Assembly: GCA_044224715.1 (NCBI GenBank)
Contig: JBGAJV010000017.1
Span: forward strand, 14,415-78,414
Direction: 5' to 3'
Length of the DNA stretch: 64,000 nt
From: Anaerolineales bacterium
Lineage (GTDB): Bacteria > Chloroflexota > Anaerolineae > Anaerolineales > UBA6663
Shown here: positions 1 to 64,000 of the stretch, one piece after another
Layout of the letters: each line of letters begins with the position of its first letter
Numbering within the stretch: the stretch's first letter is position 1
Notes under the pieces: generated by a model
What the model was told of the DNA's origin: nothing
The model's input: the letters and a program-made list of their open reading frames with translations, nothing else
Database searches by the model: none
Translations under genes and position numbers: made by a program

Positions 1-677
1 TCCGGATCGTCGATGTCGAGATGCGAGGCGACCTCGGTGAAGGTGCCGTCGCCGTTGTTGCGGAACAGGAAGTTCGGGCCGTTCTCGTTGCCGGCGTAGA
101 TGTCGACGCGATCAGAGACGATCGGCAAAGCCGCCGCGCTGCGCCCGCCGGTGACGTGGTCGAGCCCCGCGGCCGGCGCGTTGTCTTGCAGGCGCCCATC
201 CTCGTCGAGCTCGTATAGACGCATCGGGCCGCCGTAATTGGCGACGAAGAAACCGTACGAGCCGTTGCCCTTGCGGTCGATCACGGCCACCGAGCGCCCG
301 GCGGTCAGGTTGAGCGCCGCGCGATTGTCCGGAATCGCGAACAGGTCGACCCAGCCGTCGTCGCCGCGCACGAAGAGCCGATCGGCCAGACGCTTCTGCC
401 CGGCGAACGTGTCGGTGTTGAGGATGTAGATCTCTTCGCGCCCGTCGCCGTCGAGGTCACCGGCAGCGACGCCGATGGCCTGACGATCGGCGTCCGCCAT
501 GGTGCCGTCGGCGATGTCTTGCAGACCGCGCCCATCCCACTTGAGGACGCGATTGGGCCCGCCAAAGCCGGTGACCACGGCTTCGAAGATGCCGTCGCCG
601 TCGATGTCGGAGATCGCGATCCCGTAGTGGAGCCGCGGCGGATTGGATCGGATGAGGTCGCTACGATTGATGAACAT
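1..677 (-). CDS. FG-GAP/VCBS-repeat protein (CRTAC1 / ASPIC-UnbV-like), N-terminal part; 3' end lies beyond the window start
   Basis: Absent from the ORF track because it has no in-window stop. My minus-strand translation from the ATG (complement of 675-677) reads MFINRSDLIRSNPPRLHYGIAISDIDGDGIFEAVVTGFGGPNRV...AIGVAAGDLDGDGREEIYILNTD...FRNNGDGTFTEV, with repeated DxDGDG FG-GAP-type motifs. Confidence 0.7.
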   Translation of the reverse strand, partial: MFINRSDLIRSNPPRLHYGIAISDIDGDGIFEAVVTGFGGPNRVLKWDGRGLQDIADGTMADADRQAIGVAAGDLDGDGREEIYILNTDTFAGQKRLADRLFVRGDDGWVDLFAIPDNRAALNLTAGRSVAVIDRKGNGSYGFFVANYGGPMRLYELDEDGRLQDNAPAAGLDHVTGGRSAAALPIVSDRVDIYAGNENGPNFLFRNNGDGTFTEVASHLDIDDP

Positions 678-912
678 ACCTGCGTTTCGGTCAACAACCG
701 GCCCGGCTCAGGCCGGCATCGGCGTCTATAACAGGCCTGCGATTGGGTTTGTGCTGGACGTCGCCCCAGCATCCCACGCTTTCGATCGACTCGCAATAGG
801 ACGGGCTTCCCGCCCCGCCACATCCACCACATCGACCTCGCTTGAAATAACGTGCGCGATCGTTTATGTCGTCAACTTCAACGTGTGGTTTCGAGTTGGA
901 TCCGCTGTGCGC

Positions 913-1656
913 TCACACGGGCGGCCAGGGGTAACTGTAATTCGATCGGGGATGCGGAAAGATGCCGGCGGCCAGCAACCGCTCGATCCGACGCCGGAGC
1001 GCCGCGACCTCGAGCGGGTCGAGCAGACTGTCGAGCGCGCCGCGCAAGTCCTCGTCGTCCTCGAGGCGAGTCTTCAGGGCGGCAAGATCGGCGCACACGT
1101 CGTCGGGCAGGGGCTCGCCGGCGAAGTCCCAAATCACGGTGCGCAGTTTGTTCTGGGCATGGAAGGTCACGCCATGATCGATCAACCAGAAGCGTTTGTC
1201 GTGCCCTTTGAGGACGTGCCCGGCTTTGCGATCGGCGTTGTTGATGACGACGTCGAAGGCGGCGACCCGCATGAACTGCGACCGCTCGTGATCAGTGACG
1301 TTGAAGTAATGCCACTCGGGCTCGGCATCAATGTAGAACTGCAGCGAGCCCGGGCCGTGCGGCCCGGAGGGTCGGTACACGGTCGGGGGCACAAGGTCCC
1401 AATCCAATGCCTGGCTCACCAGAAACGTCGCGACTTCTCGATACGCCAGGGTGCTCTCGGGAAAGTCCCAGAGCGGGCGTTCGCCCTTGATCGGCTTGTA
1501 GACCGCCGGCAGGGTGACGCCCTTGTGCTTGACCGTGCAAAGGAAAGTGTAGTTCGAGCCGTCGGGCAGCAGGCCCTGCAGCTTCAAGGTGCCGTCGCGC
1601 AGGATCTCCAGCACGCGGACAAGACTGATCGATTGAGGATCGGAGTCGGCGCTCAC
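913..1656 (-). CDS. SCO1664-family protein (PI3/PI4-kinase-like), third member of the conserved SCO1664/DUF3090/phosphatase gene trio
   Basis: 247-aa ORF with kinase-like motifs NNADRKAGHVL and LIDHGVTF. The overlapping ORFs are Arg-rich shadow frames. Confidence 0.85.
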   Translation of the reverse strand: MSADSDPQSISLVRVLEILRDGTLKLQGLLPDGSNYTFLCTVKHKGVTLPAVYKPIKGERPLWDFPESTLAYREVATFLVSQALDWDLVPPTVYRPSGPHGPGSLQFYIDAEPEWHYFNVTDHERSQFMRVAAFDVVINNADRKAGHVLKGHDKRFWLIDHGVTFHAQNKLRTVIWDFAGEPLPDDVCADLAALKTRLEDDEDLRGALDSLLDPLEVAALRRRIERLLAAGIFPHPRSNYSYPWPPV

Positions 1657-1683
1657 GTTTTGACTATACCGCGCTTTGGAGCG

Positions 1684-2313
1684 TCAGATCAGGCTTTTCT
1701 CCAGCGCGTAGCGGACCATCTCGGCGTTCGAGGTCAGGCCGAGTTTCTCGAGGATACGCGCGCGATACGTGCTGACGGTCTTGACGCTGATCATCAGATC
1801 GGCCGCGATCGCGCTAGCGGTCTTGCCCTGCGCCAGGAGGACGAGCACCTGGAACTCGCGGTTCGACAGGGTCTCGTGCGGCGATTGCGCGTCGTCGCTG
1901 GTCAGGTTGAACGCCAGCATCTCGGCCAGCGTGTCGCTGACGTAGCGCCCGCCGCTCGCGATCTTGCGCAGCGCGGGCGCGAGTGACTCGGCCGCATGCT
2001 CCTTGTTCATGTATCCGGCGGCGCCAGCCTTGAGCGCGCGCACCGCGTACTGATCCTCCGCGTGCATGCTCATCACCAGGATAGACAGACTCGGATAGAG
2101 CGCCCGAAGCTCCTCGATCAACTCGATGCCGTTCCGACCGGGCATCGACAGGTCGAGCACGACGATGTCGCAACTGCCCTGGCGCAGCCAGGCCAACAGC
2201 GCCGCCCCGTCGGCGACGTCGCCGACCACGCGCAGGTCGGGCGTCTCTTCGATCACCTGACGGAAACCGCGCCGAACGATCGAGTGATCGTCGGCGATGA
2301 CGACGTTGATCAT
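1684..2313 (-). CDS. NarL/LuxR-family response regulator (REC + LuxR HTH)
   Basis: Start trimmed to MINVVIADDHSIVRR (complement of 2311-2313). Phospho-acceptor context VVLDLSMPG; C-terminal LSNREFQVLVLLAQGKTASAIAADLMISVKTVSTYRARILEKLG. Its ATG overlaps the upstream kinase stop (ATGA). Confidence 0.92.
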   Translation of the reverse strand: MINVVIADDHSIVRRGFRQVIEETPDLRVVGDVADGAALLAWLRQGSCDIVVLDLSMPGRNGIELIEELRALYPSLSILVMSMHAEDQYAVRALKAGAAGYMNKEHAAESLAPALRKIASGGRYVSDTLAEMLAFNLTSDDAQSPHETLSNREFQVLVLLAQGKTASAIAADLMISVKTVSTYRARILEKLGLTSNAEMVRYALEKSLI

Positions 2314-4214
2314 GACTGTGTCTCCTCTGCACGGCCGGGGCTCGGCGCAACGGTCGCGCCGGCCCCTGACCCTGTGGTTTCGATCGGGACGAACAGGTTG
2401 ACGCGCGTCCCCCCGGCGGCGCCCGGCTCCCAGACGATCGTGCCGCCCATCTCCTCGGCGCGCTCGCGCATGCCGAGTAGCCCCAGCGAGGTCGTCGCGG
2501 CGTCGTCCTGCGGCAGGCCGATGCCGTCGTCGGTGATGGTCAGACGCAGCCCGTCGCCCTCCTGGCGCAGGTCGATCGCGACCGTATGCGCCCGCGCGTG
2601 ACGGACGATGTTCGTCACCGCCTCCTGAGCGATACGGTACGTGGCCGTCCCGATCTGCTCGGGCAGGCGCGCGATGCCCTCGTCGGCGTTCATCGTCACG
2701 TTCAGCCCGGAGCGCCCCGCGACGTCGCGGGCCATCCACTCGATCGCGGCCGCCAGCCCGAGATCGTCGAGCAGGCTCGGGCGCAGCCGTCTGGCGATCG
2801 CGCGCGCGACCTGGATCGTCTCGTCCATCAACTCGGTCAGCGAACGGGCGACGTCGATGGCCTCGGCCACGGCGGGCTCGGCGGCATGACCGCGCAGCCG
2901 CCGTTCGATCAGCGCCAGGTCCATCTTGGCGCCGGTCAGCGATTGGCCGAGCTGGTCGTGGACCTCGCGCGAGATGCGCGTCTGTTCTTCCTCGAGCATC
3001 TGGCGTTGACGGCCCGACAGCCGGCGCAACTGCTCGCGTGATCGACGCAGCTCGTCGAGGCTGGCCTTGAGCTGTTGCGTGCGGCTTTCGACGCGCCGTT
3101 CGAGGTTCTGGTTGGCGAGCGTCAGGTCGGCGGCCTGGGTCTCGAGCGTGTCGGCCATGGCGTTGAAGTCGGCGACCAGATCGGCGATCTCGCTGGCCTG
3201 GCCGGCCGCCTGGGCGCGTTGATCGAGCCGGCCGGATTGGATCTGGCGCGCCGCATACGCCAACGAGCGGATCGGCCGCGCCAGCCGTCTGTCGCCGAAC
3301 CACCAGGCGCTGATGCCGCCGAGCAGCAGCAACGACACGCCGAGCACGAGCGAGAGCCAGATGGCCTGATCGACCGGGCGCAGCGCTGCGCCGAGTTCGA
3401 TGCCGACTGCGATCGTCAGATCCTGATCGGGCGTGTGATCGACGACGCGAAAGGCATACAGGCGCTCGATGCCGTTAGGGCCGATCAGCGCCTGCGGCGG
3501 AAGCGCGCTTGTGTGTTCGGCCAGGAGCGCATCGCGGAGCGCGCCGGCCGGCACCTGCTCGCCTACGGTGAGGGTCTTGGGCCAATCGATGATCAGCGTG
3601 CCGTCGCGATCGACCAGCAGCACCGAATAGTCGGAGGCAAGCCCGAGGCCGTCGATCCGACGATTGAGCTCGTCGACGTCGATCCCCAGTGCCAGCACCG
3701 AGATGATCTTGCCCTGCGCGTCGAGGACGGGCGCGGCCACGGTCAGGACGCGCCGTTTGGTGACCTGGCCGATTTGAAACCCGCCGATCGCGAAAGCTCG
3801 GGTCTCGAGGGCGCGAACGAAATACTCGTTCTTCGACCCGTCACTGACGGCGTCGGGCTGCGGGTACCGGCACCAGCTCATCCCGTCGGAGTCGGCGGCG
3901 GTCAACGCGACATACGCCGTCGCCGCCTGGATGATCCGTTGCGCCATGGCGTTGCATTCGTCACGCCGATGTTCCTGGATCGCCGGCGTGTCCGCGATGG
4001 TGGTCAGCAGGACCCGGGCGCTTTCGATCAGTTCGCCCTGGCTGGCGCCGATCGCGCGCGCCAACTCGACGTTTTGGTCGGAGGCGCGGTCGACCAACGC
4101 GGCCCGCTGCTGGCCCGCCGTCACGATCATCAGAAGGAAGGCCGGGGTGAGCGCCACGATCACCAGCGCCACCAGCTGCGATCGAACGCTGCGCAAAAAC
4201 GCAAGGGGGTTCAT
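2310..4214 (-). CDS. Sensor histidine kinase (N-terminal TM, Cache-like extracytoplasmic domain, HAMP, HisKA_3, HATPase_c)
   Basis: 634-aa ORF with H-box ISREVHDQLGQSL, N-box QEAVTNIVRHA and G-box TDDGIGLP. Two hydrophobic segments flank a ~260-aa sensor domain. Confidence 0.92.
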   Translation of the reverse strand: MNPLAFLRSVRSQLVALVIVALTPAFLLMIVTAGQQRAALVDRASDQNVELARAIGASQGELIESARVLLTTIADTPAIQEHRRDECNAMAQRIIQAATAYVALTAADSDGMSWCRYPQPDAVSDGSKNEYFVRALETRAFAIGGFQIGQVTKRRVLTVAAPVLDAQGKIISVLALGIDVDELNRRIDGLGLASDYSVLLVDRDGTLIIDWPKTLTVGEQVPAGALRDALLAEHTSALPPQALIGPNGIERLYAFRVVDHTPDQDLTIAVGIELGAALRPVDQAIWLSLVLGVSLLLLGGISAWWFGDRRLARPIRSLAYAARQIQSGRLDQRAQAAGQASEIADLVADFNAMADTLETQAADLTLANQNLERRVESRTQQLKASLDELRRSREQLRRLSGRQRQMLEEEQTRISREVHDQLGQSLTGAKMDLALIERRLRGHAAEPAVAEAIDVARSLTELMDETIQVARAIARRLRPSLLDDLGLAAAIEWMARDVAGRSGLNVTMNADEGIARLPEQIGTATYRIAQEAVTNIVRHARAHTVAIDLRQEGDGLRLTITDDGIGLPQDDAATTSLGLLGMRERAEEMGGTIVWEPGAAGGTRVNLFVPIETTGSGAGATVAPSPGRAEETQS

Positions 4215-4380
4215 CTTGTGATCCGCGATGCTGGAAACGCGTCGTGTCAGAAACGTCCTACATCGCCCCGGGATCGCTGCCGATGTCGGCCGATCGGGAT
4301 CTGCTGTACTGGTAAATGCTGAATATGAGAGGCGCCGGCGTCGCTGCGTCAGCGCCCTCGTGTGTAAAGTGTAGCAAGGT

Positions 4381-4845
4381 ATGAGTCAGAACGTCAGCAA
4401 CCCAGACCCGACCACGGAAACCTGGTTGAACCGCATCGACGACGCGGCCCACACGCCGATCCGCGTATTGGTGATCGAAGACGTCCTCCTCGTGCGCCGG
4501 CGCATCGCCGCGGCCCTGGCGGTCGAGCCCGACTTGAGCGTGGTCGGCGAGGCCGGCACGTGTGGCGACGCGCAGACCTGGTTGATGCAAGCGCAGGCGG
4601 ACGTGCTCGTGTGCGATATCAGCCTGCCGGGGACGCCCGAATTACGCAACGGCATCGACCTGATCGTCTGGGCTCTGCGGCGCGAGCCACGTCTGCGCGT
4701 CATCGTCCTCACCAACTACGCCGATGAAGCATATCGCCGGGCCAGCCTGCGCGCGGGCGCCTCGGCCTTCCTCGACAAATCCTCCGAATTCGCCGAACTC
4801 CCTGCCGCCATTCGCGCGGCCATACGCGGTTCGCTGTCAACCTGA
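4381..4845 (+). CDS. Stand-alone receiver-domain response regulator (CheY-like, no output domain)
   Basis: 154-aa ORF with IRVLVIEDV...VLVCDISLPG...VIVLTNY...FLDKS receiver signature. AAGG lies 2-5 nt upstream of the ATG. Divergent from the kinase/regulator pair. Confidence 0.8.
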   Translation: MSQNVSNPDPTTETWLNRIDDAAHTPIRVLVIEDVLLVRRRIAAALAVEPDLSVVGEAGTCGDAQTWLMQAQADVLVCDISLPGTPELRNGIDLIVWALRREPRLRVIVLTNYADEAYRRASLRAGASAFLDKSSEFAELPAAIRAAIRGSLST

Positions 4846-4890
4846 CGCCTGTCAGCCTGACGCCTGTCAGCCTGACGCCTGTCAGCCTGA
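4831..4890. repeat. 15-bp tandem repeat: 3 perfect units CGCCTGTCAGCCTGA plus a diverged founder unit that is the gene's own 3' end
   Basis: Units at 4846-4860, 4861-4875 and 4876-4890 are identical. 4831-4845 (tcgctgtcaacctga) matches 11/15. Each junction forms the hairpin CTGAC-gcct-GTCAG. Confidence 0.95.
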
Positions 4891-5034
4891 TCCGACAGCC
4901 CGGATCGGCCACGCTGACGGCGTCGACAGCCGTATCCGATGGCAGGTCATGAGCGGTCGTCGTATCGTGATCGTGTCGATCGGCAATTCGCGATCGACGC
5001 AAGCGACGACAACTTCTTCACAAGGAGCACACTC

Positions 5035-5307
5035 ATGATCGACTTCATCATCTGGATCCTGGTCGGCGGTTTCCTCGGCTGGCTCGCAAGCATGATCATG
5101 CACACCGACGGGCGCCAGGGCACGCTGCTCGACATCGTGGTCGGCGTTGTGGGCGCGGCGTTGGCCGGTTGGCTGATCTCGCCGCTTGTCGGCGTCGGCA
5201 CGATCAACCAGGGCAACTTCAGCTTTGGGGCGTTGATCGTCTCGCTGGTCGGCGCCATCGTCCTGCTGGGCGTGGTCAACCTGTTCCGGATGGGGCGCGC
5301 GCGCTGA
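5035..5307 (+). CDS. GlsB/YeaQ/YmgE-family small stress membrane protein (transglycosylase-associated)
   Basis: Start trimmed to MIDFIIWILVGGFLGWLASMIM with AAGGAG at 5022-5027. 90 aa with three hydrophobic helices typical of the family. Confidence 0.8.
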   Translation: MIDFIIWILVGGFLGWLASMIMHTDGRQGTLLDIVVGVVGAALAGWLISPLVGVGTINQGNFSFGALIVSLVGAIVLLGVVNLFRMGRAR

Positions 5308-5407
5308 CCCTGAGCGGATCAGCACCGTGGGCCGGCGGGTGGCGCAGCAGCGTCGCCCGCCGGCCTCTGTGCGTTGATACGGTCCGGTGCAAGCAACAGC
5401 CATCGTC

Positions 5408-5986
5408 ATGCGCGCTCGTCGTTTTTCGCGCTGCTGGGGTCTGATCCTCACCCGTGGGCTCGCTGCCCTGGCCTTCGGGCTGACGGCCTGTGTGTGGCCG
5501 GCGAGGGTCGAGCCGCTCGTGGCGCCCGGGTTCGGGGCCTATGCCCTGATCGACGGCCTGCTGGGAGCCCTGATCGGCCTGCGGGCGCGGGCCGGTGGGG
5601 CTCGCCGCCGTCTGGGCTTTGTGATCGCCGGCGTGTTCAGCATCGTCGCCGGTGTCTGCGCACTGGCCCTGCCGGGATGGACCGATCGCATGGCGGTCGG
5701 GCTGATCGCCGGCTGGGCCTTCGCCACCGGGATCGTCGAGATCGCGATGAGCGCTCCGTTGCGGCGCGAGGACTCTGACGCGTGGCTGTCCGTCGTCGGC
5801 GGGCTGGCCGCCGTGATCTTCAGCGTGCTTCTGGCCTGGCGACCCATGGTTGGAGGCGCGGATGTCGTTTGGGCCATCGGCTGGTATGTCCTGGCGTTTG
5901 GTGGGCTCCTGATCGCCTGGGCGGCGCAGGTGAAGGGCCGCCATGCTCGCCAGGCGAAACCCATGCGCGACGCCTCGTCGACGTGA
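5408..5986 (+). CDS. HdeD-family (DUF308) membrane protein
   Basis: Repeated Gly/Ala-rich TM helices (GLILTRGLAALAFGL..., IAGVFSIVAGVCAL..., LIAGWAFATGIVEI...). Start set at ATG 5408; GTG 5387 is an alternative. Confidence 0.7.
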   Translation: MRARRFSRCWGLILTRGLAALAFGLTACVWPARVEPLVAPGFGAYALIDGLLGALIGLRARAGGARRRLGFVIAGVFSIVAGVCALALPGWTDRMAVGLIAGWAFATGIVEIAMSAPLRREDSDAWLSVVGGLAAVIFSVLLAWRPMVGGADVVWAIGWYVLAFGGLLIAWAAQVKGRHARQAKPMRDASST

Positions 5987-6020
5987 TCCTTGCCGCGCCG
6001 TCGCAGCCACACAAACAAAA

Positions 6021-6050
6021 ACGCCGCCGGAGCATTGGCTCCGGCGGCGT
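6021..6050. terminator. Bidirectional intrinsic terminator between convergent hdeD-like and csbD-like genes
   Basis: 13-bp perfect stem ACGCCGCCGGAGC / GCTCCGGCGGCGT with loop ATTG, flanked by acaaacaaaa on the left and ttcgttttgt on the right. Confidence 0.85.
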
Positions 6051-6073
6051 TTCGTTTTGTGCGTTCGGCGCCG

Positions 6074-6352
6074 TTACTTCAGGCGCTTCTCGAGCTCGGC
6101 CTTGGCCTTGTCGGTGGCGTCGGCGGCCTGTCGCGCGACGTTCTTGCCGTTGTCGTTCAGCGTCGTCACGAAGTCGGACCAGGCGCGCTGCGCCTGCTCC
6201 TTGCTGTAGCCATAGCGTTCTTGCAGCAGCCCGGCCATGATCTCGGCGTTGCCCTGCGCCCGCGCCAGATCGTCATCGGTGAGCTTGCCGAAGGTCTGCT
6301 TGATTTGGCCCGTGAACTGCTTCCACTTGCCAGCCAGGATGTCGTTGTTCAT
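6074..6352 (-). CDS. CsbD-family general stress protein
   Basis: Start trimmed to MNNDILAGKWKQFTGQIKQTFGKLTDDDL (classic CsbD N-terminus). AAGGAG lies upstream (complement of about 6360-6366). 92 aa. Confidence 0.88.
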   Translation of the reverse strand: MNNDILAGKWKQFTGQIKQTFGKLTDDDLARAQGNAEIMAGLLQERYGYSKEQAQRAWSDFVTTLNDNGKNVARQAADATDKAKAELEKRLK

Positions 6353-6514
6353 GGTCGTGTCTCCTTTGTGTGAACCCATCGCCTTGAATGCGCCACCGCG
6401 GTGGCCAGGCGACGGGTTCACAATAGGCCCGGCGGCACGATCTCGGGATCGGCCCAACGCCCGGTTGAGTGTCGGAGACATCCGGTCCGTGTCAGCCACG
6501 TCCGACCGGGAAAC

Positions 6515-6541
6515 AAAAAAGCGGCGCACATGCGCCGCTTC
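6515..6541 (-). terminator. Intrinsic terminator downstream of the DUF3090 gene
   Basis: Minus strand reads AAGCGGCGCATGTGCGCCGCTTTTTTGTTTC: a GC stem followed by a T-run, 18 nt after the stop at 6559. Confidence 0.8.
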
Positions 6542-6558
6542 TCTTCGACGAAATCGAT

Positions 6559-7086
6559 TTACCAGCGGTGGCCGTTGCGCCGTGGGCAGAAATGACCTTC
6601 GCTGTCGATCGGCTGGCCGCATAGCGGACAGATCGAGCGACCCTGACGAACGATCGAATGGCCGTGTTGAGCGACCTCGAGCATCTGGCCGCGGGTGGCG
6701 AACACACGCACCACGCTGGCTTCCTCCTGCTCGCGGCCCTCGGCCAGGATTTCGGTCGCGACCAGCACGACCAGGTCGTTCTCCTCGTCGTAACCCAGCC
6801 CGATCTGACCGACGCGGAACATCGGGTCCAACGGCACGGTCAGCGCCATTCGCTCGGGGCGGTAATCGACCACGGCGTCGACCAGGTCGGCGTGGCGCTG
6901 CTTCAAGTCGGTGACGAATTGCTCGACGCCCTCGGCCAGCGCTTCGACCTGCAGCTTCTCGAGGATGACCGAAACCACCTGTAGGCCCTTGCTGGCCTGC
7001 AGGTAAAACACGCGCTTGCCGGGCTGGCCGACAAAGCCGGTGGTGATATGCGAGACGGGGTTGAGTTCGATGACCTGTCCGGGCAT
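6559..7086 (-). CDS. DUF3090-family protein
   Basis: 175-aa ORF, MPGQVIELNPVSHITTGFVGQPGKRVFYLQA... with a C-terminal Cys/His tail CPLCGQPIDSEGHFCPRRNGH. Confidence 0.85.
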   Translation of the reverse strand: MPGQVIELNPVSHITTGFVGQPGKRVFYLQASKGLQVVSVILEKLQVEALAEGVEQFVTDLKQRHADLVDAVVDYRPERMALTVPLDPMFRVGQIGLGYDEENDLVVLVATEILAEGREQEEASVVRVFATRGQMLEVAQHGHSIVRQGRSICPLCGQPIDSEGHFCPRRNGHRW

Positions 7087-7234
7087 ACAGATGGATTATG
7101 CAACAGTTTCGATTGAGCGGTGCACGCGAGTTGCCACGGTGTGCACGGGCAAGTTATCGGGCGCGGAGTCTGGCCGCAAATCCCGCGACTGGGCTGAGCG
7201 ATCCAGCGCGCCCGTCGCCTCGCGGCGCAAGATC

Positions 7235-7888
7235 TCACCGCTTCTTGCCGCCCGCCGCGGTCCGGCGGCGTTTGGGCGGCGTTGGTCGTTCGACACCGGC
7301 CGTGTCGTTGAGCCGACGCAGCGCCGGCGCCCCGTGCCCGAGCTGCAGCACGGTGACCGAGGCCGTGTCGACCTGTAGTCGTTGGAACAGATCGAGCGGG
7401 ACGCCGAGGTAGTGGGCGACGACGAGTTTGATCACGTCGGCGTGCGACACAGCGGCGACCATGTCCTTCGGGTGCGCGCGCGCGATCGCCTCCACCGCGT
7501 CGACGGCCCGGGCCTGCACGGCGCGCACCGTCTCGCCTTCGGGGAACTGCATGGCCGACGGCAGCTCCTGGACGACGCGCCACAGCTTTTGCCGACGCAG
7601 GGTCTTCAGGCTCTGGCCCTGCCAGCGCCCGTAGCGGACCTCGCCCAGACCCTCCGCCACGATCGGGGTCAGCCCGAGCGTGCGCGCGAGCGGGGCGGCG
7701 GTCTCACGGGTGCGTTCGAGCGGGCTGCAATACAACGCCTTGATCGGCGCCGCCTTGAGCTTGACCGCCAGTTGCTCGGCCTGGCGCTGCCCAAGATCGT
7801 TCAGCCGGACGCCGGGCGTCCAGCCGGCCAGCTTGCCGGTGCGTGTGTAGTCGTTCTCGCCGTGGCGGATCAGCAGCAGGGTGGTCAT
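7235..7888 (-). CDS. Histidine phosphatase superfamily protein (MSMEG_4193-type putative phosphomutase)
   Basis: Start trimmed to MTTLLLIRHGENDYT (RHG catalytic motif); second catalytic His in VSHADVIK. The upstream 256 codons of the tracked ORF are Arg/Pro-rich and non-coding-like. Confidence 0.88.
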   Translation of the reverse strand: MTTLLLIRHGENDYTRTGKLAGWTPGVRLNDLGQRQAEQLAVKLKAAPIKALYCSPLERTRETAAPLARTLGLTPIVAEGLGEVRYGRWQGQSLKTLRRQKLWRVVQELPSAMQFPEGETVRAVQARAVDAVEAIARAHPKDMVAAVSHADVIKLVVAHYLGVPLDLFQRLQVDTASVTVLQLGHGAPALRRLNDTAGVERPTPPKRRRTAAGGKKR

Positions 7889-7962
7889 GCCGGGATTGTA
7901 TCTCTCAAAACAAAGGAGCACCCGCGGTCGGGTGCTCCTGGATTGGGTCGGGCGTGAGGGCG

Positions 7963-9882
7963 TCAGCTTGCGTCGCCGTGATACGGCACTTCCATGATCA
8001 CGATGTTGCGTAGACCGAGCAGTCCGATCCGCAGGCTGAATACCGTCTGCATATGCAGCAGGTTTTGCCAGGGTTTCTCCGGCATGAACTCGGGCACCAC
8101 GACCGTCAACATGTCGCCGGGCTGGCGCTGCAACGCCACCTCGCGGATGTACTGGATCATCGGCTCGATCAATGCGCGATACGGCGACGGGATGATGACC
8201 AGACGGACGCCGTCGCCCCACGTCTCCCACTTGGATCGCACCTTGGATTCCTCGGACTGGTCCAACGCGACGTGCACGGCCGTGACGTCGTTCGACAACG
8301 AACGAGCGTAGTTGAGCGCGTGGAGCGTGCCGCGATGCACGCCGCCGATCGGCAGCAGCACCCGGTTGCGGCGCACCCGCGTCGGCGCGCCGAACGTGTC
8401 CAATGACAGCTTCTTCGCGAGCGTGCGATAGTGGTTGTGGATCTGGAAGAAGATGAAGACCAGGGTCGGGATCAGGAGCACGATGATCCACGCCCCGTAC
8501 TGGAACTTCGTGATCGCGAAAATGATCATGACCAGGAAGGAGATGACGGCGCCGGCGCTGTTGATCGCCATCTTGATCTTCCAGTTGGGCTCGTGGTGCA
8601 AGGTCGAGCCGACGCGCGGCAGGGTCTCGCCCGCCTTGAGCTTGCGGGAGCGCCACCAGCGCACGGCCATGCCGGACTGCGATAACGTGAATGACAGGAA
8701 CACGCCGATCGCGTAGAGCGGGATGAGGGCCGTGGTCGTCGCCTGAAACACGATCACGAGCAGCGAGGCGACGGCGGCCAGTCCGATGATGCCGTACGAG
8801 AACACCAGCCGGCTGCCACGATACGTGAGTTGTTTGGGCAGGAAGCCGTCACCGGCGGCCAGCGCCGCCAACCGCGGAAAGTCGGCGTAGGCGGTGTTGG
8901 CCGCCATCACCAGGATGAGCGTCGTGCTCCCGAGGAGCGCCAGGTAAGGCAGCGAGCCGGCGCCGTAGATGACCGAGGCGATTTGCGAAAAGACCGTCTG
9001 GGTCTCGGAGGCCACGGTCCCCGTTGCGCGCGCCAGGAAGGTCATGCTGAAGAACATGACGGACAGGATGCTGGTCATCCAGATCAGCGTGATGCCGGCG
9101 TTGTGCGAACGCGGCTCTTTGAACGCCATGATGCCGTTGCTGATCGCCTCGACGCCGGTCAGCGCCGTACACCCGCTGGAGAATGCCCGGAGGATCAGGA
9201 ACGCCGTGATGCCCTGCGTGGCTTCGTGCAACGGTTCGACGCCCGAGATCGTCCCGAGCGTGCCGGTGAAGTACTGGAAAAAGCCGACGCCGATCGTGAT
9301 CAGCGTCAGCGCCAGGAAGATGTACGTCGGCACGGCGAAGGCCAGGCCCGACTCCTTAACGCCGCGCAGGTTGACGACGGTCATCAACGCGATGAAGGCC
9401 AGCGCGATTTCGACCTTGTACGGCAAGAGCGTCGGGAACGCCGACGTGATCTGCGCCACACCCGACGAGATCGACACGGCCACGGTGAGGATGTAGTCCG
9501 TCAACAGTGCGGCGCCGGCGACCTGGGCCGCGCTTTCGCCGAAATTGTCACGCGCCACGATGTAGGCGCCGCCGCCGCCGGGGTAGGCGTGGATGGTTTG
9601 CTCGTACGACACCGTCACGATCACGAGCAGGATGACGATCGCGATCGCGATCGGCAGCGAAAACGCATAGGCCGCAGCGCCGGCCGTGGCCAGCACGAGC
9701 AGGATTTCGTCGGTGGCGTAGGCCGTCGAGGACAGCGCATCGGAGGCAAAGACGGCGAGGCCGACTTTCTTGCTGATGGTCTGGTGCGGGGCCTCCGACG
9801 AAGCCAACGGCCTACCGGTCAGCCAGTGGCGCCAGCTGCGTTCCGGGCCGGCTTCCGGCCCGCGAATGATCGTAGTGCTCAT
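7963..9882 (-). CDS. APC-superfamily permease with a ~170-aa cytoplasmic C-terminal domain
   Basis: 639-aa ORF with about 12 hydrophobic segments. N-terminal motif FASDALSSTAYATDEILLVL; soluble C-terminal region from RNRVLLPIGGVHRGTLHALNYA. Confidence 0.85.
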   Translation of the reverse strand: MSTTIIRGPEAGPERSWRHWLTGRPLASSEAPHQTISKKVGLAVFASDALSSTAYATDEILLVLATAGAAAYAFSLPIAIAIVILLVIVTVSYEQTIHAYPGGGGAYIVARDNFGESAAQVAGAALLTDYILTVAVSISSGVAQITSAFPTLLPYKVEIALAFIALMTVVNLRGVKESGLAFAVPTYIFLALTLITIGVGFFQYFTGTLGTISGVEPLHEATQGITAFLILRAFSSGCTALTGVEAISNGIMAFKEPRSHNAGITLIWMTSILSVMFFSMTFLARATGTVASETQTVFSQIASVIYGAGSLPYLALLGSTTLILVMAANTAYADFPRLAALAAGDGFLPKQLTYRGSRLVFSYGIIGLAAVASLLVIVFQATTTALIPLYAIGVFLSFTLSQSGMAVRWWRSRKLKAGETLPRVGSTLHHEPNWKIKMAINSAGAVISFLVMIIFAITKFQYGAWIIVLLIPTLVFIFFQIHNHYRTLAKKLSLDTFGAPTRVRRNRVLLPIGGVHRGTLHALNYARSLSNDVTAVHVALDQSEESKVRSKWETWGDGVRLVIIPSPYRALIEPMIQYIREVALQRQPGDMLTVVVPEFMPEKPWQNLLHMQTVFSLRIGLLGLRNIVIMEVPYHGDAS

Positions 9883-9946
9883 GTGTCTCTACTCAACCCT
9901 TCCGCAAAGGAGGCTGCTCCAAAATGAGCGTAGCCGCGCCGCACAC

Positions 9947-9985
9947 ATAAAAGCCCGCACTCGGCTGAAATGCCGTCGGCGGGCT
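9947..9985 (-). terminator. Terminator/attenuator-like hairpin in the leader of the permease gene
   Basis: Minus strand has AGCCCGC-cga-CGGC-auuuca-GCCG-agu-GCGGGCU followed by UUUUAU, about 65 nt upstream of the permease ATG. No promoter is visible between it and the gene. Confidence 0.45.
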
Positions 9986-10242
9986 GGCAGCAACGCGTGG
10001 TTACGGTACACCTTGAAAGATCGGCACGTCAAGAGACCAAATAGTAGCACCAACGGGGGATTTGGTTGTGCGGTCTGTAGAGCGTCAGCCAGGCGCCTGC
10101 GTCCTCGCAAGCCCCACACCTTCCGGACGGTGGCCGTCAGCGGGCTAGCCGCAGATCGTCAGGTCGGACCTGACGCGTCCACCGCTCGGCGCGGCGCTTG
10201 AGCCTGACCCACGTTCGCCCGTCAACCATCCGAGATCGCGCC

Positions 10243-11649
10243 CTATCGTCGGGCCTGGTGCTTGGCGGCCGTGATCTCGGCCTCGCTCATCTCGGGCACC
10301 GTGGTGGTCTCGGTCAGACCGAGCGCCTGTTCCTGGGCGCGGCGCCAGCGGTCGAGCCGATCGCGCACCTGGGCTTCGTACCCCTGCTCGGTCGGGGCGT
10401 AGAAATACGTGCCGAGCAGGGCCGTGGGCAGGTACTGTTGACCGGCGTGGTGATCGGGGCGCTCATGGGGGTAGACGTAGCCCGCGCCGTGGCCGAGGCC
10501 CTTGGCGTCGCGGTTGCCGTCCTGCAGGTGTTTGGGAACCTCGCCCTTGCCCTCGCGCTCCACGGTCTGGAAGGCCTTGAAGTAGGCCGTCGTCGTGTTG
10601 CTCTTTGGCGCGGTAGCCAGGAACAACACCGCCTCGACGATCGAGAAGATGCCCTCGGGCATGCCAACGTATTCGAAGGCCTGCGCCGCCGAGTTGGCCA
10701 CGACCAGGCCCATCGGGTCGGCCAGGCCGATGTCTTCTCCGGCCAGGATCAGCAGGCGCCGGAGGATGAAGCGCGGGCTCTCGCCGGCATACAGCATCTT
10801 GGCCAGCCAGTAGAGCGCGGCGTCCGGGTCGGAGCCGCGCACGCTCTTGATGAAGGCCGAGATCGTGTCGTAGTGCGCGTCGCCGTCTTTGTCGTACAGC
10901 ACGGCCCTGCGCTGGATCGACTCCTGCGCGACCTCGAGCGACACGCGGATCACGCCATCCTCGCCGGGCGGCGTGGTCTCGACGGCGAGCTCGAGCGCGT
11001 TGAGCAGGTTGCGCGCATCGCCGCTGGCGACGTCGATCAGATGCGCGACCGCGTCGTCCTCGAGCGCCACCTTGCGCGTGCCGTAGCCGCGGATGGGGTC
11101 GGCGACGGCCTGTTCGGCGACCAGGCGGAGTTCCGCCTCGGTCAGCGGCTGGAGTTGGAAGACGCGCGAACGCGAGACCAGCGCGCCGATCACCTCGAAG
11201 TACGGGTTCTCGGTGGTCGCGCCGATCAGGGTGATGGCGCCGCTCTCGACATGCGGGAGCAGCGCGTCCTGCTGGGCTTTGTTCCAGCGATGGACCTCGT
11301 CGACGAACAGGATGGTCTTCTGCCCATGCAGCTTGCGGCGCTCACCGGCGTCTTTGATGACGGTGCGCAGTTCGGCGACGCCGGCGAGCACGGCGTTGAG
11401 CGAGGTGAAGTGGCTCTTGGTGGTGTTGGCGATGATCTGCGCCAACGTGGTCTTGCCGGTGCCGGGCGGCCCAAAGAGCAGGATCGACGAAAACAGCCGG
11501 TCGGCCTCGATCGCGCGCCGGAGCAGCCGGCCCTGGCCGACGATGGCATCCTGGCCGATGTATTCGTCCAACGTGCGCGGGCGCATGCGCGCCGCCAACG
11601 GGGCCTCGTCCTTGATCCGCTGCTGCGCGGCATGCTCGAAGAGATCCAT
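10243..11649 (-). CDS. rarA: Replication-associated recombination protein A (AAA+ ATPase)
   Basis: 468 aa with Walker A GPPGTGKTT, Walker B ILFVDEVHRWNKAQQDALLPHVE and LIGATTENPYFEV; MgsA/RarA C-terminal region. Confidence 0.95.
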   Translation of the reverse strand: MDLFEHAAQQRIKDEAPLAARMRPRTLDEYIGQDAIVGQGRLLRRAIEADRLFSSILLFGPPGTGKTTLAQIIANTTKSHFTSLNAVLAGVAELRTVIKDAGERRKLHGQKTILFVDEVHRWNKAQQDALLPHVESGAITLIGATTENPYFEVIGALVSRSRVFQLQPLTEAELRLVAEQAVADPIRGYGTRKVALEDDAVAHLIDVASGDARNLLNALELAVETTPPGEDGVIRVSLEVAQESIQRRAVLYDKDGDAHYDTISAFIKSVRGSDPDAALYWLAKMLYAGESPRFILRRLLILAGEDIGLADPMGLVVANSAAQAFEYVGMPEGIFSIVEAVLFLATAPKSNTTTAYFKAFQTVEREGKGEVPKHLQDGNRDAKGLGHGAGYVYPHERPDHHAGQQYLPTALLGTYFYAPTEQGYEAQVRDRLDRWRRAQEQALGLTETTTVPEMSEAEITAAKHQARR

Positions 11650-11667
11650 GCGGCGATTGTAGCAGTC

Positions 11668-14217
11668 TCACGCCAACGGCAACATCAACGTCACGGTCGT
11701 GCCGCGGCCGAGGCCGGCCGAATGCAGGTCAAGCGTGCCGCCCATCATCTCCGCCAGTCGACGCGAAATCGAGAGGCCCAGCCCCGTGCCGCCGTGACGG
11801 CGCTGGCTCGTGCCGTCGGCCTGCACGAAGGGCTCGAAGAGCCTGGCCTGTTTGTCGGGCGCGACGCCGATGCCCGTGTCGTGCACGATGAGCCGGGCGA
11901 CGCCGGCCGCGGTATCCGGCTCGACCCGCACGGAGACCGAGCCTTCGTGCGTGAACTTGACCGCGTTGCCGACCAGGTTGATGAGGATCTGACCGAGACG
12001 GGTGGCGTCGGCGAGCACGGCGAGCGGCGTGGACGGGATCTGCATGTCGAGCGTCAGGCGCTTGGCGTCGGCCTGGACCCACATCAACATGTACGTCTCG
12101 GCCAGCACCCCGGCGACGTCGACGGGTTGCAGCGCCAGATCGATCCGGCCGGCCTCGATCCGGGCGATGTCGAGCAGGTCGTTGACGATGTGCAACAGGT
12201 TGGTGGCGGCGTCGTGCGCGATCTGTGCGAAGTGCTTGCCCTGATCGGCCGTGTCGACTTCGTCGTTGAGCAGGAGATTGAGCGACCCCAGGATCGCGGT
12301 CAACGGCGTGCGCAGCTCATGCGAAGTATTGGCCAGGAACTCGCTCTTGATCTGATTGGCTTCCTCGGCGGCCTGGCGCGCCTCGTCGAGCCGTTCGAGC
12401 AACAAGGCGTTGGCGACCGCCAGCGCGGCCTGGTCGGCGAAGGCCGCGATCAGCCGCTGCGCCCGCGCATCGAAGCCGTCGACGATGTCGCTCTGCAGGT
12501 CGAGCACCCCGATGACGGTCTCGCCCGAGAGCAGCGGCACCGCCAACTCGGCGCGCGTGCGCGGCTCGTTGGCCACGTAGCGCGGGTCGGCCGCCACGTT
12601 GGGCGCGTAAACCGGCGCGCCGGTGCGCACGGCCTCGATCGTCAGACCCGGGCCGTCGAGCCGCAGCGGCGCCGTCGCGCGGACCGTGAACGGGCCGCGG
12701 CGCGCGAGACGGCGCAACTCGCCCGACCTGGAATCGACGATCAACACGCCGCAGTCGGCGAGCTTGAACTCGTCGGTCAGCACGTCGGCGATGATCTCGC
12801 CCGCCTCGGCCAGGCTCTCGCCAGGGCGCATCAGTCGGGTGGAGGCGCGATAGAGCGCGCTCAACTCCTGGGTCTGCTGCTCCAATCGGGCTTCGGCGCG
12901 GGCGCGCTCGGCGAGCTGCGTGCGCAGCGAACCGACGAGCCTGGCGTTGTCGAACGCCGCCGCGGCCTGGGCCGCCACCGACGTGAGCAGCTCGAGATGT
13001 TCAGCCGTGAAGGCGCCGCGCCGGGTGCCGTCCTGCACGCCGATCATGCCGATGACGCGGTCGCCCGAGAGCATCGGCACGCCCAGGAAGCTGCGCGCCA
13101 TCGGGCCGTTGGGCGGCGTCAGCCCGTTCGCGCGAACAAAGGGCTCGACGCCGTCGTTGAGCAACAACGCCTCGCGCGTCCGAATGACGTATTCGGTGAC
13201 GCCGTTGCCGAATGGGCGCGTGTGCATGGGCTGCCGTTCGCCCTGGAGAAACTGCAACGGGAACGAAACCTCAACGCGCGTCTCGTCCACGAGACCGACG
13301 TAGATGCTTCCGGCTTCGAGCACGCGCGGCAGGTTGACGGCGAGCGCTTCGAGGATCTCGGCCGGCGGCGCCAACCGCGATAGCGCCTGACCGACCTCGT
13401 TCAGCAACGCGGCTTCGTCGTGGCGGCGCCGCAGGTTGAGTTCGGCTTCCTTGCGGTGCGCGATGTCGTGACCGCTGAGCAGAAAACCGCCGACCTCGGG
13501 CATCCCGCGTAGATCGCTCAACACACACTCGTACACGCGCGCGGGCCTGTACCGTGGATGGCCCCGCAGCTCGAAGGGCGCTGTCGGCTCGCCGGGATGG
13601 CTTTGCGCCTCCTCGATCTGGCGCCGAAGGATGTCCCGATCGTCGGGGTGAATGAAGATCGTGAGCGATCGACCCGCGAGTTGGGCTGCCGAAAACCCGG
13701 TCTCGCGTTGCGTCGTCCCGGCGGCGCTCAAGATGCGGGCTTCGGCATCGATCACGCCGACGATGCCGTGCGAGTGTTGCATCAAGGCCTGAACGCGCTC
13801 CTGGCTGGCGCGCAGCTGGCCCTCGGCGTGTCGACGTCCGGTGATGTCCGCCGCGATCACCTGAAACGCCCGCCGCGGTCCGGGGATGGGCAGCACCTGG
13901 AGGTCATACCAATGCTCGGTCCCGTCCAAGATCGAGTGGTAACTCATCTCCATGCGGCTGATCCGGCCGTCGGCGGCCTGCGCCAGCACGGCGGCGCCCT
14001 GGGCTCTCAAGTCGGGGGGGATGCAGTCGAGCACGAACTGGCCGATCGGAGACCCGCCTGTCGCCAGAGGCAATGGGTGGTTTAGATACCGGATGACGTA
14101 GTTCTCGTCCAGCAAGACGACATGATCGGTCAGATTGCGCAGCAGGTCGGCCGGGTCGAGGGCCAGGCTACGGATCGCATCCCGGGCGTCGTCTGCGGGA
14201 AGAGAGGGTTCGCTCAC
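11668..14217 (-). CDS. Cytoplasmic multi-sensor histidine kinase (PAS-PAS-GAF-GAF-HisKA-HATPase_c)
   Basis: 849 aa with H-box [14 protein letters not shown]-box [10 protein letters not shown] and G-boxes HDTGIGV / GGTGLGLSI. No TM segments. Stop lies 18 nt before the rarA start. Confidence 0.92.
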
Positions 14218-14461
14218 TGCTGGTTTCGAGTAACCTGAACAATATCAGGCAAAAAACGATTGCGCGCACAGGTTAACGCGGATCGAGGCCCCGGGTCTGT
14301 AAACTTTCCATGAATCCCCGACAGGCCGGGGCAGCGCACCCGATGCTGATCGACGCGCGTTTCTCCGCGAGTTCTGCAAATCGGCTCTGCCAGGCGCAAT
14401 TCGCGGCAGGCCCCCAGGCCGTTCGCCGAGCCGCCGGCGCCCTGCCGGTGGGCCCGGGCCA

Positions 14462-14490
14462 TTGAGTGAACGGCCCCGGGACGGTATAAT
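14462..14490 (+). promoter_or_regulatory. Sigma70-type promoter of uvrA: TTGAGT-17 nt-TATAAT
   Basis: -35 TTGAGT at 14462-14467 and -10 TATAAT at 14485-14490 with a 17-nt spacer, 41 nt upstream of the ATG. Confidence 0.6.
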
Positions 14491-14511
14491 GACACCTTGT
14501 CCGCCGCTCTA

Positions 14512-14523
14512 GTTCATTTGTTC
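14512..14523. promoter_or_regulatory. Putative LexA (Cheo-like) box in the uvrA leader: GTTCATTTGTTC
   Basis: The 24-nt context tctagttcatttgttcggtgcagc matches 19/24 with tttagatcatgtgttcggtgaagt in the lexA promoter. Confidence 0.55.
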
Positions 14524-14531
14524 GGTGCAGC

Positions 14532-17441
<2,910 letters not shown>

Positions 17442-17463
17442 CCGCGCGGCGAGTGAAGCAAAA

Positions 17464-17532
17464 CGCGAAGACGCAAAGACGCAAAGACGCAAAGACGCAA
17501 AGTGTAAGCTTTGCGGTCTTTGCGTCTTCGCG
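17464..17532. repeat. Long hairpin after uvrA containing a 4x tandem octamer GACGCAAA (17470-17501)
   Basis: 17-bp perfect outer stem (17464-17480 / 17516-17532) and 7-bp inner stem CGCAAAG/CTTTGCG. The 5' arm has 4 octamer units and the 3' arm has about 2 complementary units. No U-tract follows. Confidence 0.85.
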
Positions 17533-17550
17533 GTTAAGTGGGCTGACCGG

Positions 17551-18084
17551 TCACGTCGGGCGGGCGGGCTCGCGGCGGGTCAGTACCCAAACCCCAAGGC
17601 CCGCGGCCCCGGCCGCCAACGCGGTATAGAGCCAGGCGCCCCAGGCTTCCCACGGCGGTAACTCGTAGGTGCGGATGCCCGTGGCGACGACGACCGCAAG
17701 GGCAAGGCCCCAGGCGATCGTCTGGGCCAACTGCCAGCGTCGTCGATCCCGAACCGGCCGCGCCAGGCCGAACAACGGCGCGCCGAACACGAGCACGGCC
17801 AGGCCGAGAAATAGCAAGGCGGTCGACACGTCGGGGCGGCTCGTCGCTTCCGTGGCGGCGCCCTGCGCCAGGCCGTTCAGCACGCCGAAGGCCATCGCGG
17901 CGATCGCCAGACCCGAAAGCGGAACCCCACAAAAATCGCCTTCCAGGCGGATGTTGGGTGAACCACAAGGATACGCCGCGGGCACGTTGATCTTGTCGAA
18001 GACCCATGGGCCGAGCAGCGCCGCGCCGAAGACCAGCACCGCGCCGATGCGCCAGACGCGTTGTCGTTCGTGGAACCGGGCCAT
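17551..18084 (-). CDS. Hypothetical integral membrane protein
   Basis: Start trimmed to MARFHERQRVWRIGAVLVFGAALLGPW. Four to five hydrophobic segments; no recognisable family. Confidence 0.5.
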   Translation of the reverse strand: MARFHERQRVWRIGAVLVFGAALLGPWVFDKINVPAAYPCGSPNIRLEGDFCGVPLSGLAIAAMAFGVLNGLAQGAATEATSRPDVSTALLFLGLAVLVFGAPLFGLARPVRDRRRWQLAQTIAWGLALAVVVATGIRTYELPPWEAWGAWLYTALAAGAAGLGVWVLTRREPARPT

Positions 18085-18264
18085 GGGCCTCTCGTGGGCA
18101 CGCCGTGCCGCCGAGGATCGGGATTGGGTGAAGGCATCGTAGCATCGCCCGCGCCGATCGGTCAGTAGGACGATCGCCCTGGAAGCCCGGGCGCGAAGGC
18201 GGCCGCGGGTGCTGCGCGATACGACCCGCGCGCCCAGTATCGCGATCCGGCCTACAATCGCGGC

Positions 18265-18816
18265 ATGAGCCGACACGCCGTCTCGCTGCGCCCGCTCCGA
18301 CGGATCGACGTCCCGCTGATCTGGACCATCGACCGGGCGGAGGTGGTCGACGGCCTGTACTCGCTGGTGGACGGGGCTTTGGCTCTGAATCCGGAACACT
18401 TCGAGGCGCACGGCTGGCCGCCCGGCGAGGCGGAGGTGTACACGCCGATCCTGCTCGACTGTTTCGATCACGGCGGCTGGTTTTGCGGCGCCTTCGATGG
18501 GGAGAGCCTGGTGGGCGTCGCCGTGCTCGAGGGCCGCTTCATCGGCCCGGAGCGCGACATGCTCCAGCTCAAGTTCCTGCACGTCAGCCGATCCGCGCGC
18601 GGGAAAGGACTGGGTGTCAGACTGTTCGAGGCGGCGCGGGCCGCGGCGTTGGAGCGCGGCGCGTTGCGGTTGTACGTCTCGGCGACGCCGTCGCGCCACA
18701 CAATCGACTTCTATCTCAACCGCGGCTGCCGCGTGACGGCCAAGCCGGATCCCGATCTGTTCGCGTTGGAGCCGGAGGACATTCACCTGGAGTGCCCGAC
18801 GGAGACGCGTGGTTGA
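18265..18816 (+). CDS. GNAT-family N-acetyltransferase
   Basis: 183 aa with the acetyl-CoA motif VSRSARGKGLGVRLFEAA. Confidence 0.85.
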   Translation: MSRHAVSLRPLRRIDVPLIWTIDRAEVVDGLYSLVDGALALNPEHFEAHGWPPGEAEVYTPILLDCFDHGGWFCGAFDGESLVGVAVLEGRFIGPERDMLQLKFLHVSRSARGKGLGVRLFEAARAAALERGALRLYVSATPSRHTIDFYLNRGCRVTAKPDPDLFALEPEDIHLECPTETRG

Positions 18817-18959
18817 TGTGGCAAGATCGCTCCGGTCGTGCGTGACGTCGGCGCGATCACACCGATCAATCGGGGGCGAGTGCGTTGTTGCTGCACACGT
18901 TGCGCACAATGGCGCTACGATCTAGTGAACAGGTAAGGCCAATCGCCCGGAGGATCAGC

Positions 18960-19283
18960 ATGGAGAACGCTGCCCGCCACACCATGATCCTGGAACGCAC
19001 GCACGACACGGGCGCCGAGGAATGGGTCTGCCCAACCTGCGGCCGGCGCTTCGTCGCGCAGTGGACGCCGACGATCAGACGCCTGATCTTGAATGCCGGC
19101 GACGAGACGGTGAGTCACAGCGGCGGCGGGCTCGACCTCACCACCGCTGTCGACCGATCGCCACGCCCGGCCGAACGCGCCGAAGAAGAGCCCCACGATG
19201 GAGTCGAACTCGACAGCCTGTGGGGGGATTGGCTGCAATCGCTGGATTTCGGCGAGGACGATCCCGACACACGTGAAGACTGA
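18960..19283 (+). CDS. Hypothetical small protein with a CxxC motif and an acidic C-terminus
   Basis: ATG 18960 is preceded by GGAGGA (18949-18954). Sequence MENAARHTMILERTHDTGAEEWVCPTCGRRF... No family recognised. Confidence 0.45.
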   Translation: MENAARHTMILERTHDTGAEEWVCPTCGRRFVAQWTPTIRRLILNAGDETVSHSGGGLDLTTAVDRSPRPAERAEEEPHDGVELDSLWGDWLQSLDFGEDDPDTRED

Positions 19284-19414
19284 TCGCGCGTCGGCCACTT
19301 CGACGCGCGTCGATCCGGTCGACACAGTCGGCCGGATCGACGTTGTTGGGTTGTGCGCGAGGGCGGGCGTCGTGCGGCTGTGCGACGCTCGTCGACGTTC
19401 CTGCGATCAAGCGC

Positions 19415-19843
19415 TCAGGGCGCGGTGTAGAACTCGACGAACGGGCCTTCCTCGAAGCCGGCCATGCGCGTCGGGATGCCGAGGTTGCGGTGCAGGATCG
19501 CGACCACGAGCTTGTACACGCCGTCGGTCGGGACGACACCGCCCAGGATGTTCAACGTGGCCGTGTAGTTCCGGTTGAAAGCCGGCGGCGTCGATGCGAC
19601 CGGGATGGTCGTCGTCGCGATCTGGCCCTCGAAGCCGCCGCCCATCGACTCGAGCAGTACCTTCACCTCCCAATCGCCGCCGAGCGCCGGGGCGATGCCG
19701 CCCGTGATCGACCAATCGAGTTTGACGCTCCAGGCCTCGCTGCGCCGGATGACGGTGTTGGGGTTGGGGCCGCTGTCGAAGACCTGCAGCGCGTTCAGCG
19801 AGCCGGTGAGCGACAGAGGGTTGAGAGACTGAAAAGCAGACAT
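19415..19843 (-). CDS. Hypothetical 142-aa protein (beta-rich, no signal peptide, no family recognised)
   Basis: Clean ORF MSAFQSLNPLSLTGSLNALQVFDSG...GPFVEFYTAP with GAAAGG upstream. Composition is coding-like, unlike the overlapping Arg-rich frames. Confidence 0.6.
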   Translation of the reverse strand: MSAFQSLNPLSLTGSLNALQVFDSGPNPNTVIRRSEAWSVKLDWSITGGIAPALGGDWEVKVLLESMGGGFEGQIATTTIPVASTPPAFNRNYTATLNILGGVVPTDGVYKLVVAILHRNLGIPTRMAGFEEGPFVEFYTAP

Positions 19844-19942
19844 GGTCGGATAGCCTTTCTGAACGAAGGATGGTGGGTGGATCGCCGTCGTTCCCGGGGC
19901 ACGATCGGCACGGGGGTGCGTTGGGCCACTTCACCTCCCGCT

Positions 19943-19967
19943 GACCTGTCAGGTGGTCTCGGTTGGA
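19943..19967 (+). promoter_or_regulatory. Partial third copy of the GACCTGNCAGGTC / GGTTAGA element
   Basis: GACCTGTCAGGTggtctcGGTTgGA compared with GACCTGTCAGGTCgaaGGTTAGA at 21605-21627. Confidence 0.5.
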
Positions 19968-20033
19968 TTAACGTAAGGACGTCGGTCGATTCGGATATAG
20001 TGAGTCCGATTTGTGGCGAACGCGAGGTGCGAC

Positions 20034-21452
20034 TCAATCGCCGGGTGGCAGACCGATCTGGCGGGCGAGGTGCGCGACCCCTTTGACGATGAGCGCCTCT
20101 GGCAGATGCCCAAAGCCAAGCAGAATCCCGGCGCGAGGTCGTTTGCGATCGATGAAGCACTGGCTGGCCGGGTAGAGCCCGACGCCGACCGCCGACGCTT
20201 GAGCCAGCAACTCGGCCTCGGACAGGCCAAGATCGAACTCGGCGAGCACGTGCATGCCGGCCGCGACGCCGGCGATCCGCACGCGATCGCCGAAGTGATG
20301 CACCAGCGCGGCGAGCAGGGCTTCCCGCCGGCGCTTGTACGTTGCGCGCATCTTGCGGATGTGGCGCTCGAAGACGCCGGTCTCGAGCCAGTCGGCCAGC
20401 GCCAGTTGCTCTAGCACCGGCGTGCAGCGATCCGAGAACCACTTGAGTTCGAGCACGCGCTCCACCAGACGTTCCGGCACGATGCCGTATCCGAGCCGCA
20501 GCCCGGGGAACAGCGTTTTGGAGAACGAGCCCAGATACGCGACGTGCTCGGAGTTGTCGAGCGCCGCCAGGGCCACGGGCGGCGCCTGATCGAAGCGGAA
20601 CTCGCTGTCGTAGTCGTCCTCGAGGATCATGGCGTCGTGGCGCTCGGCCCAACGCAACAGCTCCAACCGGCGCTCGAGCCGCAACGCTGCGCCGGTCGGG
20701 TACTGGTGCGACGGGATGACGTGCACGATCTGCGGCGCGGCGCGACCTGATGGGAGCCTGTCGACACGCATCCCGTGTGCGTCGACGGGGATCGGATGGA
20801 GCCGCAGGCCGTGAAGCCGCGCCAGTCTGCGCACCGGCTCTGGGCCCGGGTCCTCGAGCGCCATCCCGCGCACCGGCGCGAGCGCCCGCAGCATCAGGTC
20901 CATCGCCTGGGCCGTGCCGAGCGTCACCACGACGCGCGCCGGCTCGACGCGCAGGCCGCGGGTGCGGGCGACGTACTCGGCGATCAGGCGGCGCAACTGG
21001 GGCAGGCCTTCCACCGGGCCATAGCCGAGTTGGTCGGGTCGGGCGGTCAACGCGGCGCGCGACAACGCGGCGCGCCACAACCGGCGCGGGAAGAGGTCGA
21101 GCGCGGGCAACCCGGGGCGAAAGTCGAACCGCGGCGGGCGGGCGGGCAGCACGTCGGTGCGCCGCGGCGGATCGTCGATCCGCACGGTGGTCTGCCCCGC
21201 GACGCTCAGCCCGGCGAGCACGTATGTGCCGCTGCCGGGCCGTCCCTCGGCATACCCCTCGGCGATCAACCAGTCATAGGCTTCGACAACCACAAGGCGA
21301 GAGACGCCCAACCGGGTCGCGAGGTCGCGCGTGGCAGGCAGACGCGTGCCGGGCTGCAGGCGCTGGGCCATGATCGCGTCACGGACCGCGTGGGCGATCT
21401 GACTGGCCAGTGGAACCCGGCGGCTCCGGTCGAGCGTGACGTGGATCTCCAT
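20034..21452 (-). CDS. MocR/PdxR-type transcriptional regulator (GntR wHTH fused to a PLP aminotransferase-fold domain)
   Basis: 472 aa with N-terminal HTH LPATRDLATRLGVSRLVVVEAYDWLIAEGY and the aminotransferase-fold PLP-lysine motif LGSFSKTLFPGLRLGY. Confidence 0.9.
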   Translation of the reverse strand: MEIHVTLDRSRRVPLASQIAHAVRDAIMAQRLQPGTRLPATRDLATRLGVSRLVVVEAYDWLIAEGYAEGRPGSGTYVLAGLSVAGQTTVRIDDPPRRTDVLPARPPRFDFRPGLPALDLFPRRLWRAALSRAALTARPDQLGYGPVEGLPQLRRLIAEYVARTRGLRVEPARVVVTLGTAQAMDLMLRALAPVRGMALEDPGPEPVRRLARLHGLRLHPIPVDAHGMRVDRLPSGRAAPQIVHVIPSHQYPTGAALRLERRLELLRWAERHDAMILEDDYDSEFRFDQAPPVALAALDNSEHVAYLGSFSKTLFPGLRLGYGIVPERLVERVLELKWFSDRCTPVLEQLALADWLETGVFERHIRKMRATYKRRREALLAALVHHFGDRVRIAGVAAGMHVLAEFDLGLSEAELLAQASAVGVGLYPASQCFIDRKRPRAGILLGFGHLPEALIVKGVAHLARQIGLPPGD

Positions 21453-21533
21453 AAGTGGTCTATTTTAGCGAAACGATTGTGGAGCTTGAGTGTACCACTT
21501 GGATCGCGTAGGCTGAGTGTGAACGACTGGGTC

Positions 21534-21627
21534 GGTTAGAAAAAACGGTCCCAATCCGTTCCGCCGGATTCTGGAAGGCCTTTGTTTTCCGAGAATCACG
21601 GGTGGACCTGTCAGGTCGAAGGTTAGA
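21534..21627 (+). promoter_or_regulatory. Conserved 94-nt element, copy A (GGTTAGA...87 nt...GGTTAGA with palindrome GACCTGTCAGGTC at 21605-21617)
   Basis: Ungapped alignment to 57895-57988 gives 62/94 identities by my count, with identical ends. Function unknown. Confidence 0.7.
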
Positions 21628-21643
21628 CACGCGGAGGCGCCAG

Positions 21644-23026
21644 ATGACATTTCAACCCGTCACGCAGTTCGAGCCGTTTCGGATCAAGAGCATCGAGCCG
21701 CTCGGACAGACGACGCCGGCCGAACGCCGGGCCGCGCTTGCCCGTTCCGGACTCAACGTCTTTCAACTGCGCGCCGACGAGGTGCTGATCGACCTGTTGA
21801 CCGACTCGGGCACGGGCGCCATGAGCGCCGCGCAATGGGGCGCGATGATGGTGGGCGACGAGTCGTACGCCGGCAGCCGCTCATTCTTCAAGCTCGAGGC
21901 CCAGGTCCGCAAGATCACGGGCTATCGTCACGTCCTGCCCACGCATCAGGGGCGGGCGGCCGAACACATCCTCTTCAGTGCCGTGCTGGCGCCGGGCGCG
22001 ATCGTGCCGAGCAACACGCACTTCGACACCACCCGCGCCAACCTGCAACTCACCGGCGTCGAGGCCCGCGATCTGTTGATCGCCCAGGGCCGACAGCCGA
22101 TGTGCGAGCATCCGTTCAAGGGCAACCTCGACGTCGATCGTCTCGAGGCCCTGATCGCCGAGGTCGGCCGCGAGCGGATCCCGCTGGTGATGCTGACGGT
22201 CACCAACAACGGCGGCGGCGGTCAGCCCGTGTCGATGGGCAACCTGCGCGCCGTGAGCGCGGTATGCCGCCGGCACGACATCCCGTTCTTCCTCGACGCC
22301 TGTCGGTTCGCGGAGAACGCGATGTTCATCAAGCTGCGCGAGCCCGGCTACGCGGATAAGACCCCGCTCGAGATCGCCCAGGAGATGTTCGCATTGGCCG
22401 ACGGCTGTACGATGAGCGCCAAGAAGGACGGCATGGTCAACATCGGCGGCTTTCTGGCGCTCAACGACGGCGGCTGGGCCGAGCGCTGCCGCAACCGCAT
22501 GATCCCGATCGAAGGCTTCCCGACCTATGGTGGTCTGGCCGGCTACGACATGGAGGCGTTGGCCGTCGGGCTCGAGGAAGTGCTCGATCCACGGTATCTG
22601 CTGTACCGGTTGGATCAGGCCGCTTACCTTGGCGAGCGCCTCCTGGCGGCGGGTGTGCCGATCGTGCGCCCGACCGGCGGTCATGCGGTCTTCGTCGATG
22701 CCGGCGCGCTGCTCGACCATCTCCCCTGGCATGTCTTTCCGGGCGCGGCGCTGAGCGCGCATCTGTACGAGGTCTCGGGCGTACGCAGTTGCGAAATCGG
22801 CAGCCTGCTCTTCGGGCTCAAGGACGCCGACGGTCACGACGCGCCGGCGCCCAACGAGCTGCTGCGTCTCGCCATCCCGCGGCGTATGTACACGCGCGCC
22901 CATCTCGATTATGTGGCCGAGGCCGTGGTTTACTGCGCCGAGCACAGACACGAGATCCGTGGTCTGCGCTTCACGTACGAGGCGCCGGTGCTGCGTCACT
23001 TCACGGCGCGATTTGCGTGGGCGTGA
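21644..23026 (+). CDS. Beta-eliminating lyase: tyrosine phenol-lyase / tryptophanase family
   Basis: Start set at MTFQPVTQFEPFRIKSIEPL (family-typical N-terminus). PLP-lysine motif MSAKKDGMVNIGGF. 460 aa. Confidence 0.92.
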   Translation: MTFQPVTQFEPFRIKSIEPLGQTTPAERRAALARSGLNVFQLRADEVLIDLLTDSGTGAMSAAQWGAMMVGDESYAGSRSFFKLEAQVRKITGYRHVLPTHQGRAAEHILFSAVLAPGAIVPSNTHFDTTRANLQLTGVEARDLLIAQGRQPMCEHPFKGNLDVDRLEALIAEVGRERIPLVMLTVTNNGGGGQPVSMGNLRAVSAVCRRHDIPFFLDACRFAENAMFIKLREPGYADKTPLEIAQEMFALADGCTMSAKKDGMVNIGGFLALNDGGWAERCRNRMIPIEGFPTYGGLAGYDMEALAVGLEEVLDPRYLLYRLDQAAYLGERLLAAGVPIVRPTGGHAVFVDAGALLDHLPWHVFPGAALSAHLYEVSGVRSCEIGSLLFGLKDADGHDAPAPNELLRLAIPRRMYTRAHLDYVAEAVVYCAEHRHEIRGLRFTYEAPVLRHFTARFAWA

Positions 23027-23078
23027 GCCGAGGAGCGGGCGGCGTTGAACGTGGAGCGCGCAGCGTTCGCGGCACGCT

Positions 23079-23699
23079 CTACACCCCACGAACCAGGGCC
23101 AGCACGCCAAAGCCGATGATGATAAGGCCGGAGAGGCGGTTGACCCACACGAGCGCCGCGACGTTCAGACGCCCCCGCAGCCAGTTGGTGACGGTGCTGA
23201 GCACGAGCCACCAGGCCGCGGATCCGATGAACACGCCGGCCACGACCACGACGGCGGCCACGGCGCTTCCGGCGGTCATGTCCGCGTTGAGGCCGGCGAA
23301 GATCACGGCGAAGGCCAGGATGGTGGCCGGGTTGGTCAGCGTAAGCCCCAGCGCCGAAACGTAGGCCCCCGCCAGGCCCAGCGCTGTCTGCTCAGGCGCG
23401 TCCTCGAGCGCTGCGGGCCGCGCCATGAACGTTCGCACCCCCAGATAGCAGAGAAACCCGCCGCCGATCAGGCCCAGCCACCCGGATTGGGCCGTGAGCA
23501 ACGTCGTCAGCGAGGTCAGCCCCAGGGCGCCGATCAGGCCGTAGAACGCATCGGCCGTGGCCGTGCCCAGGCCCGAGACGAAGCCGGTCAGCCGCCCATG
23601 CGCCAGCGTGCGTCGGATCGTCAACACCCCGATCGGCCCGACCGGGGCCGCCAGCGAGAATCCGATCACGACACCGCGCGCGAAGAGCCAGAAATCCAT
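23079..23699 (-). CDS. LysE/RhtB-family amino-acid exporter
   Basis: Start trimmed to MDFWLFARGVVIGFSLAAPVGPIGVLTIRRTL (typical LysE N-terminus). 206 aa with six hydrophobic segments. Confidence 0.85.
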   Translation of the reverse strand: MDFWLFARGVVIGFSLAAPVGPIGVLTIRRTLAHGRLTGFVSGLGTATADAFYGLIGALGLTSLTTLLTAQSGWLGLIGGGFLCYLGVRTFMARPAALEDAPEQTALGLAGAYVSALGLTLTNPATILAFAVIFAGLNADMTAGSAVAAVVVVAGVFIGSAAWWLVLSTVTNWLRGRLNVAALVWVNRLSGLIIIGFGVLALVRGV

Positions 23700-23765
23700 G
23701 CCGTCATGGTATGCGATCCGGGCGACCGGCCCAATAGTCGATGGCAACCTTTTTCAACGCGACAC

Positions 23766-23779
23766 TTTACAATTGTAAA
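23766..23779. promoter_or_regulatory. Perfect 14-bp AT-rich palindrome TTTACAATTGTAAA in the lysE-like / lrp-like divergent region
   Basis: Read directly from the sequence. It lies 17 nt upstream of the lrp-like ATG and is the only AT-rich stretch in this intergenic region. Confidence 0.5.
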
Positions 23780-23795
23780 CATCCGGAGGCACTCG

Positions 23796-24257
23796 ATGGA
23801 CCCGCTCAATTGGAAGATCCTGCAACTCTTGCAAGACGATGGTCGTATGTCGATGCGCGAATTGGGCCGGCGCGTCCATCTGTCGACGCCGGCGGTGAGC
23901 GAACGTGTTCGCCGGATGGAAGCCGCCGGGATCATCACCGGCTACCGGGCCGAGGTCGACATGACCCGGCTGGGCAGGCCGGTGCAGGCGTTCATCGATT
24001 TTCGAGTGTCCAATCGCGAGAAACCGGCGGCGCTCAAGGCGATCCGGGCCATGCCCGACATCGTGGCCTGCTACCATGTGGCCGGCGAGGTCGCCTTGAT
24101 CCTGGTCGTGCAGGCCGCGACGGTTGCCCGCCTCGAGGACATTGCCACGACCCTCGGCCGGCACGGCGACACCGTCACGCACATCGTGCTGTCGACCACG
24201 TTCGCGGATGGGGCGCGATCGGGCCCTGACCCCCGCCGCGTGACGAACGACGGCTGA
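23796..24257 (+). CDS. Lrp/AsnC-family transcriptional regulator
   Basis: Start MDPLNWKILQLLQDDGRMSMRELGRRVHLSTPAVSERVRRME, preceded by GGAGG (23785-23789). 153 aa. Confidence 0.9.
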   Translation: MDPLNWKILQLLQDDGRMSMRELGRRVHLSTPAVSERVRRMEAAGIITGYRAEVDMTRLGRPVQAFIDFRVSNREKPAALKAIRAMPDIVACYHVAGEVALILVVQAATVARLEDIATTLGRHGDTVTHIVLSTTFADGARSGPDPRRVTNDG

Positions 24258-24641
24258 CGGCGTCACAAGTCACGCGCACTGGCATGCACGACGTGATCGG
24301 GTCGGCGAACCCGGGTCGTCGGGAAGCGCCAACGCCGGATGAAGCGGATCAGCGTCCGAGCGCCGCAGCGCACATCCGATGGCCGATTGCGGCGCGGCCG
24401 AGGTAGCGCGTGGCGGTCGCGTCCATCGTCGGCTGTGTCTGGCATCCATCCGTATCGTCCGCCAAAACGTTGCCGCATCCGTCGTCTGTACCGTCGCGCT
24501 TTCGACGGCCCGCGTGATCGGCGCGCCCGATCGGGCCGTGATCCAGAAGCGCCTGACAACGCGTGCGTGAGCCCATGCACGCGGCGGCGTCTGTCGGTGG
24601 CGGTCGATGCTATGATCTTTCGAAACCGCAGGAGGCCACAC

Positions 24642-25634
24642 ATGAAAGCCCTTTTCATCGGCGGCACGGGCGCCATCAGCACCGCGGTCAGCCGGCTCGC
24701 GCTTGCCCGCGGCATCGAGCTGGCGCATCTCAATCGCGGGCAGCGCGGCGCCGACCTGCCCGGCGTGCGGCAGATTACGGCCGACGTGCATGATCGCGCC
24801 GCCGTCGAGTCGGCGCTGGCCGGCGAGCGCTTCGACGTCGTCGTCGACTGGATCGCCTACACGCCCGAGGACATCGAGCGCGATCTGGCGCTGTTCAGCG
24901 GCAAGGCCGGCCAGTTCGTGTTCATCAGTTCGGCGTCGGCCTATCAGAAGCCGCCGGCGCACTACCTGATCACCGAGTCGACGCCGCTCTACAATCCGTT
25001 CTGGACGTACTCACAGAACAAGATCGCGTGCGAACTGCGCCTCGAACAGGCCTATCGTGAGACGGGCTTCCCGATCACGATCGTGCGTCCGTCGTTGACG
25101 TACGAGAACGCCTTCCCGGTCGCGTTGGGCGGCCGCGGATGCTTCACGCTGGCCGATCGCATCCGCCGCGGCGCGCCCGTGATCGTGCACGGCGACGGCG
25201 CCTCGCTTTGGGTCGTCACCCACTCCGACGACTTCGCCAGGGGTTTTGTCGGGCTACTCGGCCATTCGCAGGCGATCGGCCACGCTTTCCACATCACCAC
25301 CGACGAAGTGCTGACCTGGGACCAGATCTACCGCACCATCGGCGCCGCGCTTGGGGCCGAGCCCCGGATCGTGCACATCGCCTCGGAGTTCATCGCCCAG
25401 GTCGCGCCTGAACGCGCGGGCGGGCTTCTTGGCGACAAAGCGTGGAGCGTGGTGTTCGACAACACCAAGATCAAGACCTTCGTGCCTGGGTATCAAGCCG
25501 TCGTCCCGCTGCGCGAGGGTGTCCGGCGCACGTTGGCCTGGTTCGAGGCCGACCCGGCCCGGATGCGCATCGATCCGGCCGTCAACGTCGAGCTGGATCG
25601 GATCCTGGCCGCTTACGGCGCGTTGGGCGCCTGA
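24642..25634 (+). CDS. NAD-dependent epimerase/dehydratase (extended SDR)
   Basis: Start MKALFIGGTGAIS (Rossmann GxxGxxG), preceded by GGAGG (24631-24635). 330 aa. Confidence 0.85.
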   Translation: MKALFIGGTGAISTAVSRLALARGIELAHLNRGQRGADLPGVRQITADVHDRAAVESALAGERFDVVVDWIAYTPEDIERDLALFSGKAGQFVFISSASAYQKPPAHYLITESTPLYNPFWTYSQNKIACELRLEQAYRETGFPITIVRPSLTYENAFPVALGGRGCFTLADRIRRGAPVIVHGDGASLWVVTHSDDFARGFVGLLGHSQAIGHAFHITTDEVLTWDQIYRTIGAALGAEPRIVHIASEFIAQVAPERAGGLLGDKAWSVVFDNTKIKTFVPGYQAVVPLREGVRRTLAWFEADPARMRIDPAVNVELDRILAAYGALGA

Positions 25635-25646
25635 GCGGGCGCGGCG

Positions 25647-26297
25647 ATGAACACCGAAGCGCAGCCGTCTGATGTGCGCACCTCCTATGACCGCGTGGCC
25701 GACGAATACGCGCGTCGAATCTATGCCGAGCTGAGCGACAAACCGTTTGATCGCGAGGTCCTCGATCGGTTCGCCGAGGCCCTGCGCGGTCGCGGTCTGG
25801 TGTGCGATCTGGGCTGCGGCCCTGGGCAGATCGCGCGGTACCTGGCCGATCGCGGGTTGCCGGTCGTCGGCGTCGATCTCTCGGCGGGCATGGTGGCGCA
25901 GGCCCGTCGCCTCAATCCGGACCTGACGTTCGAGCAGGGCGATATGCGCCACCTGAGCGCGGTGCACGACGGGGCCTGGGCCGGCATCGCCGCGTTCTAT
26001 TCGATCATCCATGTGCCGCGCGCTGGAGTGACCGAGGCCCTGATCGAGTTGCGCCGCGTCCTGCGGCCCGGCGGGTTGCTGCTCCTGGCCTTTCACCTCG
26101 GAGATGAGGTGGTGCACCTCGATACGTGGTGGGAGCGCCCGGTCTCGGCGGATTTCGTGTTCTTTCAGTCAGCCGAGATGACGCGCTATCTGACCGATGC
26201 CGGCTTCGAGATCGAGGCCGTACGCGAGCGTGACCCGTATCCGGAGGTCGAGCACCAAAGTCGACGCGCGTATCTTTTGGCGCACAAACCAGGCTGA
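25647..26297 (+). CDS. Class I SAM-dependent methyltransferase
   Basis: 216 aa with motif I VCDLGCGPGQ and motif post-I VGVDLS. Confidence 0.85.
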   Translation: MNTEAQPSDVRTSYDRVADEYARRIYAELSDKPFDREVLDRFAEALRGRGLVCDLGCGPGQIARYLADRGLPVVGVDLSAGMVAQARRLNPDLTFEQGDMRHLSAVHDGAWAGIAAFYSIIHVPRAGVTEALIELRRVLRPGGLLLLAFHLGDEVVHLDTWWERPVSADFVFFQSAEMTRYLTDAGFEIEAVRERDPYPEVEHQSRRAYLLAHKPG

Positions 26298-26347
26298 GCC
26301 ATCAGCTGACGCCAACTGAGCAGCCGATCGAGGGGATTGGGGGATCT

Positions 26348-27043
26348 ATGCCGCAAACACCGCATATCGAAAAACACTTCACCGCGTCGGAGTCGGTGCG
26401 CGACGTCGTGATCGGCATGTCCGACGGCCTGACCGTGCCGTTCGCGCTGGCCGCCGGGCTTTCGGGCGCGGTGGGCGTCAGCAGCGTCATCGTCACGGCG
26501 GGCCTGGCCGAGATCGCGGCCGGCTCGATCGCGATGGGCCTGGGCGGTTACATGGCCGCGCGCAGCGACGCCGAGCACTACGCCAGCGAGAGGCGCCGCG
26601 AAGAAGACGAGATCGTCACCAAGCCCGATGCCGAGAAGAAAGAAGTGGCCGACATCCTGCAAGGCTATGGGCTTACGGAAGCCGAGGCGAAGCCGATCGT
26701 GGCGGCGCTCAGCCAGCGGCCGCAAGCCTACGTCGACTTCATGATGCGGTTCGAGCTCGGTCTCGAAGCGCCCGAACCCAAACGGGCGCTGCGCAGCGCG
26801 CTGACCATCGCGGGCGCCTACATCCTCGGCGGCCTGATCCCGTTGATCCCGTACATGGTGATCGCCTCGCCGCAGACCGGGCTGGTGGTCTCGGCCGTGG
26901 TCACGTTGATCGCCCTGGCCGTGTTCGGCTACATCAAGGGGCGCTTCACGGGCACGCCGCCTCTCCGCAGCGGTCTGCAGACGGCGCTGATCGGCGGCAT
27001 CGCGGCAGCGGTTGCCTTCGTGATCGCGCGCCTGATCGCTTGA
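26348..27043 (+). CDS. VIT1/CCC1-family iron/manganese transporter
   Basis: 231 aa with VVIGMSDGLTVPFALAAGLSGA, an acidic cytoplasmic helix region and C-terminal TM helices. Confidence 0.85.
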   Translation: MPQTPHIEKHFTASESVRDVVIGMSDGLTVPFALAAGLSGAVGVSSVIVTAGLAEIAAGSIAMGLGGYMAARSDAEHYASERRREEDEIVTKPDAEKKEVADILQGYGLTEAEAKPIVAALSQRPQAYVDFMMRFELGLEAPEPKRALRSALTIAGAYILGGLIPLIPYMVIASPQTGLVVSAVVTLIALAVFGYIKGRFTGTPPLRSGLQTALIGGIAAAVAFVIARLIA

Positions 27044-27095
27044 CGATCAGGCGTGATCGCTTGACGATCAGGCATGATCGCTTGACGATCACGCC
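27033..27095. repeat. 21-bp tandem repeat x3 (TGATCGCTTGACGATCAGGCG-like) filling the gap between convergent genes
   Basis: Units at 27033-27053, 27054-27074 and 27075-27095. Each contains the hairpin TGATCG-cttga-CGATCA. Includes the stop codons of both flanking genes. Confidence 0.95.
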
Positions 27096-27928
27096 GGGCC
27101 GGTGAGGCGGTCGCGGGTTTCCGTCAGCAGTTCGTCCACGGTCAGCGCGCCCGGGTGCACGCCCAGGTCCTGCACCCGTTGCGCCAGCTGTGTGATCTGC
27201 GGCGGTTCGAGATGGGTGCGGGCGAGCACGTCGGCCTGCTGGAAGATCTCGCGCGTCGGTCCGTCGGCCAGCACCTGACCCAGGCCCATCGCGACGACCC
27301 GCTTGGCGTATTCGGCCACGATCGGCATGTCGTGGGTGATGATCACGATCGTGTGGCCGAGCCGGGTATTGAGATCGCGTAGAAAGCTCATGATCTCGGC
27401 CGATTGGCGGGCGTCCTGACCGGTGGTGGGCTCGTCGACGATGATCACCCGCGGCCGCAACGCCAGGATCGACGCGATGGCGACGCGCTGGCGCAGGCCC
27501 TTTGACAGGAAGAACGGGTGCTCGCCGAACAGGGCGTCGTTCAGGCCAACGACTCGGGCTGCTTCGGCGACGCGCTCCTTCACTTCCGGCTCCGGCAGCT
27601 GGATGTTGCGCGGGCCGTAGGCGATCTCGTCCCAACAGGTGTTGTTGAACAACTGATGATCCGGGTTCTGGAAGACGTAGCCGACGCGCTTGACCATTTG
27701 GACGATCGGCGTGGTCTTCGAGTTCAACCCATCCACCAGGATCTCGCCCGAGGTCGGTTTGAACAGGCCGTTCAGACACTTCGAGAGCGTGGTCTTGCCC
27801 GACCCGTTCTGACCGATCAGCGCCAGCAGCTCGCCTTCGCCAATGTCGAGCGTCACATGGCTGAGGGCCTCGGTGCCATCGGGGTAGCGAAAACCCAGGT
27901 CACGGACGGCGATGTAAGGGTTGGTCAT
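27089..27928 (-). CDS. ECF-transporter ATPase component (second ATPase)
   Basis: Start trimmed to MTNPYIAVRDLGFRY. Walker A GQNGSGKTT, signature LSKGLRQRV, Walker B IIVDEPT. ATGA overlap with the upstream ATPase gene. Confidence 0.92.
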   Translation of the reverse strand: MTNPYIAVRDLGFRYPDGTEALSHVTLDIGEGELLALIGQNGSGKTTLSKCLNGLFKPTSGEILVDGLNSKTTPIVQMVKRVGYVFQNPDHQLFNNTCWDEIAYGPRNIQLPEPEVKERVAEAARVVGLNDALFGEHPFFLSKGLRQRVAIASILALRPRVIIVDEPTTGQDARQSAEIMSFLRDLNTRLGHTIVIITHDMPIVAEYAKRVVAMGLGQVLADGPTREIFQQADVLARTHLEPPQITQLAQRVQDLGVHPGALTVDELLTETRDRLTGPA

Positions 27929-28794
27929 GGGCGCCGCTCCGTCGAACCGCCGAGCAGGGCACGCAGCCGGGCGGCGGCTGCGTCGAGCGTCAGGGGTAGC
28001 GCGCCGCCGTCGACGCCGGACTGCTGCAGCGCGTGGAAGTAGCGCAGCGCGCCCGGCGGCGTGATGCCGTGAGCGAGCAGCGTGTCCATCTGCTGGAAGA
28101 ACGCCGGGGTCTCGTCCTCGAGCACCAGCTGCCCGCCGGAGAGCAGCGCCATCCGGTCCGCCAGGGGGACGAGGTTCTCGAGGCTGTGCTCGATGACGAT
28201 GACGGTGTTGCTGCGCGCCTGCTTCAGGTCTTTGAGGACGTCGAAGACGCGTCGGCGGCTGATCGGGTCGAGCATCGAGGTCGGTTCGTCGAGCACGAGG
28301 ATGCGCGGCTTCATCGCCAGCACGGCCGCGAGCGCCACGCGCTGTTTCTGGCCGCCCGAGATCTCGTAGGGCGGTTTGTTGAGCAGCGGCCCGAGGTTGA
28401 CCAGGTCGACGACCCACTGGAGGCGCTCGCGGATCTCGGCCAGGCTCAGGCCGAGGTTCTCGAGGCCGAAGACCAGCTCGTCCTCGACCGTCATGGCCGT
28501 GAACTGCGCCTCCGGATCCGAGAAGACGACGCCGATCGTACGCTGCAGCTCGCCGTGCGCGTATGTTTCGACCTCACGGTCGTAGACGTGCACGTTGCCC
28601 GCCTTGATGCCCCGATACTGGCCCGGGATCAGGCCGTTCAACGAATACGCCAGGGTGGTCTTGCCCGAGCCGTTCGGCCCGATCACGCCCAGGAAGACGC
28701 CCTCGTCGATCGTCAGCGTGACCTGCGTCAGGGCCTCGCCCGCGGCGTGCAGATAGCGCCAGGAATAATCGCGGATGTTGATGGCGGCGGTCAT
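27925..28794 (-). CDS. ECF-transporter ATPase component (first ATPase)
   Basis: 289 aa with Walker A GPNGSGKTT, signature ISGGQKQRV and Walker B LVLDEPT. Confidence 0.92.
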   Translation of the reverse strand: MTAAINIRDYSWRYLHAAGEALTQVTLTIDEGVFLGVIGPNGSGKTTLAYSLNGLIPGQYRGIKAGNVHVYDREVETYAHGELQRTIGVVFSDPEAQFTAMTVEDELVFGLENLGLSLAEIRERLQWVVDLVNLGPLLNKPPYEISGGQKQRVALAAVLAMKPRILVLDEPTSMLDPISRRRVFDVLKDLKQARSNTVIVIEHSLENLVPLADRMALLSGGQLVLEDETPAFFQQMDTLLAHGITPPGALRYFHALQQSGVDGGALPLTLDAAAARLRALLGGSTERRP

Positions 28795-28803
28795 GCTCTT
28801 TCC

Positions 28804-29667
28804 CTATCCACCCAGGACGGCGCTCAACCAGTTGAGTAACGCCGAACGCTCAAGGCCGAAGGCCCCGTAACCGAGACTGAGCACGAGCAGGGCGACGAAG
28901 GCGATGGCGATCACGGCCGTCAAGGCGGCATCCGAGCGTTTGAAGACGTAGTGCGTCAGCACGTAGTCGGCCCGGTGCACGCGGCTGGCCGGGCCGGTGA
29001 ACGCATAGCCGCGGGCGATCAGGGCATTGGTGAATTCCTCGGATCGGCGCAGCGACAGCGCGAAGAGCGGGATCATGTACATCACGTACTTGCGCAGTTT
29101 GTACGCCAGCGATTTGCCGGTCGTGTCGAAGCCGCGCGCCTGTTCGGCCTGCCGCACGATCTGAAAATCCTCGAGCACCATCCCGGCGGCGCGCAAGGCC
29201 ATGGCGAAGACGTAGGTGACCACGAACGGCGCCCGGATGCTGCGCATGGCCACGATCACGTCCCGTTCGCGCGAGGTGGTCAGAAAGAACACCATGGTCG
29301 TGATCATCGGCAGGATGCGGCAGTACACCACCAGGCCGTCGCGCAGGCGCTCCCAGTAGATCGGGAGCCCCACGACGTCGAAAAGCTTGCGGTATTCGGG
29401 GTGGACCCCGCCGAGCACCGTGTACGAGAGCAGGATGATCGTGCCCATCGAGATCGCCACCGGCACATAGATCTGCAACGTTCGCAGGTTCACACGGCTG
29501 GCGACCATCAGCGCCAGGATGGCCAGCATCAACGCCACGTTCGCGACTGGGTCGGTGATGAACAACGGGAACAGGCTGACGATCAACAGGAAGAACAGCT
29601 TGACGAAGGGGTGGACCGCGTAAATCGGCGATTCGTCGGGGACGTAGCCCAACAGGGTCTTGTTCAT
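28804..29667 (-). CDS. ecfT: ECF-transporter transmembrane (T) component
   Basis: 287 aa, polytopic, with two coupling-helix Ala-Arg-Gly motifs (QAEQARGFD and NALIARGYAF). Confidence 0.88.
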   Translation of the reverse strand: MNKTLLGYVPDESPIYAVHPFVKLFFLLIVSLFPLFITDPVANVALMLAILALMVASRVNLRTLQIYVPVAISMGTIILLSYTVLGGVHPEYRKLFDVVGLPIYWERLRDGLVVYCRILPMITTMVFFLTTSRERDVIVAMRSIRAPFVVTYVFAMALRAAGMVLEDFQIVRQAEQARGFDTTGKSLAYKLRKYVMYMIPLFALSLRRSEEFTNALIARGYAFTGPASRVHRADYVLTHYVFKRSDAALTAVIAIAFVALLVLSLGYGAFGLERSALLNWLSAVLGG

Positions 29668-29749
29668 GCGCGCTCGGGTCCTTGACGGGCCGACGGATAC
29701 GTGGCGGGCGCAGACCGAAGGTGCGTCTGCGCCCGCCGGATAGCGCGGG

Positions 29750-30388
29750 TCAGGCCAGCCAGCGCTTGACGAAGGCCGCCGTCCGGATGACGACCGGCGA
29801 GAGCGCCTTGAGCAGGATGAAGTTGAACACCAGGCCGGCGACGACGTTGCCGCCGAACCAGCCCCAGATGAACAACGGCACCGAGTCGGTGGTCAGCAGG
29901 CCGAAGCCCTGCAGCACGACCAGCGGCGACCACAGCGCGCCGAAGGCCGATGAGACGATCATGGCCGCCAGCAAAATGAGGTAGTCGCGCATCGAGCGCA
30001 GCCGCGGGTCAGCCTTGAAGTAGCGGAAGGCCCAGGCCGGCAGGAAGGCCTGCACGGCGTTGGCTGGGATGTACGCAAGCGACACGTAGAACGGCGTGCC
30101 GGCGATCGCGTTGGAGAAGAACGGGAAGATGGTGCCGGCGATCACGCCCCACAGGCCAAACCAGATGCTGCCGACCTGCTGAACGGCGATGCCGGTCCAG
30201 AAGAAGTTGACGCCGAAGCCGAGCGGGAAGCTGATGCTGCCAAAGGCCCCGACGACGAAGCCGATGCCGATCAACAAGGCCGTGATGACGATATGGATCA
30301 CGCCGACTGACTGGCGCTCACCCGGTTGTACCGTCCAGATTTGTTCCGCGGTTAGTTCCTGTGCGGGCGTGGTGGTGGTTGTGCTCAT
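29750..30388 (-). CDS. Probable ECF substrate-capture (S) component of unknown specificity
   Basis: 212 aa with about six TM helices, first gene of the S-T-A-A cluster. I cannot assign it to a named S-component family by eye. Confidence 0.6.
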   Translation of the reverse strand: MSTTTTTPAQELTAEQIWTVQPGERQSVGVIHIVITALLIGIGFVVGAFGSISFPLGFGVNFFWTGIAVQQVGSIWFGLWGVIAGTIFPFFSNAIAGTPFYVSLAYIPANAVQAFLPAWAFRYFKADPRLRSMRDYLILLAAMIVSSAFGALWSPLVVLQGFGLLTTDSVPLFIWGWFGGNVVAGLVFNFILLKALSPVVIRTAAFVKRWLA

Positions 30389-30621
30389 CGGATCGTCCTT
30401 TCAATCAATGGCGAATCGATAAAGGGTTGACGACGCATGTGATGAGACTATCGACGTGGACAGCCACTACGGTATCGGCGAGGCGATTGGCGCGCACCTT
30501 CCTTTCTCCATCCCAAAGACAAGCGGGCGGCAATCAGATAAGCAAAACCGGTCGAGCACGCTTCTCTCGCGTGATCGCGGCCTTGCTTGAGGCGACAGGT
30601 TTTGAGCAACAGATTCTCGCC

Positions 30622-30627
30622 ATTATA
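30622..30627 (-). promoter_or_regulatory. Candidate -10 hexamer TATAAT (minus strand) starting a ~227-nt leader for the ECF operon
   Basis: Minus strand reads ...catcgcccgTATAATggcgag. No good -35 was found, so this is tentative. Confidence 0.35.
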
Positions 30628-30841
30628 CGGGCGATGCACCGACTTTGGTGAAAAAACCGCTTTTGGCTGCCCGTGCGTTGGCGGACAGGGGTCCCTGCCG
30701 CGCAGGTCGTGAAGCGCGGCAATGGCCACGCCATCGGAAAGGCGGGCGACAGGGCGCAAGGCGAACGAGGCGGCACGGCCGCCAACCGCCGGCGAAACCC
30801 AGCATTCAGGCCAGGCGAAAAGACCGGGAGTTCCGGCGCCC

Positions 30842-31651
30842 TCAGCCGGGAAGATTGTCGCGCGCATACTCGGCCGGTGTCCGGCCGACCAGGGTTTTGA
30901 AGTCGCGGCAGAAATGGGCCTGGTCGAAGAAGCCCAGATCGAGCGCCAGGGTCTCGAGCGAGGTCGCGCGACCCTCGGCCAGGCGCTCCGCGGCTTCCTG
31001 CAGCCGATAGCGCTGGATGACCCATTTGGGGCTGACACCGACATAGTCGTTGAACAGGCGCTGCAGCGATCGCGCGCTATAGCCAAAGCAGGCGGCCAGA
31101 TCTTCGACGCGCTGGATATCGCGCCGTTCGTAGATGGCGGTGGCGATGCGATCGATCACGGCCACGGTCGGGTCGACCGCCGGAAGCCGGCTGCGCAGGA
31201 AGGCCTCGAACGCGGCGATCTGATCGACCGGATCCGCGAGCGTCAGCACCGCGGCTTCGAGCGAGCGCCCCGTTACGCCGAACTCCGTGCGCAGGCTGCG
31301 CCAACCATTGGTCAGCGACGACACCGGGCCGTTGCAGAACGGCCGGTAGCCGCCGGGTCGGAACTTCACGCCGAACACGCCGCCGCGCCCGCGCAGCACC
31401 TGCGTGTCGCGGGCGTCGGCCGGGCCATAGATCCGTGTGCGCCCACGCTCGATCACGAGGTTCACGCACGGGTGCGGCAGCGTCTCCTGGCGATGGGGCG
31501 GTCGGCCGGTCAGATCCCACCGAATGATCCAATAACGTTGCACGAAGGCGCCGACATCGGCCGACGGGAAGTGCCGGGTCAACGCAAAACGCGCCCGGGC
31601 GACGTTCGGGTTCAGGATCCCGCGAGTGTTGAAATGGTTATGGGATGGCAT
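30842..31651 (-). CDS. AraC-family transcriptional regulator
   Basis: Start trimmed to MPSHNHFNTRG. C-terminal double HTH ...VEDLAACFGYSARSLQRLFNDYVGVSPKWVIQRYRLQEA...LALDLGFFDQAHFCRDFKTLVGRTPAEYAR. Confidence 0.85.
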   Translation of the reverse strand: MPSHNHFNTRGILNPNVARARFALTRHFPSADVGAFVQRYWIIRWDLTGRPPHRQETLPHPCVNLVIERGRTRIYGPADARDTQVLRGRGGVFGVKFRPGGYRPFCNGPVSSLTNGWRSLRTEFGVTGRSLEAAVLTLADPVDQIAAFEAFLRSRLPAVDPTVAVIDRIATAIYERRDIQRVEDLAACFGYSARSLQRLFNDYVGVSPKWVIQRYRLQEAAERLAEGRATSLETLALDLGFFDQAHFCRDFKTLVGRTPAEYARDNLPG

Positions 31652-31775
31652 GGCGTTGGGTCTACGAGTATAGTATATTTGTTCTATTGGCGGGTTTATC
31701 CAAGACGGCGAACCACCCACATGTTACCTTGGCACGCGCGCACTCCGGCGCGCGGAAGATCGATCGAGGCTGAGC

Positions 31776-32177
31776 ATGCCGACCACAACCATATTCTTTG
31801 CCGTCAAGGCTTGGGATGAGAAACCGTACAACGAGGCGCCCGGCGAGCTGAAGCTGACCCGCTCGCACAACCTCTACGCCTACACCGGCGATCTGGAGGG
31901 TGAGAGCCAGCTGGAGTACCTGATGGTCTACCGCGAGGACGGCACCGGCAGCTTCGTCGGGCAGGAGCGCGTCGTCGGGCGTCTGGCCGGGCGACAGGGC
32001 AGCTTCATCCTCGAGCATCAGGGGACTTTCGACAAGACTACGGTCACCAGCACGTGCGTGATCCTGCCTGGCACCGGCACGGGCGACCTGCGCGGGTTGA
32101 GCGGGCACGGCACGCTGCGTTTGGCCGGTCACGCCGAGCGCTACCCGCTCGAGCTCACGTATACGTTCGCGGAGTGA
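31776..32177 (+). CDS. DUF3224-family protein
   Basis: 133 aa, ...KLTRSHNLYAYTGDLEGESQLEYLMVY...GTGDLRGLSGHGTL, typical of the family as I recall it. Confidence 0.7.
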   Translation: MPTTTIFFAVKAWDEKPYNEAPGELKLTRSHNLYAYTGDLEGESQLEYLMVYREDGTGSFVGQERVVGRLAGRQGSFILEHQGTFDKTTVTSTCVILPGTGTGDLRGLSGHGTLRLAGHAERYPLELTYTFAE

Positions 32178-32212
32178 GGCAGCGGCGAGACGCCCAGGCC
32201 AGGAGCTGAACC

Positions 32213-32596
32213 ATGACGGAGTTGGGTGAGTTCGATGACCTGTTGAGCCTCGCGGCGCCGGAGCTACACGCGCTGATGCGACGCTTGCGGGCGCTGATCC
32301 TCGAGCTCGATCCGAAGGCCTGCGAGGTGGTTCGGCTGGGCGACCGGGCCGCGACGTATGGCCTCGGGCCGAAGAAGATGAGCGAAGGCTACGCGTACAT
32401 CATGCCGCAGTCGGCCTGGGTCAATCTGGGTTTCTACCAGGGTGCGGGCCTGCCGGACCCCGCGCGCGTGCTGGCGGGCACCGGGGCCAAACTGCGCCAT
32501 GTCAAGGTCAGATCCATGGCCGAGGCGGATCGACCGGTGATCCGCGCGCTGCTGCGGGCCGCGCGCCAGGAACGTCGAACCGCGCTCGGCCGCTGA
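32213..32596 (+). CDS. DUF1801-family protein
   Basis: 127 aa, ...RLRALILELDPKACEVVRLGDRAATYGLGPKKMSEGYAYIMPQSAWVNLGFYQG... Confidence 0.7.
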   Translation: MTELGEFDDLLSLAAPELHALMRRLRALILELDPKACEVVRLGDRAATYGLGPKKMSEGYAYIMPQSAWVNLGFYQGAGLPDPARVLAGTGAKLRHVKVRSMAEADRPVIRALLRAARQERRTALGR

Positions 32597-32634
32597 CGCC
32601 GCCACACGTGAGCCAGCCTAAGAACGGGACCCAG

Positions 32635-33330
32635 ATGAAATCCGAACGCCACGTCAAAGATTCGCTGCCGATCCTGTCGTTCAAGACCACGACCGAATGG
32701 GAGGCCTGGCTCGAGCGTCAACCGGAAGACTCGCCGGGGCTGTGGCTGCGCATCTACAAGAAGGAGACAGGGCGGCCGACGGTCACGTATGCCGAGGCGT
32801 TGGATGGTGCCTTGTGTTTCGGCTGGATCGATGGGCAGAAGGACAAATACGACGGCGAGGCCTGGCTGCAGAAGTTCACGCCGCGTCGCCCGCGTAGCGC
32901 CTGGTCGCAGATCAACGTCAAGAAGGTCGAGGCCCTGACGGCAGCCGGCCGGATGCGCCCCGGCGGCCTTGCGGTTGTCGAGCAGGCCAAAGCCGACGGC
33001 CGCTGGGCCAACGCCTATGCGCCGCAGAGTCAGGCCACGGTGCCCGAGGATCTGCAAGCGGCGCTCGACAAGAGCAAGGTCGCGCGCGAATTCTTCGCCA
33101 CGCTCAAAGGTGCCAATCGCTATGCGATCCTGTTTCGCATCCGCGACGCGAAACGGCCGGAGACGCGAACGCGCCTGATCGCCCAATTCGTCGATATGCT
33201 CAAACGCCGGGAGACGATCTATCCGCTGCTCGCTTCGTCGGCGAAACGCGCGGCGGCGTCGGACGTCAAGCCGAAATCAAAGACCGGCAAAACCGGCGCG
33301 CGCAAACCCAAAACGCCCTCGCGGGCTTAA
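32635..33330 (+). CDS. YdeI/OmpD-associated family protein with a Lys-rich tail
   Basis: ...FKTTTEWEAWLERQPEDSPGLWLRIYKKETGRPTVTYAEALDGALCFGWIDGQK... Start set at ATG 32635; GTG 32608 is an alternative. Confidence 0.75.
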   Translation: MKSERHVKDSLPILSFKTTTEWEAWLERQPEDSPGLWLRIYKKETGRPTVTYAEALDGALCFGWIDGQKDKYDGEAWLQKFTPRRPRSAWSQINVKKVEALTAAGRMRPGGLAVVEQAKADGRWANAYAPQSQATVPEDLQAALDKSKVAREFFATLKGANRYAILFRIRDAKRPETRTRLIAQFVDMLKRRETIYPLLASSAKRAAASDVKPKSKTGKTGARKPKTPSRA

Positions 33331-33366
33331 CCGCGTTCGCCAATCGATATAAGCAGGAGATCACTC

Positions 33367-33777
33367 ATGCCTCAATCTGCAATCGGCCACCTGGTGTACT
33401 TCATCGATGCCAAGAACATCCCCTTCTATCGCGACCTGCTGAGCTTCCTCGGCTGGTCGGTGCTGTACGAGGGCGACGCGATGTTGGGCCTGACCGGGCC
33501 GCATGACGTCAGTCTGTGGTTCGGGGCCGCGCTCAAGGACCTGACCACCGACTTCGATGGGCGCGGGCTCAATCACGTAGCCTTGAGCGTGCCGGCGCAG
33601 GGCGATATCGACGCCACGGTCGATTACCTCAAGACGCACGGCGTCCCGTCGTTGTTCGAAACGCCGCGCCACAGGCCCGACTTCACCCAGGACCCGGCCC
33701 AGACCTATTACCAGGTGATGTTCGTCTCTCCGGACAATATACAATTCGAGGTCGTCTATATCGGGCCGAAGGCCTGA
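33367..33777 (+). CDS. VOC (glyoxalase/bleomycin-resistance fold) family protein
   Basis: 136 aa with GLNHVALSV and a beta-alpha-beta-beta-beta-like repeat pattern. GGAGA lies upstream of the ATG. Confidence 0.75.
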   Translation: MPQSAIGHLVYFIDAKNIPFYRDLLSFLGWSVLYEGDAMLGLTGPHDVSLWFGAALKDLTTDFDGRGLNHVALSVPAQGDIDATVDYLKTHGVPSLFETPRHRPDFTQDPAQTYYQVMFVSPDNIQFEVVYIGPKA

Positions 33778-33812
33778 GCCGTCACGCAAACGCGAGTTCA
33801 CGCGTCTGTGTT

Positions 33813-34118
33813 TCACGGCCGCCCCAGCCGAATGGCTCCGAGGGTGAGGGCCAGCCAGGCGAGCACGAGCGCCAGGCCGTGCAGGAACAGGCTGGGCCAA
33901 CCCACCAGCGCCTGGGCCCCCGTGCGCGTCGTCGATCGGCCCAGAAAGAACAGGTCGATCGCGAGCGCGGCCGGGTGCGAGGCCGTGTACAGACCGAGGA
34001 CGATGCCCAGGCTGCCCGCGACGATGCGCTCGCCGCTCGGCGGAAGACCCACGATGACGGCCAGGCAATACAACCCGCACACGAGGGTGGTGACAAGAAC
34101 CAGGCTGAGACGGGCCAT
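33813..34118 (-). CDS. Hypothetical small membrane protein (3 TM)
   Basis: 101 aa, strongly hydrophobic, MARLSLVLVTTLVCGLYCLAVIVGL... No family recognised. Confidence 0.45.
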   Translation of the reverse strand: MARLSLVLVTTLVCGLYCLAVIVGLPPSGERIVAGSLGIVLGLYTASHPAALAIDLFFLGRSTTRTGAQALVGWPSLFLHGLALVLAWLALTLGAIRLGRP

Positions 34119-34215
34119 GTCGACTCAGTGACAAACGTGAGACTTTCGGCCGGAAGTACCGGATCCGGCGACCCTGGTCCGGGCCGGAAGTCGAAACCGA
34201 TTACAATTATCGGGC

Positions 34216-36672
34216 ATGCGCGATTGGCTCCTGACCCGGGACGATCCGTTGGCCCTGCGAATCGCAGCCGACACGCGCCTCACCCCCACTGACTACGCCG
34301 ACGATCAAAGTTGGGAGCTCGCCTTGAATGGCGGCGAGCCGCCGGCCCTGGGTGTGCGGACGACGTACGGTCTTCGCGCGCGTGAGTTGCGCCTCTTCCC
34401 CGTGTTCACCGAGGGCGCGGGCTCCGTCAGCGACCCGGCCGATTTCACGGTCCAACCGACGCTGCGCGCGTTCTTCCCCGATTACCTGCGCTTGACGTTC
34501 GAGCCGTTTCCCGGGGTTCAGGTCACCGCGCATTATTGGGCCGCGGACAGCCACGTCCTGGCCGGCCAACTCACCCTGCTCCAACACGACCCAGAGGGAC
34601 GATCTCGCACGCTGGCGGTCGCCCTGGCCGGTCTGCTCAAACCGCTCACCGGCGGCGATGCCGGCGCCATCCGCGCGTCAGCGCCGCTGAACCGCCCGCT
34701 TGGCCCGAGCCAGCGCGAAGAATTCGCCGTGCTCGAGGGCCAGACCGGCAACCTCAACGTCATCATCGCGATGGATGATGAGGCCAGCGGCGACTCGGCC
34801 CCGCACCCGCTCCTGACCCGCACCCTGGAATTGCCGGCGGGCGAGCCTGTCACGGTGCGCTGGGCCTGCGCCGCGCGGCCCTCGGCCGCCGAAAGCCTCG
34901 TGGCGCTGCGCGAAACGTTCGCGCGCGAATGGGAAGGCGAGTTCGCGCGCCTCGAGCTGGTCAATGAAAGCCTGCTCGAGATCGAGACCGGCGACAAGGA
35001 TTGGGACGCGGCCTTCGCCTTCGCGCAGAACGTCTCGCTGCGCTGTTTTGTCGGCCCGACCGACAAGCTGCCGCATCCATCCTTTGTGTTCGCGCGCAAC
35101 CCCGACCGCGGTTATTCGCGGAAGGGTGACGGCTCGGATCATCCGTGGTTATGGGACGGCCAGGTCGCGACCGAGGCCTACGTCGCGCTGCCCAATATCG
35201 TGCACGCGGCGCCGGAGCTGGCCAAGGGCATCCTACTCAACTGGCTGGCGGTCCAGGACGAGCGCGGCTTCATCGACTGGAAGCCCGGGCTTGCCGGTCA
35301 GCGCAACAAGGCCCTGTGCATCCCGTTGCTGGCCACCCTGTGCTGGAAGCTGTACGAGGACACGCACGATCTGGCCTTCCTCGACCAGTGCTATATCGGG
35401 CTGTATCGTTTCTTCAACGTCTGGTTCTCGTCGCGCTATGACCGCGACGGCGACGGCGTGCCCGAGTGGTCGCATACGATCCAATCGGCGTTCGACGACA
35501 ACCCGTCGTTTGTACGCTGGCAGCCCTGGGGCCAGGGCGCCGACATCACGGCCGTCGAATCCCCTGACCTGGCCGCATATCTCTATCGCGAGGCGCAGTC
35601 GCTGCAGAACATCCGCGAGGCCCTCGGGCGCCCCGAGGAGCCCGAGATCGCGGCCCGAGCCGAGGCTTTGCGCGCCGCCGTCGACGCGATGTGGCGCGAC
35701 GAGACCGCGATCTATCACTACGTCGATCGAGATTCGCACGCCGTGACGCGCGGCGAGGTCCTGGCGCGGGGCCGCGGCGACCTCGCCGTGGACCTCGCCC
35801 GGCGCTTCGATCCGGCGGCGCGCATCACCGTGCGCGCGGTTGGGCCGCGTGATCAAAAGGTCGCGCTCAACGTGACGGTGGCCGGGCGCGGCCCGCGCGG
35901 CCGACATCGGGTCGAGGCTTTCAAGCGGTCGCAGGCCCAGTGGTATTTCGGCGTCGCCACAGCGACGAGCGACAAGCTCTACGCCGAGGTCGAGCGGATC
36001 GAAGTGAGCGGTCTGACCGACGATTACGAGGTCGTGGTCTCCACGGTCGACACGATGCGGCAGGACCAGACCCTGCTGCTGCCGCTCTGGGCGCATCTGC
36101 CGTCGGCCGAACGCGCCGAGGCCCTGGTGCGGCGCACCATCCTCGACCCCGACCGTTTCTGGCGTGCCAATGGCATCCCCAACTGTGCGGCCAACGAGCC
36201 GGTCTACAAACCCGACAACCGCGGCGGCAGCGGGGGCGTGTGGATGATGTGGAACGCGATGGTGTGCGAAGGCCTGCTCGAGTATGGATATCGCGCCGAG
36301 GCGGCGGAATTGATCACGCGTCTGATGCGCGTCATGATCCACAGCCTGCACACCGACCGCGCGTTTAGCGAAGCCTACAACGCCGACACGCTCGATGGGC
36401 TGGGCGAGAAGGACTATCTCTGGGGCGTCGCACCCGTGCACTTGATGCTGCGCGCGGCGGGCATCCGCCCCGTGACCCCCCGCCGCGTGGTGATCGAGGG
36501 CGTGTGCCCCTTCCCCTGGCCGGTCACGGTCCGCTGGAAGGGCCTGGAGGTCACGCGCTCGGGCGCGAGCACGACGATCCGCTTCCCTTCGGAGGCTGTC
36601 GTCACCCTCGACGATGTGGCGCCGCGTTTGATCGAAGACCCGGGTCCGCCGGACGTCGGCGACGACGACTAG
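34216..36672 (+). CDS. Large glycoside hydrolase with an (alpha/alpha)6-barrel catalytic domain (GH63 / MGH1 / trehalase-like)
   Basis: 818 aa with ...HPWLWDGQVATEAY..., DRDGDGVPEW, WMMWNAMVCEGLLEYGY and EAYNADTLDGLGEKDYLWG, resembling GH63/GH37-type barrels. Confidence 0.75.
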   Translation: MRDWLLTRDDPLALRIAADTRLTPTDYADDQSWELALNGGEPPALGVRTTYGLRARELRLFPVFTEGAGSVSDPADFTVQPTLRAFFPDYLRLTFEPFPGVQVTAHYWAADSHVLAGQLTLLQHDPEGRSRTLAVALAGLLKPLTGGDAGAIRASAPLNRPLGPSQREEFAVLEGQTGNLNVIIAMDDEASGDSAPHPLLTRTLELPAGEPVTVRWACAARPSAAESLVALRETFAREWEGEFARLELVNESLLEIETGDKDWDAAFAFAQNVSLRCFVGPTDKLPHPSFVFARNPDRGYSRKGDGSDHPWLWDGQVATEAYVALPNIVHAAPELAKGILLNWLAVQDERGFIDWKPGLAGQRNKALCIPLLATLCWKLYEDTHDLAFLDQCYIGLYRFFNVWFSSRYDRDGDGVPEWSHTIQSAFDDNPSFVRWQPWGQGADITAVESPDLAAYLYREAQSLQNIREALGRPEEPEIAARAEALRAAVDAMWRDETAIYHYVDRDSHAVTRGEVLARGRGDLAVDLARRFDPAARITVRAVGPRDQKVALNVTVAGRGPRGRHRVEAFKRSQAQWYFGVATATSDKLYAEVERIEVSGLTDDYEVVVSTVDTMRQDQTLLLPLWAHLPSAERAEALVRRTILDPDRFWRANGIPNCAANEPVYKPDNRGGSGGVWMMWNAMVCEGLLEYGYRAEAAELITRLMRVMIHSLHTDRAFSEAYNADTLDGLGEKDYLWGVAPVHLMLRAAGIRPVTPRRVVIEGVCPFPWPVTVRWKGLEVTRSGASTTIRFPSEAVVTLDDVAPRLIEDPGPPDVGDDD

Positions 36673-36692
36673 CTACCACCGAAAGACGAACG

Positions 36693-36735
36693 ACGAATGA
36701 CGACGGCTGAAACGACTTCAGCCGTCGTCATTCGT
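36693..36735. terminator. Bidirectional terminator hairpin (19-bp perfect stem)
   Basis: ACGAATGACGACGGCTGAA-acgac-TTCAGCCGTCGTCATTCGT followed by TTTAC, between convergent genes. Confidence 0.85.
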
Positions 36736-36736
36736 T

Positions 36737-37177
36737 TTACTTCACAAGCCGAGAGCCGCAGTAGTGGCACACGGTCGGATCGGACGTGCCCCCGTGGGGC
36801 GCCGAAGCGCCGGTCGGGCCGCCACAGTTCGGGCAGCGATCGGGCAGGTCGTAACGCTCGACCGGTTTGGGCTGGGCGGGCGCCTCGCCCGAAGACGTGA
36901 AGGGCGTCGGAGCCCCGACCGGTGTCGAAGATCGCGGCGCCGACGCGAAATCGCGCTGGGGCTCCGGCGCGATGGGCGGCGCGGGCGGGATGGGCACATC
37001 GCCGCTGCGCAGCACGGCGCTGAGCACCATGGTGATTCCGATCAACACAAGGATGCCGGGCCACCAGTTGTGCGAAAAGGCCAGGTAAGCGAGCCCGAGC
37101 ATCCAGATCATGCCCATCAAGGGGCCACCGCTGCGTCGAACGCGAAACGGACGATCCTGCCGAAAACGCCGATTCAT
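36737..37177 (-). CDS. Hypothetical membrane-anchored protein with a C-terminal zinc-ribbon (CPNCGG...CHYCGS)
   Basis: Start at MNRRFRQDRPF with AAGGAA 6 nt upstream (GTG 37195 is an alternative). Two TM helices, a Pro-rich linker and CxxC...CxxC. Confidence 0.55.
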   Translation of the reverse strand: MNRRFRQDRPFRVRRSGGPLMGMIWMLGLAYLAFSHNWWPGILVLIGITMVLSAVLRSGDVPIPPAPPIAPEPQRDFASAPRSSTPVGAPTPFTSSGEAPAQPKPVERYDLPDRCPNCGGPTGASAPHGGTSDPTVCHYCGSRLVK

Positions 37178-37245
37178 GGAAGTTTCCTTAGACACCTAAT
37201 GTACGGACGCCGACCCGTCGGGGTTGCGGGGGCCGGTCACCCCAC

Positions 37246-38424
37246 TCAATCCGCGGCGGCTGAGACCGGCCGGGCCGCGACGACGACGATCGGAAGGGCC
37301 AATGCCAACAGCGCCGCAGCGAGGTCGAGCCCGGCCGAGGCCTGCACGACCGGCCCGAGCCCGATCCGATCGCCCAGCAGCCCGCTCAGCCAGACACCGG
37401 CCGAGCTGATTGCGAACATCGATCCGAGCGCGAGACCCGACGCCAGGCTGCCGCGGCCCGGCATCGCGCGCTGGGCGCTGACCACCAGCAGGCTGTGCGG
37501 GCCGCCGTTTAGGATTCCGGCCAGAAGCGCGACGACATAGATCCACGGCTGCGGCGCAATTGGAAGCCAGAACAACGCCGGCGCGCTGAGGGCCAGCGTG
37601 ATCGCTGTCATCGCTCGGCCACCGATTCGATCGGCCAACCAGCCGCCCACGACGCCGCCAAGCGCGATCCCCAGCATGAATACGCCGACGATAGCGCCAT
37701 AGGTCGAGGGCGTGAGGCCAAGGTCGTGGAAGTACTTGGGCCCGAGGTTTCCGATCGTGGTCTGGGCCCACACACGCAGACCGCCGATGACGACCGAAAG
37801 CACAAGCATCGGCCAGGCGATCGGGCCAGGTTGTGATACCGGCTGTGCGACGTGGTGCGCGGCATGGGCCCGGCGCGAAGGGATCATGGCGAACGCCGCG
37901 ACACCGACGATGGCGACGATCACGACCGGCCCGTACAGCGCCGTCCACCCCCAGTGATCGATCAGATAGCCGCTGATCGCCGGCCCGATCGACAGCCCGA
38001 CCTGACCGAAAAGGAAGAACCAGGACGCGAGCCCGGCCAGCGCGGGGCCGTTGCCTCCGCCGCGCGCGCCGAGGTCAGCGCCGGCCGGATGAAAGGCCGC
38101 CGAGCAGATCGATGCCAGGATCAGGAAGACCAGGGCGAAGCGCCCCGGCGTGCCGAGGAAGAGCGCGAACATCGCCGCCATGGCGACGACGCCGCCGGCG
38201 GCGGCCCAGCGCCCGGGCCGACGATCCGAAAGCCAGCCGAACAACGGTTGCGCGGCAGCACCGGATAGGCCGAAGAGCGTCGCGGTCAGACCGATGTCGG
38301 CGTTGCTGAGCGCCAGTGGACCGCTGAGCGTGGCGAGCAAGACGCCGGTCTGGCTGTTGAGCAGATCGACCGCGAAGTGGCCAAGCAAGACGGCCAGGAA
38401 GGCCGGGTTCTTGAAACGCGCCAT
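37246..38424 (-). CDS. MFS transporter
   Basis: Start trimmed to MARFKNPAFLAVLLGHFAVDLLN. 392 aa, about 12 TM, with WLSDRRPGRW (an MFS loop 2-3-like motif). Confidence 0.85.
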   Translation of the reverse strand: MARFKNPAFLAVLLGHFAVDLLNSQTGVLLATLSGPLALSNADIGLTATLFGLSGAAAQPLFGWLSDRRPGRWAAAGGVVAMAAMFALFLGTPGRFALVFLILASICSAAFHPAGADLGARGGGNGPALAGLASWFFLFGQVGLSIGPAISGYLIDHWGWTALYGPVVIVAIVGVAAFAMIPSRRAHAAHHVAQPVSQPGPIAWPMLVLSVVIGGLRVWAQTTIGNLGPKYFHDLGLTPSTYGAIVGVFMLGIALGGVVGGWLADRIGGRAMTAITLALSAPALFWLPIAPQPWIYVVALLAGILNGGPHSLLVVSAQRAMPGRGSLASGLALGSMFAISSAGVWLSGLLGDRIGLGPVVQASAGLDLAAALLALALPIVVVAARPVSAAAD

Positions 38425-38521
38425 GATGATGACGACGACCGATTGCCTCGGCGCCGGTGGGTCGGATGAAGATCGACGCGTCGGCCCCAAGCACCGACTT
38501 GGGGCCGTGGCGAAACGCCGC

Positions 38522-39445
38522 TCAGCGCAGCAGATCCTTCAGCGCCGAGTCGGCATCCTCGTACTTGAAGCGGAACCCCGATTGTTGCAGACGCCGCGGG
38601 ATCTCGCGCTGACCGTCGACCAGCAGCGTGGCCAGTTCGCCGAAGGCGAGCTTGAAGGCGAAGGCCGGCGCCGGCATGTACGACGGTCGGCGCAGGGCAC
38701 GACCGATCGCCTGGCTGAAGGCCGCGCTGGTGAGCGGCTGGGGCGCGCTCAAGTTGAACGCGCCGCGCTGACCAGGGTGTTCGATCAGGAAGCGGATCGC
38801 GGCGACCTGATCCTCTTCATGGATCCATGGCACGTATTGTTTGCCGCTGCCCAACGGGCCGCCGACGAAGAACCGGAACGGCAGCGTCATGAACGGCAGC
38901 GCGCCGCCCCCGCTGCTCAAGACCACACCCGTGCGAACAATCGCGACGCGCACACCGAGCGCCTCGGCTCCGGCTGCGCTTGCCTCCCACTGCTTGCAGA
39001 CATTTGCCAGGAAGTCGTTGCCGGGCGCGGTGTCTTCGGTCACGATCTCGTCGCCGCGAGGGCCGTAGTACCCGACCGCCGACCCCTGCACCCACACCTC
39101 GGGCCGTTTGGTCGCGGCCTGTAACGCCTGTTGGATCGCCTGGCCGGCGTGCACGCGGCTCTCGAGGATCCGCTGCTTGCGCGCCGCGGTCCAGCGCCCG
39201 GCCACCGGGTTTGCGCCCGCGATGCTCTCACCCGCGAGGTTGATGATGGCGTCGACCTCGTTGATCAGATGGCCCCAGCCGTTCGACGTCCGTCCATCCC
39301 AGCGCACGACATTGGCGCGTGACGGCAGGAACACATTGACGTGTTCGCTGCGCGACAGGATGATCACCTCATGGCCGTCGGCGCACAGGTTGTTGGTCAG
39401 TTCACTTCCGATCAGACCCGTGCCGCCGGTGATAAGCGCGCGCAT
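38522..39445 (-). CDS. YfcH-type epimerase-family protein (SDR39U1; Rossmann domain + DUF1731)
   Basis: Start trimmed to MRALITGGTGLIGSEL. 307 aa; the C-terminal region ...LVDGQREIPRRLQQSGFRFKY is typical of the family. Confidence 0.85.
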   Translation of the reverse strand: MRALITGGTGLIGSELTNNLCADGHEVIILSRSEHVNVFLPSRANVVRWDGRTSNGWGHLINEVDAIINLAGESIAGANPVAGRWTAARKQRILESRVHAGQAIQQALQAATKRPEVWVQGSAVGYYGPRGDEIVTEDTAPGNDFLANVCKQWEASAAGAEALGVRVAIVRTGVVLSSGGGALPFMTLPFRFFVGGPLGSGKQYVPWIHEEDQVAAIRFLIEHPGQRGAFNLSAPQPLTSAAFSQAIGRALRRPSYMPAPAFAFKLAFGELATLLVDGQREIPRRLQQSGFRFKYEDADSALKDLLR

Positions 39446-39633
39446 GGCATTCCTCTTCCCGCCAGAATGATTGCCGCGTGGTCGTGCGGCGATTGGACGG
39501 AATTGTAACGCCGGCCCCAAGAGCGTCGATCCGTACAGGCATTCTGTACAGGCGCATTAATGATCGGCTCACGCAGGGCGCCGTCGCGTCGTGCAGCGTG
39601 CGTTGGGCACCGGCGGGAGCCGCGGTAATCGGT

Positions 39634-41502
39634 TCAGCGCACCGTGATCTCGGCGATCCGCACGCGATCGGGCGCCGCGGCGTCGGCCGCGTTGACGGGC
39701 AGGCGTGTTCCGTCGGGCGACGTCAACCCGACGAGCACCTGATACACGCCTGGCTGTGCGTTGCGCGGGATCTGGAGACCGTGATGATCGACGACAACGG
39801 TGTTCGTCGGCCAGCCGCTGGTCGGCGCGAAACCGTTGGCCGGCGCGCTGTCGTGTTGCGCGATCGGCGCGGTATCGATCGTCGCCGCCAGATGGACGAA
39901 CACTTTGTAGTCCTCGGTCGGCGTGCGCGAGGCCTGCCAGCGTAGCTCGATGGTCACGACGTCGCCGGGCGCCGCGGTGGTCGCGCTGAGCGCGCTGTCG
40001 AGCAGCGCGATCGAATCGCCGAACAGCGCGCCGTTGGCGATCTTTGGGCCGGTCGGCGCCGTGCCGTATTCGGCCAGTCTGACCCCGCCAAACCAGCGCT
40101 CTCCGGTCGGGAAGGCGTTGTCGGCCAGCCAGCGTTCGACCAGCCCGTCGGGGTCGGCCTGTTGTTGCGCCCAATACAACACCCACAGCCGGTCGTGCGC
40201 GGCGCCGAGATCGGCCAGTTGCGCGCGCGTCTGTTCGGGGCCAAGTGGTCGCGTGGTCGGAAGCGGCGTGACGGCCACGTCGCCCGACGCAGCGCCGTAG
40301 TAGTAGCCGAAGGCTTCGATTTGATTGGGCGCGATCACGATGACGGCGTCGGAGGGCGCCTGGTTGGCGCGCAGATAGGCGGCGATGCCGCGGTAATCGT
40401 CGCGGGCGTAGGCTGGATCGAAATACAGATGATTGAGCGAGACGCCCATGGTGATGGCCACGCCGACGAGGAACACCCCGGAGATGGCCGGGTTGATCCA
40501 TCGACGCGCACCCGGCAACTCGCGCGAGTCGAACGCCGCGGCGATCACGAGCGCGAGCGCCGGCACGGCCAGCACCAGGAACTTCGCGAACGTCGGCGTC
40601 AGCAGACCCAGGCTCAGCGTGAGCACGGAGGGCACCAGGAGCCAGACCACGGCCGAGCGCGCCAGCCGGAGGGCCGATGACGTCATCGGGATACTCGAGA
40701 TCACGCCGAACGCGGTCGCCACGCCCAGCGTCGCCACGCCGATCTGGGCCTCGGGTGTCGAGATCGTGCCGCCGAACCCGAGCCAGCGCATCAGATCGAG
40801 CGGCGACGCGCTCCCGTCGTGGCCGGCCGGCCAGCTTGCCAGCTGGCGGATCGCGGTCGGGATCCAGGGCGCGAACAGCAACCCGGCCACGATCATCAGC
40901 GCCAGCTGGGAGAGCGCCAATCGGCGCGCGTCGCCCGGGCCGCGGATCAGCGACCAGACGATCAACAGCACCTGCGCGACGACGACGAAGCCAAAGGCGT
41001 AGTGCGTATACAGACCTGCGGCCAGCGACAGCACGTACCCGACGGCTGCCGCACGGTCCGCCGTCGCTTTCAGCGGCCAGCTGGCATTCTCGAGCCAGTC
41101 GAAACAATAGAATGCGAGCACGGCCCAAAGCGCCACCGGCGCGTACATGCGCGCCTCCTGGCCGTAGTACACCAGGAAGGGATCGAGCGCGACGAAAGCG
41201 CCGGCGACGACGGCCGGGAGCAGGCCGAACCGCCGCCGCGCCAGATCGAAGAGCACGCCGGCCATCACCGCCCCGGCGAGCGCCGAGAAGCCGCGCAACG
41301 CCGCCTCGCTTTCGCCGAAGAGCGTTCGCCAGCCCGACAGCATGACGTAGTAACCCGGCGGGTGGATGTCCGCGGCGGCGGCGAGCCAGATGTCGCCGGG
41401 CGCGCGTCCGGCCAGGACCCGCGAGTTGCCTTCGTCATGCCAGTAGCTCTGCGCGTCGATGCGGAAGAAGCGCAGCGACGCGGCGAAGAGCACGATCACC
41501 AA
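39634..41502 (-). CDS. GT39/ArnT-like (GT-C fold) glycosyltransferase with a C-terminal extracytoplasmic domain
   Basis: 622 aa, ...RFFRIDAQSYWHDEGNS...HPPGYYVMLSGW... plus many TM helices. Only a TTG start is available (41500-41502), and the first TM helix appears clipped. Confidence 0.8.
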   Translation of the reverse strand: MVIVLFAASLRFFRIDAQSYWHDEGNSRVLAGRAPGDIWLAAAADIHPPGYYVMLSGWRTLFGESEAALRGFSALAGAVMAGVLFDLARRRFGLLPAVVAGAFVALDPFLVYYGQEARMYAPVALWAVLAFYCFDWLENASWPLKATADRAAAVGYVLSLAAGLYTHYAFGFVVVAQVLLIVWSLIRGPGDARRLALSQLALMIVAGLLFAPWIPTAIRQLASWPAGHDGSASPLDLMRWLGFGGTISTPEAQIGVATLGVATAFGVISSIPMTSSALRLARSAVVWLLVPSVLTLSLGLLTPTFAKFLVLAVPALALVIAAAFDSRELPGARRWINPAISGVFLVGVAITMGVSLNHLYFDPAYARDDYRGIAAYLRANQAPSDAVIVIAPNQIEAFGYYYGAASGDVAVTPLPTTRPLGPEQTRAQLADLGAAHDRLWVLYWAQQQADPDGLVERWLADNAFPTGERWFGGVRLAEYGTAPTGPKIANGALFGDSIALLDSALSATTAAPGDVVTIELRWQASRTPTEDYKVFVHLAATIDTAPIAQHDSAPANGFAPTSGWPTNTVVVDHHGLQIPRNAQPGVYQVLVGLTSPDGTRLPVNAADAAAPDRVRIAEITVR

Positions 41503-43276
41503 CAGTGCGGGCAGGGCCCAGACCTGTGCCGGCGTCGGCTGCGGGGGGCGTGCTGGGGTGGGAGAGGAAGCGCGCTTTTACATGTGATTTGGATGATACG
41601 GCGGCGCGGCTGACGATCAACAGCGCGAGCAGGGCGCCCGCCAACGCCAGGGGTTGTGGGCCGGCGGCGCGTTCGACGATAACGCCGTCGATGGCCACAT
41701 CGGCGGTCGCGACGATATTCAGGCGATGTCGTTCGACAGACAGACCGTGCGCCAGCGAGATGACTCCCGCTCGATCGACCGTTATCGGCGCCAGTTCGCG
41801 GTCGTCGAGCGTCACGCGCAGCGTGCCGGCCCGACCTGGCTGCACCTCGAGGCCCACACCGGCGCCGACGAAATCGAATCCGAGCGTCGCGTCGTCGGCC
41901 GCCGCGCGCAGTGCCTGGCCAAAGGTGTAGGCGTCGGCGCGCTCGAGGCGCCATCCCGACGACCAATCCAGCGCCCAATGGTCTTCCTGATACCAACCGG
42001 GACCGACGTAACGCGCGCCGGCGATGTAGTCTTTCATCGCCGCGTACACCGGACGCAGCGTGAAGTCGGGATCGGCCATGCGAAAGTAGTACCAGGCCTG
42101 GTCCTTCTCCGCGTCGCTGGCGCGTTTGAAGAACCAGAACATCATGTTGCCGACCCAGGGCCACTCGGTCTGGAGGCGCTCATAGGCCAGCGGCGCATAG
42201 CGAGCCTGTTGCTCCTCCGAAAAGCGCCCGAAGATCGTGGCGACCTCGGGTGGCGCGGCGTTCCAGTTGATCTCGGAGATCCACAGGGCCTTGGCGGCGT
42301 CGCCGTGGCGCACCATCATGTCACGGACCAGCAGGTTGCGCGCGGTGTTGAACTGCAACGGGCGCAGACGTTCGTCGGTCGCGGCGCTGTTGAGGCCATA
42401 GCCCTGCACCGACATGACGTCGAAACAGCCGCCGGCGCCGGCCGCGTACATGCGCTCGAGGAAGATCAGGTCGTTGAAGTCGGTGGCCGCGGGCTGGGCC
42501 GGGTTGGCGAGCCCGAGCGGCAGGGTGGGAGCAAGCGGCGCCGAGAGGACGATGATGTCCGGGTCGACCGTCTTGAGGCGTTTGTAGGCCGCGCACAGCA
42601 GCGCTGTGTAGGCTTCGGGGTCAGCCGGTTGATTGCCCCACTCGGGGTAGATGTTGGGTTCGTTCCAGATCTGGTAAGCCGTGATCCGTCCGCGATAGTG
42701 CTCGGCGACGGCTGCGGCGAAATCCGCGAAGTCTTCAAGCCGATCGGGAGGCGCAAAGGACCCACGCGCCTCGCCGTCGGCGCGCGACCAGGCCGGCGGC
42801 GATGAGAGCCTTGCCACGATGCGCAGACCGCTGGCGTCGGCATCGGTCACGATCTGGTCGTATTTCAACCAGGAGGAGATGCACCCGCCTGTCGCGGCCG
42901 TGTTGCGGCAGTCCGAGAAATCGCCTTTCGCGGCGATCTCGATATCCTGCCACGGGAACTCCTGGCGGATCCAGCCAAAGCCGGCAGCAGCGATCAGGCG
43001 CAATTGCTCGGTGCGCTTCTGCGGCTCGACCTCCTGCTGCAGAAACGTGTTCATGCCGAACGGGTTGACGCCGGTGTGGCGGATGGGGATGTCGGCGCGC
43101 AGGTCGAGCGGCTCGCGCAGCGCCCCGAGGCCGAGGTGGATCAGCGCGCGCACCTGGCTGAGCGGCTCTTCTTCGCCGGTGTGCGCGAAAGCCCAGGCGT
43201 AGAGGGCCTGGCGTTCTCCCACCGCGACGGCCACGAGGAGCACGCAGGCCGCTACACCCCACCACAGGCGACGCAT
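41435..43276 (-). CDS. Membrane-anchored glycoside hydrolase (TIM-barrel, GH5/GH39-like)
   Basis: 613 aa with an N-terminal signal anchor, ...ITAYQIWNEPN... (acid/base NEP motif), ...LWISEINWN... (nucleophile-like Glu) and a C-terminal TM helix. The last ~25 codons overlap the GT39 gene and are doubtful. Confidence 0.75.
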   Translation of the reverse strand: MRRLWWGVAACVLLVAVAVGERQALYAWAFAHTGEEEPLSQVRALIHLGLGALREPLDLRADIPIRHTGVNPFGMNTFLQQEVEPQKRTEQLRLIAAAGFGWIRQEFPWQDIEIAAKGDFSDCRNTAATGGCISSWLKYDQIVTDADASGLRIVARLSSPPAWSRADGEARGSFAPPDRLEDFADFAAAVAEHYRGRITAYQIWNEPNIYPEWGNQPADPEAYTALLCAAYKRLKTVDPDIIVLSAPLAPTLPLGLANPAQPAATDFNDLIFLERMYAAGAGGCFDVMSVQGYGLNSAATDERLRPLQFNTARNLLVRDMMVRHGDAAKALWISEINWNAAPPEVATIFGRFSEEQQARYAPLAYERLQTEWPWVGNMMFWFFKRASDAEKDQAWYYFRMADPDFTLRPVYAAMKDYIAGARYVGPGWYQEDHWALDWSSGWRLERADAYTFGQALRAAADDATLGFDFVGAGVGLEVQPGRAGTLRVTLDDRELAPITVDRAGVISLAHGLSVERHRLNIVATADVAIDGVIVERAAGPQPLALAGALLALLIVSRAAVSSKSHVKARFLSHPSTPPAADAGTGLGPARTVGDRALRRVAALLPHRRAELLA

Positions 43277-43369
43277 GCCGTCATTATAATCAGCCGATTA
43301 GCCGATCGAGAGCGCCGTCTGCAACTGTGACGTCGTCGTGACCGATCTGAGTGACAAGGGAGTAAGGCT

Positions 43370-43828
43370 GTGCGTCGATTACTGGAGTGGTCTCGTTACC
43401 TGGTGGTGGTGCCGGTGGTCGTGCTCGTGCTGGTCACGCTCGCCGGTCTGGGCGCTTTCGCGTGGAGCGCCGTCCCGGTGGTGATCGAGTTGTTCGCCAC
43501 GCAGGGCGACTCCGCGGGCGCCATCGCCCTGCTCGCCTTGCTCGATCGGTTCCTGGTCGCGATCGCGGTCCTGATGTCGGCCGTCGGTTTGTACGAGCTG
43601 TTCGTGGGCGAGTTGAGCCTTCCGGACTTCCTGACGGTGCACACGTTGCATCAACTCAAAGCCCGGTTGGCCGGCGTCATCATCCTGGTGATGGCCGTCA
43701 AGTTCACCGAGAAGCTCGCCGAGTGGAAGGACCCGCTCGACCTGGTGTGGTTTGCGCTCGCGATCGCTTTGGTGTCGGCGGTGCTGATCGCCTTCACGGC
43801 CTTTGACGGCGAACACGACGCGCACTGA
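43370..43828 (+). CDS. YqhA-family (UPF0114) membrane protein
   Basis: 152 aa with a GTG start, ...LDRFLVAIAVLMSAVGLYELFV...LKARLAGVIILVMAVKF... Confidence 0.75.
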   Translation: MRRLLEWSRYLVVVPVVVLVLVTLAGLGAFAWSAVPVVIELFATQGDSAGAIALLALLDRFLVAIAVLMSAVGLYELFVGELSLPDFLTVHTLHQLKARLAGVIILVMAVKFTEKLAEWKDPLDLVWFALAIALVSAVLIAFTAFDGEHDAH

Positions 43829-43836
43829 CCCGACGT

Positions 43837-43868
43837 CACGGCCGAGCGGTCACCTACGCTCGGCCGTG
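43837..43868 (+). terminator. Hairpin after the yqhA-like gene (12-bp stem, no U-tract)
   Basis: CACGGCCGAGCG-gtcaccta-CGCTCGGCCGTG, 9 nt after the stop. Confidence 0.55.
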
Positions 43869-44168
43869 GCGTCGCGCGAGCCGGTCAGACGCCTTCATCC
43901 CACCATAAGAATCGAACCCCGTCCCCAAACCCAGCGACTTGCCGCTGACACTGACGTGAACAGCGCGGACACCGTCACGTCGAGGCTCGCGAGGCCCGCG
44001 ACCGGTTGAGGGCGCCTGCCAAGACGGGTCGACTGGCAGGGCATGTTCGTCGGGCCCGAAACGGCCATCTGTTGACAAAGGCGAGTCGCCTCGCGGACGA
44101 ACGGCAGTTCGGGATGCGAACGCAACCGGCTATACTGTGCCTGCTCCGGGTTCAACCGGAGGCCGCGC

Positions 44169-44498
44169 ATGTACAAGCTGATCCTGATTTTCCGCGAAAG
44201 CGACCCGAACGCCTCGCTCCTGCTGGCCTGGTCCACGCGTTTTGTCCCGCAGGCCGATCGCATGCCCGGTCTGCGGCGTGTGACCGTCAGCCATGTCGAG
44301 GGTGGGCCGACCGGGCCGTCCGACACGCGGCTGATCCACGAACTGTACTTCGACGACCGCGACGCATTGGCGGCCGCCATGAGCTCGCCCGAGGGTGTTG
44401 CCGCCGGCGAGGCCCTCGTGGAGATGCTTGGGCCAAACCCCGGACTCGTGGACATGTTCTTCGCCGAGCATCAGGAGGGAGATCTCAGTGGCCCCTGA
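44169..44498 (+). CDS. EthD-family protein
   Basis: 109 aa, MYKLILIFRES...RVTVSHV...IHELYFDDRDALAAAMSSPEG. GGAGG lies 6 nt upstream. Confidence 0.75.
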   Translation: MYKLILIFRESDPNASLLLAWSTRFVPQADRMPGLRRVTVSHVEGGPTGPSDTRLIHELYFDDRDALAAAMSSPEGVAAGEALVEMLGPNPGLVDMFFAEHQEGDLSGP

Positions 44499-44925
44499 AG
44501 CCGGCCTCATCACCGTCGCCTATGTCAGCACGGCCGCTCACGTGTTGAGCGTCGAAGAGCTGGCCGACATCCTGGCTATCAGCCGTGAGCGCAACGTGCG
44601 CGACGGCATCACCGGCCTGCTGCTATACCACAACGGGAGCATCCTGCAGGTCCTTGAAGGCCCCGAGCCCGAGGTGCGCGCCACCATGGCGCGCATCCAG
44701 CAAGACGCGCGCCACTATCAAATCACCATCCTGCTCGATCAACCGATCGGCGAGCGCGCGTTTGCCGGTTGGGCGATGGGCTTCAAGCACGTCGAGGAGC
44801 TCAGCCCGGAAGACGGCGAACTGATCACCGCGTTTCAATCCGGGCGGCTTCAGGACGTGGGTTTCTTGCGCAATCCGGCCCGGGCCTGGCATATCTTCAA
44901 ACGTTTTGCCGACGCCATGCGGTGA
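44488..44925 (+). CDS. Short BLUF-domain blue-light FAD photoreceptor
   Basis: GTG start preceded by AGGAGGGA (44473-44480). ITVAYVSTA...ERNVRDGITGLLLYHNGSILQVLEG...RHYQI matches the BLUF core (Tyr, Gln, xLEG). Confidence 0.85.
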   Translation: MAPEAGLITVAYVSTAAHVLSVEELADILAISRERNVRDGITGLLLYHNGSILQVLEGPEPEVRATMARIQQDARHYQITILLDQPIGERAFAGWAMGFKHVEELSPEDGELITAFQSGRLQDVGFLRNPARAWHIFKRFADAMR

Positions 44926-44931
44926 ACGTCA

Positions 44932-45681
44932 GTGAAAGTGGCCGCTTCGCCTCAACGTTCCAACTTTGCAACTTCCTTGAAACGCCGGGCGTGGATCCTG
45001 GTGTTGGTTGGGCTCGTTCTGGCCATCGCGGCTGGCGTATGGCTTTGGCCGACGATCGTGACCTGGCCGCGGCGCGCGCGGCTGGGCGAGTTCCTGACCG
45101 CGCCGGCGAGCCACGCCGATTGGGTGCTCCGCGCCGGTTCCCGCTGCGGCGACGCGCCCTTCCAGTTTCCGACCGACGGCTACCTGGGTTTTGGGTATGG
45201 CGACTCGTGGGCGATCGGACATCGTCACACCGGCTTCGACATCTTCTCGCCGGTCGGCCTCGGTCAAACCCCGATCCACGCGGTCTATCCCGGTTATCTC
45301 ACCCGTCGCGCGGATTGGATCAGCACCGTGATCATTCGCGTGCCCGACGATCCGTTGCAGCCAGGCCGGCAGATCTGGGTCTATTACACGCACATGGCGG
45401 ATCCGAATGGGTCGTCGTTCGTCGACGCGGCCTTTCCGCCCGGGACGAGCGACGCCTTTGTCGACGCGGGCACCGTGCTCGGCCGACAGGGGAACTACTC
45501 CGGCGACCCCGGCAACCCGACCGGCGTGCACCTGCACGTCTCGGTTGTGCGTGACGACGGCCAGGGTACCTTCCTCAACGAAACCCGTCTCGAGAACACG
45601 TTGGATCCGTCGCCCTACTTCGGGCTGAAGGCCGGCGTGTACGACGACTGGTCGACGCCGATCACGTGCCGGGCGCCGTAG
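44932..45681 (+). CDS. M23-family metallopeptidase with an N-terminal membrane anchor
   Basis: 249 aa with HTGFDI (HxxxD) and GVHLHVSV (HxH) zinc ligands. GTG start 7 nt after the BLUF stop. Confidence 0.85.
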   Translation: MKVAASPQRSNFATSLKRRAWILVLVGLVLAIAAGVWLWPTIVTWPRRARLGEFLTAPASHADWVLRAGSRCGDAPFQFPTDGYLGFGYGDSWAIGHRHTGFDIFSPVGLGQTPIHAVYPGYLTRRADWISTVIIRVPDDPLQPGRQIWVYYTHMADPNGSSFVDAAFPPGTSDAFVDAGTVLGRQGNYSGDPGNPTGVHLHVSVVRDDGQGTFLNETRLENTLDPSPYFGLKAGVYDDWSTPITCRAP

Positions 45682-46582
45682 CCGCGGCGCCGAACGCGTG
45701 CAGTCGATCCGCCAGCGTGCCGATCAACTCGCGCTGTGTCAGCCGCTCCCGCCAGTGCGACGGGATCCCGCTTTCGCCGTAGTGCGCGCCGGCCAGTTGG
45801 CCGCAGATCGCGGCTGTCGTGTCGGCGTCGTCGCCCCAATTGGCCGCCTGCAAAACAGCCTCCTCGAAGGAACGCGTGCGCCAGAAGCACCAGACAGCCG
45901 CCTCGAGACCGTGCACGACGTACCCTGACCCCGAGATCTCGTCGATCGTCTTGTCGCGATAGGCGCCCGCCGCGATCGCCGCGATCTTGGGCGAGGCCAG
46001 GGTCAGCGTCTCGGCGCACAGGACGTCTTCTTTTCCTGCGCCCTGTACCGCGCGCAGCAGCATGTCGGCGAACAGCCGACATGCGTCCAGACACTCCTGC
46101 GCCGCGTGCGTCGTGCGCGAGCTCTCGACGGCATAGCGGATCGCGTCGTCGGGTCGATTGAAGAAGAACATCGGCACCGGCGCAAGACGCATGAGCGAGC
46201 CGTTCCCGGCCGCCCGGCTCTCGGTGGATCCACTGAACGGCTCGCCGGTGGCCTGGAAACGACCCAACGCGTCGCGGACCGTGTTGCCGATGTCGAAGCA
46301 CGTGCCCGTGCTGCTCAAGTATCCACGCGAGCGCCAGTCGCTATACCGCCGCATCTGATCACGCGCGTCGAAGCCCCGGCACTCGACCAGGCTCGTGGCC
46401 AGACACAACGCCATCGACGTGTCATCGGTCCATTGACCCGGCCGCAGCGCGAACGGCCCGCCCCCGACCATGTCGGTGACCGGCGAGAAGGTGCCGCGCG
46501 GCTCGAATTCGACCGTGGTGCCCACGGCGTCGCCGGCCGCCAGACCGAGCAACGCGCCGCGAAACCGTTCCAGGGTGTCCAT
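45662..46582 (-). CDS. ADP-ribosylglycohydrolase (ARH/DraG-like) family protein
   Basis: 306 aa with GALLGLAAGDAVG, WTDDTSMAL and WGDDADTTAAICGQLAGA. Confidence 0.9.
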   Translation of the reverse strand: MDTLERFRGALLGLAAGDAVGTTVEFEPRGTFSPVTDMVGGGPFALRPGQWTDDTSMALCLATSLVECRGFDARDQMRRYSDWRSRGYLSSTGTCFDIGNTVRDALGRFQATGEPFSGSTESRAAGNGSLMRLAPVPMFFFNRPDDAIRYAVESSRTTHAAQECLDACRLFADMLLRAVQGAGKEDVLCAETLTLASPKIAAIAAGAYRDKTIDEISGSGYVVHGLEAAVWCFWRTRSFEEAVLQAANWGDDADTTAAICGQLAGAHYGESGIPSHWRERLTQRELIGTLADRLHAFGAAATAPGT

Positions 46583-46601
46583 CGCGCCTCCGCCGTGAGT
46601 T

Positions 46602-47543
46602 CTAACACCGCACCGCCGGATTGGCCAGGCCGAAGGTCAGCCGACCCGCGTCGAGGAACGCCCGGCCTCCGACCGGGAGCACGGTGTTTGGGCAGTTGTG
46701 GCCGAAGTCTTCGGTCTTGAGGATGGGGAAATCGCGTTCGGGGGTCAACCGCAGCAGGATCTCGCCCAGGCTCTGGCCCGGCGCGACGACGCCGTCCTGT
46801 CCGTCGATGAAGCCAATCAGGACCCCGGCGACCGAGTCGAAAACACCCATGTGCAGAAGCTGCGTTAGTTCGCAATCGCAGCGATCGGGCGCTAGACCGA
46901 TGTCTTCGAGGAACAGGATCGCGCCGCGCAGATCGGGCCAATAGGGCGTGCCGGCGAGCTTGAGCAACGCGGTCAGATTCCCGCCCCACAAGCGCCCCTC
47001 GGCCACGCCGCCGCGCAGCGCCGTGCGCGGTCTGTTCGGCGGGATCGGGCCGCTGCGCCCATCCACATAGCCGGCCAGGAACTCGCCACGGTTGTAGGCC
47101 GTCGTCCTACGACCTAAACCCCACAGCAGGTCGTCGCCGTGGAACGTCACAAGCCCGGTGCGTGCCGTGATCGCGTTGAGGAGCACGGAGATGTCGCTGA
47201 TGCCGATAAACGGTTTCGGGTTCTGCCGGATGACGTCCCAATCGAGGTGCGTCAGACAGGCGTTGGCCGTCATGCCGCCCTGCGCACACATGATCGCGTC
47301 GATGGTCGGATCGGCGAACAGGGCGTTCACGTCGGCGGCCTTCTCGACGCCGGTCGCGGCAAACCCCCATGTGTCGGCCGCGACCCGCGGCGCCAGACGA
47401 ACCTCGAAGCCGAGCCCGTTCAGGAACGCGCTTCCGTTTGCGAGCTGGCCCTGCAGAGACGGGCCGATCGGTGTCGACGGCGCCGGAACCCCGATCACGC
47501 CGCCCGGGCGCAAGGCCGGCGGATAGATGAAGGAAAGGGACAC
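46602..47543 (-). CDS. LD-carboxypeptidase (peptidase S66, MccF/LdcA-like)
   Basis: GTG start (complement of 47541-47543) with GGAG 8 nt upstream. Nucleophile context FIGISDISVLL and His context EDFGHNCPN. Confidence 0.8.
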   Translation of the reverse strand: MSLSFIYPPALRPGGVIGVPAPSTPIGPSLQGQLANGSAFLNGLGFEVRLAPRVAADTWGFAATGVEKAADVNALFADPTIDAIMCAQGGMTANACLTHLDWDVIRQNPKPFIGISDISVLLNAITARTGLVTFHGDDLLWGLGRRTTAYNRGEFLAGYVDGRSGPIPPNRPRTALRGGVAEGRLWGGNLTALLKLAGTPYWPDLRGAILFLEDIGLAPDRCDCELTQLLHMGVFDSVAGVLIGFIDGQDGVVAPGQSLGEILLRLTPERDFPILKTEDFGHNCPNTVLPVGGRAFLDAGRLTFGLANPAVRC

Positions 47544-47608
47544 CTCGGATACTCCACTGCGGCCGATCCCGTCGGTCGCGATCCGTTGATCGCTGCAGGT
47601 GTGGCGGG

Positions 47609-48124
47609 CTACTCGGGCCGGTACGGCGCCTCGTCGTCGATGTTGCCCACGAAGTCCGGCAGGCCGGTGTGGCCGAGCACCTGGCGGATCGCCTGGTTTT
47701 CGCCGTTGTGATACCAGTAGTGGTAGATCGTCCGCAGCAGGAGCGACCCGTACGTGATCAGGCCCGGCTGTCCGTCGATGCGTGTGACCTGAACGCCGGT
47801 CGTCAGGCCTTCGGATGTCAGCGTATCGAGCCAGGGATCGGCCGCGGTCGTGATCTCGCGCCAGGCGGTCTGGACGTCGCCGAGCTCCGGCTTGCACGCC
47901 GGAGCGCCATAACGGAATTGCTCCTGGATCTCTGGTCGCAGCACGATGTTCTGAGCGCGGGTCAGCCAGTAACGCTGCTCCTGCCAGGCCAGGTGCCCGA
48001 TGTTCCAGCCGATGCTGTTCATTGGCTCGAAACGCCGTCTGGCTTCGGCATCGGTCACGCCGATCAGGCCGCGTTGAAATTCGTTACGTGCGAATCTTAG
48101 TTGGTCGACGAGTGGGTGGGTCAT
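47609..48124 (-). CDS. DinB-fold (DinB/YfiT-like) metal-dependent protein
   Basis: Start trimmed to MTHPLVDQLRFARNEF with GGAGG upstream. His ligand contexts NIGHLAWQEQ and YHYWYHNGE. Confidence 0.8.
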   Translation of the reverse strand: MTHPLVDQLRFARNEFQRGLIGVTDAEARRRFEPMNSIGWNIGHLAWQEQRYWLTRAQNIVLRPEIQEQFRYGAPACKPELGDVQTAWREITTAADPWLDTLTSEGLTTGVQVTRIDGQPGLITYGSLLLRTIYHYWYHNGENQAIRQVLGHTGLPDFVGNIDDEAPYRPE

Positions 48125-48141
48125 CACAGCCTCCGCAGCCC

Positions 48142-48159
48142 AGCATAGCACAAATGTTC
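48142..48159 (-). promoter_or_regulatory. Extended -10 (TGcTATGCT) abutted by a Cheo-like box GAACATTTGTGC upstream of the DinB-fold gene
   Basis: Minus strand reads gGAACATTTGTGCTATGCTgggctgcGGAGGctgtgATG. The box-next-to--10 geometry is the same as at lexA. Confidence 0.5.
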
Positions 48160-48276
48160 CCGACGTGGCGACAGGCACGGAAGTCACTGCCGGGGGCTGG
48201 CCCGATGGAGCAGCGCAAATAAAGACGGCGGCTCGATGGAGCCGCCGTCGGCTGTGGGTGGCGCGTGAGGCGCGAC

Positions 48277-49959
48277 TCAAGGGGGCGTGGTCGTGGCGGC
48301 GTAGATCGGCGATTCGTTTCCGGCGCGATCAAGGAAACTGACGTAGATCGTGGCGGCGCCGTTCTCCGGGATATACCACTCCTGTGTCGCCGCGAAGACG
48401 AACGATTTGCCATCGGTCAGGTCGGCCTGGGTGCCGATGCGCATGAGCTCCACGCCGCTGTTGTCGTCGGTCGCGGTCAGGGCGAGGTTCACGGCGCGCA
48501 TGCCCGCGATGTGCCGCTGCAACAGCGACGGCAGCAGGATCTCGTAGCCGGGGATGGCGGCGCGTTCGGGCGCCTGCGCCGCAACCGGTGCCCCGAGCGG
48601 ATCGTTGATCTGACAGCCGCCGTGCGGTTTGGTGCGGTCGAGCACGATGTCGTCAAGGTACAGACCCGAGACCTGGCCGTTGGTGCGGAAGCGGACGTAC
48701 ACGGTGCGCGGCATCGGTGTCTCGCCGACGTTCGAAATCGTCCAGGCCTTTTGCGTCACGAACGGTTCCCAGGCTGCACCCGTGAACCCGCCGTCGTTGC
48801 TGATCTGTATCTGGGTCGTGCCGGCCGGCGCGCTCAACGTCAGGGTGACGTCGGCCGATTTCGTAAACAGGGCGCCGGCGTTGATCGAGGCCGAATACGT
48901 CAGCGCGGTCGTGCGATCGAGTTCCCACAACGCGCCCGACGTCGTGGCATAGAGGTGCAGCATGGGACGTCGGATGATCGCAAGGCTGCCCACCTCCAAA
49001 CCCGGAATCCCTGCATCCAGCTTCTGCCAACTCGCGCCCCCGTCGACCGACTCCCACACCGCCGTGCCGTTCAGCGCATACAGATTTTGGGTGTTGTCCG
49101 GGTCCACCAGGATCGTAGACGGATCGGTCAGCCCGTTGGCCATCGGCGCCCATGACGTGCCGCCGTCGATCGTCTTCCAGCCGCCGCCCGCTGCGGCCGC
49201 GTAAATCGTGCCGCTGTTTTTGGGATCGAAAGCGATGTCGTGAATCCAATTGAAAGGCGCCGAGAGAAATGACCAGGTGGCGCCATGGTCCTGACTGCGA
49301 CACAACTTGAAATTCGTGTAGTTGCCCGCGTACAGCCTCAGCAGGATCGTGGACGGCGCGCTCGGCGCGGCGTAGATGCCTTCGACCGAGTAGGGCATGC
49401 AATCGTACTCGGTCGTGCAGGTGCAGGCTTCGGGCAATGTGCCGCCCGCGACCCAGGTCTGGCCGGCATCGTAAGAGATCTGGAAGCTGTTGCCCTGCGT
49501 GGCGTACATCTCATCCGGGTCGACATACGAGAAACCGACATGCATGGTCTGCACATTCATCGGCTGCCAGGTCGTTCCGGCGTCGGTGCTGATGTAGTTT
49601 GGCGTGGTCATTGAACCGCCAGGGGCGTATGTGACGACGACCAGGCGCTCGGAATGATAGGGCACCAAAGCCGGCACGCTGGCAATGCCCACTGACGAGG
49701 GCACGGAGGTCTCTTCCCAGGTCACGCCCCCGTCGTGAGAACGATAGAGATGATCCGGATAGAAGGCGAACCGATATACCCAGGTCGGGTCGGTCGTCGT
49801 GCTGATGACGAAGTTGGCGTTGGGCAGCCCTGGAACCCAGGTCCAGACATTGGCGCCGGCCAAAGCCCGGCCGATCGGCAAGAACACCCCCGAGAGCGTT
49901 GCAGAGACGGCGGCGACAAGCAAGCCCGCCCGGATCATGGGTTTTATCGAATTGGACAT
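48277..49959 (-). CDS. Secreted BNR/Asp-box beta-propeller protein with C-terminal Ig-like domains
   Basis: Start trimmed to MSNSIKPMIRAGLLVAAVSATL (signal peptide). Six Asp-boxes (SHDGGVTW, STDAGTTW, SYDAGQTW, SQDHGATW, TIDGGTSW, SVDGGASW). Confidence 0.85.
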   Translation of the reverse strand: MSNSIKPMIRAGLLVAAVSATLSGVFLPIGRALAGANVWTWVPGLPNANFVISTTTDPTWVYRFAFYPDHLYRSHDGGVTWEETSVPSSVGIASVPALVPYHSERLVVVTYAPGGSMTTPNYISTDAGTTWQPMNVQTMHVGFSYVDPDEMYATQGNSFQISYDAGQTWVAGGTLPEACTCTTEYDCMPYSVEGIYAAPSAPSTILLRLYAGNYTNFKLCRSQDHGATWSFLSAPFNWIHDIAFDPKNSGTIYAAAAGGGWKTIDGGTSWAPMANGLTDPSTILVDPDNTQNLYALNGTAVWESVDGGASWQKLDAGIPGLEVGSLAIIRRPMLHLYATTSGALWELDRTTALTYSASINAGALFTKSADVTLTLSAPAGTTQIQISNDGGFTGAAWEPFVTQKAWTISNVGETPMPRTVYVRFRTNGQVSGLYLDDIVLDRTKPHGGCQINDPLGAPVAAQAPERAAIPGYEILLPSLLQRHIAGMRAVNLALTATDDNSGVELMRIGTQADLTDGKSFVFAATQEWYIPENGAATIYVSFLDRAGNESPIYAATTTPP

Positions 49960-50359
49960 GACGCCTCGAAATATATCGACACCGAGCGCCGTTGTGCGCT
50001 CGATATCAACTATAGGCACGACCGAAGGCGCCTGAATCCAAATTCCGCGTAAAACCAAAAGAGAAGCGGATTGACCAGGCGAGCGAGACCGGTCTCGCTC
50101 GTGCTGGGTTGCCCAACAGGTTCAGTTTGCCGCGTTCATACGCGTCTTGGTGCGTACGGGCGAGATGTCAGGCGGCTCAAGGCCCAGGCCGGATCGGGTA
50201 CGCGGATCACGGCGGATACGCTGCGGGTGGTGGCCGATCACACGGAAACAGCAGGAATTCGCTCCGCGACATCCGTGCTCATCCGCGTGATCCGTGTACA
50301 AGACCCGGCGCCGGCAGACCAACTGACAACGCGTGCGTGCACACCCGTCTCGCCGGATC

Positions 50360-50388
50360 TTGAACGGCGGCACCAACGCTGTTATAAT
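50360..50388 (+). promoter_or_regulatory. Sigma70-type promoter of tRNA-Val: TTGAAC-17 nt-TATAAT
   Basis: -35 at 50360-50365 and -10 at 50383-50388, 12 nt before the tRNA 5' end. Confidence 0.7.
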
Positions 50389-50400
50389 CGCAATTCGCTC

Positions 50401-50474
50401 GGGCAATTAGCTCAGTTGGTCAGAGCGCACGGTTCACATCCGTGAGGTCACAGGTTCGAGCCCTGTATTGCCCA
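50401..50474 (+). tRNA. tRNA-Val (anticodon CAC), CCA not encoded
   Basis: Cloverleaf folded by hand: acceptor GGGCAAT/ATTGCCC, D-arm GCTC-AGTTGGTCA-GAGC, anticodon arm CACGG-TTCACAT-CCGTG, T-arm ACAGG-TTCGAGC-CCTGT, discriminator A. 74 nt. Confidence 0.95.
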
Positions 50475-50483
50475 CAGCCGAAA

Positions 50484-50507
50484 GGCCACGCCCAGCGTGG
50501 CCTTTTT
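50484..50507 (+). terminator. Intrinsic terminator after tRNA-Val
   Basis: GGCCACG-cccag-CGTGGCC followed by TTTTT. Confidence 0.85.
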
Positions 50508-50721
50508 CGTTGCCGCAATCTCCTGACAGCAGAGCAGCCACCGCTTCGCGGCAAAGCGTGCGTTTGACTGCGCGAGATGCGCTTGTCTACCGATCGACAG
50601 GTCGCCGGGCGTTCAGGGCGTCGAAGTGGTTATACTTGGCCCGACAGCACAGTCGCTTCATCAATCCGTTTAGGCGTCGGCCTCGGCGCACGTGACCGAC
50701 GCAATCAAGGAGACAGCCGCA

Positions 50722-51723
50722 ATGGCGCGTCCAGTCACCCTCTTCACCGGCCAATGGGCCGATTTGCCTTTCGAGGTCCTCTGCGCCAAGGCCAAGTCGT
50801 TCGGTTACGATGGCCTCGAGATCGCCTGCTGGGGCGATCACTTCGAGGTCGACAAGGCCCTCAGCGACGACGCCTACATCCGCTCGCGTCACGACATCCT
50901 GGCCAAGCACGGGCTCAAGTCGTGGGCGATCTCGAACCACCTGGTCGGCCAGGCCGTGTGCGACAACATCGACGGCCGGCACAAGTCGATCGTGCCCGAG
51001 CGCATTTGGGGCGACGGCAAGGAAGACGGCGTGCGGCGGCGCGCCCAGCAGGAGATCATGGACACGGCCCGTGCCGCCCAGAAGTTTGGCGTCAAGGTCG
51101 TGCCGGGCTTCACGGGCTCGTCGATCTGGCCGTATCTGTATTCGTTCCCGCCGAACCCGCCGGATCTGGTCGCAAACGGCTATAAGTTCTTCGCCGAAAT
51201 GTGGAACCCGATCCTCGACGTCTTCGACGAGGTCGGCGTCAAGTTCGCGCTCGAGGTGCACCCGACCGAGATCGCGTTCGACGTCGCCTCGGCCGAGGCC
51301 GCGCTGAATGCGCTCGGCCGTCGTCCAGCGTTCGGCTTCAACTACGATCCGAGCCACTTCGTCTATCAGAACGTCGACTACGTCGGCTTCATCCGCAAGT
51401 TCGCGGACCGGATCTATCACGCCCACATGAAGGACGCCTACATCTCGCCGACCCGGCGCGAGGGCGGCGTCTTCGGTGGGCACCTCGACTTCGGCGATCC
51501 GCGCCGCTCGTGGGACTTCCGCACGTTGGGCCGCGGCTCGGTCGACTTTGAGGAGATCATCCGCGCGCTCAACGACATCGGCTATCAAGGCCCGCTCTCG
51601 GTCGAGTGGGAAGATGGCAAGATGGATCGCGAGCACGGCGCGACCGAGGCGGCAGCCTTCGTCCGCAAGCTCGACTTCCCGCCGTCGGCGATCGCCTTCG
51701 ACGCGGCTTTCGAGCGAAAATAA
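50722..51723 (+). CDS. Sugar phosphate isomerase/epimerase (xylose isomerase-like TIM barrel)
   Basis: ATG 50722 preceded by [48 protein letters not shown]... 333 aa. Confidence 0.85.
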
Positions 51724-51830
51724 GCCAGCCCCGCGAAACGTAGAGCAGGGGGGCGAGGAGCACGCACGCGCGGGCTTCTCGCCCCTCGCGCTATTCCCGT
51801 CGCTGTCAGTGTGCGCTCCCGGAGGTCATC

Positions 51831-53024
51831 ATGGCAGGAATCGGCTCCAGCGAGATGGCCCGTCCAAAGCTGAGCGGAAAGATCCCGGAGATCGGCGTCG
51901 GCATGCTCGGGTATGCCTTCATGGGCACGGCGCACTCCAATGCTTTTAAGAAGATCCCCTACATGATCTACCCGCCGGCGGCGATCCCCAAGATGGTCAT
52001 GGTGGCGGGGCGGAGCGAAGACGGCGTGCGGGTCGCGGCCGAGCGTTTCGGGTATGAGAGCTACACCACCGATTGGCGCAAGCTCGTCAAGAACGACCGC
52101 GTGCAGTTGTTTGACAACGGCGGCCCGAACGACGCGCATGCCGCTCCGTGTATCGCCGCGGCGCGGGCCGGCAAGCACATCCTGTGTGAGAAGCCTTTGG
52201 CGCGAAACGCCCGCGAGGCCGGTCGCATGCTCGACGCGGTCGTCAAGGCGGGCGTGGTGCACGCCGTGGCGTTCAATTACCGGTTCGTGCCGGCGGTGCG
52301 TCTGATCCGCGACCTGATCGACTCGAACAAGCTCGGCCAGATCTACCACTTCCGCGCCGCGTATCGGCAGGAGTGGATCATGCCGCACTATTCCATCCCG
52401 ATGAACTGGCGGCTACGCAAGAAGCAAAGCGGCAGCGGGGCGCTGGGCGACATCGGCGCGCACATCATCGATCTGGCCCGCTACCTGGTCGGTGAGCCGC
52501 GGCGTGTGTGCGGCGCCACGCAGACGTTCATCAAGGAGCGGCCCGTGATGGGCACCCGGCGCATGGAGCGCGTCGACGTCGACGACGCCTTCGGCTCTGT
52601 CGTCGAATTCGAGAACGGCGCGCTCGGCACGATCGAGGCCACGCGCTTCGCGGCGGGTCGCAAGAACTACAACGTGCTCGAGATCAACGCCGAGCATGGA
52701 TCGATCCGGTTCAACCTCGAACGCATGAACGAACTCGAGGTCTTTTGGGTCGGCGAAGAGCCGCGCGACACGCGCGGTTTCCACGTCGTCAACGTCAGCG
52801 AGAGCTATCATCCGTTCTGGAAGCACTGGTGGCCGCAGGGCCATATCATCGGCTGGGAGCACACCTTCATCCACGAAATCCACCATCTGCTCGAGGCCAT
52901 CGTCTCGGGTCAGGGAGTGGCGCCCTACGGCGCCGACTTCGAGGACGGCTACAAGAACGCCGTGATCTGCGACGCGATTTTGGCCTCGGCCCGAACCGGC
53001 AGACGCCTGGCGATCAAATACTGA
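51831..53024 (+). CDS. Gfo/Idh/MocA-family NAD(P)-dependent oxidoreductase
   Basis: 397 aa with N-terminal Rossmann IGVGMLGYAFMGTAHS and ...HILCEKPLA... Confidence 0.88.
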   Translation: MAGIGSSEMARPKLSGKIPEIGVGMLGYAFMGTAHSNAFKKIPYMIYPPAAIPKMVMVAGRSEDGVRVAAERFGYESYTTDWRKLVKNDRVQLFDNGGPNDAHAAPCIAAARAGKHILCEKPLARNAREAGRMLDAVVKAGVVHAVAFNYRFVPAVRLIRDLIDSNKLGQIYHFRAAYRQEWIMPHYSIPMNWRLRKKQSGSGALGDIGAHIIDLARYLVGEPRRVCGATQTFIKERPVMGTRRMERVDVDDAFGSVVEFENGALGTIEATRFAAGRKNYNVLEINAEHGSIRFNLERMNELEVFWVGEEPRDTRGFHVVNVSESYHPFWKHWWPQGHIIGWEHTFIHEIHHLLEAIVSGQGVAPYGADFEDGYKNAVICDAILASARTGRRLAIKY

Positions 53025-53046
53025 GGCTGTGACCAGCCTCTTCCTG

Positions 53047-53091
53047 GATGTGTCAGACGAGCCGGGTGTTGCCCGGCTCGTCTGACACATC
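53047..53091. terminator. 20-bp perfect inverted repeat (probable U-tract-less terminator)
   Basis: GATGTGTCAGACGAGCCGGG-tgttg-CCCGGCTCGTCTGACACATC, 23 nt after the oxidoreductase stop. Confidence 0.6.
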
Positions 53092-53104
53092 GAGCCAAAT
53101 CAGG

Positions 53105-54268
53105 ATGCCCATGACATCTGCAGTGCAGGATGTGGTCGGACCCGCGGCCACCTTGAATCGGGTGCTGCCCGGCGCCTATCTGACGATGCTGACCCAAAGC
53201 CTGACGATCAATTTCCTCGGGCCGGTGCTGCCTCTTCTGGCCGTCGAGAACGCAACTACGCCGGAAGCGCTGGGCCTGGTGTTTTCGCTCCAGGGCGTCG
53301 GGTATCTGGGCGGCACGCTGTTGGCCAATCGCGTCGCCGGAAGGATCGGGCTGCGCGCGGGGATCGCGGTGGGGCTCGGCTTGCTCGGTCTCGGACTGGT
53401 GGGCGTTCTGACTTTGCCGTTGCCCTGGCTGTACGCCGCCGTCTTCCTCGAATCCCTGGGGAGCGTGCTGGCCGAGGTGCAGCTCAATCGTGTGGTCGAG
53501 TACTTCGCCGGTGATCGACCGGGCAAGACTTTGAACCGTCTGCACAGCATGTGGGGCATCGGCGGGATCGTGGCCGCGCTGGTCACCGCGACCCTGATCG
53601 CGGCCGGGCTGCCATGGCGCTGGATGGGCGGGGTGGCACTGGCCGTTCTTGGCCTCACGCTGTTTCAGGTGCTGCGCTGGCCGTGGGTGGACGCCCCGGC
53701 CGATACGCCGGAAGCGGCGACCGACCACGGCGCCGGCGCGAGCGCCTGGGCCGTGATGCTGCCGTTCGGGCTAGTGTACGTGCTGTACATCGGGCTCGAG
53801 ATCTCGACCTCGTCCTGGGCTACGACGTTCTACGCTGGGCTCGGTGAGGGCGTGCTCTTGGGCGCACTGGCGACGGCCGGCTACTTCCTGTTGTTCACAT
53901 TCGGGCGCTGGTTTATCGGGCCGGCAGTGGACCGCTTCGGGTTGATGCGGATGGTGCGGATCAGCCTGATCGTCGCCCTGGCCGGCACGGCGCTAACCGC
54001 CTGGGCGCCGGCGCGCTGGCTGGGTTTCGCCATTGCCGGGCTCGGGCAGAGCCTGGTCTTTCCAACCTTCCTGGTCTGGGGCGTGCGGCGACATCCGAGA
54101 TGGCGGCCTGAGTTGAACGCGCTTGCGCTCGGCGGGTCGAGCGTCGGAAGCATGGTCATCCCCTATCTAGTTGGGCTCGGGGTTGCCATTTGCGGCGCGC
54201 CGGCCCTCACGCCATTGCTCGTCGGCCTCACACTCGTCGTGCTCGGCGCCACCTTCATCACGCGCTGA
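53105..54268 (+). CDS. MFS transporter
   Basis: Start trimmed to MPMTSAVQDVV...; 387 aa, about 12 TM helices. Confidence 0.8.
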   Translation: MPMTSAVQDVVGPAATLNRVLPGAYLTMLTQSLTINFLGPVLPLLAVENATTPEALGLVFSLQGVGYLGGTLLANRVAGRIGLRAGIAVGLGLLGLGLVGVLTLPLPWLYAAVFLESLGSVLAEVQLNRVVEYFAGDRPGKTLNRLHSMWGIGGIVAALVTATLIAAGLPWRWMGGVALAVLGLTLFQVLRWPWVDAPADTPEAATDHGAGASAWAVMLPFGLVYVLYIGLEISTSSWATTFYAGLGEGVLLGALATAGYFLLFTFGRWFIGPAVDRFGLMRMVRISLIVALAGTALTAWAPARWLGFAIAGLGQSLVFPTFLVWGVRRHPRWRPELNALALGGSSVGSMVIPYLVGLGVAICGAPALTPLLVGLTLVVLGATFITR

Positions 54269-54320
54269 ACCACGACCATCCCAGCACTCATTCGCCCAAT
54301 CACCCATTCACCCAAATTCT

Positions 54321-55061
54321 ATGGCTCCTGATCTCTCGGCCCTCATCATCATTGCGTTGGTTGCGTTTCTGGTCGGCGTGACGAAAGGCGGCTTTGGCGG
54401 TCTGGGCGGGCTGTTGACGCCGGTGCTCGCGCTGATCATGGCCCCGGCCGCGGCCACAGGTGTGTTGCTGCCTCTGCTGATCTTCGGCGATTGGTTTGCG
54501 GTGTACAGCTATCGCGGCGAGTGGGATATGAAGGTGTTCTGGAGCATGTTGCCGGCCGCGGCGGTCGGGTCGCTGATCGGCACCTGGCTGCTCACCGCGC
54601 TGTCGCCCAGCGGGCTGCGGATCGTCCTGGCGGTCTTCATCTTGATCCTGGTGGCGTACAAGTTCATCAGCGACCGGCTGCAGTCGTGGCGCTACGTCCC
54701 CAGCCCGTGGCATGGTCCAGCGGCCGGCGGTCTGGCCGGGCTGTTCTCGGGGCTCTTCAACAACGGCGGCCCGACGTTCAACGCGTATCTCTTGCTGCAG
54801 AAGCTGAAGCCGCGGACGTTTATCGCCACCAGCGCGTTGTTCTTCGCGATCCTTAACCTGATCAAGATCCCGTTCTTCTATTTCGCCGGAATCCTCAGCC
54901 TGGAGCGCACGCTGGGCGTGGGCTGGGCGTTCCTGCTTGTGCCGCTCGGGATCTTCGTCGCGCGCCGCATCGTTCTTCGGCTCGACCCGCAACGTTTCGA
55001 AGGCGTGATCATCGCGTTGCTTGTTCTTTCGAGCTTGATTCTGATCTGGCAGGCATGGTAG
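54321..55061 (+). CDS. TauE/SafE-family sulfite/anion exporter
   Basis: Start trimmed to MAPDLSALIIIALVAFLVGVTKGGFGGLGG (family-typical N-terminus). 246 aa. Confidence 0.85.
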   Translation: MAPDLSALIIIALVAFLVGVTKGGFGGLGGLLTPVLALIMAPAAATGVLLPLLIFGDWFAVYSYRGEWDMKVFWSMLPAAAVGSLIGTWLLTALSPSGLRIVLAVFILILVAYKFISDRLQSWRYVPSPWHGPAAGGLAGLFSGLFNNGGPTFNAYLLLQKLKPRTFIATSALFFAILNLIKIPFFYFAGILSLERTLGVGWAFLLVPLGIFVARRIVLRLDPQRFEGVIIALLVLSSLILIWQAW

Positions 55062-55070
55062 GTTTGTGCC

Positions 55071-55116
55071 AAAACGAAAGACGCCGGCCGTCACGATGGC
55101 CGGCGTCTTTCGTTTT
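55071..55116. terminator. Bidirectional intrinsic terminator between the TauE-like gene and surE
   Basis: AAAACGAAAGACGCCGGCC-gtcacgat-GGCCGGCGTCTTTCGTTTT. Confidence 0.88.
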
Positions 55117-55131
55117 GCACTGGTAGGTATT

Positions 55132-55926
55132 TCAATCGCCGAGCCAGTCTTTCAACTCCGTCAACGCCAGCCGCGACGTGAGGTCGATGCTGAGCGGTGT
55201 CACCGAAACGACCTTGTCGGCGACGGCGCGGATATCGGAGTCGGCGCCGGCAGCCGGGTCGACGAACTGGCGCCAGCGGATGCGGCCGGGGTGCTGCAGA
55301 TCGGTGCCGGTGCGGTACGGCGTGTAGAAGGGCTTGCGCGACTGCCGCGTCACGCGCCAGGGCGTCTGCGGCGTGGCGTTATCGGGCACCTCGATCTTGA
55401 GGATGTCGACGTCGAAGGGCAGGGCGCGGCCGAGCACGCGTTCGGCGAAGTACCGCGTCCACGCGGCGGCTTCGGTGAAGTCGATGTGATCGGCGTTCGA
55501 GAAGAAATGCGCCTCGTCGACCTCCATCGAGACGGCCAGCGCCGGCAGACCGATGGCCGCGGCGTCGAGTGCGGCGCCGACCGTGCCCGAAGCCGTCAGC
55601 CCCGAGCCGACGTTGTCGCCGTAGTTAATGCCCGACATCACCAGATCCGGACGGCGCGGCAGCAATTCAAGCACGGCGTGATGAATGCACTGGCCCGGGC
55701 TGGCGTCGACGGCGTAGGCCGTCAGACGCGCGCCGTCGACCTCGCGCGAAACGTCGGCCACACGGCCTGTGACGTTGGTCGGATGGGCTCGGCCGATGCT
55801 TGTGTATTGCTTGTCGGGGGCCACGATCACGACCTCGCCGAGCGCGCGTAGCGCGGCGGCCGCGGTCCACAGGCCAGGCGATTCGATGCCGTCGTCGTTG
55901 GAGCAGAGGATCAGGGGTTGGCTCAT
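55132..55926 (-). CDS. surE: 5'/3'-nucleotidase SurE
   Basis: 264 aa with MSQPLILCSNDDGIESPGL and SGINYGDNVG. Confidence 0.93.
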   Translation of the reverse strand: MSQPLILCSNDDGIESPGLWTAAAALRALGEVVIVAPDKQYTSIGRAHPTNVTGRVADVSREVDGARLTAYAVDASPGQCIHHAVLELLPRRPDLVMSGINYGDNVGSGLTASGTVGAALDAAAIGLPALAVSMEVDEAHFFSNADHIDFTEAAAWTRYFAERVLGRALPFDVDILKIEVPDNATPQTPWRVTRQSRKPFYTPYRTGTDLQHPGRIRWRQFVDPAAGADSDIRAVADKVVSVTPLSIDLTSRLALTELKDWLGD

Positions 55927-56019
55927 ACGCCCGATTGTAACGGCTCGCCGGCTTCGGGGTCGAAGTCACCCAGAGCGTCGTCGGACATCCCCCGACGGGG
56001 ATCGCAGACCAGATCCCGA

Positions 56020-56052
56020 AACAACAACGGGCGCCCATATGGGCGCCCGTTG
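56020..56052 (-). terminator. Intrinsic terminator after lexA
   Basis: Perfect palindrome AACGGGCGCCCA-ta-TGGGCGCCCGTT followed on the minus strand by GTTGTTGTTTCGG. Confidence 0.8.
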
Positions 56053-56076
56053 CATTGGGATCGGGAGCGTTCGCGC

Positions 56077-56748
56077 TCAGTTGGCCATCTGGCGCATGAC
56101 CATGACGACCTTGCCCTGCACCTGCACCTGGGCCGGGTTGTCGATCATGATCGGCCCCATGGTCGGGTTCGCCGGCTGCAGCCGGATCTTGCCGTTTTCG
56201 CGGAAGAAGTACTTGAGCGTGGTCTCGTTGCGGTCGGTGAGCCAAACCGCGACCATGTCGCCGTTCCGGGCCTGATCGGCGCGCTTCATGACGACGATGT
56301 CGCCGTCGGCGACCATGGCGTCGATCATCGAGTCGCCTTTGACGCGCAGGGCGAACAGATCGCCGCTGTCGTTGACGAGGTTGCGGGTCAGCTCGATGTA
56401 CTCGTCCGACGAGGTCTGGGCCGCGTCGCCGACCATCACGGGCTCGCTGGCGAAGATGAAGCCCGCCACCGGCACCTGCACGGCCGGCACGCCATGGCGG
56501 CGGCTGGTGAGCCCGGCCGCGCGCTCGCCCGCCTCCGTCAAGCGCACACCGCGCGATACTTTGAGGTCGCGCAGGATATAGCCTTCGCGTTCGAGTTTGG
56601 TCAGGTTGTAGTTCACGACCGACGTCGAGGAAATGCCAGCGGCCTCGCCGATCTCGCGGATGGTCGGGGGGTAATCCCGGTTTTCGGCGAAGTTGCCGAT
56701 GAAGCGCAGGATCTCAACCTGCCGCGTCGAAAGCTTGCCTTTAGCCAT
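56077..56748 (-). CDS. lexA: LexA repressor
   Basis: Start trimmed to MAKGKLSTRQVEILRFI with GGGAGA upstream. wHTH region; cleavage/Ser-Lys dyad contexts VAGFI, VKGDSMIDA and MVAVWLTDRNETTLKYF. Confidence 0.95.
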   Translation of the reverse strand: MAKGKLSTRQVEILRFIGNFAENRDYPPTIREIGEAAGISSTSVVNYNLTKLEREGYILRDLKVSRGVRLTEAGERAAGLTSRRHGVPAVQVPVAGFIFASEPVMVGDAAQTSSDEYIELTRNLVNDSGDLFALRVKGDSMIDAMVADGDIVVMKRADQARNGDMVAVWLTDRNETTLKYFFRENGKIRLQPANPTMGPIMIDNPAQVQVQGKVVMVMRQMAN

Positions 56749-56818
56749 GCGCATCTCCCGTGTGGCTGGGAAATCGATCACCCGCCACCAATGGCACAAA
56801 TGAGCGAATCTGGCCTGT

Positions 56819-56847
56819 ATTTTAGATCATGTGTTCGGTGAAGTCAA
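56819..56847 (-). promoter_or_regulatory. lexA promoter TTGACT-17 nt-TAAAAT with the LexA box GAACACATGATC (56825-56836) occupying the spacer
   Basis: Minus strand reads cTTGACTtcaccGAACACATGATCTAAAATacagg. The box directly abuts the -10. Confidence 0.7.
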
Positions 56848-57111
56848 GCAGGCAGAAATCCGCTGGAATTCCGGCCCTTTGGGAGCCGATTGGGCCCCGG
56901 GTAGAACGTCCGTTTGGCGCGGCGCGCAGCCGAAGGCATGGTGGCGAAGTCGAACACGGATCAGGGCGGAGCATTCAGGCGGCCACCGCGACAGTCCACT
57001 GAAAGTTCGTGTGGCGATGTTTTCAGACACTCGAGGGCGATGACGGCATGTACAATGCCTCGCGCGGTGACGACTGCGCGATCACGCCAACGACACGACC
57101 CCAACAACGCC

Positions 57112-57900
57112 ATGTCCTCGATCTCCGACCAGACCTTCCTACATCTGAGTGATCTTCATCTCGCCAACACGCTCGACGGCATCTCGTACGAGGTCTCGGC
57201 CGTGGGGCAACTGCGCCGCGTGCTGGCGGCCGCCCGAGCCGCCGACGCGACGCCGACCTGCGTCATCGTCAGCGGAGATCTGTCGGATCGTGGAGAGCCA
57301 GATAGCTACGCGGTACTGCGCGACGTCATGCCCGAGCTCGAGGCCTTCAACGTCCCGGTGTTGATCGGTCTTGGCAACCACGACCGCCGGGTGCCGTTCC
57401 GCCAGGTTTATCTGGGTGAGACCGAGGCCGATGAACAGGCGCCGTACTATTACAAACGCGTCATCGGCGACCTGCACGTGTTCATGCTCGACAGCAAGGT
57501 GCCGGGCAAGGTCGCGGGCGAGTTGGGGCAGGCGCAACGCGATTGGCTGGCCGACGAGCTCACGCGCACGCCGCCTGGCCAGGCGCTGATCGTGTTGCAT
57601 CATTCGGTGAACCTGTGGGGAATCCGCAACGTCGATGAAGACGAACTGGCCGACGCGCGCGAGCTGGCCGAGATCCTGACGCCGCACGCCGTGCTGGGCG
57701 TGCTCGGCGGCCATCTGCACTTCAGCGTGGTCGCGGCCTATGCGGGCTCGGTGTCGATCACGGCGCCGGGCGTCGTCAACCAGTGGGACCCGACCTGCGC
57801 GACCATGCGCGTGAACCCCTGGCCCGGCTTCAATCTGTGCACGGTGCGCGGCGGGCGGCTGCTCGTCAACCCCGTCGTGCTTGGCCCGGCTCAAGGTTAG
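57112..57900 (+). CDS. Calcineurin-like metallophosphoesterase (CpdA-type)
   Basis: Start trimmed to MSSISDQTFLHLSDLHL (DxH). Also SGDLSDRG, GNHD and VLHHS motifs. 262 aa. Confidence 0.88.
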   Translation: MSSISDQTFLHLSDLHLANTLDGISYEVSAVGQLRRVLAAARAADATPTCVIVSGDLSDRGEPDSYAVLRDVMPELEAFNVPVLIGLGNHDRRVPFRQVYLGETEADEQAPYYYKRVIGDLHVFMLDSKVPGKVAGELGQAQRDWLADELTRTPPGQALIVLHHSVNLWGIRNVDEDELADARELAEILTPHAVLGVLGGHLHFSVVAAYAGSVSITAPGVVNQWDPTCATMRVNPWPGFNLCTVRGGRLLVNPVVLGPAQG

Positions 57901-57988
57901 AAAATCGCCTTCTATTCAATAAAGTCGTTTTTTGAATGACCGGTAATTGCCGAGGATTTTGAATGGACCTGACAGGTCGAAGGTTAGA
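57895..57988 (+). promoter_or_regulatory. Conserved 94-nt element, copy B (GGTTAGA...87 nt...GGTTAGA with palindrome GACCTGACAGGTC at 57966-57978)
   Basis: Same length and conserved ends as 21534-21627, with an AT-rich interior. Function unknown. Confidence 0.7.
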
Positions 57989-58610
57989 ATCCGCCCCGGC
58001 GCCCAACCTCCGGCGGTTGCGCGCCGACGACGCGGAGACGATCGCGGCGGCTTTCGCGGCGCAGGGTTGGGCCAAGCCGGCCGAGCAGTACCGGCGCTAC
58101 GCCGCCGAGCAGACCGCGGGCGCGCGCATCACGCTCGTCGCCGAAGTCGACGGTGTCTTCGCCGGCTACGTCAACGTGTTGTGGGTGTCGCCCTATGCCA
58201 GTTTTCGCGCGGCCGGCATCCCTGAAATCGCCGACTTCAATGTGCTCGAGCGTTTCCAGCGCCGCGGGATCGGCACCGCGCTGATGGATGCCGCCGAGGC
58301 CCTGATCGCCGAGCGCTCACCGGTCGCCGGCATCGGCGTGGGCCTGACGGCCGATTACGGGGCCGCTCAGATCCTGTACATCAAACGCGGCTATGTGCCC
58401 GACGGGCGTGGCCTCGTCTACCGCGACCAGCCCGCGCCGCATGGCACATCCGTCACGGTCGACGACGACCTCGTGCTCTACCTGACCCGCGTCGTAGGGC
58501 CAGGCGCTACAGAGCGCCCCACAACTTCTGCACCGCGGCGAGCGCGGCGTCGGCCGAGCCGGCCGGGAACAACTCGAAGCCCACATACCCGCGATACCCG
58601 CCGCGCTTGA
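57963..58610 (+). CDS. GNAT-family N-acetyltransferase (start uncertain; the 3' tail overlaps the convergent gene)
   Basis: Acetyl-CoA motif FQRRGIGTALMDAA. ATG 57963 lies inside the conserved element; TTG 58017 is an in-frame alternative. The last ~35 codons are Arg/Pro-rich and overlap 58507-58610. Confidence 0.75.
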   Translation: MDLTGRRLESAPAPNLRRLRADDAETIAAAFAAQGWAKPAEQYRRYAAEQTAGARITLVAEVDGVFAGYVNVLWVSPYASFRAAGIPEIADFNVLERFQRRGIGTALMDAAEALIAERSPVAGIGVGLTADYGAAQILYIKRGYVPDGRGLVYRDQPAPHGTSVTVDDDLVLYLTRVVGPGATERPTTSAPRRARRRPSRPGTTRSPHTRDTRRA

Positions 58611-59295
58611 TGCGCCGCAACACAGGCAACCAGTCGACCGTGCCGGTGCCGGGCTCGTGGCGGCCCGGCACATCGGCCAGGTGGATGTGGCCGATCACCG
58701 GCAGGTATTCGGCCACGAGCGGCACGAGGTCGTCGCCCATCACGCGCTGGTGGTACAGATCGCACAGCACCTTCAACCGCGGATCGCCGACCTCGCGCAC
58801 GAGACGCGCGGCGGTGCGCATGTCGCTCAGCCAGTAGCCGGGATGATCCAGCCGCGTGTTGAGCGGTTCGAGGTTGAAGACGATGTCCGCCGGCGTCTCC
58901 TCGAGCAGTTCCTTGAGGACGATCACGGCGTTGGCGTACTTCGCCTCGTCGGGGATGTCGGCGTGCGCATTGGCGGCGGCGCCGCCCGGACCGAGCACGT
59001 TGGTCAGCAGCAGGAGCGCGCGACAATCGACGCGCTCGGCCAGCGCCACGGCTTCGGCCACGCTCGCCCGGAACGCGACATGCTCCGTCGCGTCGATCGG
59101 GTCGCCGACCTCATGACCCGTGAAGCTGACGATGCGGACGCCGTACCGGTCGCAGGCCTCGGCCAGCGCGTCGAGGTCGCGCCCGCGCGCGGACCAGAAC
59201 TCGACGGCGTCGAAGCCGGCCGCCGCGACACGGGCGATCTGATCGGCCGGCGCCAGGCCGGGCAGGAGCGCATCGATGTTGATGGACGCTTTCAT
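58507..59295 (-). CDS. Hydroxypyruvate isomerase-like sugar phosphate isomerase/epimerase (TIM barrel)
   Basis: Start trimmed to MKASINIDALLPGL with GGAGA upstream. ...AAGFDAVEFW..., NLEPLN and IGHIHLADVPGRHEPGTG. 262 aa. Confidence 0.88.
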   Translation of the reverse strand: MKASINIDALLPGLAPADQIARVAAAGFDAVEFWSARGRDLDALAEACDRYGVRIVSFTGHEVGDPIDATEHVAFRASVAEAVALAERVDCRALLLLTNVLGPGGAAANAHADIPDEAKYANAVIVLKELLEETPADIVFNLEPLNTRLDHPGYWLSDMRTAARLVREVGDPRLKVLCDLYHQRVMGDDLVPLVAEYLPVIGHIHLADVPGRHEPGTGTVDWLPVLRRIKRGGYRGYVGFELFPAGSADAALAAVQKLWGAL

Positions 59296-59315
59296 GACAT
59301 CTCCAGACAATCGGC

Positions 59316-59825
59316 TCAGGCGGCGTCGGCCTCGTCGAGCGCCAACTCCGCCAGGGGTTGATTGAGATACGCGGCCAGGACCGCGACGACCAGGCCGTGG
59401 TCTTGCCGCTGCGGCAGGCCCGAGACCGTGATCGTCCCGATACAGCCCGTGCCGCGCAGCCTGATCGGAAAACAACCGCCGTGCGCGGCGTAGTCGCGCT
59501 CGTCGACGCCGATCCGCTCGCGCAGGGTGACGTTCTTCTGGCGCAGCTCCAGCCCGATCGCGTACGAGCAGCGATGATAACGCAAGACCACGTTCTTCTT
59601 GCGTCGAATCCAGTCGAGGTTGTCGGGCGTCGTGCCGCGCATGGCGAAGGCGAAGAGCGTCTGGCCTCCGGCCAGCGCGATGTCGATGGCCACCGGTCGC
59701 CCCAGCGCCTCGGCCGCCGCCTTCAGCCGGCCGCCGATCTCCCAGGCGGTGTCGGCGTCGAACCGATCGAACTGGAGCCGTTCCTCCTGCTGCGCGATCC
59801 GGACGAGGTCGATGGTCGGGGTCAT
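59316..59825 (-). CDS. UPF0303 / heme-degrading-domain (GlcG-like) protein
   Basis: Start trimmed to MTPTIDLVRIAQQEERLQFDRFD. ...GGCFPIRLRGTGCIGTITVSGLPQRQDH... 169 aa. Confidence 0.75.
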   Translation of the reverse strand: MTPTIDLVRIAQQEERLQFDRFDADTAWEIGGRLKAAAEALGRPVAIDIALAGGQTLFAFAMRGTTPDNLDWIRRKKNVVLRYHRCSYAIGLELRQKNVTLRERIGVDERDYAAHGGCFPIRLRGTGCIGTITVSGLPQRQDHGLVVAVLAAYLNQPLAELALDEADAA

Positions 59826-59906
59826 GTGGGCTCCATGGGCGCGGAACGATGGGTGAGGGACATCGGACAAACGACACAGGCCTCGCGCCCGCCGCGGCAC
59901 CTGCCG

Positions 59907-62900
59907 TCACTTCTCCACGCCGACCGGGAACCACAGCCGGACGTAGGTGCCGCCGGCCATGCGCCGGCCGATGGCCAACCGGCCGTTGAGTTGTTCCGCG
60001 TCGTCGAGCATGTCGGCCAGGCCGAAGTGCCCGTTGCGGATCAGCGTGAGCGCGTCGGTCTCGCCCTCCTTGAGCGGAATGCCGACGCCGTCGTCCTCGA
60101 CGACCAGCACGAGATGCAGGCCTTCGCGCCGCAGCGTCAGCCAGATGTTCTTCGCCTGGGCGTGCTTGCGCGCGTTGCTCAAGGCGTTGTCGACGATGTT
60201 GTGCACGGGCCACTTGGCCTCGACCGGCAGATCGAACTCGCGCGAGAGTTGGATGTCGCTGTGGTATTGCGTCTCGGGCGCCTCGGTCGCGGCGCGGCGC
60301 AGCGCCTGCTCCATCAGCAGCGCCAGCGGCGCGTTGAGCGACGCGGGACGGATGGCGGTGACGACCTGGCGGATCGCGTCATCGACCTTGATGACTTCCT
60401 GTTCCTGACGCGCGAGCATGTCGCGCAGCGAGGCGTCCTCGCTCCGTTGCGCGGCGATGGCCAGATAGCCGGGCAACGGCGCCAGCGATTGCAGCACCTC
60501 GGCATGCAATCGCCGGGCGATGCGGGTGCGTTCCTCGCGCTGCGTCTGCTCGCGCTCGCGATACGGCCGCAGCGCCGCCCAGCGCAAGGCGATGACCTGC
60601 AGCGGCGCCGCCAGGGCTTCGGCCACTTCGGCGGCGCGTTTCAGATCGGCGTTCTCGTACGGCCGGCTCCGTCGTGGCAATAGGAGACAGCCCAGCGGCG
60701 GCTGATCCTCGACGCGGATCGGCTGCGCGACGGCGATCCACGGCGCCGCCAACCAGCCGTCACGACCGCGCTCATCCGACGCGACAAGACAATCCTCGGG
60801 CGGGGCGGCCGGCAGGGTGCCCTCGTCCAGCGTCAACGTCTCAGTCTCCAGCGCGCGGCGCAGCATCCAGCCCGGTCGGCCGGGCTGCTCGTGCGCCAGG
60901 ATCAGCCCAGGCACGCCCAGGGCATCGCACAACTCGACAAGCGCCTGATCGATCGCTTCGAGCGTCGGGCGTCGGAGCAGGGCGCGCTCCAGCGCGCTGG
61001 CTCGTCCCGCGGCGAGCGGCGTCGTCCAATCGCGCAGACCGATCACCACAAGGATCATGCCGGCGACCGCGAGCGCGATGTCGATCGCCCACGGCGCGCC
61101 CCAGCCGCGCAGCGCCAGGCTGGCCAGCACGTACAGGGTCGCGACGGCGCTGATCCATAACACCGGAGCCAGACGACGCTCGAGGCGCACCATGCGCGTC
61201 GCCGGGTTCCAAAACACGAACCCGAACGTCACGGGCGTCAACATCGCAAAGAGGACGGCGGCCGACACCCAGCCAGGCGCGGCGCTCAAGAGCTCGGGCA
61301 CGACGTACGCCAGAAGAATGGCCCCGAGGATCGCGGGCGTCAGGGGCAGCGCGGCGCCGCCGGTCAACAGACCCAATTGCGTGCGCTGCGCCGAGCGATG
61401 TGTCGCAAGAAAGCGCAACGTGATGGCCAGGACGAAGACCACGCCGCCGATGATCACCATCAGCGCCGTCAACCAGAGCGACAGGGTGTGGATCGATGCG
61501 GGACCGAACAGCGCCAGAAGATTGGCGCCCGCCACGACCAGCCCAAGCCCGCCGACCACGCGGATCACGCCGCTGACATACAGCGGCACCTGCGCGCCCG
61601 TCGTCGGCAGCCAGCCGAGCCGTGGCAGACGCCCGGCCCCGATGGGGAGCGTCGCCACGGCCACCCAGTACACCGACGGCCCGGCGACCAGGGCCGCCAG
61701 ACCCACGCCGATCAGGGCGAACGTGAGCGCGGCGTCGCTGGCGCCCGGTCGCGCCTTCGGGTGGCCCACCCAGAGCAACGCGCTCACCAGGACGTACACC
61801 ACGGCGCAAACGCTCAACGCCACGGTGTAGAGCTCACCCGCGCGCACGGCCAGGCCCGTGGCGATCATCACAACGGCCGCGCCGGCGACGGCGATCGCGG
61901 CCGCGGTTCGACCGATGGGGTGTGCGAACACCCGCGGCGGAGCCATCAGGATCTCATCGACCAGCAGGCCGGTCGAGACCGCGCCCGCCGGCTGGCGAAT
62001 GTAGTTCGCCCAGGCCAGAACGCCGATCGCGGACAGGGCCACGCCGCCGAACAACCAGTAGGCGGCGATCGGCGCAGCCGGCCCTGACCCGACCAACGGG
62101 GTGAGCCAGGGCGCCAGGACGCCGCCCGGGGCCAGCGCCGGCGTCAGCATCCGCTCGATGACGATCCCGGCGGTCGCGATGCCGATCACGCTGACCGAGA
62201 AACTCACCAGATCGGCCGCGCCCAATTGCAGCTGGCGCAGCGGCGCGGGCAACGCCCTGCGTTCCACAGCAAACAAGGGCAGGATCGACGCCATCGAGAC
62301 GATGAACAGGAAGCTATAGGCGACCGCCCAGAACGCGACCGGCGCGACCAGGCTGACGCCGACCAGGCTGACCAGACCGGCGACGATGAACCCGCCGAAG
62401 AAGACGACAGGTCGCTCGAGTTGCTTCTTGAAGCTGTTGTGGACCCGCGATCCGACCAGGAGCCCGACCAGGGCGCCGCTCTGAATCCACAGGAACACGT
62501 CTGGCCGCCCATCGCCGCGCAGCAGCGACAACGGGAAGAGCAGGCTCGACAGCACGCCCAGGAAGAAGTTCGCCCCCATGGCCGCCAGCTGGATGTTGGC
62601 CAGCCGCGGGCGTTGGAAGATGACGGTCAACCCGGTATTGACGTCGTTCAAGACCTGGCCGAGGGTGGCGCCGGTGCCTTCGGCCTTCTGCGCCTGCACG
62701 GCCTTGGGGTGAGCAGCCAGCTCCGCCAGCGCCAGCATCGCGCCGACGATGCCAAGGACCAGAACACCCGGCCGCCCGAACAGGATCAGCACCACGCCGG
62801 CCGCGATTTCGGGCACCAGCCCTTCGACACCGTCGCCGATCAACGTGTCGACCGTGTTCTCGATGGGCGGCGAGAATCGTTTGCGGGTGTTCCGCAACGC

Positions 62901-63272
62901 GCGATAGATGATGACCGTCGGCACCAGCAGCACCGGGGCGATGCCGCCCACGATCCAGGGGTTGATCAGACCGGTGGCGTGCAACGTCATCAAGACGGCG
63001 TCGACGAGGAAGATCGCCACGGCGCAGGTCAGCACCAGCCCTGGCCCGGGGAACCGCGTCGAGATCGCGTAGATCATCGGCGCCGTGAGCGCGAAGACCG
63101 CATAGGCCAGGGCGAAACTGAAGGTGAAGGGGAGCAGGCTGCCGCCGAAGACGTACTGGCTGAGCACGAGGCCGAAGACGCCCGCGCGCAGGAGCACCTC
63201 GACGCTGCCGGTGACGACGAGCCGGCGCAGCCCGCTCCAGAATTGCGCGGGCGATACGGTCGCGTCGGTCAT
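59907..63272 (-). CDS. Giant sensor histidine kinase: MFS-transporter-like polytopic N-terminal region + additional TM bundle + GAF-like domain + HisKA_3 + HATPase_c
   Basis: 1121 aa with H-box RIARRLHAEVLQSL, N-box DNALSNARKHA and G-box EDDGVGIP. The first ~700 aa are almost continuously hydrophobic, with an MFS-style central loop ...LGQVLNDVNTGLTVIFQRPRLANIQLAAMGANFFLGV... Confidence 0.85.
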   Translation of the reverse strand: MTDATVSPAQFWSGLRRLVVTGSVEVLLRAGVFGLVLSQYVFGGSLLPFTFSFALAYAVFALTAPMIYAISTRFPGPGLVLTCAVAIFLVDAVLMTLHATGLINPWIVGGIAPVLLVPTVIIYRALRNTRKRFSPPIENTVDTLIGDGVEGLVPEIAAGVVLILFGRPGVLVLGIVGAMLALAELAAHPKAVQAQKAEGTGATLGQVLNDVNTGLTVIFQRPRLANIQLAAMGANFFLGVLSSLLFPLSLLRGDGRPDVFLWIQSGALVGLLVGSRVHNSFKKQLERPVVFFGGFIVAGLVSLVGVSLVAPVAFWAVAYSFLFIVSMASILPLFAVERRALPAPLRQLQLGAADLVSFSVSVIGIATAGIVIERMLTPALAPGGVLAPWLTPLVGSGPAAPIAAYWLFGGVALSAIGVLAWANYIRQPAGAVSTGLLVDEILMAPPRVFAHPIGRTAAAIAVAGAAVVMIATGLAVRAGELYTVALSVCAVVYVLVSALLWVGHPKARPGASDAALTFALIGVGLAALVAGPSVYWVAVATLPIGAGRLPRLGWLPTTGAQVPLYVSGVIRVVGGLGLVVAGANLLALFGPASIHTLSLWLTALMVIIGGVVFVLAITLRFLATHRSAQRTQLGLLTGGAALPLTPAILGAILLAYVVPELLSAAPGWVSAAVLFAMLTPVTFGFVFWNPATRMVRLERRLAPVLWISAVATLYVLASLALRGWGAPWAIDIALAVAGMILVVIGLRDWTTPLAAGRASALERALLRRPTLEAIDQALVELCDALGVPGLILAHEQPGRPGWMLRRALETETLTLDEGTLPAAPPEDCLVASDERGRDGWLAAPWIAVAQPIRVEDQPPLGCLLLPRRSRPYENADLKRAAEVAEALAAPLQVIALRWAALRPYREREQTQREERTRIARRLHAEVLQSLAPLPGYLAIAAQRSEDASLRDMLARQEQEVIKVDDAIRQVVTAIRPASLNAPLALLMEQALRRAATEAPETQYHSDIQLSREFDLPVEAKWPVHNIVDNALSNARKHAQAKNIWLTLRREGLHLVLVVEDDGVGIPLKEGETDALTLIRNGHFGLADMLDDAEQLNGRLAIGRRMAGGTYVRLWFPVGVEK

Positions 63273-63276
63273 CGGC

Positions 63277-63999
63277 TCAGACCTGGCTCGCGGCGCTCAA
63301 CGGCCCGGTGCCGCGCAGTCGGATGATGCCCTGCTGCATGAGGATCACAAGGGCGGCGCCGCGCGTCGGGGCGTCGAGCTTCTTCATCACCGCGCTGAGC
63401 TGGTTCTTGACCGTCTGCTCGGACTTGTAGAGCTTGGTCGCCAGGTCGCGCGGCGTCGCGCGCACGTCTTTGCTGAGGGCCAGCATCAGATCGAGCTCGG
63501 CCGGGCTCAGATCGAGCATCGCCCGACGCGGGCCGGCGCCAAGCGAGTCGCTCACCTTGTTCGAGAAGACCAGCTGGCCCGACATCGCCTCGAGGATGCG
63601 GGCGGGCAGGTCGCGCGTGCGCTGATCGGATTTGAGCAGGTAGCCGCAAACCGTGTCCGACGCGAACCCCAGATCGAGCACGTCGTAGTGAAACTCGGTC
63701 GAGAGCAGCAACACGCGCGTTTGCCACTCTTTGAGCGACAGCGTGAGCTTGCGCAGTTCCTCGAGCGTCGGAAAGGGGTCTTCGACCGCGTACCCGCCGC
63801 GGCGGGTGGGGATCATCACGTCTAGCAGCAGCACGTCGGGACGCGCTTCGAACATCCCGGCCAGGTCCTCGCCGGCCCAGCCCTCGGCGATCAGGGCGAT
63901 GTCGGTTCGACCCTGGAGCTGGAAGCGAACGTAGTCGTGCAGCGGGTAATCGTCGTCCAGAATCGCGACCGTCACCGCTTTGGGCTGCTGGGCGTCCAT
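63277..63999 (-). CDS. LuxR-family response regulator (REC with enlarged alpha3 region + HTH)
   Basis: 240 aa with VAILDDD, LLLDVMIP, LLLST and YLLKSD. C-terminal LSPAELDLMLALSKDVRATPRDLATKLYKSEQTVKNQLSAVMKKL. Stop lies 4 nt before the kinase start. Confidence 0.88.
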   Translation of the reverse strand: MDAQQPKAVTVAILDDDYPLHDYVRFQLQGRTDIALIAEGWAGEDLAGMFEARPDVLLLDVMIPTRRGGYAVEDPFPTLEELRKLTLSLKEWQTRVLLLSTEFHYDVLDLGFASDTVCGYLLKSDQRTRDLPARILEAMSGQLVFSNKVSDSLGAGPRRAMLDLSPAELDLMLALSKDVRATPRDLATKLYKSEQTVKNQLSAVMKKLDAPTRGAALVILMQQGIIRLRGTGPLSAASQV

Positions 64000-64000
64000 G

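Follow-up and report, generated by a model that had tools for sequence, protein, structure and literature searches.

Copy B at the metallophosphoesterase/GNAT junction

The junction between a metallophosphoesterase gene and a GNAT acetyltransferase gene raised two questions, namely, what the conserved 25-nt block located there represents and where translation of the GNAT gene begins. The initial annotation of the window (the whole 64,000-nt stretch of Anaerolineales DNA analyzed here) had described two copies of this block, A and B, and had interpreted them as a nucleotide signal rather than a shared peptide, with the GNAT start possibly to be moved downstream to TTG 58017. The block TGGACCTGNCAGGTCGAAGGTTAGA was recovered at 21603–21627 and 57964–57988 with 0 mismatches, and the sole difference between the copies was the central N (T vs. 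A). Shuffled sequence gave an expectation of 0.00 for the window, compared with the two occurrences observed. As annotated, copy B started in the TAG of the metallophosphoesterase gene, the sole ATG of the GNAT ORF (57963–57965) had a two-base overlap with the block, and GTG 21602 held the equal position in copy A. Both window copies were also in frame with the downstream ORF and read MDL(S/T)GRRL(D/E). Copy B is probably one copy of an undescribed ~100-nt repeat that is dispersed in Anaerolineales and that is of the REP type, with a RAYT-like (Y1/HUH) transposase, itself probably single-copy, as its partner. Hence, the two puzzling "gene-specific signals" are copies of one genome-wide repeat.

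The whole unit of copy B (AAGGTTAGAA ... GAAGGTTAGAATC) covered 57893–57991 on the forward strand, the strand also of its oriented parts and of both neighboring genes. It was detected by nhmmer against the family profile with an E value of 2.8e-22, and its architecture was that of 68 distinct copies. The left box GGTTAGAA (57895–57902) contained TAG 57898–57900, which was the stop codon of the metallophosphoesterase. The variable AT-rich left half (57903–57949) included a T-run, TTTTTTGAA, at 57928–57936, and the low GC content noted for the interior was borne out, since 57905–57960 had 37.5% GC vs. 66.5% for the window, a value equally low in 0.04% of 56-nt windows. The central conserved CCGAG(G/A)AT segment (57950–57965) carried the Shine-Dalgarno-like motif GAGGA at 57952–57956, 6 nt 5' of ATG 57963–57965. 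The 13-nt palindrome GACCTGACAGGTC (57966–57978, assigned to no strand), a putative hairpin for RAYT recognition, was followed by the linker GAA and the right box GGTTAGAATC at 57979–57991. The metallophosphoesterase ORF ended in the element TAG (56914–57900; the longest ORF ran from 56914 and the gene model from 57112), and its orthologue matched Pfam Metallophos. The first ~10 codons (MDLTGRRLES) of the GNAT ORF (57963–58610) came from the element. lexA was among the neighbors of copy B.

Copy A (21532–21629, forward strand) belonged to the same repeat family and lay between a divergent MocR-type regulator gene and a beta-eliminating lyase gene, whose own start signals were a Shine-Dalgarno motif at 21633–21637 and an ATG at 21644. 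The distance from GGTTAGAA to the second GGTTAGA was exactly 87 nt in both units (from 21534 in copy A and 57895 in copy B). GGTTAGAA had three matches in the window vs. 0.33 expected and occurred nowhere besides the units. A possible degenerate solo right block, GACCTGTCAGGTGgtctcGGTTGGAT, at 19943–19968 on the forward strand is tentative because nhmmer did not detect it.

Architecture, distribution, and conservation of the repeat family

The ~100-nt unit consisted of GGTTAGAA, an AT-rich half of variable sequence, CCGAGAATC, the palindrome GACCTGNCAGGTC, GAA, and GGTTAGAATC, and the 25-nt block was its right end and was not gene-specific. The 22-mer core had 70 occurrences, which represented 68 distinct sequences at roughly 30–35 loci. 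Scans with the exact core gave 45 metagenome loci and 22 genome loci; the latter were all from MAGs of Anaerolineales, 16 of them from one MAG. All loci had the common architecture and the 87-nt box spacing. The linker was not fixed and was GAC in L081 and CAT in L071. The family consensus in the central segment was GAGAAT...GTG, in which position 2 of GAGAAT was not conserved across copies. A literature scan for the core sequence was empty, and the family is previously undescribed.

The copies were mostly located at gene boundaries. The 3' end of a gene adjoined the element, at one end and in either orientation, at 28 of the 32 loci scored. About 10 copies supplied the stop codon of the upstream gene with the element TAG, and in about eight, the stop codon was the TAA inside CTAACC, read on the opposite strand.

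The conservation of the parts was compared over 30 orthologous pairs. Identity was 0.76–0.79 in the CDS flanks, 0.67 in the variable half, 0.85 in the left box, and 0.90 in the AATC after the core; this AATC was outside the search pattern used to find the copies. The identity of the variable half between paralogous, non-orthologous copies was 0.63, so close to the orthologue value that the left half is essentially unconstrained, whereas GGTTAGAA was 85% conserved in orthologues and paralogues alike. Hence, the right end (the 13-nt palindrome, the 3-nt linker, and GGTTAGAATC) and the left GGTTAGAA box are constant, and the left half drifts freely. The core was perfectly retained at orthologous sites with flanks 68–80% identical, which suggests a constraint on it beyond selfish spread. 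Copy B itself was present at the GNAT locus before the divergence of at least eight sampled lineages. All orthologous pairs among the fetched loci were filled, with no empty site or presence/absence polymorphism, because all loci had been ascertained via the element or the flanking proteins.

Association with a RAYT-like transposase

In one locus (L035), two inverted copies surrounded a 217-aa ORF with HUH (NHFHLIV) and Tyr (YVHINP) motifs. The ORF matched NCBIfam NF047646, "REP-associated tyrosine transposase," over 143/146 positions (E 7.5e-18) with 64.8 bits, which is below the equivalog cut-off of 80; its score against Pfam Y1_Tnp was 19, below the cut-off of 23. The sole PDB match was 4ER8, E. 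coli TnpA-REP (E 1.3e-5), and homologues of the ORF were named RayT by JGI. Orthologues fetched by protein alone (L074, L075/76, and L079/80) had the synteny rhodanese-RAYT-hisG-hisD and two inverted copies each, with nhmmer E values of 3e-17 to 3e-25. The layout was the same as in L035, with a reverse-complemented copy ~90 nt upstream and the other copy over the 3' end. The RAYT was thus flanked by inverted copies in 4/4 orthologous loci examined, and the arms in L074 were 114 nt long and 76% complementary. The synteny rhodanese-RAYT-hisG in four genomes, none of which is complete, points to a gene that would be single-copy and vertically inherited. One assembly, GCA_039810145.1, held both the RAYT locus and an orthologue of copy B.

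More distant homologues carried repeats of related design. RAYT homologues at 47–49% identity had REPIN doublets, AGACCTGACAGGTTTT/AAAACCTGTCAGGTCT, alongside, with the core ACCTGNCAGGT in common; sister RAYT homologues with REPIN doublets were found in L077, L084, and L085. A homologue at 43% identity was flanked by AGACCGCNGCGGT. Because the RAYT is flanked by inverted copies and the REPINs of its distant homologues have the ACCTGNCAGGT core, the family was assigned to the REP/RAYT type ("REPtron/TIRtron"). The window contained no RAYT gene; hence, for this genome, the association with a RAYT comes from homologous loci in its relatives. The analogy with E. coli TnpA-REP and with IS200/IS605 suggests that the RAYT would recognize the palindrome, folded into a hairpin in single-stranded DNA, and with it the GTTAG tag close by. 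On the same analogy, it would once have spread the copies and perhaps still maintains them.

That the unit is anything beyond a passive relic of a REP is doubtful, but two such readings can be envisaged. In one, it is a minimal Y1 substrate with a single hairpin, and one GGTTAG sequence would serve as both the left (target) and the right cleavage site. IS608 inserts 3' of a tetranucleotide, and its right-end cleavage site is about 10 nt from the hairpin. The unit resembles IS200/IS605 elements (IS608 and ISDra2) in the Y1/HUH enzyme, in the subterminal hairpin about 9 nt from the right end, and in the short TTAG, which occurs both at the left junction and at the right end. It differs from them in that the dispersed copies had no internal transposase or conserved left-end hairpin and the transposase gene was syntenic and probably single-copy. 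If true, a single-hairpin substrate would connect the transposition of IS200/IS605 with REP/RAYT systems, neither of which, to our knowledge, has been studied in the phylum of this family. Alternatively, the host could have domesticated the unit as a gene-boundary module. The boxes and the 22-nt core were invariant at dozens of orthologous sites with saturated synonymous positions. On either strand, the element routinely contributed stop codons, and in some cases it provided start signals.

Evaluation of a host regulatory module

A cis-regulatory module of the host, for which the flanking of the RAYT would be incidental or secondary, is an unlikely explanation. The palindrome would then be an operator and TAGAAT a -10 box, or the unit would act as a 5'UTR or intercistronic RNA element, with the hairpin and a GAAGG Shine-Dalgarno-like motif under host selection. 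The core and boxes were invariant at orthologous loci with largely saturated synonymous sites. Many sense copies ended 4–58 nt 5' of a co-oriented start codon, and several had an ATG 4–10 nt past AATC, which puts GAAGG at Shine-Dalgarno distance. Moreover, the copy before the GNAT gene was kept even where the upstream gene had decayed.

However, about a third of the loci were antisense to both neighbors or lay between convergent genes. The tandem gene pairs comprised 17 sense vs. 9 antisense loci, an excess too weak to be an argument for a promoter. A consensus scan found no sigma-70-type promoter or intrinsic terminator at copy A or copy B, and when TAGAAT and GAGAAT were checked by hand, none of the possible -35 boxes lay at a workable distance, although the clade does use canonical signals, as in the TTGACG-N18-TATAGT promoter and the GC-hairpin/T-run terminator of the his leader. 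RNAalifold on 24 and 68 copies, on both strands, gave only an invariant 5-bp hairpin with no covariation, and the own-vs-permuted duplex test gave weak signals of at most -0.6 kcal/mol. Single-sequence folds were inconsistent, and Rfam searches of the window (gathering threshold) and of the copy-bearing loci L003, L006, and L012 (E<=5) gave no match to the element. The variable position 2 of GAGAAT also speaks against a host module. Furthermore, a host module leaves the inverted flanking of the RAYT in all four orthologous loci unexplained.

Evaluation of a conventional insertion sequence

A MITE or palindrome element of a conventional IS unrelated to the RAYT, whether of the IS5/IS630 type with terminal inverted repeats and a TTAG/TA duplication or an IS200/IS605 remnant, is very improbable. 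The placement of GGTTAG at both ends, with stop codons exactly in the boxes, resembles a target-site duplication or a rule of insertion 3' of a tetranucleotide. The IS5 target is YTAR, with which TTAG is compatible. The unit nevertheless had no terminal inverted repeats, and the sequences after the left and right boxes were uncorrelated by copy (z = -0.08). A variable target-site duplication was thereby ruled out; because no copy-specific correlation exists, the boxes belong to the element rather than to a variable target that was duplicated. No full-length IS with such ends was found across the 70 exact-core occurrences, and the RAYT-like gene was the only transposase associated with the family.

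Three further candidates were rejected. A tRNA-like origin of GAAGGTTAGAATCC was not supported, since ARAGORN gave only tRNA-Val at 50401 and the elements had no Rfam tRNA match. The core sites of integron attC are inverse (RYYYAAC...GTTRRRY), whereas the boxes here are direct and form no array, which excludes attC and Xer dif-like sites. A LexA/SOS box was discarded because the palindrome is unlike known SOS boxes and the element is genome-wide.

Proposed shared peptide and probable start codon of the GNAT gene

The initial annotation had also weighed a conserved N-terminal tag or fused leader, MDL(S/T)GRRL(D/E), common to the GNAT and the lyase, and this is now scarcely credible. The two window copies are in frame, the frame was kept in five GNAT orthologues, including across a 2-codon indel, and L081 had one synonymous change (AGG>CGG). 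However, the block GTG of L022 and L052, which carry lyase orthologues, was out of frame with the lyase ATG, and that ATG had its own GGAGG. The tag is therefore refuted for the lyase, and the in-frame arrangement of copy A is by chance. The nucleotides were invariant across dozens of non-coding and antisense copies, some of them antisense to both neighbors. In most copies, GTG, CTG, or TCG stood in place of the ATG. The peptide was absent from GNAT homologues outside the sub-clade. Hence, the part of the initial reading that stood was the signal at the nucleotide level, and its proposed TTG start did not.

The orthologue alignment that had been suggested as a check bore on both parts, as the lost lyase frame supported a DNA signal and the GNAT alignment did not support the TTG start. 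Among 21 GNAT homologues, conservation began at (L/I)RRL, with R17 and L19 at least 90% conserved, and a start at TTG 58017 would remove both residues. Moreover, this TTG was CTG in L023, L081, and L082. In L067, L069, and L071, the native GNAT ATG was located a few bases past the element. In the window, L023, L081, and L082, which were the closest GNAT orthologues, the native ATG was replaced by CCC, and all four had an in-frame ATG inside the element. The motif equivalent to GAGGA of the window was GGGGA in L081 and GAGAA/GGGAA in L023/L082. Because the TTG start cuts conserved residues, and because the native ATG was lost while the element ATG is in frame, the GNAT start is most likely 57963. 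As judged from these alignments, translation from 57963 would most likely give an N-terminal extension of ~15 residues, about 10 of them encoded by the element. The element-derived start is most likely a lineage-specific co-option and not a conserved tag.

At the copy B locus, the upstream gene ends in the element TAG. In the sub-lineage of the window, the native GNAT start was lost, and translation most likely proceeds from the ATG inside the element. Copy B thus supplies the metallophosphoesterase stop codon and probably the GNAT start codon, a fairly ordinary co-option of a genomic repeat. Annotation of the element as a shared leader peptide or a riboswitch is thus to be avoided, and the GNAT start should stay at 57963.

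Comparison with known systems

Rickettsia palindromic elements are repeats that become part of coding regions. The occurrence of REPs inside genes has also been noted (PMC3733652). Copy B resembles both in giving codons to its neighbors, here a stop, a start, and 10 residues. It differs from them in that only gene termini were affected and no internal in-frame insertion was seen. It offers a clean case of a repeat that donates a stop codon and, once the native ATG was lost, a start codon.

The family resembles the E. coli REP/BIME and RAYT system in that a conserved tag stands a few bases from a short extragenic palindrome and in that there are tens of dispersed copies or more, mostly just 3' of genes (PMC3733652). 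The probably single-copy Y1/HUH gene between inverted copies, with 4ER8 as its only PDB relative, recalls E. coli REPtrons. In contrast to E. coli REP, whose tag is an abutting GTAG, the tag here is GTTAG, which reads CTAAC on the opposite strand, and 3 nt separate it from the stem. The palindrome has 13–17 nt and a stem of 5–7 bp, compared with the 20–40-nt imperfect palindrome of classical REP, and its ssDNA fold is weak (-3 to -6 kcal/mol, no better than that of shuffles). The conserved unit is ~100 nt long and has GGTTAGAA as a direct repeat at either end.

The definition of TIRtrons/TIRYTs, i.e., long non-GTAG terminal inverted repeats around a RAYT-like gene and a dispersed family of these repeats (PMC3733652), describes the present loci, in which the flanking repeats are ~100–114 nt long and also form a moderately abundant dispersed family. 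The described TIR families have a GGGGWSAS motif in common or are mutually unrelated (Di Nocera et al. 2013, PMC3733652), and none of those described there has the sequence of the copy B family.

The REPIN-RAYT systems of Pseudomonas and Enterobacteria (Bertels & Rainey) have a single-copy, syntenic, vertically inherited RAYT and repeats kept at orthologous sites over long divergence; the synteny and the retained repeats are paralleled here, and the single copy probably is. Unlike a REPIN doublet, the present unit is a singlet: its palindrome is single, its boxes are direct repeats, and no inverted REP pair forms a long hairpin. A REP/RAYT-type system with an unusual singlet direct-box architecture is thereby added from Anaerolineales (Chloroflexota). 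The sister RAYTs of Anaerolineae, unlike the copy B family, have true REPIN doublets with the same core. Together, these RAYTs with the same or co-varying cores form a natural series for the co-evolution of the Y1 enzyme and its hairpin.

Architecture and distribution of the repeat family

The 25-nt block TGGACCTGNCAGGTCGAAGGTTAGA occurred twice in the window, at 21603-21627 and 57964-57988, and no chance matches to it were expected. The near-identity noticed in the initial annotation was borne out, as only the central base differed. Each block was the 3'-terminal part of a ~100-nt unit, namely copy A (21532..21629, plus strand, before a beta-eliminating lyase gene) and copy B (57893..57991, plus strand, between metallophosphoesterase and GNAT genes). 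In both copies, GGTTAGAA preceded the second GGTTAGA by exactly 87 nt; it was found at no other site in the 64 kb (three matches versus 0.33 expected). Copy B indeed began in the stop codon of the upstream gene, with TAG 57898-57900 in its left box terminating an ORF whose orthologue matched Pfam Metallophos. The AT-rich interior described for this copy was confirmed (37.5% GC versus 66.5% for the window, among the lowest 0.04% of 56-nt windows), as was its possession of the sole ATG of the GNAT ORF (57963).

An exact scan for GACCTGNCAGGTCGAAGGTTAG in species-representative genomes gave 22 loci, all in Anaerolineales MAGs and 16 of them in one MAG, and metagenomes provided 45 further loci. 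The 70 occurrences in total comprised 68 distinct sequences and had a single common architecture: (A)AGGTTAGAA; a variable AT-rich part of ~45 nt, usually with TTGAATAC and the T-run TTTTTGAA; GCCTTG(TTTT/AAAA)CC-CGAGAATC; a variable part of ~7 nt; the palindrome GACCTG-N-CAGGTC; GAA; and GGTTAGAATC. According to flank comparison, many occurrences were orthologous copies of one locus across genomes, and roughly 30-35 loci were independent; single-linkage gave 33 clusters, in which some non-orthologous copies were merged. Among the fetched loci (handles L0xx), copy A had orthologues in L022 and L052, and copy B in L023, L049, L067-L073, L081 and L082.

Decayed copies numbered just 2-3 in ~0.6 Mb of related sequence, including a degenerate copy without the right box (L014:5793-5881, minus strand, ...GAAAACAAGAGAATGCATAAAGACCCGTCAGGTCGAAAGC). 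A truncated element without the left box was found at L043:3675-3750. In the window, 19943-19968 (GACCTGTCAGGTG, 5 nt, then GGTTGGAT), in the spacer between the stop of the MocR gene and the next gene, may represent a solitary, degenerate right block of the family; the nhmmer family profile did not match it.

Association with a RAYT-like transposase

The element is most likely a REP-type repeat family and the partner of a RAYT-like (REP-associated tyrosine) transposase in Anaerolineales. In L035, two inverted element copies enclosed a 217-aa ORF with the HUH motif NHFHLIV and the tyrosine motif YVHINP. In NCBIfam, this ORF matched the "REP-associated tyrosine transposase" family NF047646 (E 7.5e-18, 143/146 positions); its 64.8 bits fell short of the equivalog cut-off of 80. 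The match to Pfam Y1_Tnp was weak (19 bits versus a cut-off of 23). Its single PDB match was 4ER8 (E. coli TnpA-REP; E 1.3e-5), aligned over the HUH and Tyr regions, and several homologues were named "REP element-mobilizing transposase RayT" by JGI.

RAYT orthologues were then retrieved by protein identity alone, without use of the element, and shared the context rhodanese-RAYT-hisG-hisD. Every one had a reverse-complemented copy ~90 nt upstream and a copy overlapping the 3' end of the gene (nhmmer E 3e-17 to 3e-25); in L074, the 114-nt arms around the gene were 76% complementary. Homologues at 47-49% identity (L077, L084) were flanked by REPIN-type doublets, AGACCTGACAGGTTTT / AAAACCTGTCAGGTCT, containing the same ACCTGNCAGGT core as the element, and a 43%-identity homologue (L085) by AGACCGCNGCGGT doublets. 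Hence, the enzyme and the palindrome co-varied. Furthermore, a single assembly, GCA_039810145.1, had both an orthologue of copy B (L081) and a RAYT with flanking copies (L074).

The 47-49% homologues lay within type I restriction-modification operons of different genomes, ordered hsdR-RAYT-hsdM (L077/L078:2501-3097) and hsdM-RAYT-hsdS (L084:1201-1815). Both were flanked by the REPIN doublets, which also interrupted the L084 gene. A second, distant Y1-transposase-like ORF (33% identity to RAYT) was located at L043:13199-13585. Directly after the right end of the REP copy 3' of the RAYT gene, a canonical TTGACG-N18-TATAGT promoter was observed (L074:2510-2700; likewise L075, L076, L079, L080 and L035:~1655-1720, minus strand). 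Next came a his leader peptide, MFARAHHHHH(N/S)DLPADRLG, a GC-hairpin/T-run attenuator and hisG-hisD; Anaerolineales thus have a histidine attenuator of the proteobacterial style.

Comparison with known systems and other readings

Inverted copies around a RAYT are the signature of REP/RAYT systems. REPtrons and TIRtrons have single-copy RAYTs with flanking REPs or long TIRs, which occur as dispersed families as well (PMC3733652; see also PMC5581495, PMC3337134 and the RAREFAN preprint). GTAG REPs are on record for the phylum Chloroflexi (PMC3733652), whereas the sequence of this element is unreported, a full-text literature scan for its core being empty. Unlike textbook REPs, the element had a stem of just 5-7 bp, thermodynamically unremarkable as ssDNA, and a GTTAG 3 nt from the stem instead of an abutting GTAG tag. 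Moreover, it had the unusual design of a singlet whose direct-repeat boxes are spaced 87 nt apart, rather than that of a REPIN doublet. A resemblance to IS200/IS605 elements, in that one short sequence recurs at the left junction and ~9 nt past the right hairpin, is a lead only. No empty sites that would indicate mobility were recovered among the fetched loci.

As a structured RNA, the element had no Rfam match, and RNAalifold on 24 and 68 copies, either strand, gave just the invariant 5-bp hairpin with zero covariation; a permutation test for copy-specific complementarity yielded weak signals at most. No sigma-70-type promoter or intrinsic terminator was found at copy A or copy B, although this clade has canonical examples of both at the his leader. 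The boxes were not a duplicated variable target because the sequences following them were uncorrelated within copies (z = -0.08), and ARAGORN detected no tRNA-like structure.

Constraint and genomic position

Over 30 orthologous pairs, identity was 0.85 for the left box, 0.90 for the AATC after the core and 0.76-0.79 for flanking CDS. The variable half reached 0.67; scored in the same way, paralogous (non-orthologous) copies gave 0.63 for this half. The left box and AATC were outside the search pattern, so their conservation was no ascertainment artefact. The boxes and right half are thus under constraint, unlike the left half.

Positions were scored with a codon-usage gene model at 32 of the independent loci: 17 had the element in sense between tandem genes, 9 had it antisense to both neighbours, and the flanking genes were divergent at 4 and convergent at 2. 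At 28 of the 32, one end adjoined a gene's 3' end. The left-box TAG was the stop of about 10 upstream genes, and the TAA inside the right-box CTAACC that of about 8 converging genes. At L015:5050-5115, the element ATG started a 20-codon ORF (MDLTGRRLEPTLDNHATEAP, then stop) whose TGA overlapped the downstream ATG (ATGA), a possible translational coupling.

Probable co-option of copy B at the GNAT gene

Among GNAT homologues (4133 matches, 21 aligned), the proteins began 2-4 residues ahead of (L/I)RRL, and the residues corresponding to R17 and L19 of the window GNAT were at least 90% conserved. The TTG at 58017, proposed initially as a possible real start, was not supported: it would remove both residues, and it was CTG in L023, L081 and L082. 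The history of the locus was followed in an eight-orthologue alignment. In L067, L069 and L071, a native ATG stood a few bases past GGTTAGA(AT/G)CG, giving M(R/I/N)IRRL; in L049, this position was TTG and the element ATG was also in frame. The window, L023, L081 and L082 had CCC at the native position and ATG at the element position (4/4), which in the family is usually GTG. Before this ATG, the window had the motif GAGGA, L081 had GGGGA, and L023/L082 had GAGAA/GGGAA (family consensus GAGAA). The reading frame was retained throughout the sub-clade, and a 2-codon indel in L049 left it intact. With the native start lost and the element ATG in frame, orthologue comparison makes ATG 57963 the likely GNAT start, and the residues MDLTGRRLES would most likely be element-encoded. 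In intact orthologues of the upstream gene, the stop was the element TAG. Copy B has therefore been recruited to provide the stop of one gene and probably the start codon of the next.

The window metallophosphoesterase gene (56914-57900) was recognisable debris in the L067-L070 lineages (L067:5445-5830; upstream of GNAT in L068-L070), with the element copy before GNAT intact. The window GNAT ORF had 215 aa versus 166-181 aa in homologues ending ...LTR(R/K)L(R). Its run-on of ~35 Arg/Pro-rich residues (58503-58610), overlapping a convergent AP_endonuc_2-like gene, points to the loss of a stop codon or to a frameshift from sequencing.

Copy A and the lyase gene

The lyase had its own GGAGG (21633-21637) and ATG (21644). 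A peptide common to GNAT and lyase was ruled out, since the GTG of the block was out of frame with the lyase ATG in L022 and L052; the in-frame arrangement at copy A is coincidental. The earlier view of the block as a nucleotide-level signal therefore held. A MocR/GntR-aminotransferase-type regulator gene occupied 20034-21452 on the minus strand. Between it and copy A, 21453-21530 was strongly conserved (GTGGTCTATTT(T/C)AGCG...TGTGGAGCTTGAGTGTACCAC, with inverted GTGGT/ACCAC) and is probably the regulator's operator or the promoter region for the beta-eliminating lyase.

Follow-up and report, generated by a model that had tools for sequence, protein, structure and literature searches.

The genes summarized in Table 1, which lie in the window (the whole 64,000-nucleotide stretch of Anaerolineales DNA analyzed here), probably encode a NarL-class two-component system with a 22-TM receptor kinase, in which a diverged MFS domain would act as a ligand-occupancy receptor and not as a pump. 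From the sequence comparisons below, we infer that this MFS domain is a transporter turned receptor, a reading that is favored over a flux-sensing transceptor.

Table 1. Predicted features of the two-component locus and the adjoining genes, in positions of the window.
Feature	Position	Strand	Basis or description
Response regulator, 240 aa	63277..63999	-	NarL/FixJ type: receiver and LuxR/GerE HTH
Receiver segment with 12 extra residues (Y70-F76, L89-Q93)	63721..63792	-	Directly after phospho-acceptor
Sensor histidine kinase, 1121 aa and stop, 22 predicted TM helices	59907..63272	-	ORF and translation
Diverged 12-TM MFS domain, DHA3/EntS/Mef-like, residues 1-430 (~12-430)	61983..63272	-	Profile, hhalign, Foldseek
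Orphan 10-TM module (TM13-22), residues 436-755	61008..61967	-	Hydropathy, DSSP
Cytoplasmic linker and alpha/beta domain, residues 756-905	60558..61007	-	DSSP; GAF/PAS-like at most
DHp / HisKA_3-type dimerization and phospho-acceptor helices, residues 906-985	60318..60557	-	Pfam, NCBIfam, hhalign
HATPase_c catalytic ATP-binding domain, residues 986-1121	59910..60317	-	N, G1, G2 boxes
HbpS-like / "heme-degrading domain-containing" protein, 169 aa	59316..59825	-	81 nt downstream of kinase
Xylose-isomerase-like TIM-barrel protein (hydroxypyruvate-isomerase-like), 262 aa	58507..59295	-	Conserved adjacency

Both ORFs and their spacing are exactly as the preliminary description had them: the regulator gene lies 4 nt upstream of the kinase gene, and gccg fills the gap from its stop codon, TGA at 63279-63277, to the ATG at 63272 that starts the kinase. 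The regulator matches the NCBIfam NarL model (1.8e-11, residues 7-223) and NarL in the PDB (1a04; 8e-9, residues 9-224), with D15/D16, D60, S100/T101 and K123 aligned, and its Pfam Response_reg and GerE scores are under their cutoffs. The acceptor Asp60 corresponds to codon 63820-63822. The enlarged region described behind this residue is real, as the HMMER alignment places 7 + 5 residues past Asp60 opposite gaps in NarL, and the insertion is kept in all orthologues; regulator identity across the orthologous loci is 90-93%.

The proposed pairing of this NarL-type regulator with the kinase is supported. The kinase has a HisKA_3/HATPase_c core, in which the H, N and G1 boxes quoted previously were all found. 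HATPase_c (Pfam) scores above its cutoff (residues 1023-1117, 43.6 bits versus 26.4; 4.5e-11), and HisKA_3 scores below (residues 914-979, 18.1 bits versus 24). The HATPase_c region also matches the PhoQ CA domain in the PDB (1.2e-6), residues 911-1117 align to NarX, NarQ and UhpB (NCBIfam; UhpB 4e-15), and the DHp region, 93% identical among orthologues, can be aligned to DesK as well. The phospho-acceptor is His923 (codon 60504-60506) in the H-box RRLHAEVLQ. An Asp at H+1 is the norm in HisKA_3 kinases, and the residue next to His in this H-box (LHAEVLQ) is Ala, which may mean that the kinase autophosphorylates weakly or works mainly as a phosphatase. The kinase gene has a GC3 of 0.89, and NCBI holds a sequence identical to the 1121-aa protein. 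Its many-helix membrane region had been estimated at about twenty helices; the count obtained from hydropathy, AF2 secondary structure and the positive-inside rule is 22 (12 + 10). In this topology 27 Lys and Arg residues of the membrane region are cytoplasmic and 5 external, which places the kinase core in the cytoplasm.

The first ~420 residues had been likened to an MFS protein, with two halves around a central cytoplasmic loop, and this is borne out. As judged by profile comparison, residues ~12-430 form a genuine, if strongly diverged, MFS domain of the DHA3/EntS/Mef exporter type, with 12 helices in two six-helix halves and a 36-residue central loop between them. An exhaustive profile search gave 40-odd outside matches, all confined to query residues 20-425 (best 3.6e-16), and every one that was scanned is an MFS_1/MFS_3 protein; hhalign gave 99.8% (E 4e-30, 384 columns). 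The AF2 model of the domain (pLDDT 80-93) retrieved only MFS structures among the best 50 Foldseek hits (TM 0.6-0.71); because the AF2 input alignment already contained MFS sequences, this fold match is tied to the sequence result. Thus, all three kinds of search for residues 1-430 return only MFS transporters. The resemblance noted earlier between the start of the second half and EntS/MFS_3 transporters also holds, as GQVLNDVNTGL...FPL aligns with the DHA3/MFS_3 sequences column for column. The DHA3/MFS_3 exporters include EntS, Mef(A/B/C) and Tet(V), and the free relatives of the domain match TIGR00900, that is, TC 2.A.1.21 (DHA3), whose members are its closest free-standing relatives. They share the TM11-12 loop with the kinase (LEPAMxxGGxLxPxLGPxxGTGPGAG versus LTPALAPGGVLAPWLTPLVGSGPAAP), but are stand-alone proteins of ~410-460 aa with an intact motif A, and the kinase is ~690 residues longer. 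No Pfam or NCBIfam MFS threshold is reached by the kinase, and Pfam MFS models match none of the six proteins (kinase and orthologues) even at E<=10.

Five orthologues in other Anaerolineales assemblies carry the full-length fusion unbroken. Beyond these and the frameshifted fragments, the only profile-search matches of at least 600 aa are P0028, P0033 and P0047, and only P0033 is a kinase. P0033 and P0052, metagenomic kinases (JGI) of 852 and 894 aa, are collinear with the kinase of the window (hhalign 99.8%): each has a DHA3-like MFS part (24% identity), TM helices, an alpha/beta linker and a HisKA_3 core (32% identity over the C-terminal 300 residues), together with the central-loop AEG(T/A)G and an H-box without Asp (LHGG). 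P0052 itself matches TIGR00900/DHA3 at 3e-16. They differ in having 2 TM helices at the place of the 10, a more canonical motif A (LERFNRQR) and another genomic neighborhood, where an adjoining regulator was looked for and not found.

Motif A is the gating motif of MFS proteins. Motif A (DRxxRR) and its C-half twin (QGRVF) are both present in 19 of 19 free relatives and both missing in 6 of 6 kinase-fused proteins; the kinase of the window has STRFPGP and ERRALPAPLR at these sites. No loops of the free MFS proteins are better conserved than these two (0.57 and 0.49), but in the kinase family they are among the most poorly conserved ones (0.46 and 0.25). Identity in the MFS domain of the kinase family is 0.77 for outward loops versus 0.39 for cytoplasmic loops, which are its least conserved part, as compared with 0.33 and 0.35 in the free relatives; the effective sample behind these loop comparisons is five sequences, all of one bacterial order. 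Conservation is concentrated on the surface that faces outward and on TM5, 7, 8 and 11, the helices at the interface of the N and C domains. Many positions of the domain are invariant, including family-specific charges buried in these helices (E25/R29, E150/E155, D354). Loss of motif A from both halves, together with the weak conservation of the cytoplasmic loops, suggests a receptor and not a working transporter.

The preliminary description had allowed for sensing of either flux or occupancy. Occupancy sensing is the part that we retain as an inference, and the same observations disfavor a transceptor in which the MFS domain would still actively export or import a substrate and the kinase would read the transport cycle, comparable in cis to BceAB-BceS flux sensing or to the coupling of transport with signaling of the CbrA type. 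Such a flux sensor is possible but rather unlikely. It would accord with the ancestry in proton-coupled DHA3 exporters and with the transport features left in the domain, namely all 12 TM helices, a motif-C-like PxxxG (TM5), N235 (TM7) and the invariant buried acidic residues E155 and D354, which could bind protons or substrate; with these features left, some transport activity may persist. P0033 and P0052 also keep the more canonical motif A. Against this stand the loss of motif A and its twin in every member, the low constraint on those loops and on the cytoplasmic loops overall, and the failure of the Pfam MFS models.

Residues 436-755 form a separate 10-TM module outside the MFS-like region. 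A profile search found no outside match to it among 1.84 billion representatives, Pfam and PDB searches were empty at E<=10, and hhalign detected no relation to the MFS half, to itself or to the MASE1 region of UhpB. Its last helices and loops are well conserved, and its Arg-rich cytoplasmic loops (RLPRL, ATHRSxxRTQL, RxxRLERR) are highly so (0.69-0.85 identity), a pattern opposite to that of the MFS domain. The segment ahead of the core had been called GAF-like, which the searches do not bear out: residues ~770-905 have no Pfam or PDB sequence match even at E<=10, and the predicted helix, six strands and long helix come from DSSP of a low-confidence model (pLDDT ~45-55). This linker can be aligned in part to P0033, from residue 830.

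The MFS domain might instead be a decaying relic or a membrane scaffold, with the stimulus sensed by the 10-TM module or the alpha/beta domain. A stimulus of the 10-TM module could be, for example, the membrane or envelope state. This explanation, which we consider improbable, draws on the MFS domain being the fastest-evolving part (pairwise identity 56%, as against 60% in the 10-TM module, 75% in the linker and 90-93% in the kinase), on the 10-TM module being unique to this kinase family, with its conserved last helices and loops, and on the separability of the modules in P0052. However, the MFS domain is kept collinearly in a relative of only 24% identity, and its invariant buried charges and conserved outward loops argue for purifying selection in a non-random pattern, and not for decay.

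An artefact, whether an assembly or frameshift error that merged two genes or a generic multi-TM sensor without MFS kinship, is rejected as extremely improbable, because the database fragments that stop early (P0006, 489 aa; P0007, 457 aa) match P0005 and P0002 before continuing in out-of-frame Arg/Ser-rich sequence and are therefore frameshift errors themselves, and because, although Pfam finds no MFS domain, at least six independent assemblies carry the full-length fusion, the order of its parts is the same in a distant relative, and profile, hhalign and fold searches agree on MFS homology.

In the receptor model that we favor, the MFS input, which descends from DHA3-type (EntS/Mef-like) proton-coupled exporters, would have given up the normal transport cycle to become a ligand-occupancy receptor. 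A ligand, external or membrane-borne, would bind the MFS domain and shift its conformation, and the shift would be passed laterally to the 10-TM module, whose strictly conserved Arg-rich cytoplasmic loops may couple to the linker and the DHp helices. The balance between kinase and phosphatase activity on His923 would be set in this way, and with it the phosphorylation of the regulator at Asp60. The relay path from the MFS domain through the 10-TM module to the linker is conjecture, because confidence in the model is low (pLDDT <55) for the linker and for the latter half of the 10-TM module.

The absence of obvious adjacent target genes, as first reported, needs a caveat: the HbpS-like gene (Pfam PF03928, 1.6e-33; NCBIfam NF002696, 1.6e-59) and the hydroxypyruvate-isomerase-like gene (Pfam AP_endonuc_2, 1.3e-35; TIGR03234, 1.5e-42, below cutoff) come after the kinase in all five lineages. 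The former adjoins the kinase in L001, L003, L004 and L006, and in L003 the conserved gene order ends with the latter. Both are candidate associates of the system by conserved adjacency only.

In Escherichia coli, UhpC is an MFS receptor, UhpB a polytopic HisKA_3 kinase and UhpA a NarL-family regulator. The system of the window has the same parts and logic, an MFS-fold sensor, a many-TM HisKA_3 kinase and a NarL/FixJ regulator, and the UhpB kinase core is homologous (hhalign 97.3%, residues 913-1116 versus UhpB 303-496). UhpC and UhpB are separate proteins, whereas the kinase of the window joins both roles in one polypeptide; it would thus follow the UhpC, UhpB and UhpA logic in cis, with an independent origin and a different MFS family. 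UhpC is of the organophosphate antiporter type, and the DHA3/EntS-like domain aligns to it at only 1.3% (hhalign); the MASE1 region of UhpB is unrelated to the 10-TM module (0.1%); and motif A is missing, unlike in the Uhp system.

Fusions of transporters with kinases had been called rare, which should be tempered, since TCDB already holds MFS-kinase fusions as family 2.A.1.34 ("Sensor Kinase-MFS Fusion"), presented there as uncharacterized (PMC3924187). As described, its prototype is proteobacterial and has 17 TMS, which sets it apart from the 22 helices found here (PMC3924187). Any kinship to this prototype would be distant, because P0033 is the only kinase among the other profile matches of at least 600 aa. 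The SLC5/STAC histidine kinases CbrA, CrbS and RpuS, as reported, likewise carry a secondary-transporter domain N-terminal to the kinase (PMC9100948, PMC7918813), but theirs is a LeuT-fold SLC5 domain with a STAC domain, and their kinase class and regulators differ; Pfam gave no SSF or STAC match in the kinase of the window. In Ks-Amt5 of 'Ca. Kuenenia stuttgartiensis', the Amt domain is reported to have lost transport and to signal by binding (PMC5764959), and so, as proposed here, a transporter domain is repurposed as the binding receptor for a fused kinase. Ks-Amt5 differs in its Amt fold, trimeric state, lack of an extra membrane module and known ligand; by analogy, it is the best experimental precedent for the proposed receptor mechanism. 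Transporter-fused kinases are thus already known (SLC5/STAC, Ks-Amt5), and the 22-TM kinase from uncultured Anaerolineales adds to them one with a DHA3-type MFS input.

The regulator gene stops 4 nt ahead of the kinase gene on the same strand (the coordinates of all features are collected in the table), and the third-position GC of 0.89 found in both ORFs is typical of genuine genes in this window of 65-70% GC. The two-component gene pair reported in the preliminary description was confirmed with respect to both ORFs, the 4-nt gap, the kinase core and the NarL-type regulator. The kinase consists of an N-terminal MFS domain, a module of ten additional TM helices (the 10-TM module, residues 436-755), an α/β linker and a HisKA_3/HATPase_c core. 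An assembly artefact joining two genes had been named as a danger to this architecture; the fusion is real, because five full-length orthologues (94, 62, 58, 59 and 59% identity over the N-terminal 768 residues) occur in independent Anaerolineales assemblies, and because two distant metagenomic kinases, P0033 (852 aa) and P0052 (894 aa), are collinear with the kinase end to end (hhalign 99.8%), with 2 TM helices versus 10 in the kinase family (the window protein and its five orthologues). Since these two proteins are collinear over their whole length, the design of DHA3-like MFS, TM helices, α/β linker and HisKA_3 predates the kinase family, and the 10-TM module is either a lineage-specific elaboration or a part lost in the P0033/P0052 branch. 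A 229-aa gene adjoining P0052 was considered as a response regulator and is not one. Three database proteins considered as natural stand-alone MFS genes, P0006 (489 aa), P0007 (457 aa) and P0008 (122 aa), run into out-of-frame low-complexity sequence after their match to the kinase N-terminus and are frameshift artefacts in metagenome contigs.

The membrane part of the kinase is predicted to contain 22 TM helices, starting from a cytoplasmic N-terminus (hydropathy, AF2 secondary structure and charge counting), and its cytoplasmic loops hold 27 Lys and Arg residues against 5 in the external loops, which locates the kinase core in the cytoplasm. As expected of an MFS protein, the N-terminus is built of two six-helix halves, TM1-6 (12-187) and TM7-12 (224-423), joined by a central cytoplasmic loop of 36 residues that includes an amphipathic helix (204-220; hydropathy and AF2 DSSP). 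No Pfam or NCBIfam model matched residues 1-900 of the six family members even at E<=10, so that none of the six reached the Pfam MFS_1 or MFS_3 thresholds; a PDB sequence/profile search with residues 1-768 and 436-905 gave no match at E<=10, and a word-indexed homologue search using the alignment gained nothing past the orthologues. A profile built on the window protein and its five orthologues (residues 1-768) and run with hmmsearch against 1.84 billion representative proteins gave 47 matches, the best of them outside the family at 3.6e-16. When orthologues and fragments are set aside, the matches are confined to query residues ~20-446 and are mostly proteins of ~410-460 aa. Nineteen of the 20 matches scanned reach Pfam MFS_1 (E 8e-5 to 3e-36), most of them also MFS_3, and the twentieth, P0033, matches MFS_1 weakly. 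TIGR00900 (TC 2.A.1.21, DHA3) is matched by P0052 and by all five free-standing relatives that were scanned as representatives; their named neighbours are Mef, EntS and Tet(V). The N-terminal alignment of the kinase family aligns with the 19 MFS relatives over 384 collinear columns (hhalign 99.8%, E 4e-30); the segment quoted in the preliminary description is visible there, and the TM11-12 loop is highly characteristic, reading LTPALAPGGVLAPWLTPLVGSGPAAP in the kinase family and LEPAMxxGGxLxPxLGPxxGTGPGAG in the MFS relatives. In the AF2 model of residues 1-768, pLDDT is 80-93 across residues 1-430, and the best 50 structures retrieved from the PDB by Foldseek are without exception MFS transporters (DtpA, MdfA, YegT, NupG and SPNS2), with target TM-scores of 0.6-0.71, a fold match that is corroboration and no independent proof, since the AF2 input alignment included MFS relatives. 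Taken from profile search, hhalign, TIGR00900 and Foldseek, the evidence supports residues 1-430 as an MFS homologue of the DHA3-type subfamily, and thereby the earlier MFS interpretation down to that level.

Besides orthologues and fragments, the profile matches of at least 600 aa are P0028 (970 aa), P0033 and P0047 (705 aa), among which P0033 is the sole kinase. P0028, P0047 and P0031 (569 aa), which fall in the DHA3-like MFS neighbourhood, have other domains joined to their C-terminal ends; P0028 carries DUF11/CARDB repeats and P0047 a HAD phosphatase. Such C-terminal additions seem to arise readily in this MFS lineage.

The 10-TM module has no homologue outside the kinase family in the profile search of the 1.84 billion representatives, and residues 436-755 matched no Pfam or NCBIfam model of the MASE1-4, 5TM-LytS, 7TMR-DISM, MHYT or SSF/STAC type at E<=10. 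The MASE1 of UhpB was rejected as a relative (hhalign 0.1%), direct kinship with UhpC was likewise rejected by hhalign, with no similarity to the module, and apparent matches to an internal repeat or to the MFS halves proved to be overlapping ends of sub-alignments. AF2 confidence is moderate for the first six helices of the module only; a second prediction of residues 436-905 from six sequences has a pLDDT of 55, and with it Foldseek retrieved generic helical bundles (E>0.07). The most conserved part of the module is a set of Arg-rich cytoplasmic loops, RLPRL, ATHRSxxRTQL and RxxRLERR (0.69-0.85). The linker (~770-905) is predicted as a helix, six strands and a long helix at pLDDT ~45-55, and is consistent with a domain of GAF or PAS-like type. 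The label "GAF-like" given to this segment earlier is unproven: the isolated segment matched neither GAF nor another Pfam family at E<=10 and no PDB profile, and Foldseek returned nothing usable.

The C-terminal 210 residues form the histidine-kinase core, in which HATPase_c scores 43.6 bits (Pfam cutoff 26.4) and the three boxes N, G1 and G2 have canonical sequences (DNALSNARKHA, DDGVGI and GHFGLADM). Pfam HisKA_3 scores 18.1 bits, under its cutoff of 24, with His923 within RIARRLHAEVLQ; the NCBIfam NarX, NarQ, MadS and UhpB models align over residues 906-1117, and the core aligns with E. coli UhpB (hhalign 97.3%) and weakly with DesK. The defining motif of the HisKA_3 class is H-D-x-x-x-Q, with Asp at H+1 and Gln at H+5. 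The kinase departs from it with H-A-E-V-L-Q: in the H-box LHAEVLQ, Gln is retained at H+5 and Ala replaces Asp at H+1 in all orthologues. UhpB has HDDIGQ, and P0033 has HGGPLQ, likewise without Asp at H+1. The missing Asp may point to altered autokinase chemistry or to a phosphatase-biased enzyme.

Whether the MFS domain is a receptor or a transporter can be approached from patterns of conservation. MFS motif A, GxxxDRxGR[KR], lies in the TM2-3 loop and has a counterpart in the TM8-9 loop (here adjacent to TM10-11). Both are present in all 19 free MFS relatives (DRxxRR and, in the C-half, QGRVF) and missing in all six kinase-fused proteins, where xxxRF(S/P)xxx stands at the first site and the loop at the second is unconserved. 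Among the free relatives no other loops are as well conserved as these two (0.57 and 0.49 pairwise identity), and conservation does not otherwise differ between the outward and inward sides (0.33 vs 0.35), whereas in the kinase family both rank near the bottom (0.46 and 0.25). In that family the MFS domain reaches 0.77 in its outward loops against 0.39 in its cytoplasmic ones (Mann-Whitney p ~1e-8 over columns that are non-independent). Its best conserved helices are TM5, 7, 8 and 11 at the interface of the N- and C-domains (0.67-0.77), the worst are the lipid-facing TM3 (0.31) and TM6 (0.39), and invariant, family-specific buried charges are found in TM1 (E25/R29), TM5 (E150/E155) and TM11 (D354). 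The loss of the motifs, the reversed conservation and the site of the conserved helices and charges together argue that the MFS domain has turned into a receptor. The preliminary description had instead named a possible transceptor, allowing flux or occupancy sensing; a transceptor is less likely than a receptor, given that both motif-A sites are lost in the six fused proteins and that the outward face is conserved. In the 10-TM module, loop conservation is opposite to that of the MFS domain, being highest on the cytoplasmic side. If the MFS domain is a receptor, input would be received at its outward face and cavity, and the 10-TM module would relay output from its cytoplasmic side to the linker and the DHp helices. 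The architecture itself is observed; this assignment, the signalling direction and a loss of transport activity are inferred from the conservation patterns. The full proposal, that an exporter-derived MFS protein serves as an outward-facing ligand receptor and signals sideways in the membrane, via an unprecedented 10-TM transducer, to a HisKA_3 kinase whose H-box is non-canonical, is tentative and, taken as a whole, somewhat doubtful.

The closest working analogue is UhpC/UhpB/UhpA, in which UhpC is the MFS receptor, UhpB the polytopic HisKA_3 kinase and UhpA the NarL-type regulator. Homology to UhpB is confined to the kinase core, the MFS and membrane modules having no detectable kinship to UhpC/UhpB; the kinase is an independent, cis-fused solution. 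Established transporter-fused kinases are the SLC5/STAC kinases CbrA, CrbS and RpuS (PMC9100948, PMC7918813), and an experimental precedent for the proposed mechanism is Ks-Amt5, in which an Amt transporter domain binds without transport and drives the fused kinase (PMC5764959). The TCDB lists a family 2.A.1.34, "Sensor Kinase-MFS Fusion", whose prototype, Q7VWI9 of Bordetella pertussis, is entered with 17 TMS and no assigned function (PMC3924187). A full-text search of the literature for MFS-fused histidine kinases found no study beyond this table row. MFS-kinase fusions are already catalogued, though unstudied, and the kinase described here is a fresh variation on the transporter-fused type, marked by the orphan 10-TM module and the non-canonical H-box.

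The small protein is, by alignment, a NarL/FixJ-type response regulator. NarL, VraR and DesR align with it from end to end, the acidic-pocket residues D15/D16 together with D60, S100 and K123 fall on the equivalents in NarL (1a04), and the three proteins align through the C-terminal LuxR/GerE HTH (residues 160-226), where Pfam GerE alone scores 15.5 (cutoff 23.5). Twelve extra residues (7 + 5) lie shortly past the acceptor Asp, and because of this insertion Pfam Response_reg covers residues 11-68 only, below cutoff. An invariant extended -10-like box, GTAAAATC, precedes the regulator ATG by ~35 nt in each of the four orthologous loci (L001, L003, L004 and L006), which suggests that regulator and kinase are transcribed from a promoter of their own.

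Identity among orthologues is 56% for the MFS domain, 60% for the 10-TM module, 75% for the linker, 93% for DHp, 90% for CA and 90-93% for the regulator, so that the sensor part changes far more quickly than the transmitter, and more quickly than neighbouring genes as well; with LexA 91-94% identical and the kinase 66-69% across loci, it is the fastest-evolving sequence of the region. The order of regulator, kinase, HbpS-like gene and TIM-barrel gene is found in all five lineages, one of which has a synteny break right after it. This adjacency is weak evidence of association, because the genomes share ~13 kb of gene order here. The downstream genes lie 73-330 nt from the kinase and, in the orthologues, have a -10-like box of their own. 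A conserved ~135-aa protein with one N-terminal TM helix, encoded between QueG and the regulator, matched no family and is possibly unrelated to the two-component system.

Features of the window and of the orthologous loci (L001, L003, L004, L006)
Feature	Position	Strand	Remark
Response regulator gene	63277-63999	-	240 aa
Kinase gene	59907-63272	-	1121 aa
His923 codon	60504-60506		within kinase gene
HbpS-like "heme-degrading domain" gene	59316-59825	-	next after kinase
Hydroxypyruvate-isomerase-like TIM-barrel gene	58507-59295	-	after HbpS-like gene
Neighbouring gene block	50692-58610		TIM-barrel isomerase, GFO/IDH/MocA oxidoreductase, TauE, SurE, LexA, metallophosphoesterase, GNAT; order kept in L001, L004, L006
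MFS_1 transporter	53048-54268		bona fide; within the block
Hairpin terminator	50481-50505		perfect; ends tRNA-Val(CAC) gene
tRNA-Val(CAC) gene	50401-50475
Sigma-70-like promoter	~50359-50389		TTGAAC...TATAAT
Long imperfect palindrome	50188-50309		arms 50188-50211 and 50286-50309, 83% complementary
GTAAAATC box	e.g. L001:165-175		outside the window, whose edge is the start of the regulator gene
~135-aa protein gene	L003:8623-9033; L004:8649-9056		past the window end
Heptamer-array palindromes	L001:1-130; L003:9060-9160; L004:9080-9180, 13400-13500; L006:13370-13560		CACGAAT/ATTCGTG or CGCGGAT/ATCCGCG

No convincing operator emerged from a search for a regulator-binding motif shared by the upstream regions of the regulator and the HbpS-like gene in the orthologous loci; these regions instead hold dispersed heptamer-palindrome repeats and -10-like boxes. 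The repeats precede the regulator gene, and L004 and L006 have further copies in the interval separating kinase and HbpS-like gene; in each case a -10-like box follows some tens of bases downstream. The window itself contains a palindrome of ATCCG(T/C)G / C(G/A)CGGAT heptamers, downstream of which the sigma-70-like promoter drives the tRNA-Val(CAC) gene. The heptamer arrays resemble a REP/MITE-like element dispersed through intergenic regions of these Anaerolineales genomes.

Signalling from transporter to kinase is understood in few cases, genetically for UhpC-UhpB, structurally for Ks-Amt5 and partly for CbrA/CrbS. The transporter-fused kinase family described here is restricted to a small number of uncultured Anaerolineales genomes, which, like the prior TCDB listing of MFS-kinase fusions, limits its impact. 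Because standard pipelines detect only HATPase_c and label the protein hypothetical, such receptors are probably under-counted. In this covalently fused MFS-kinase pair, motif loss and the conserved outward face suggest that a transporter became a receptor, and the unclassified 10-helix module may serve as an in-membrane relay. If this is true, the family would be a natural single-chain counterpart of UhpC-UhpB, would offer a tractable system for how a histidine kinase reads the conformational state of an MFS protein, and would define a new membrane signalling domain.
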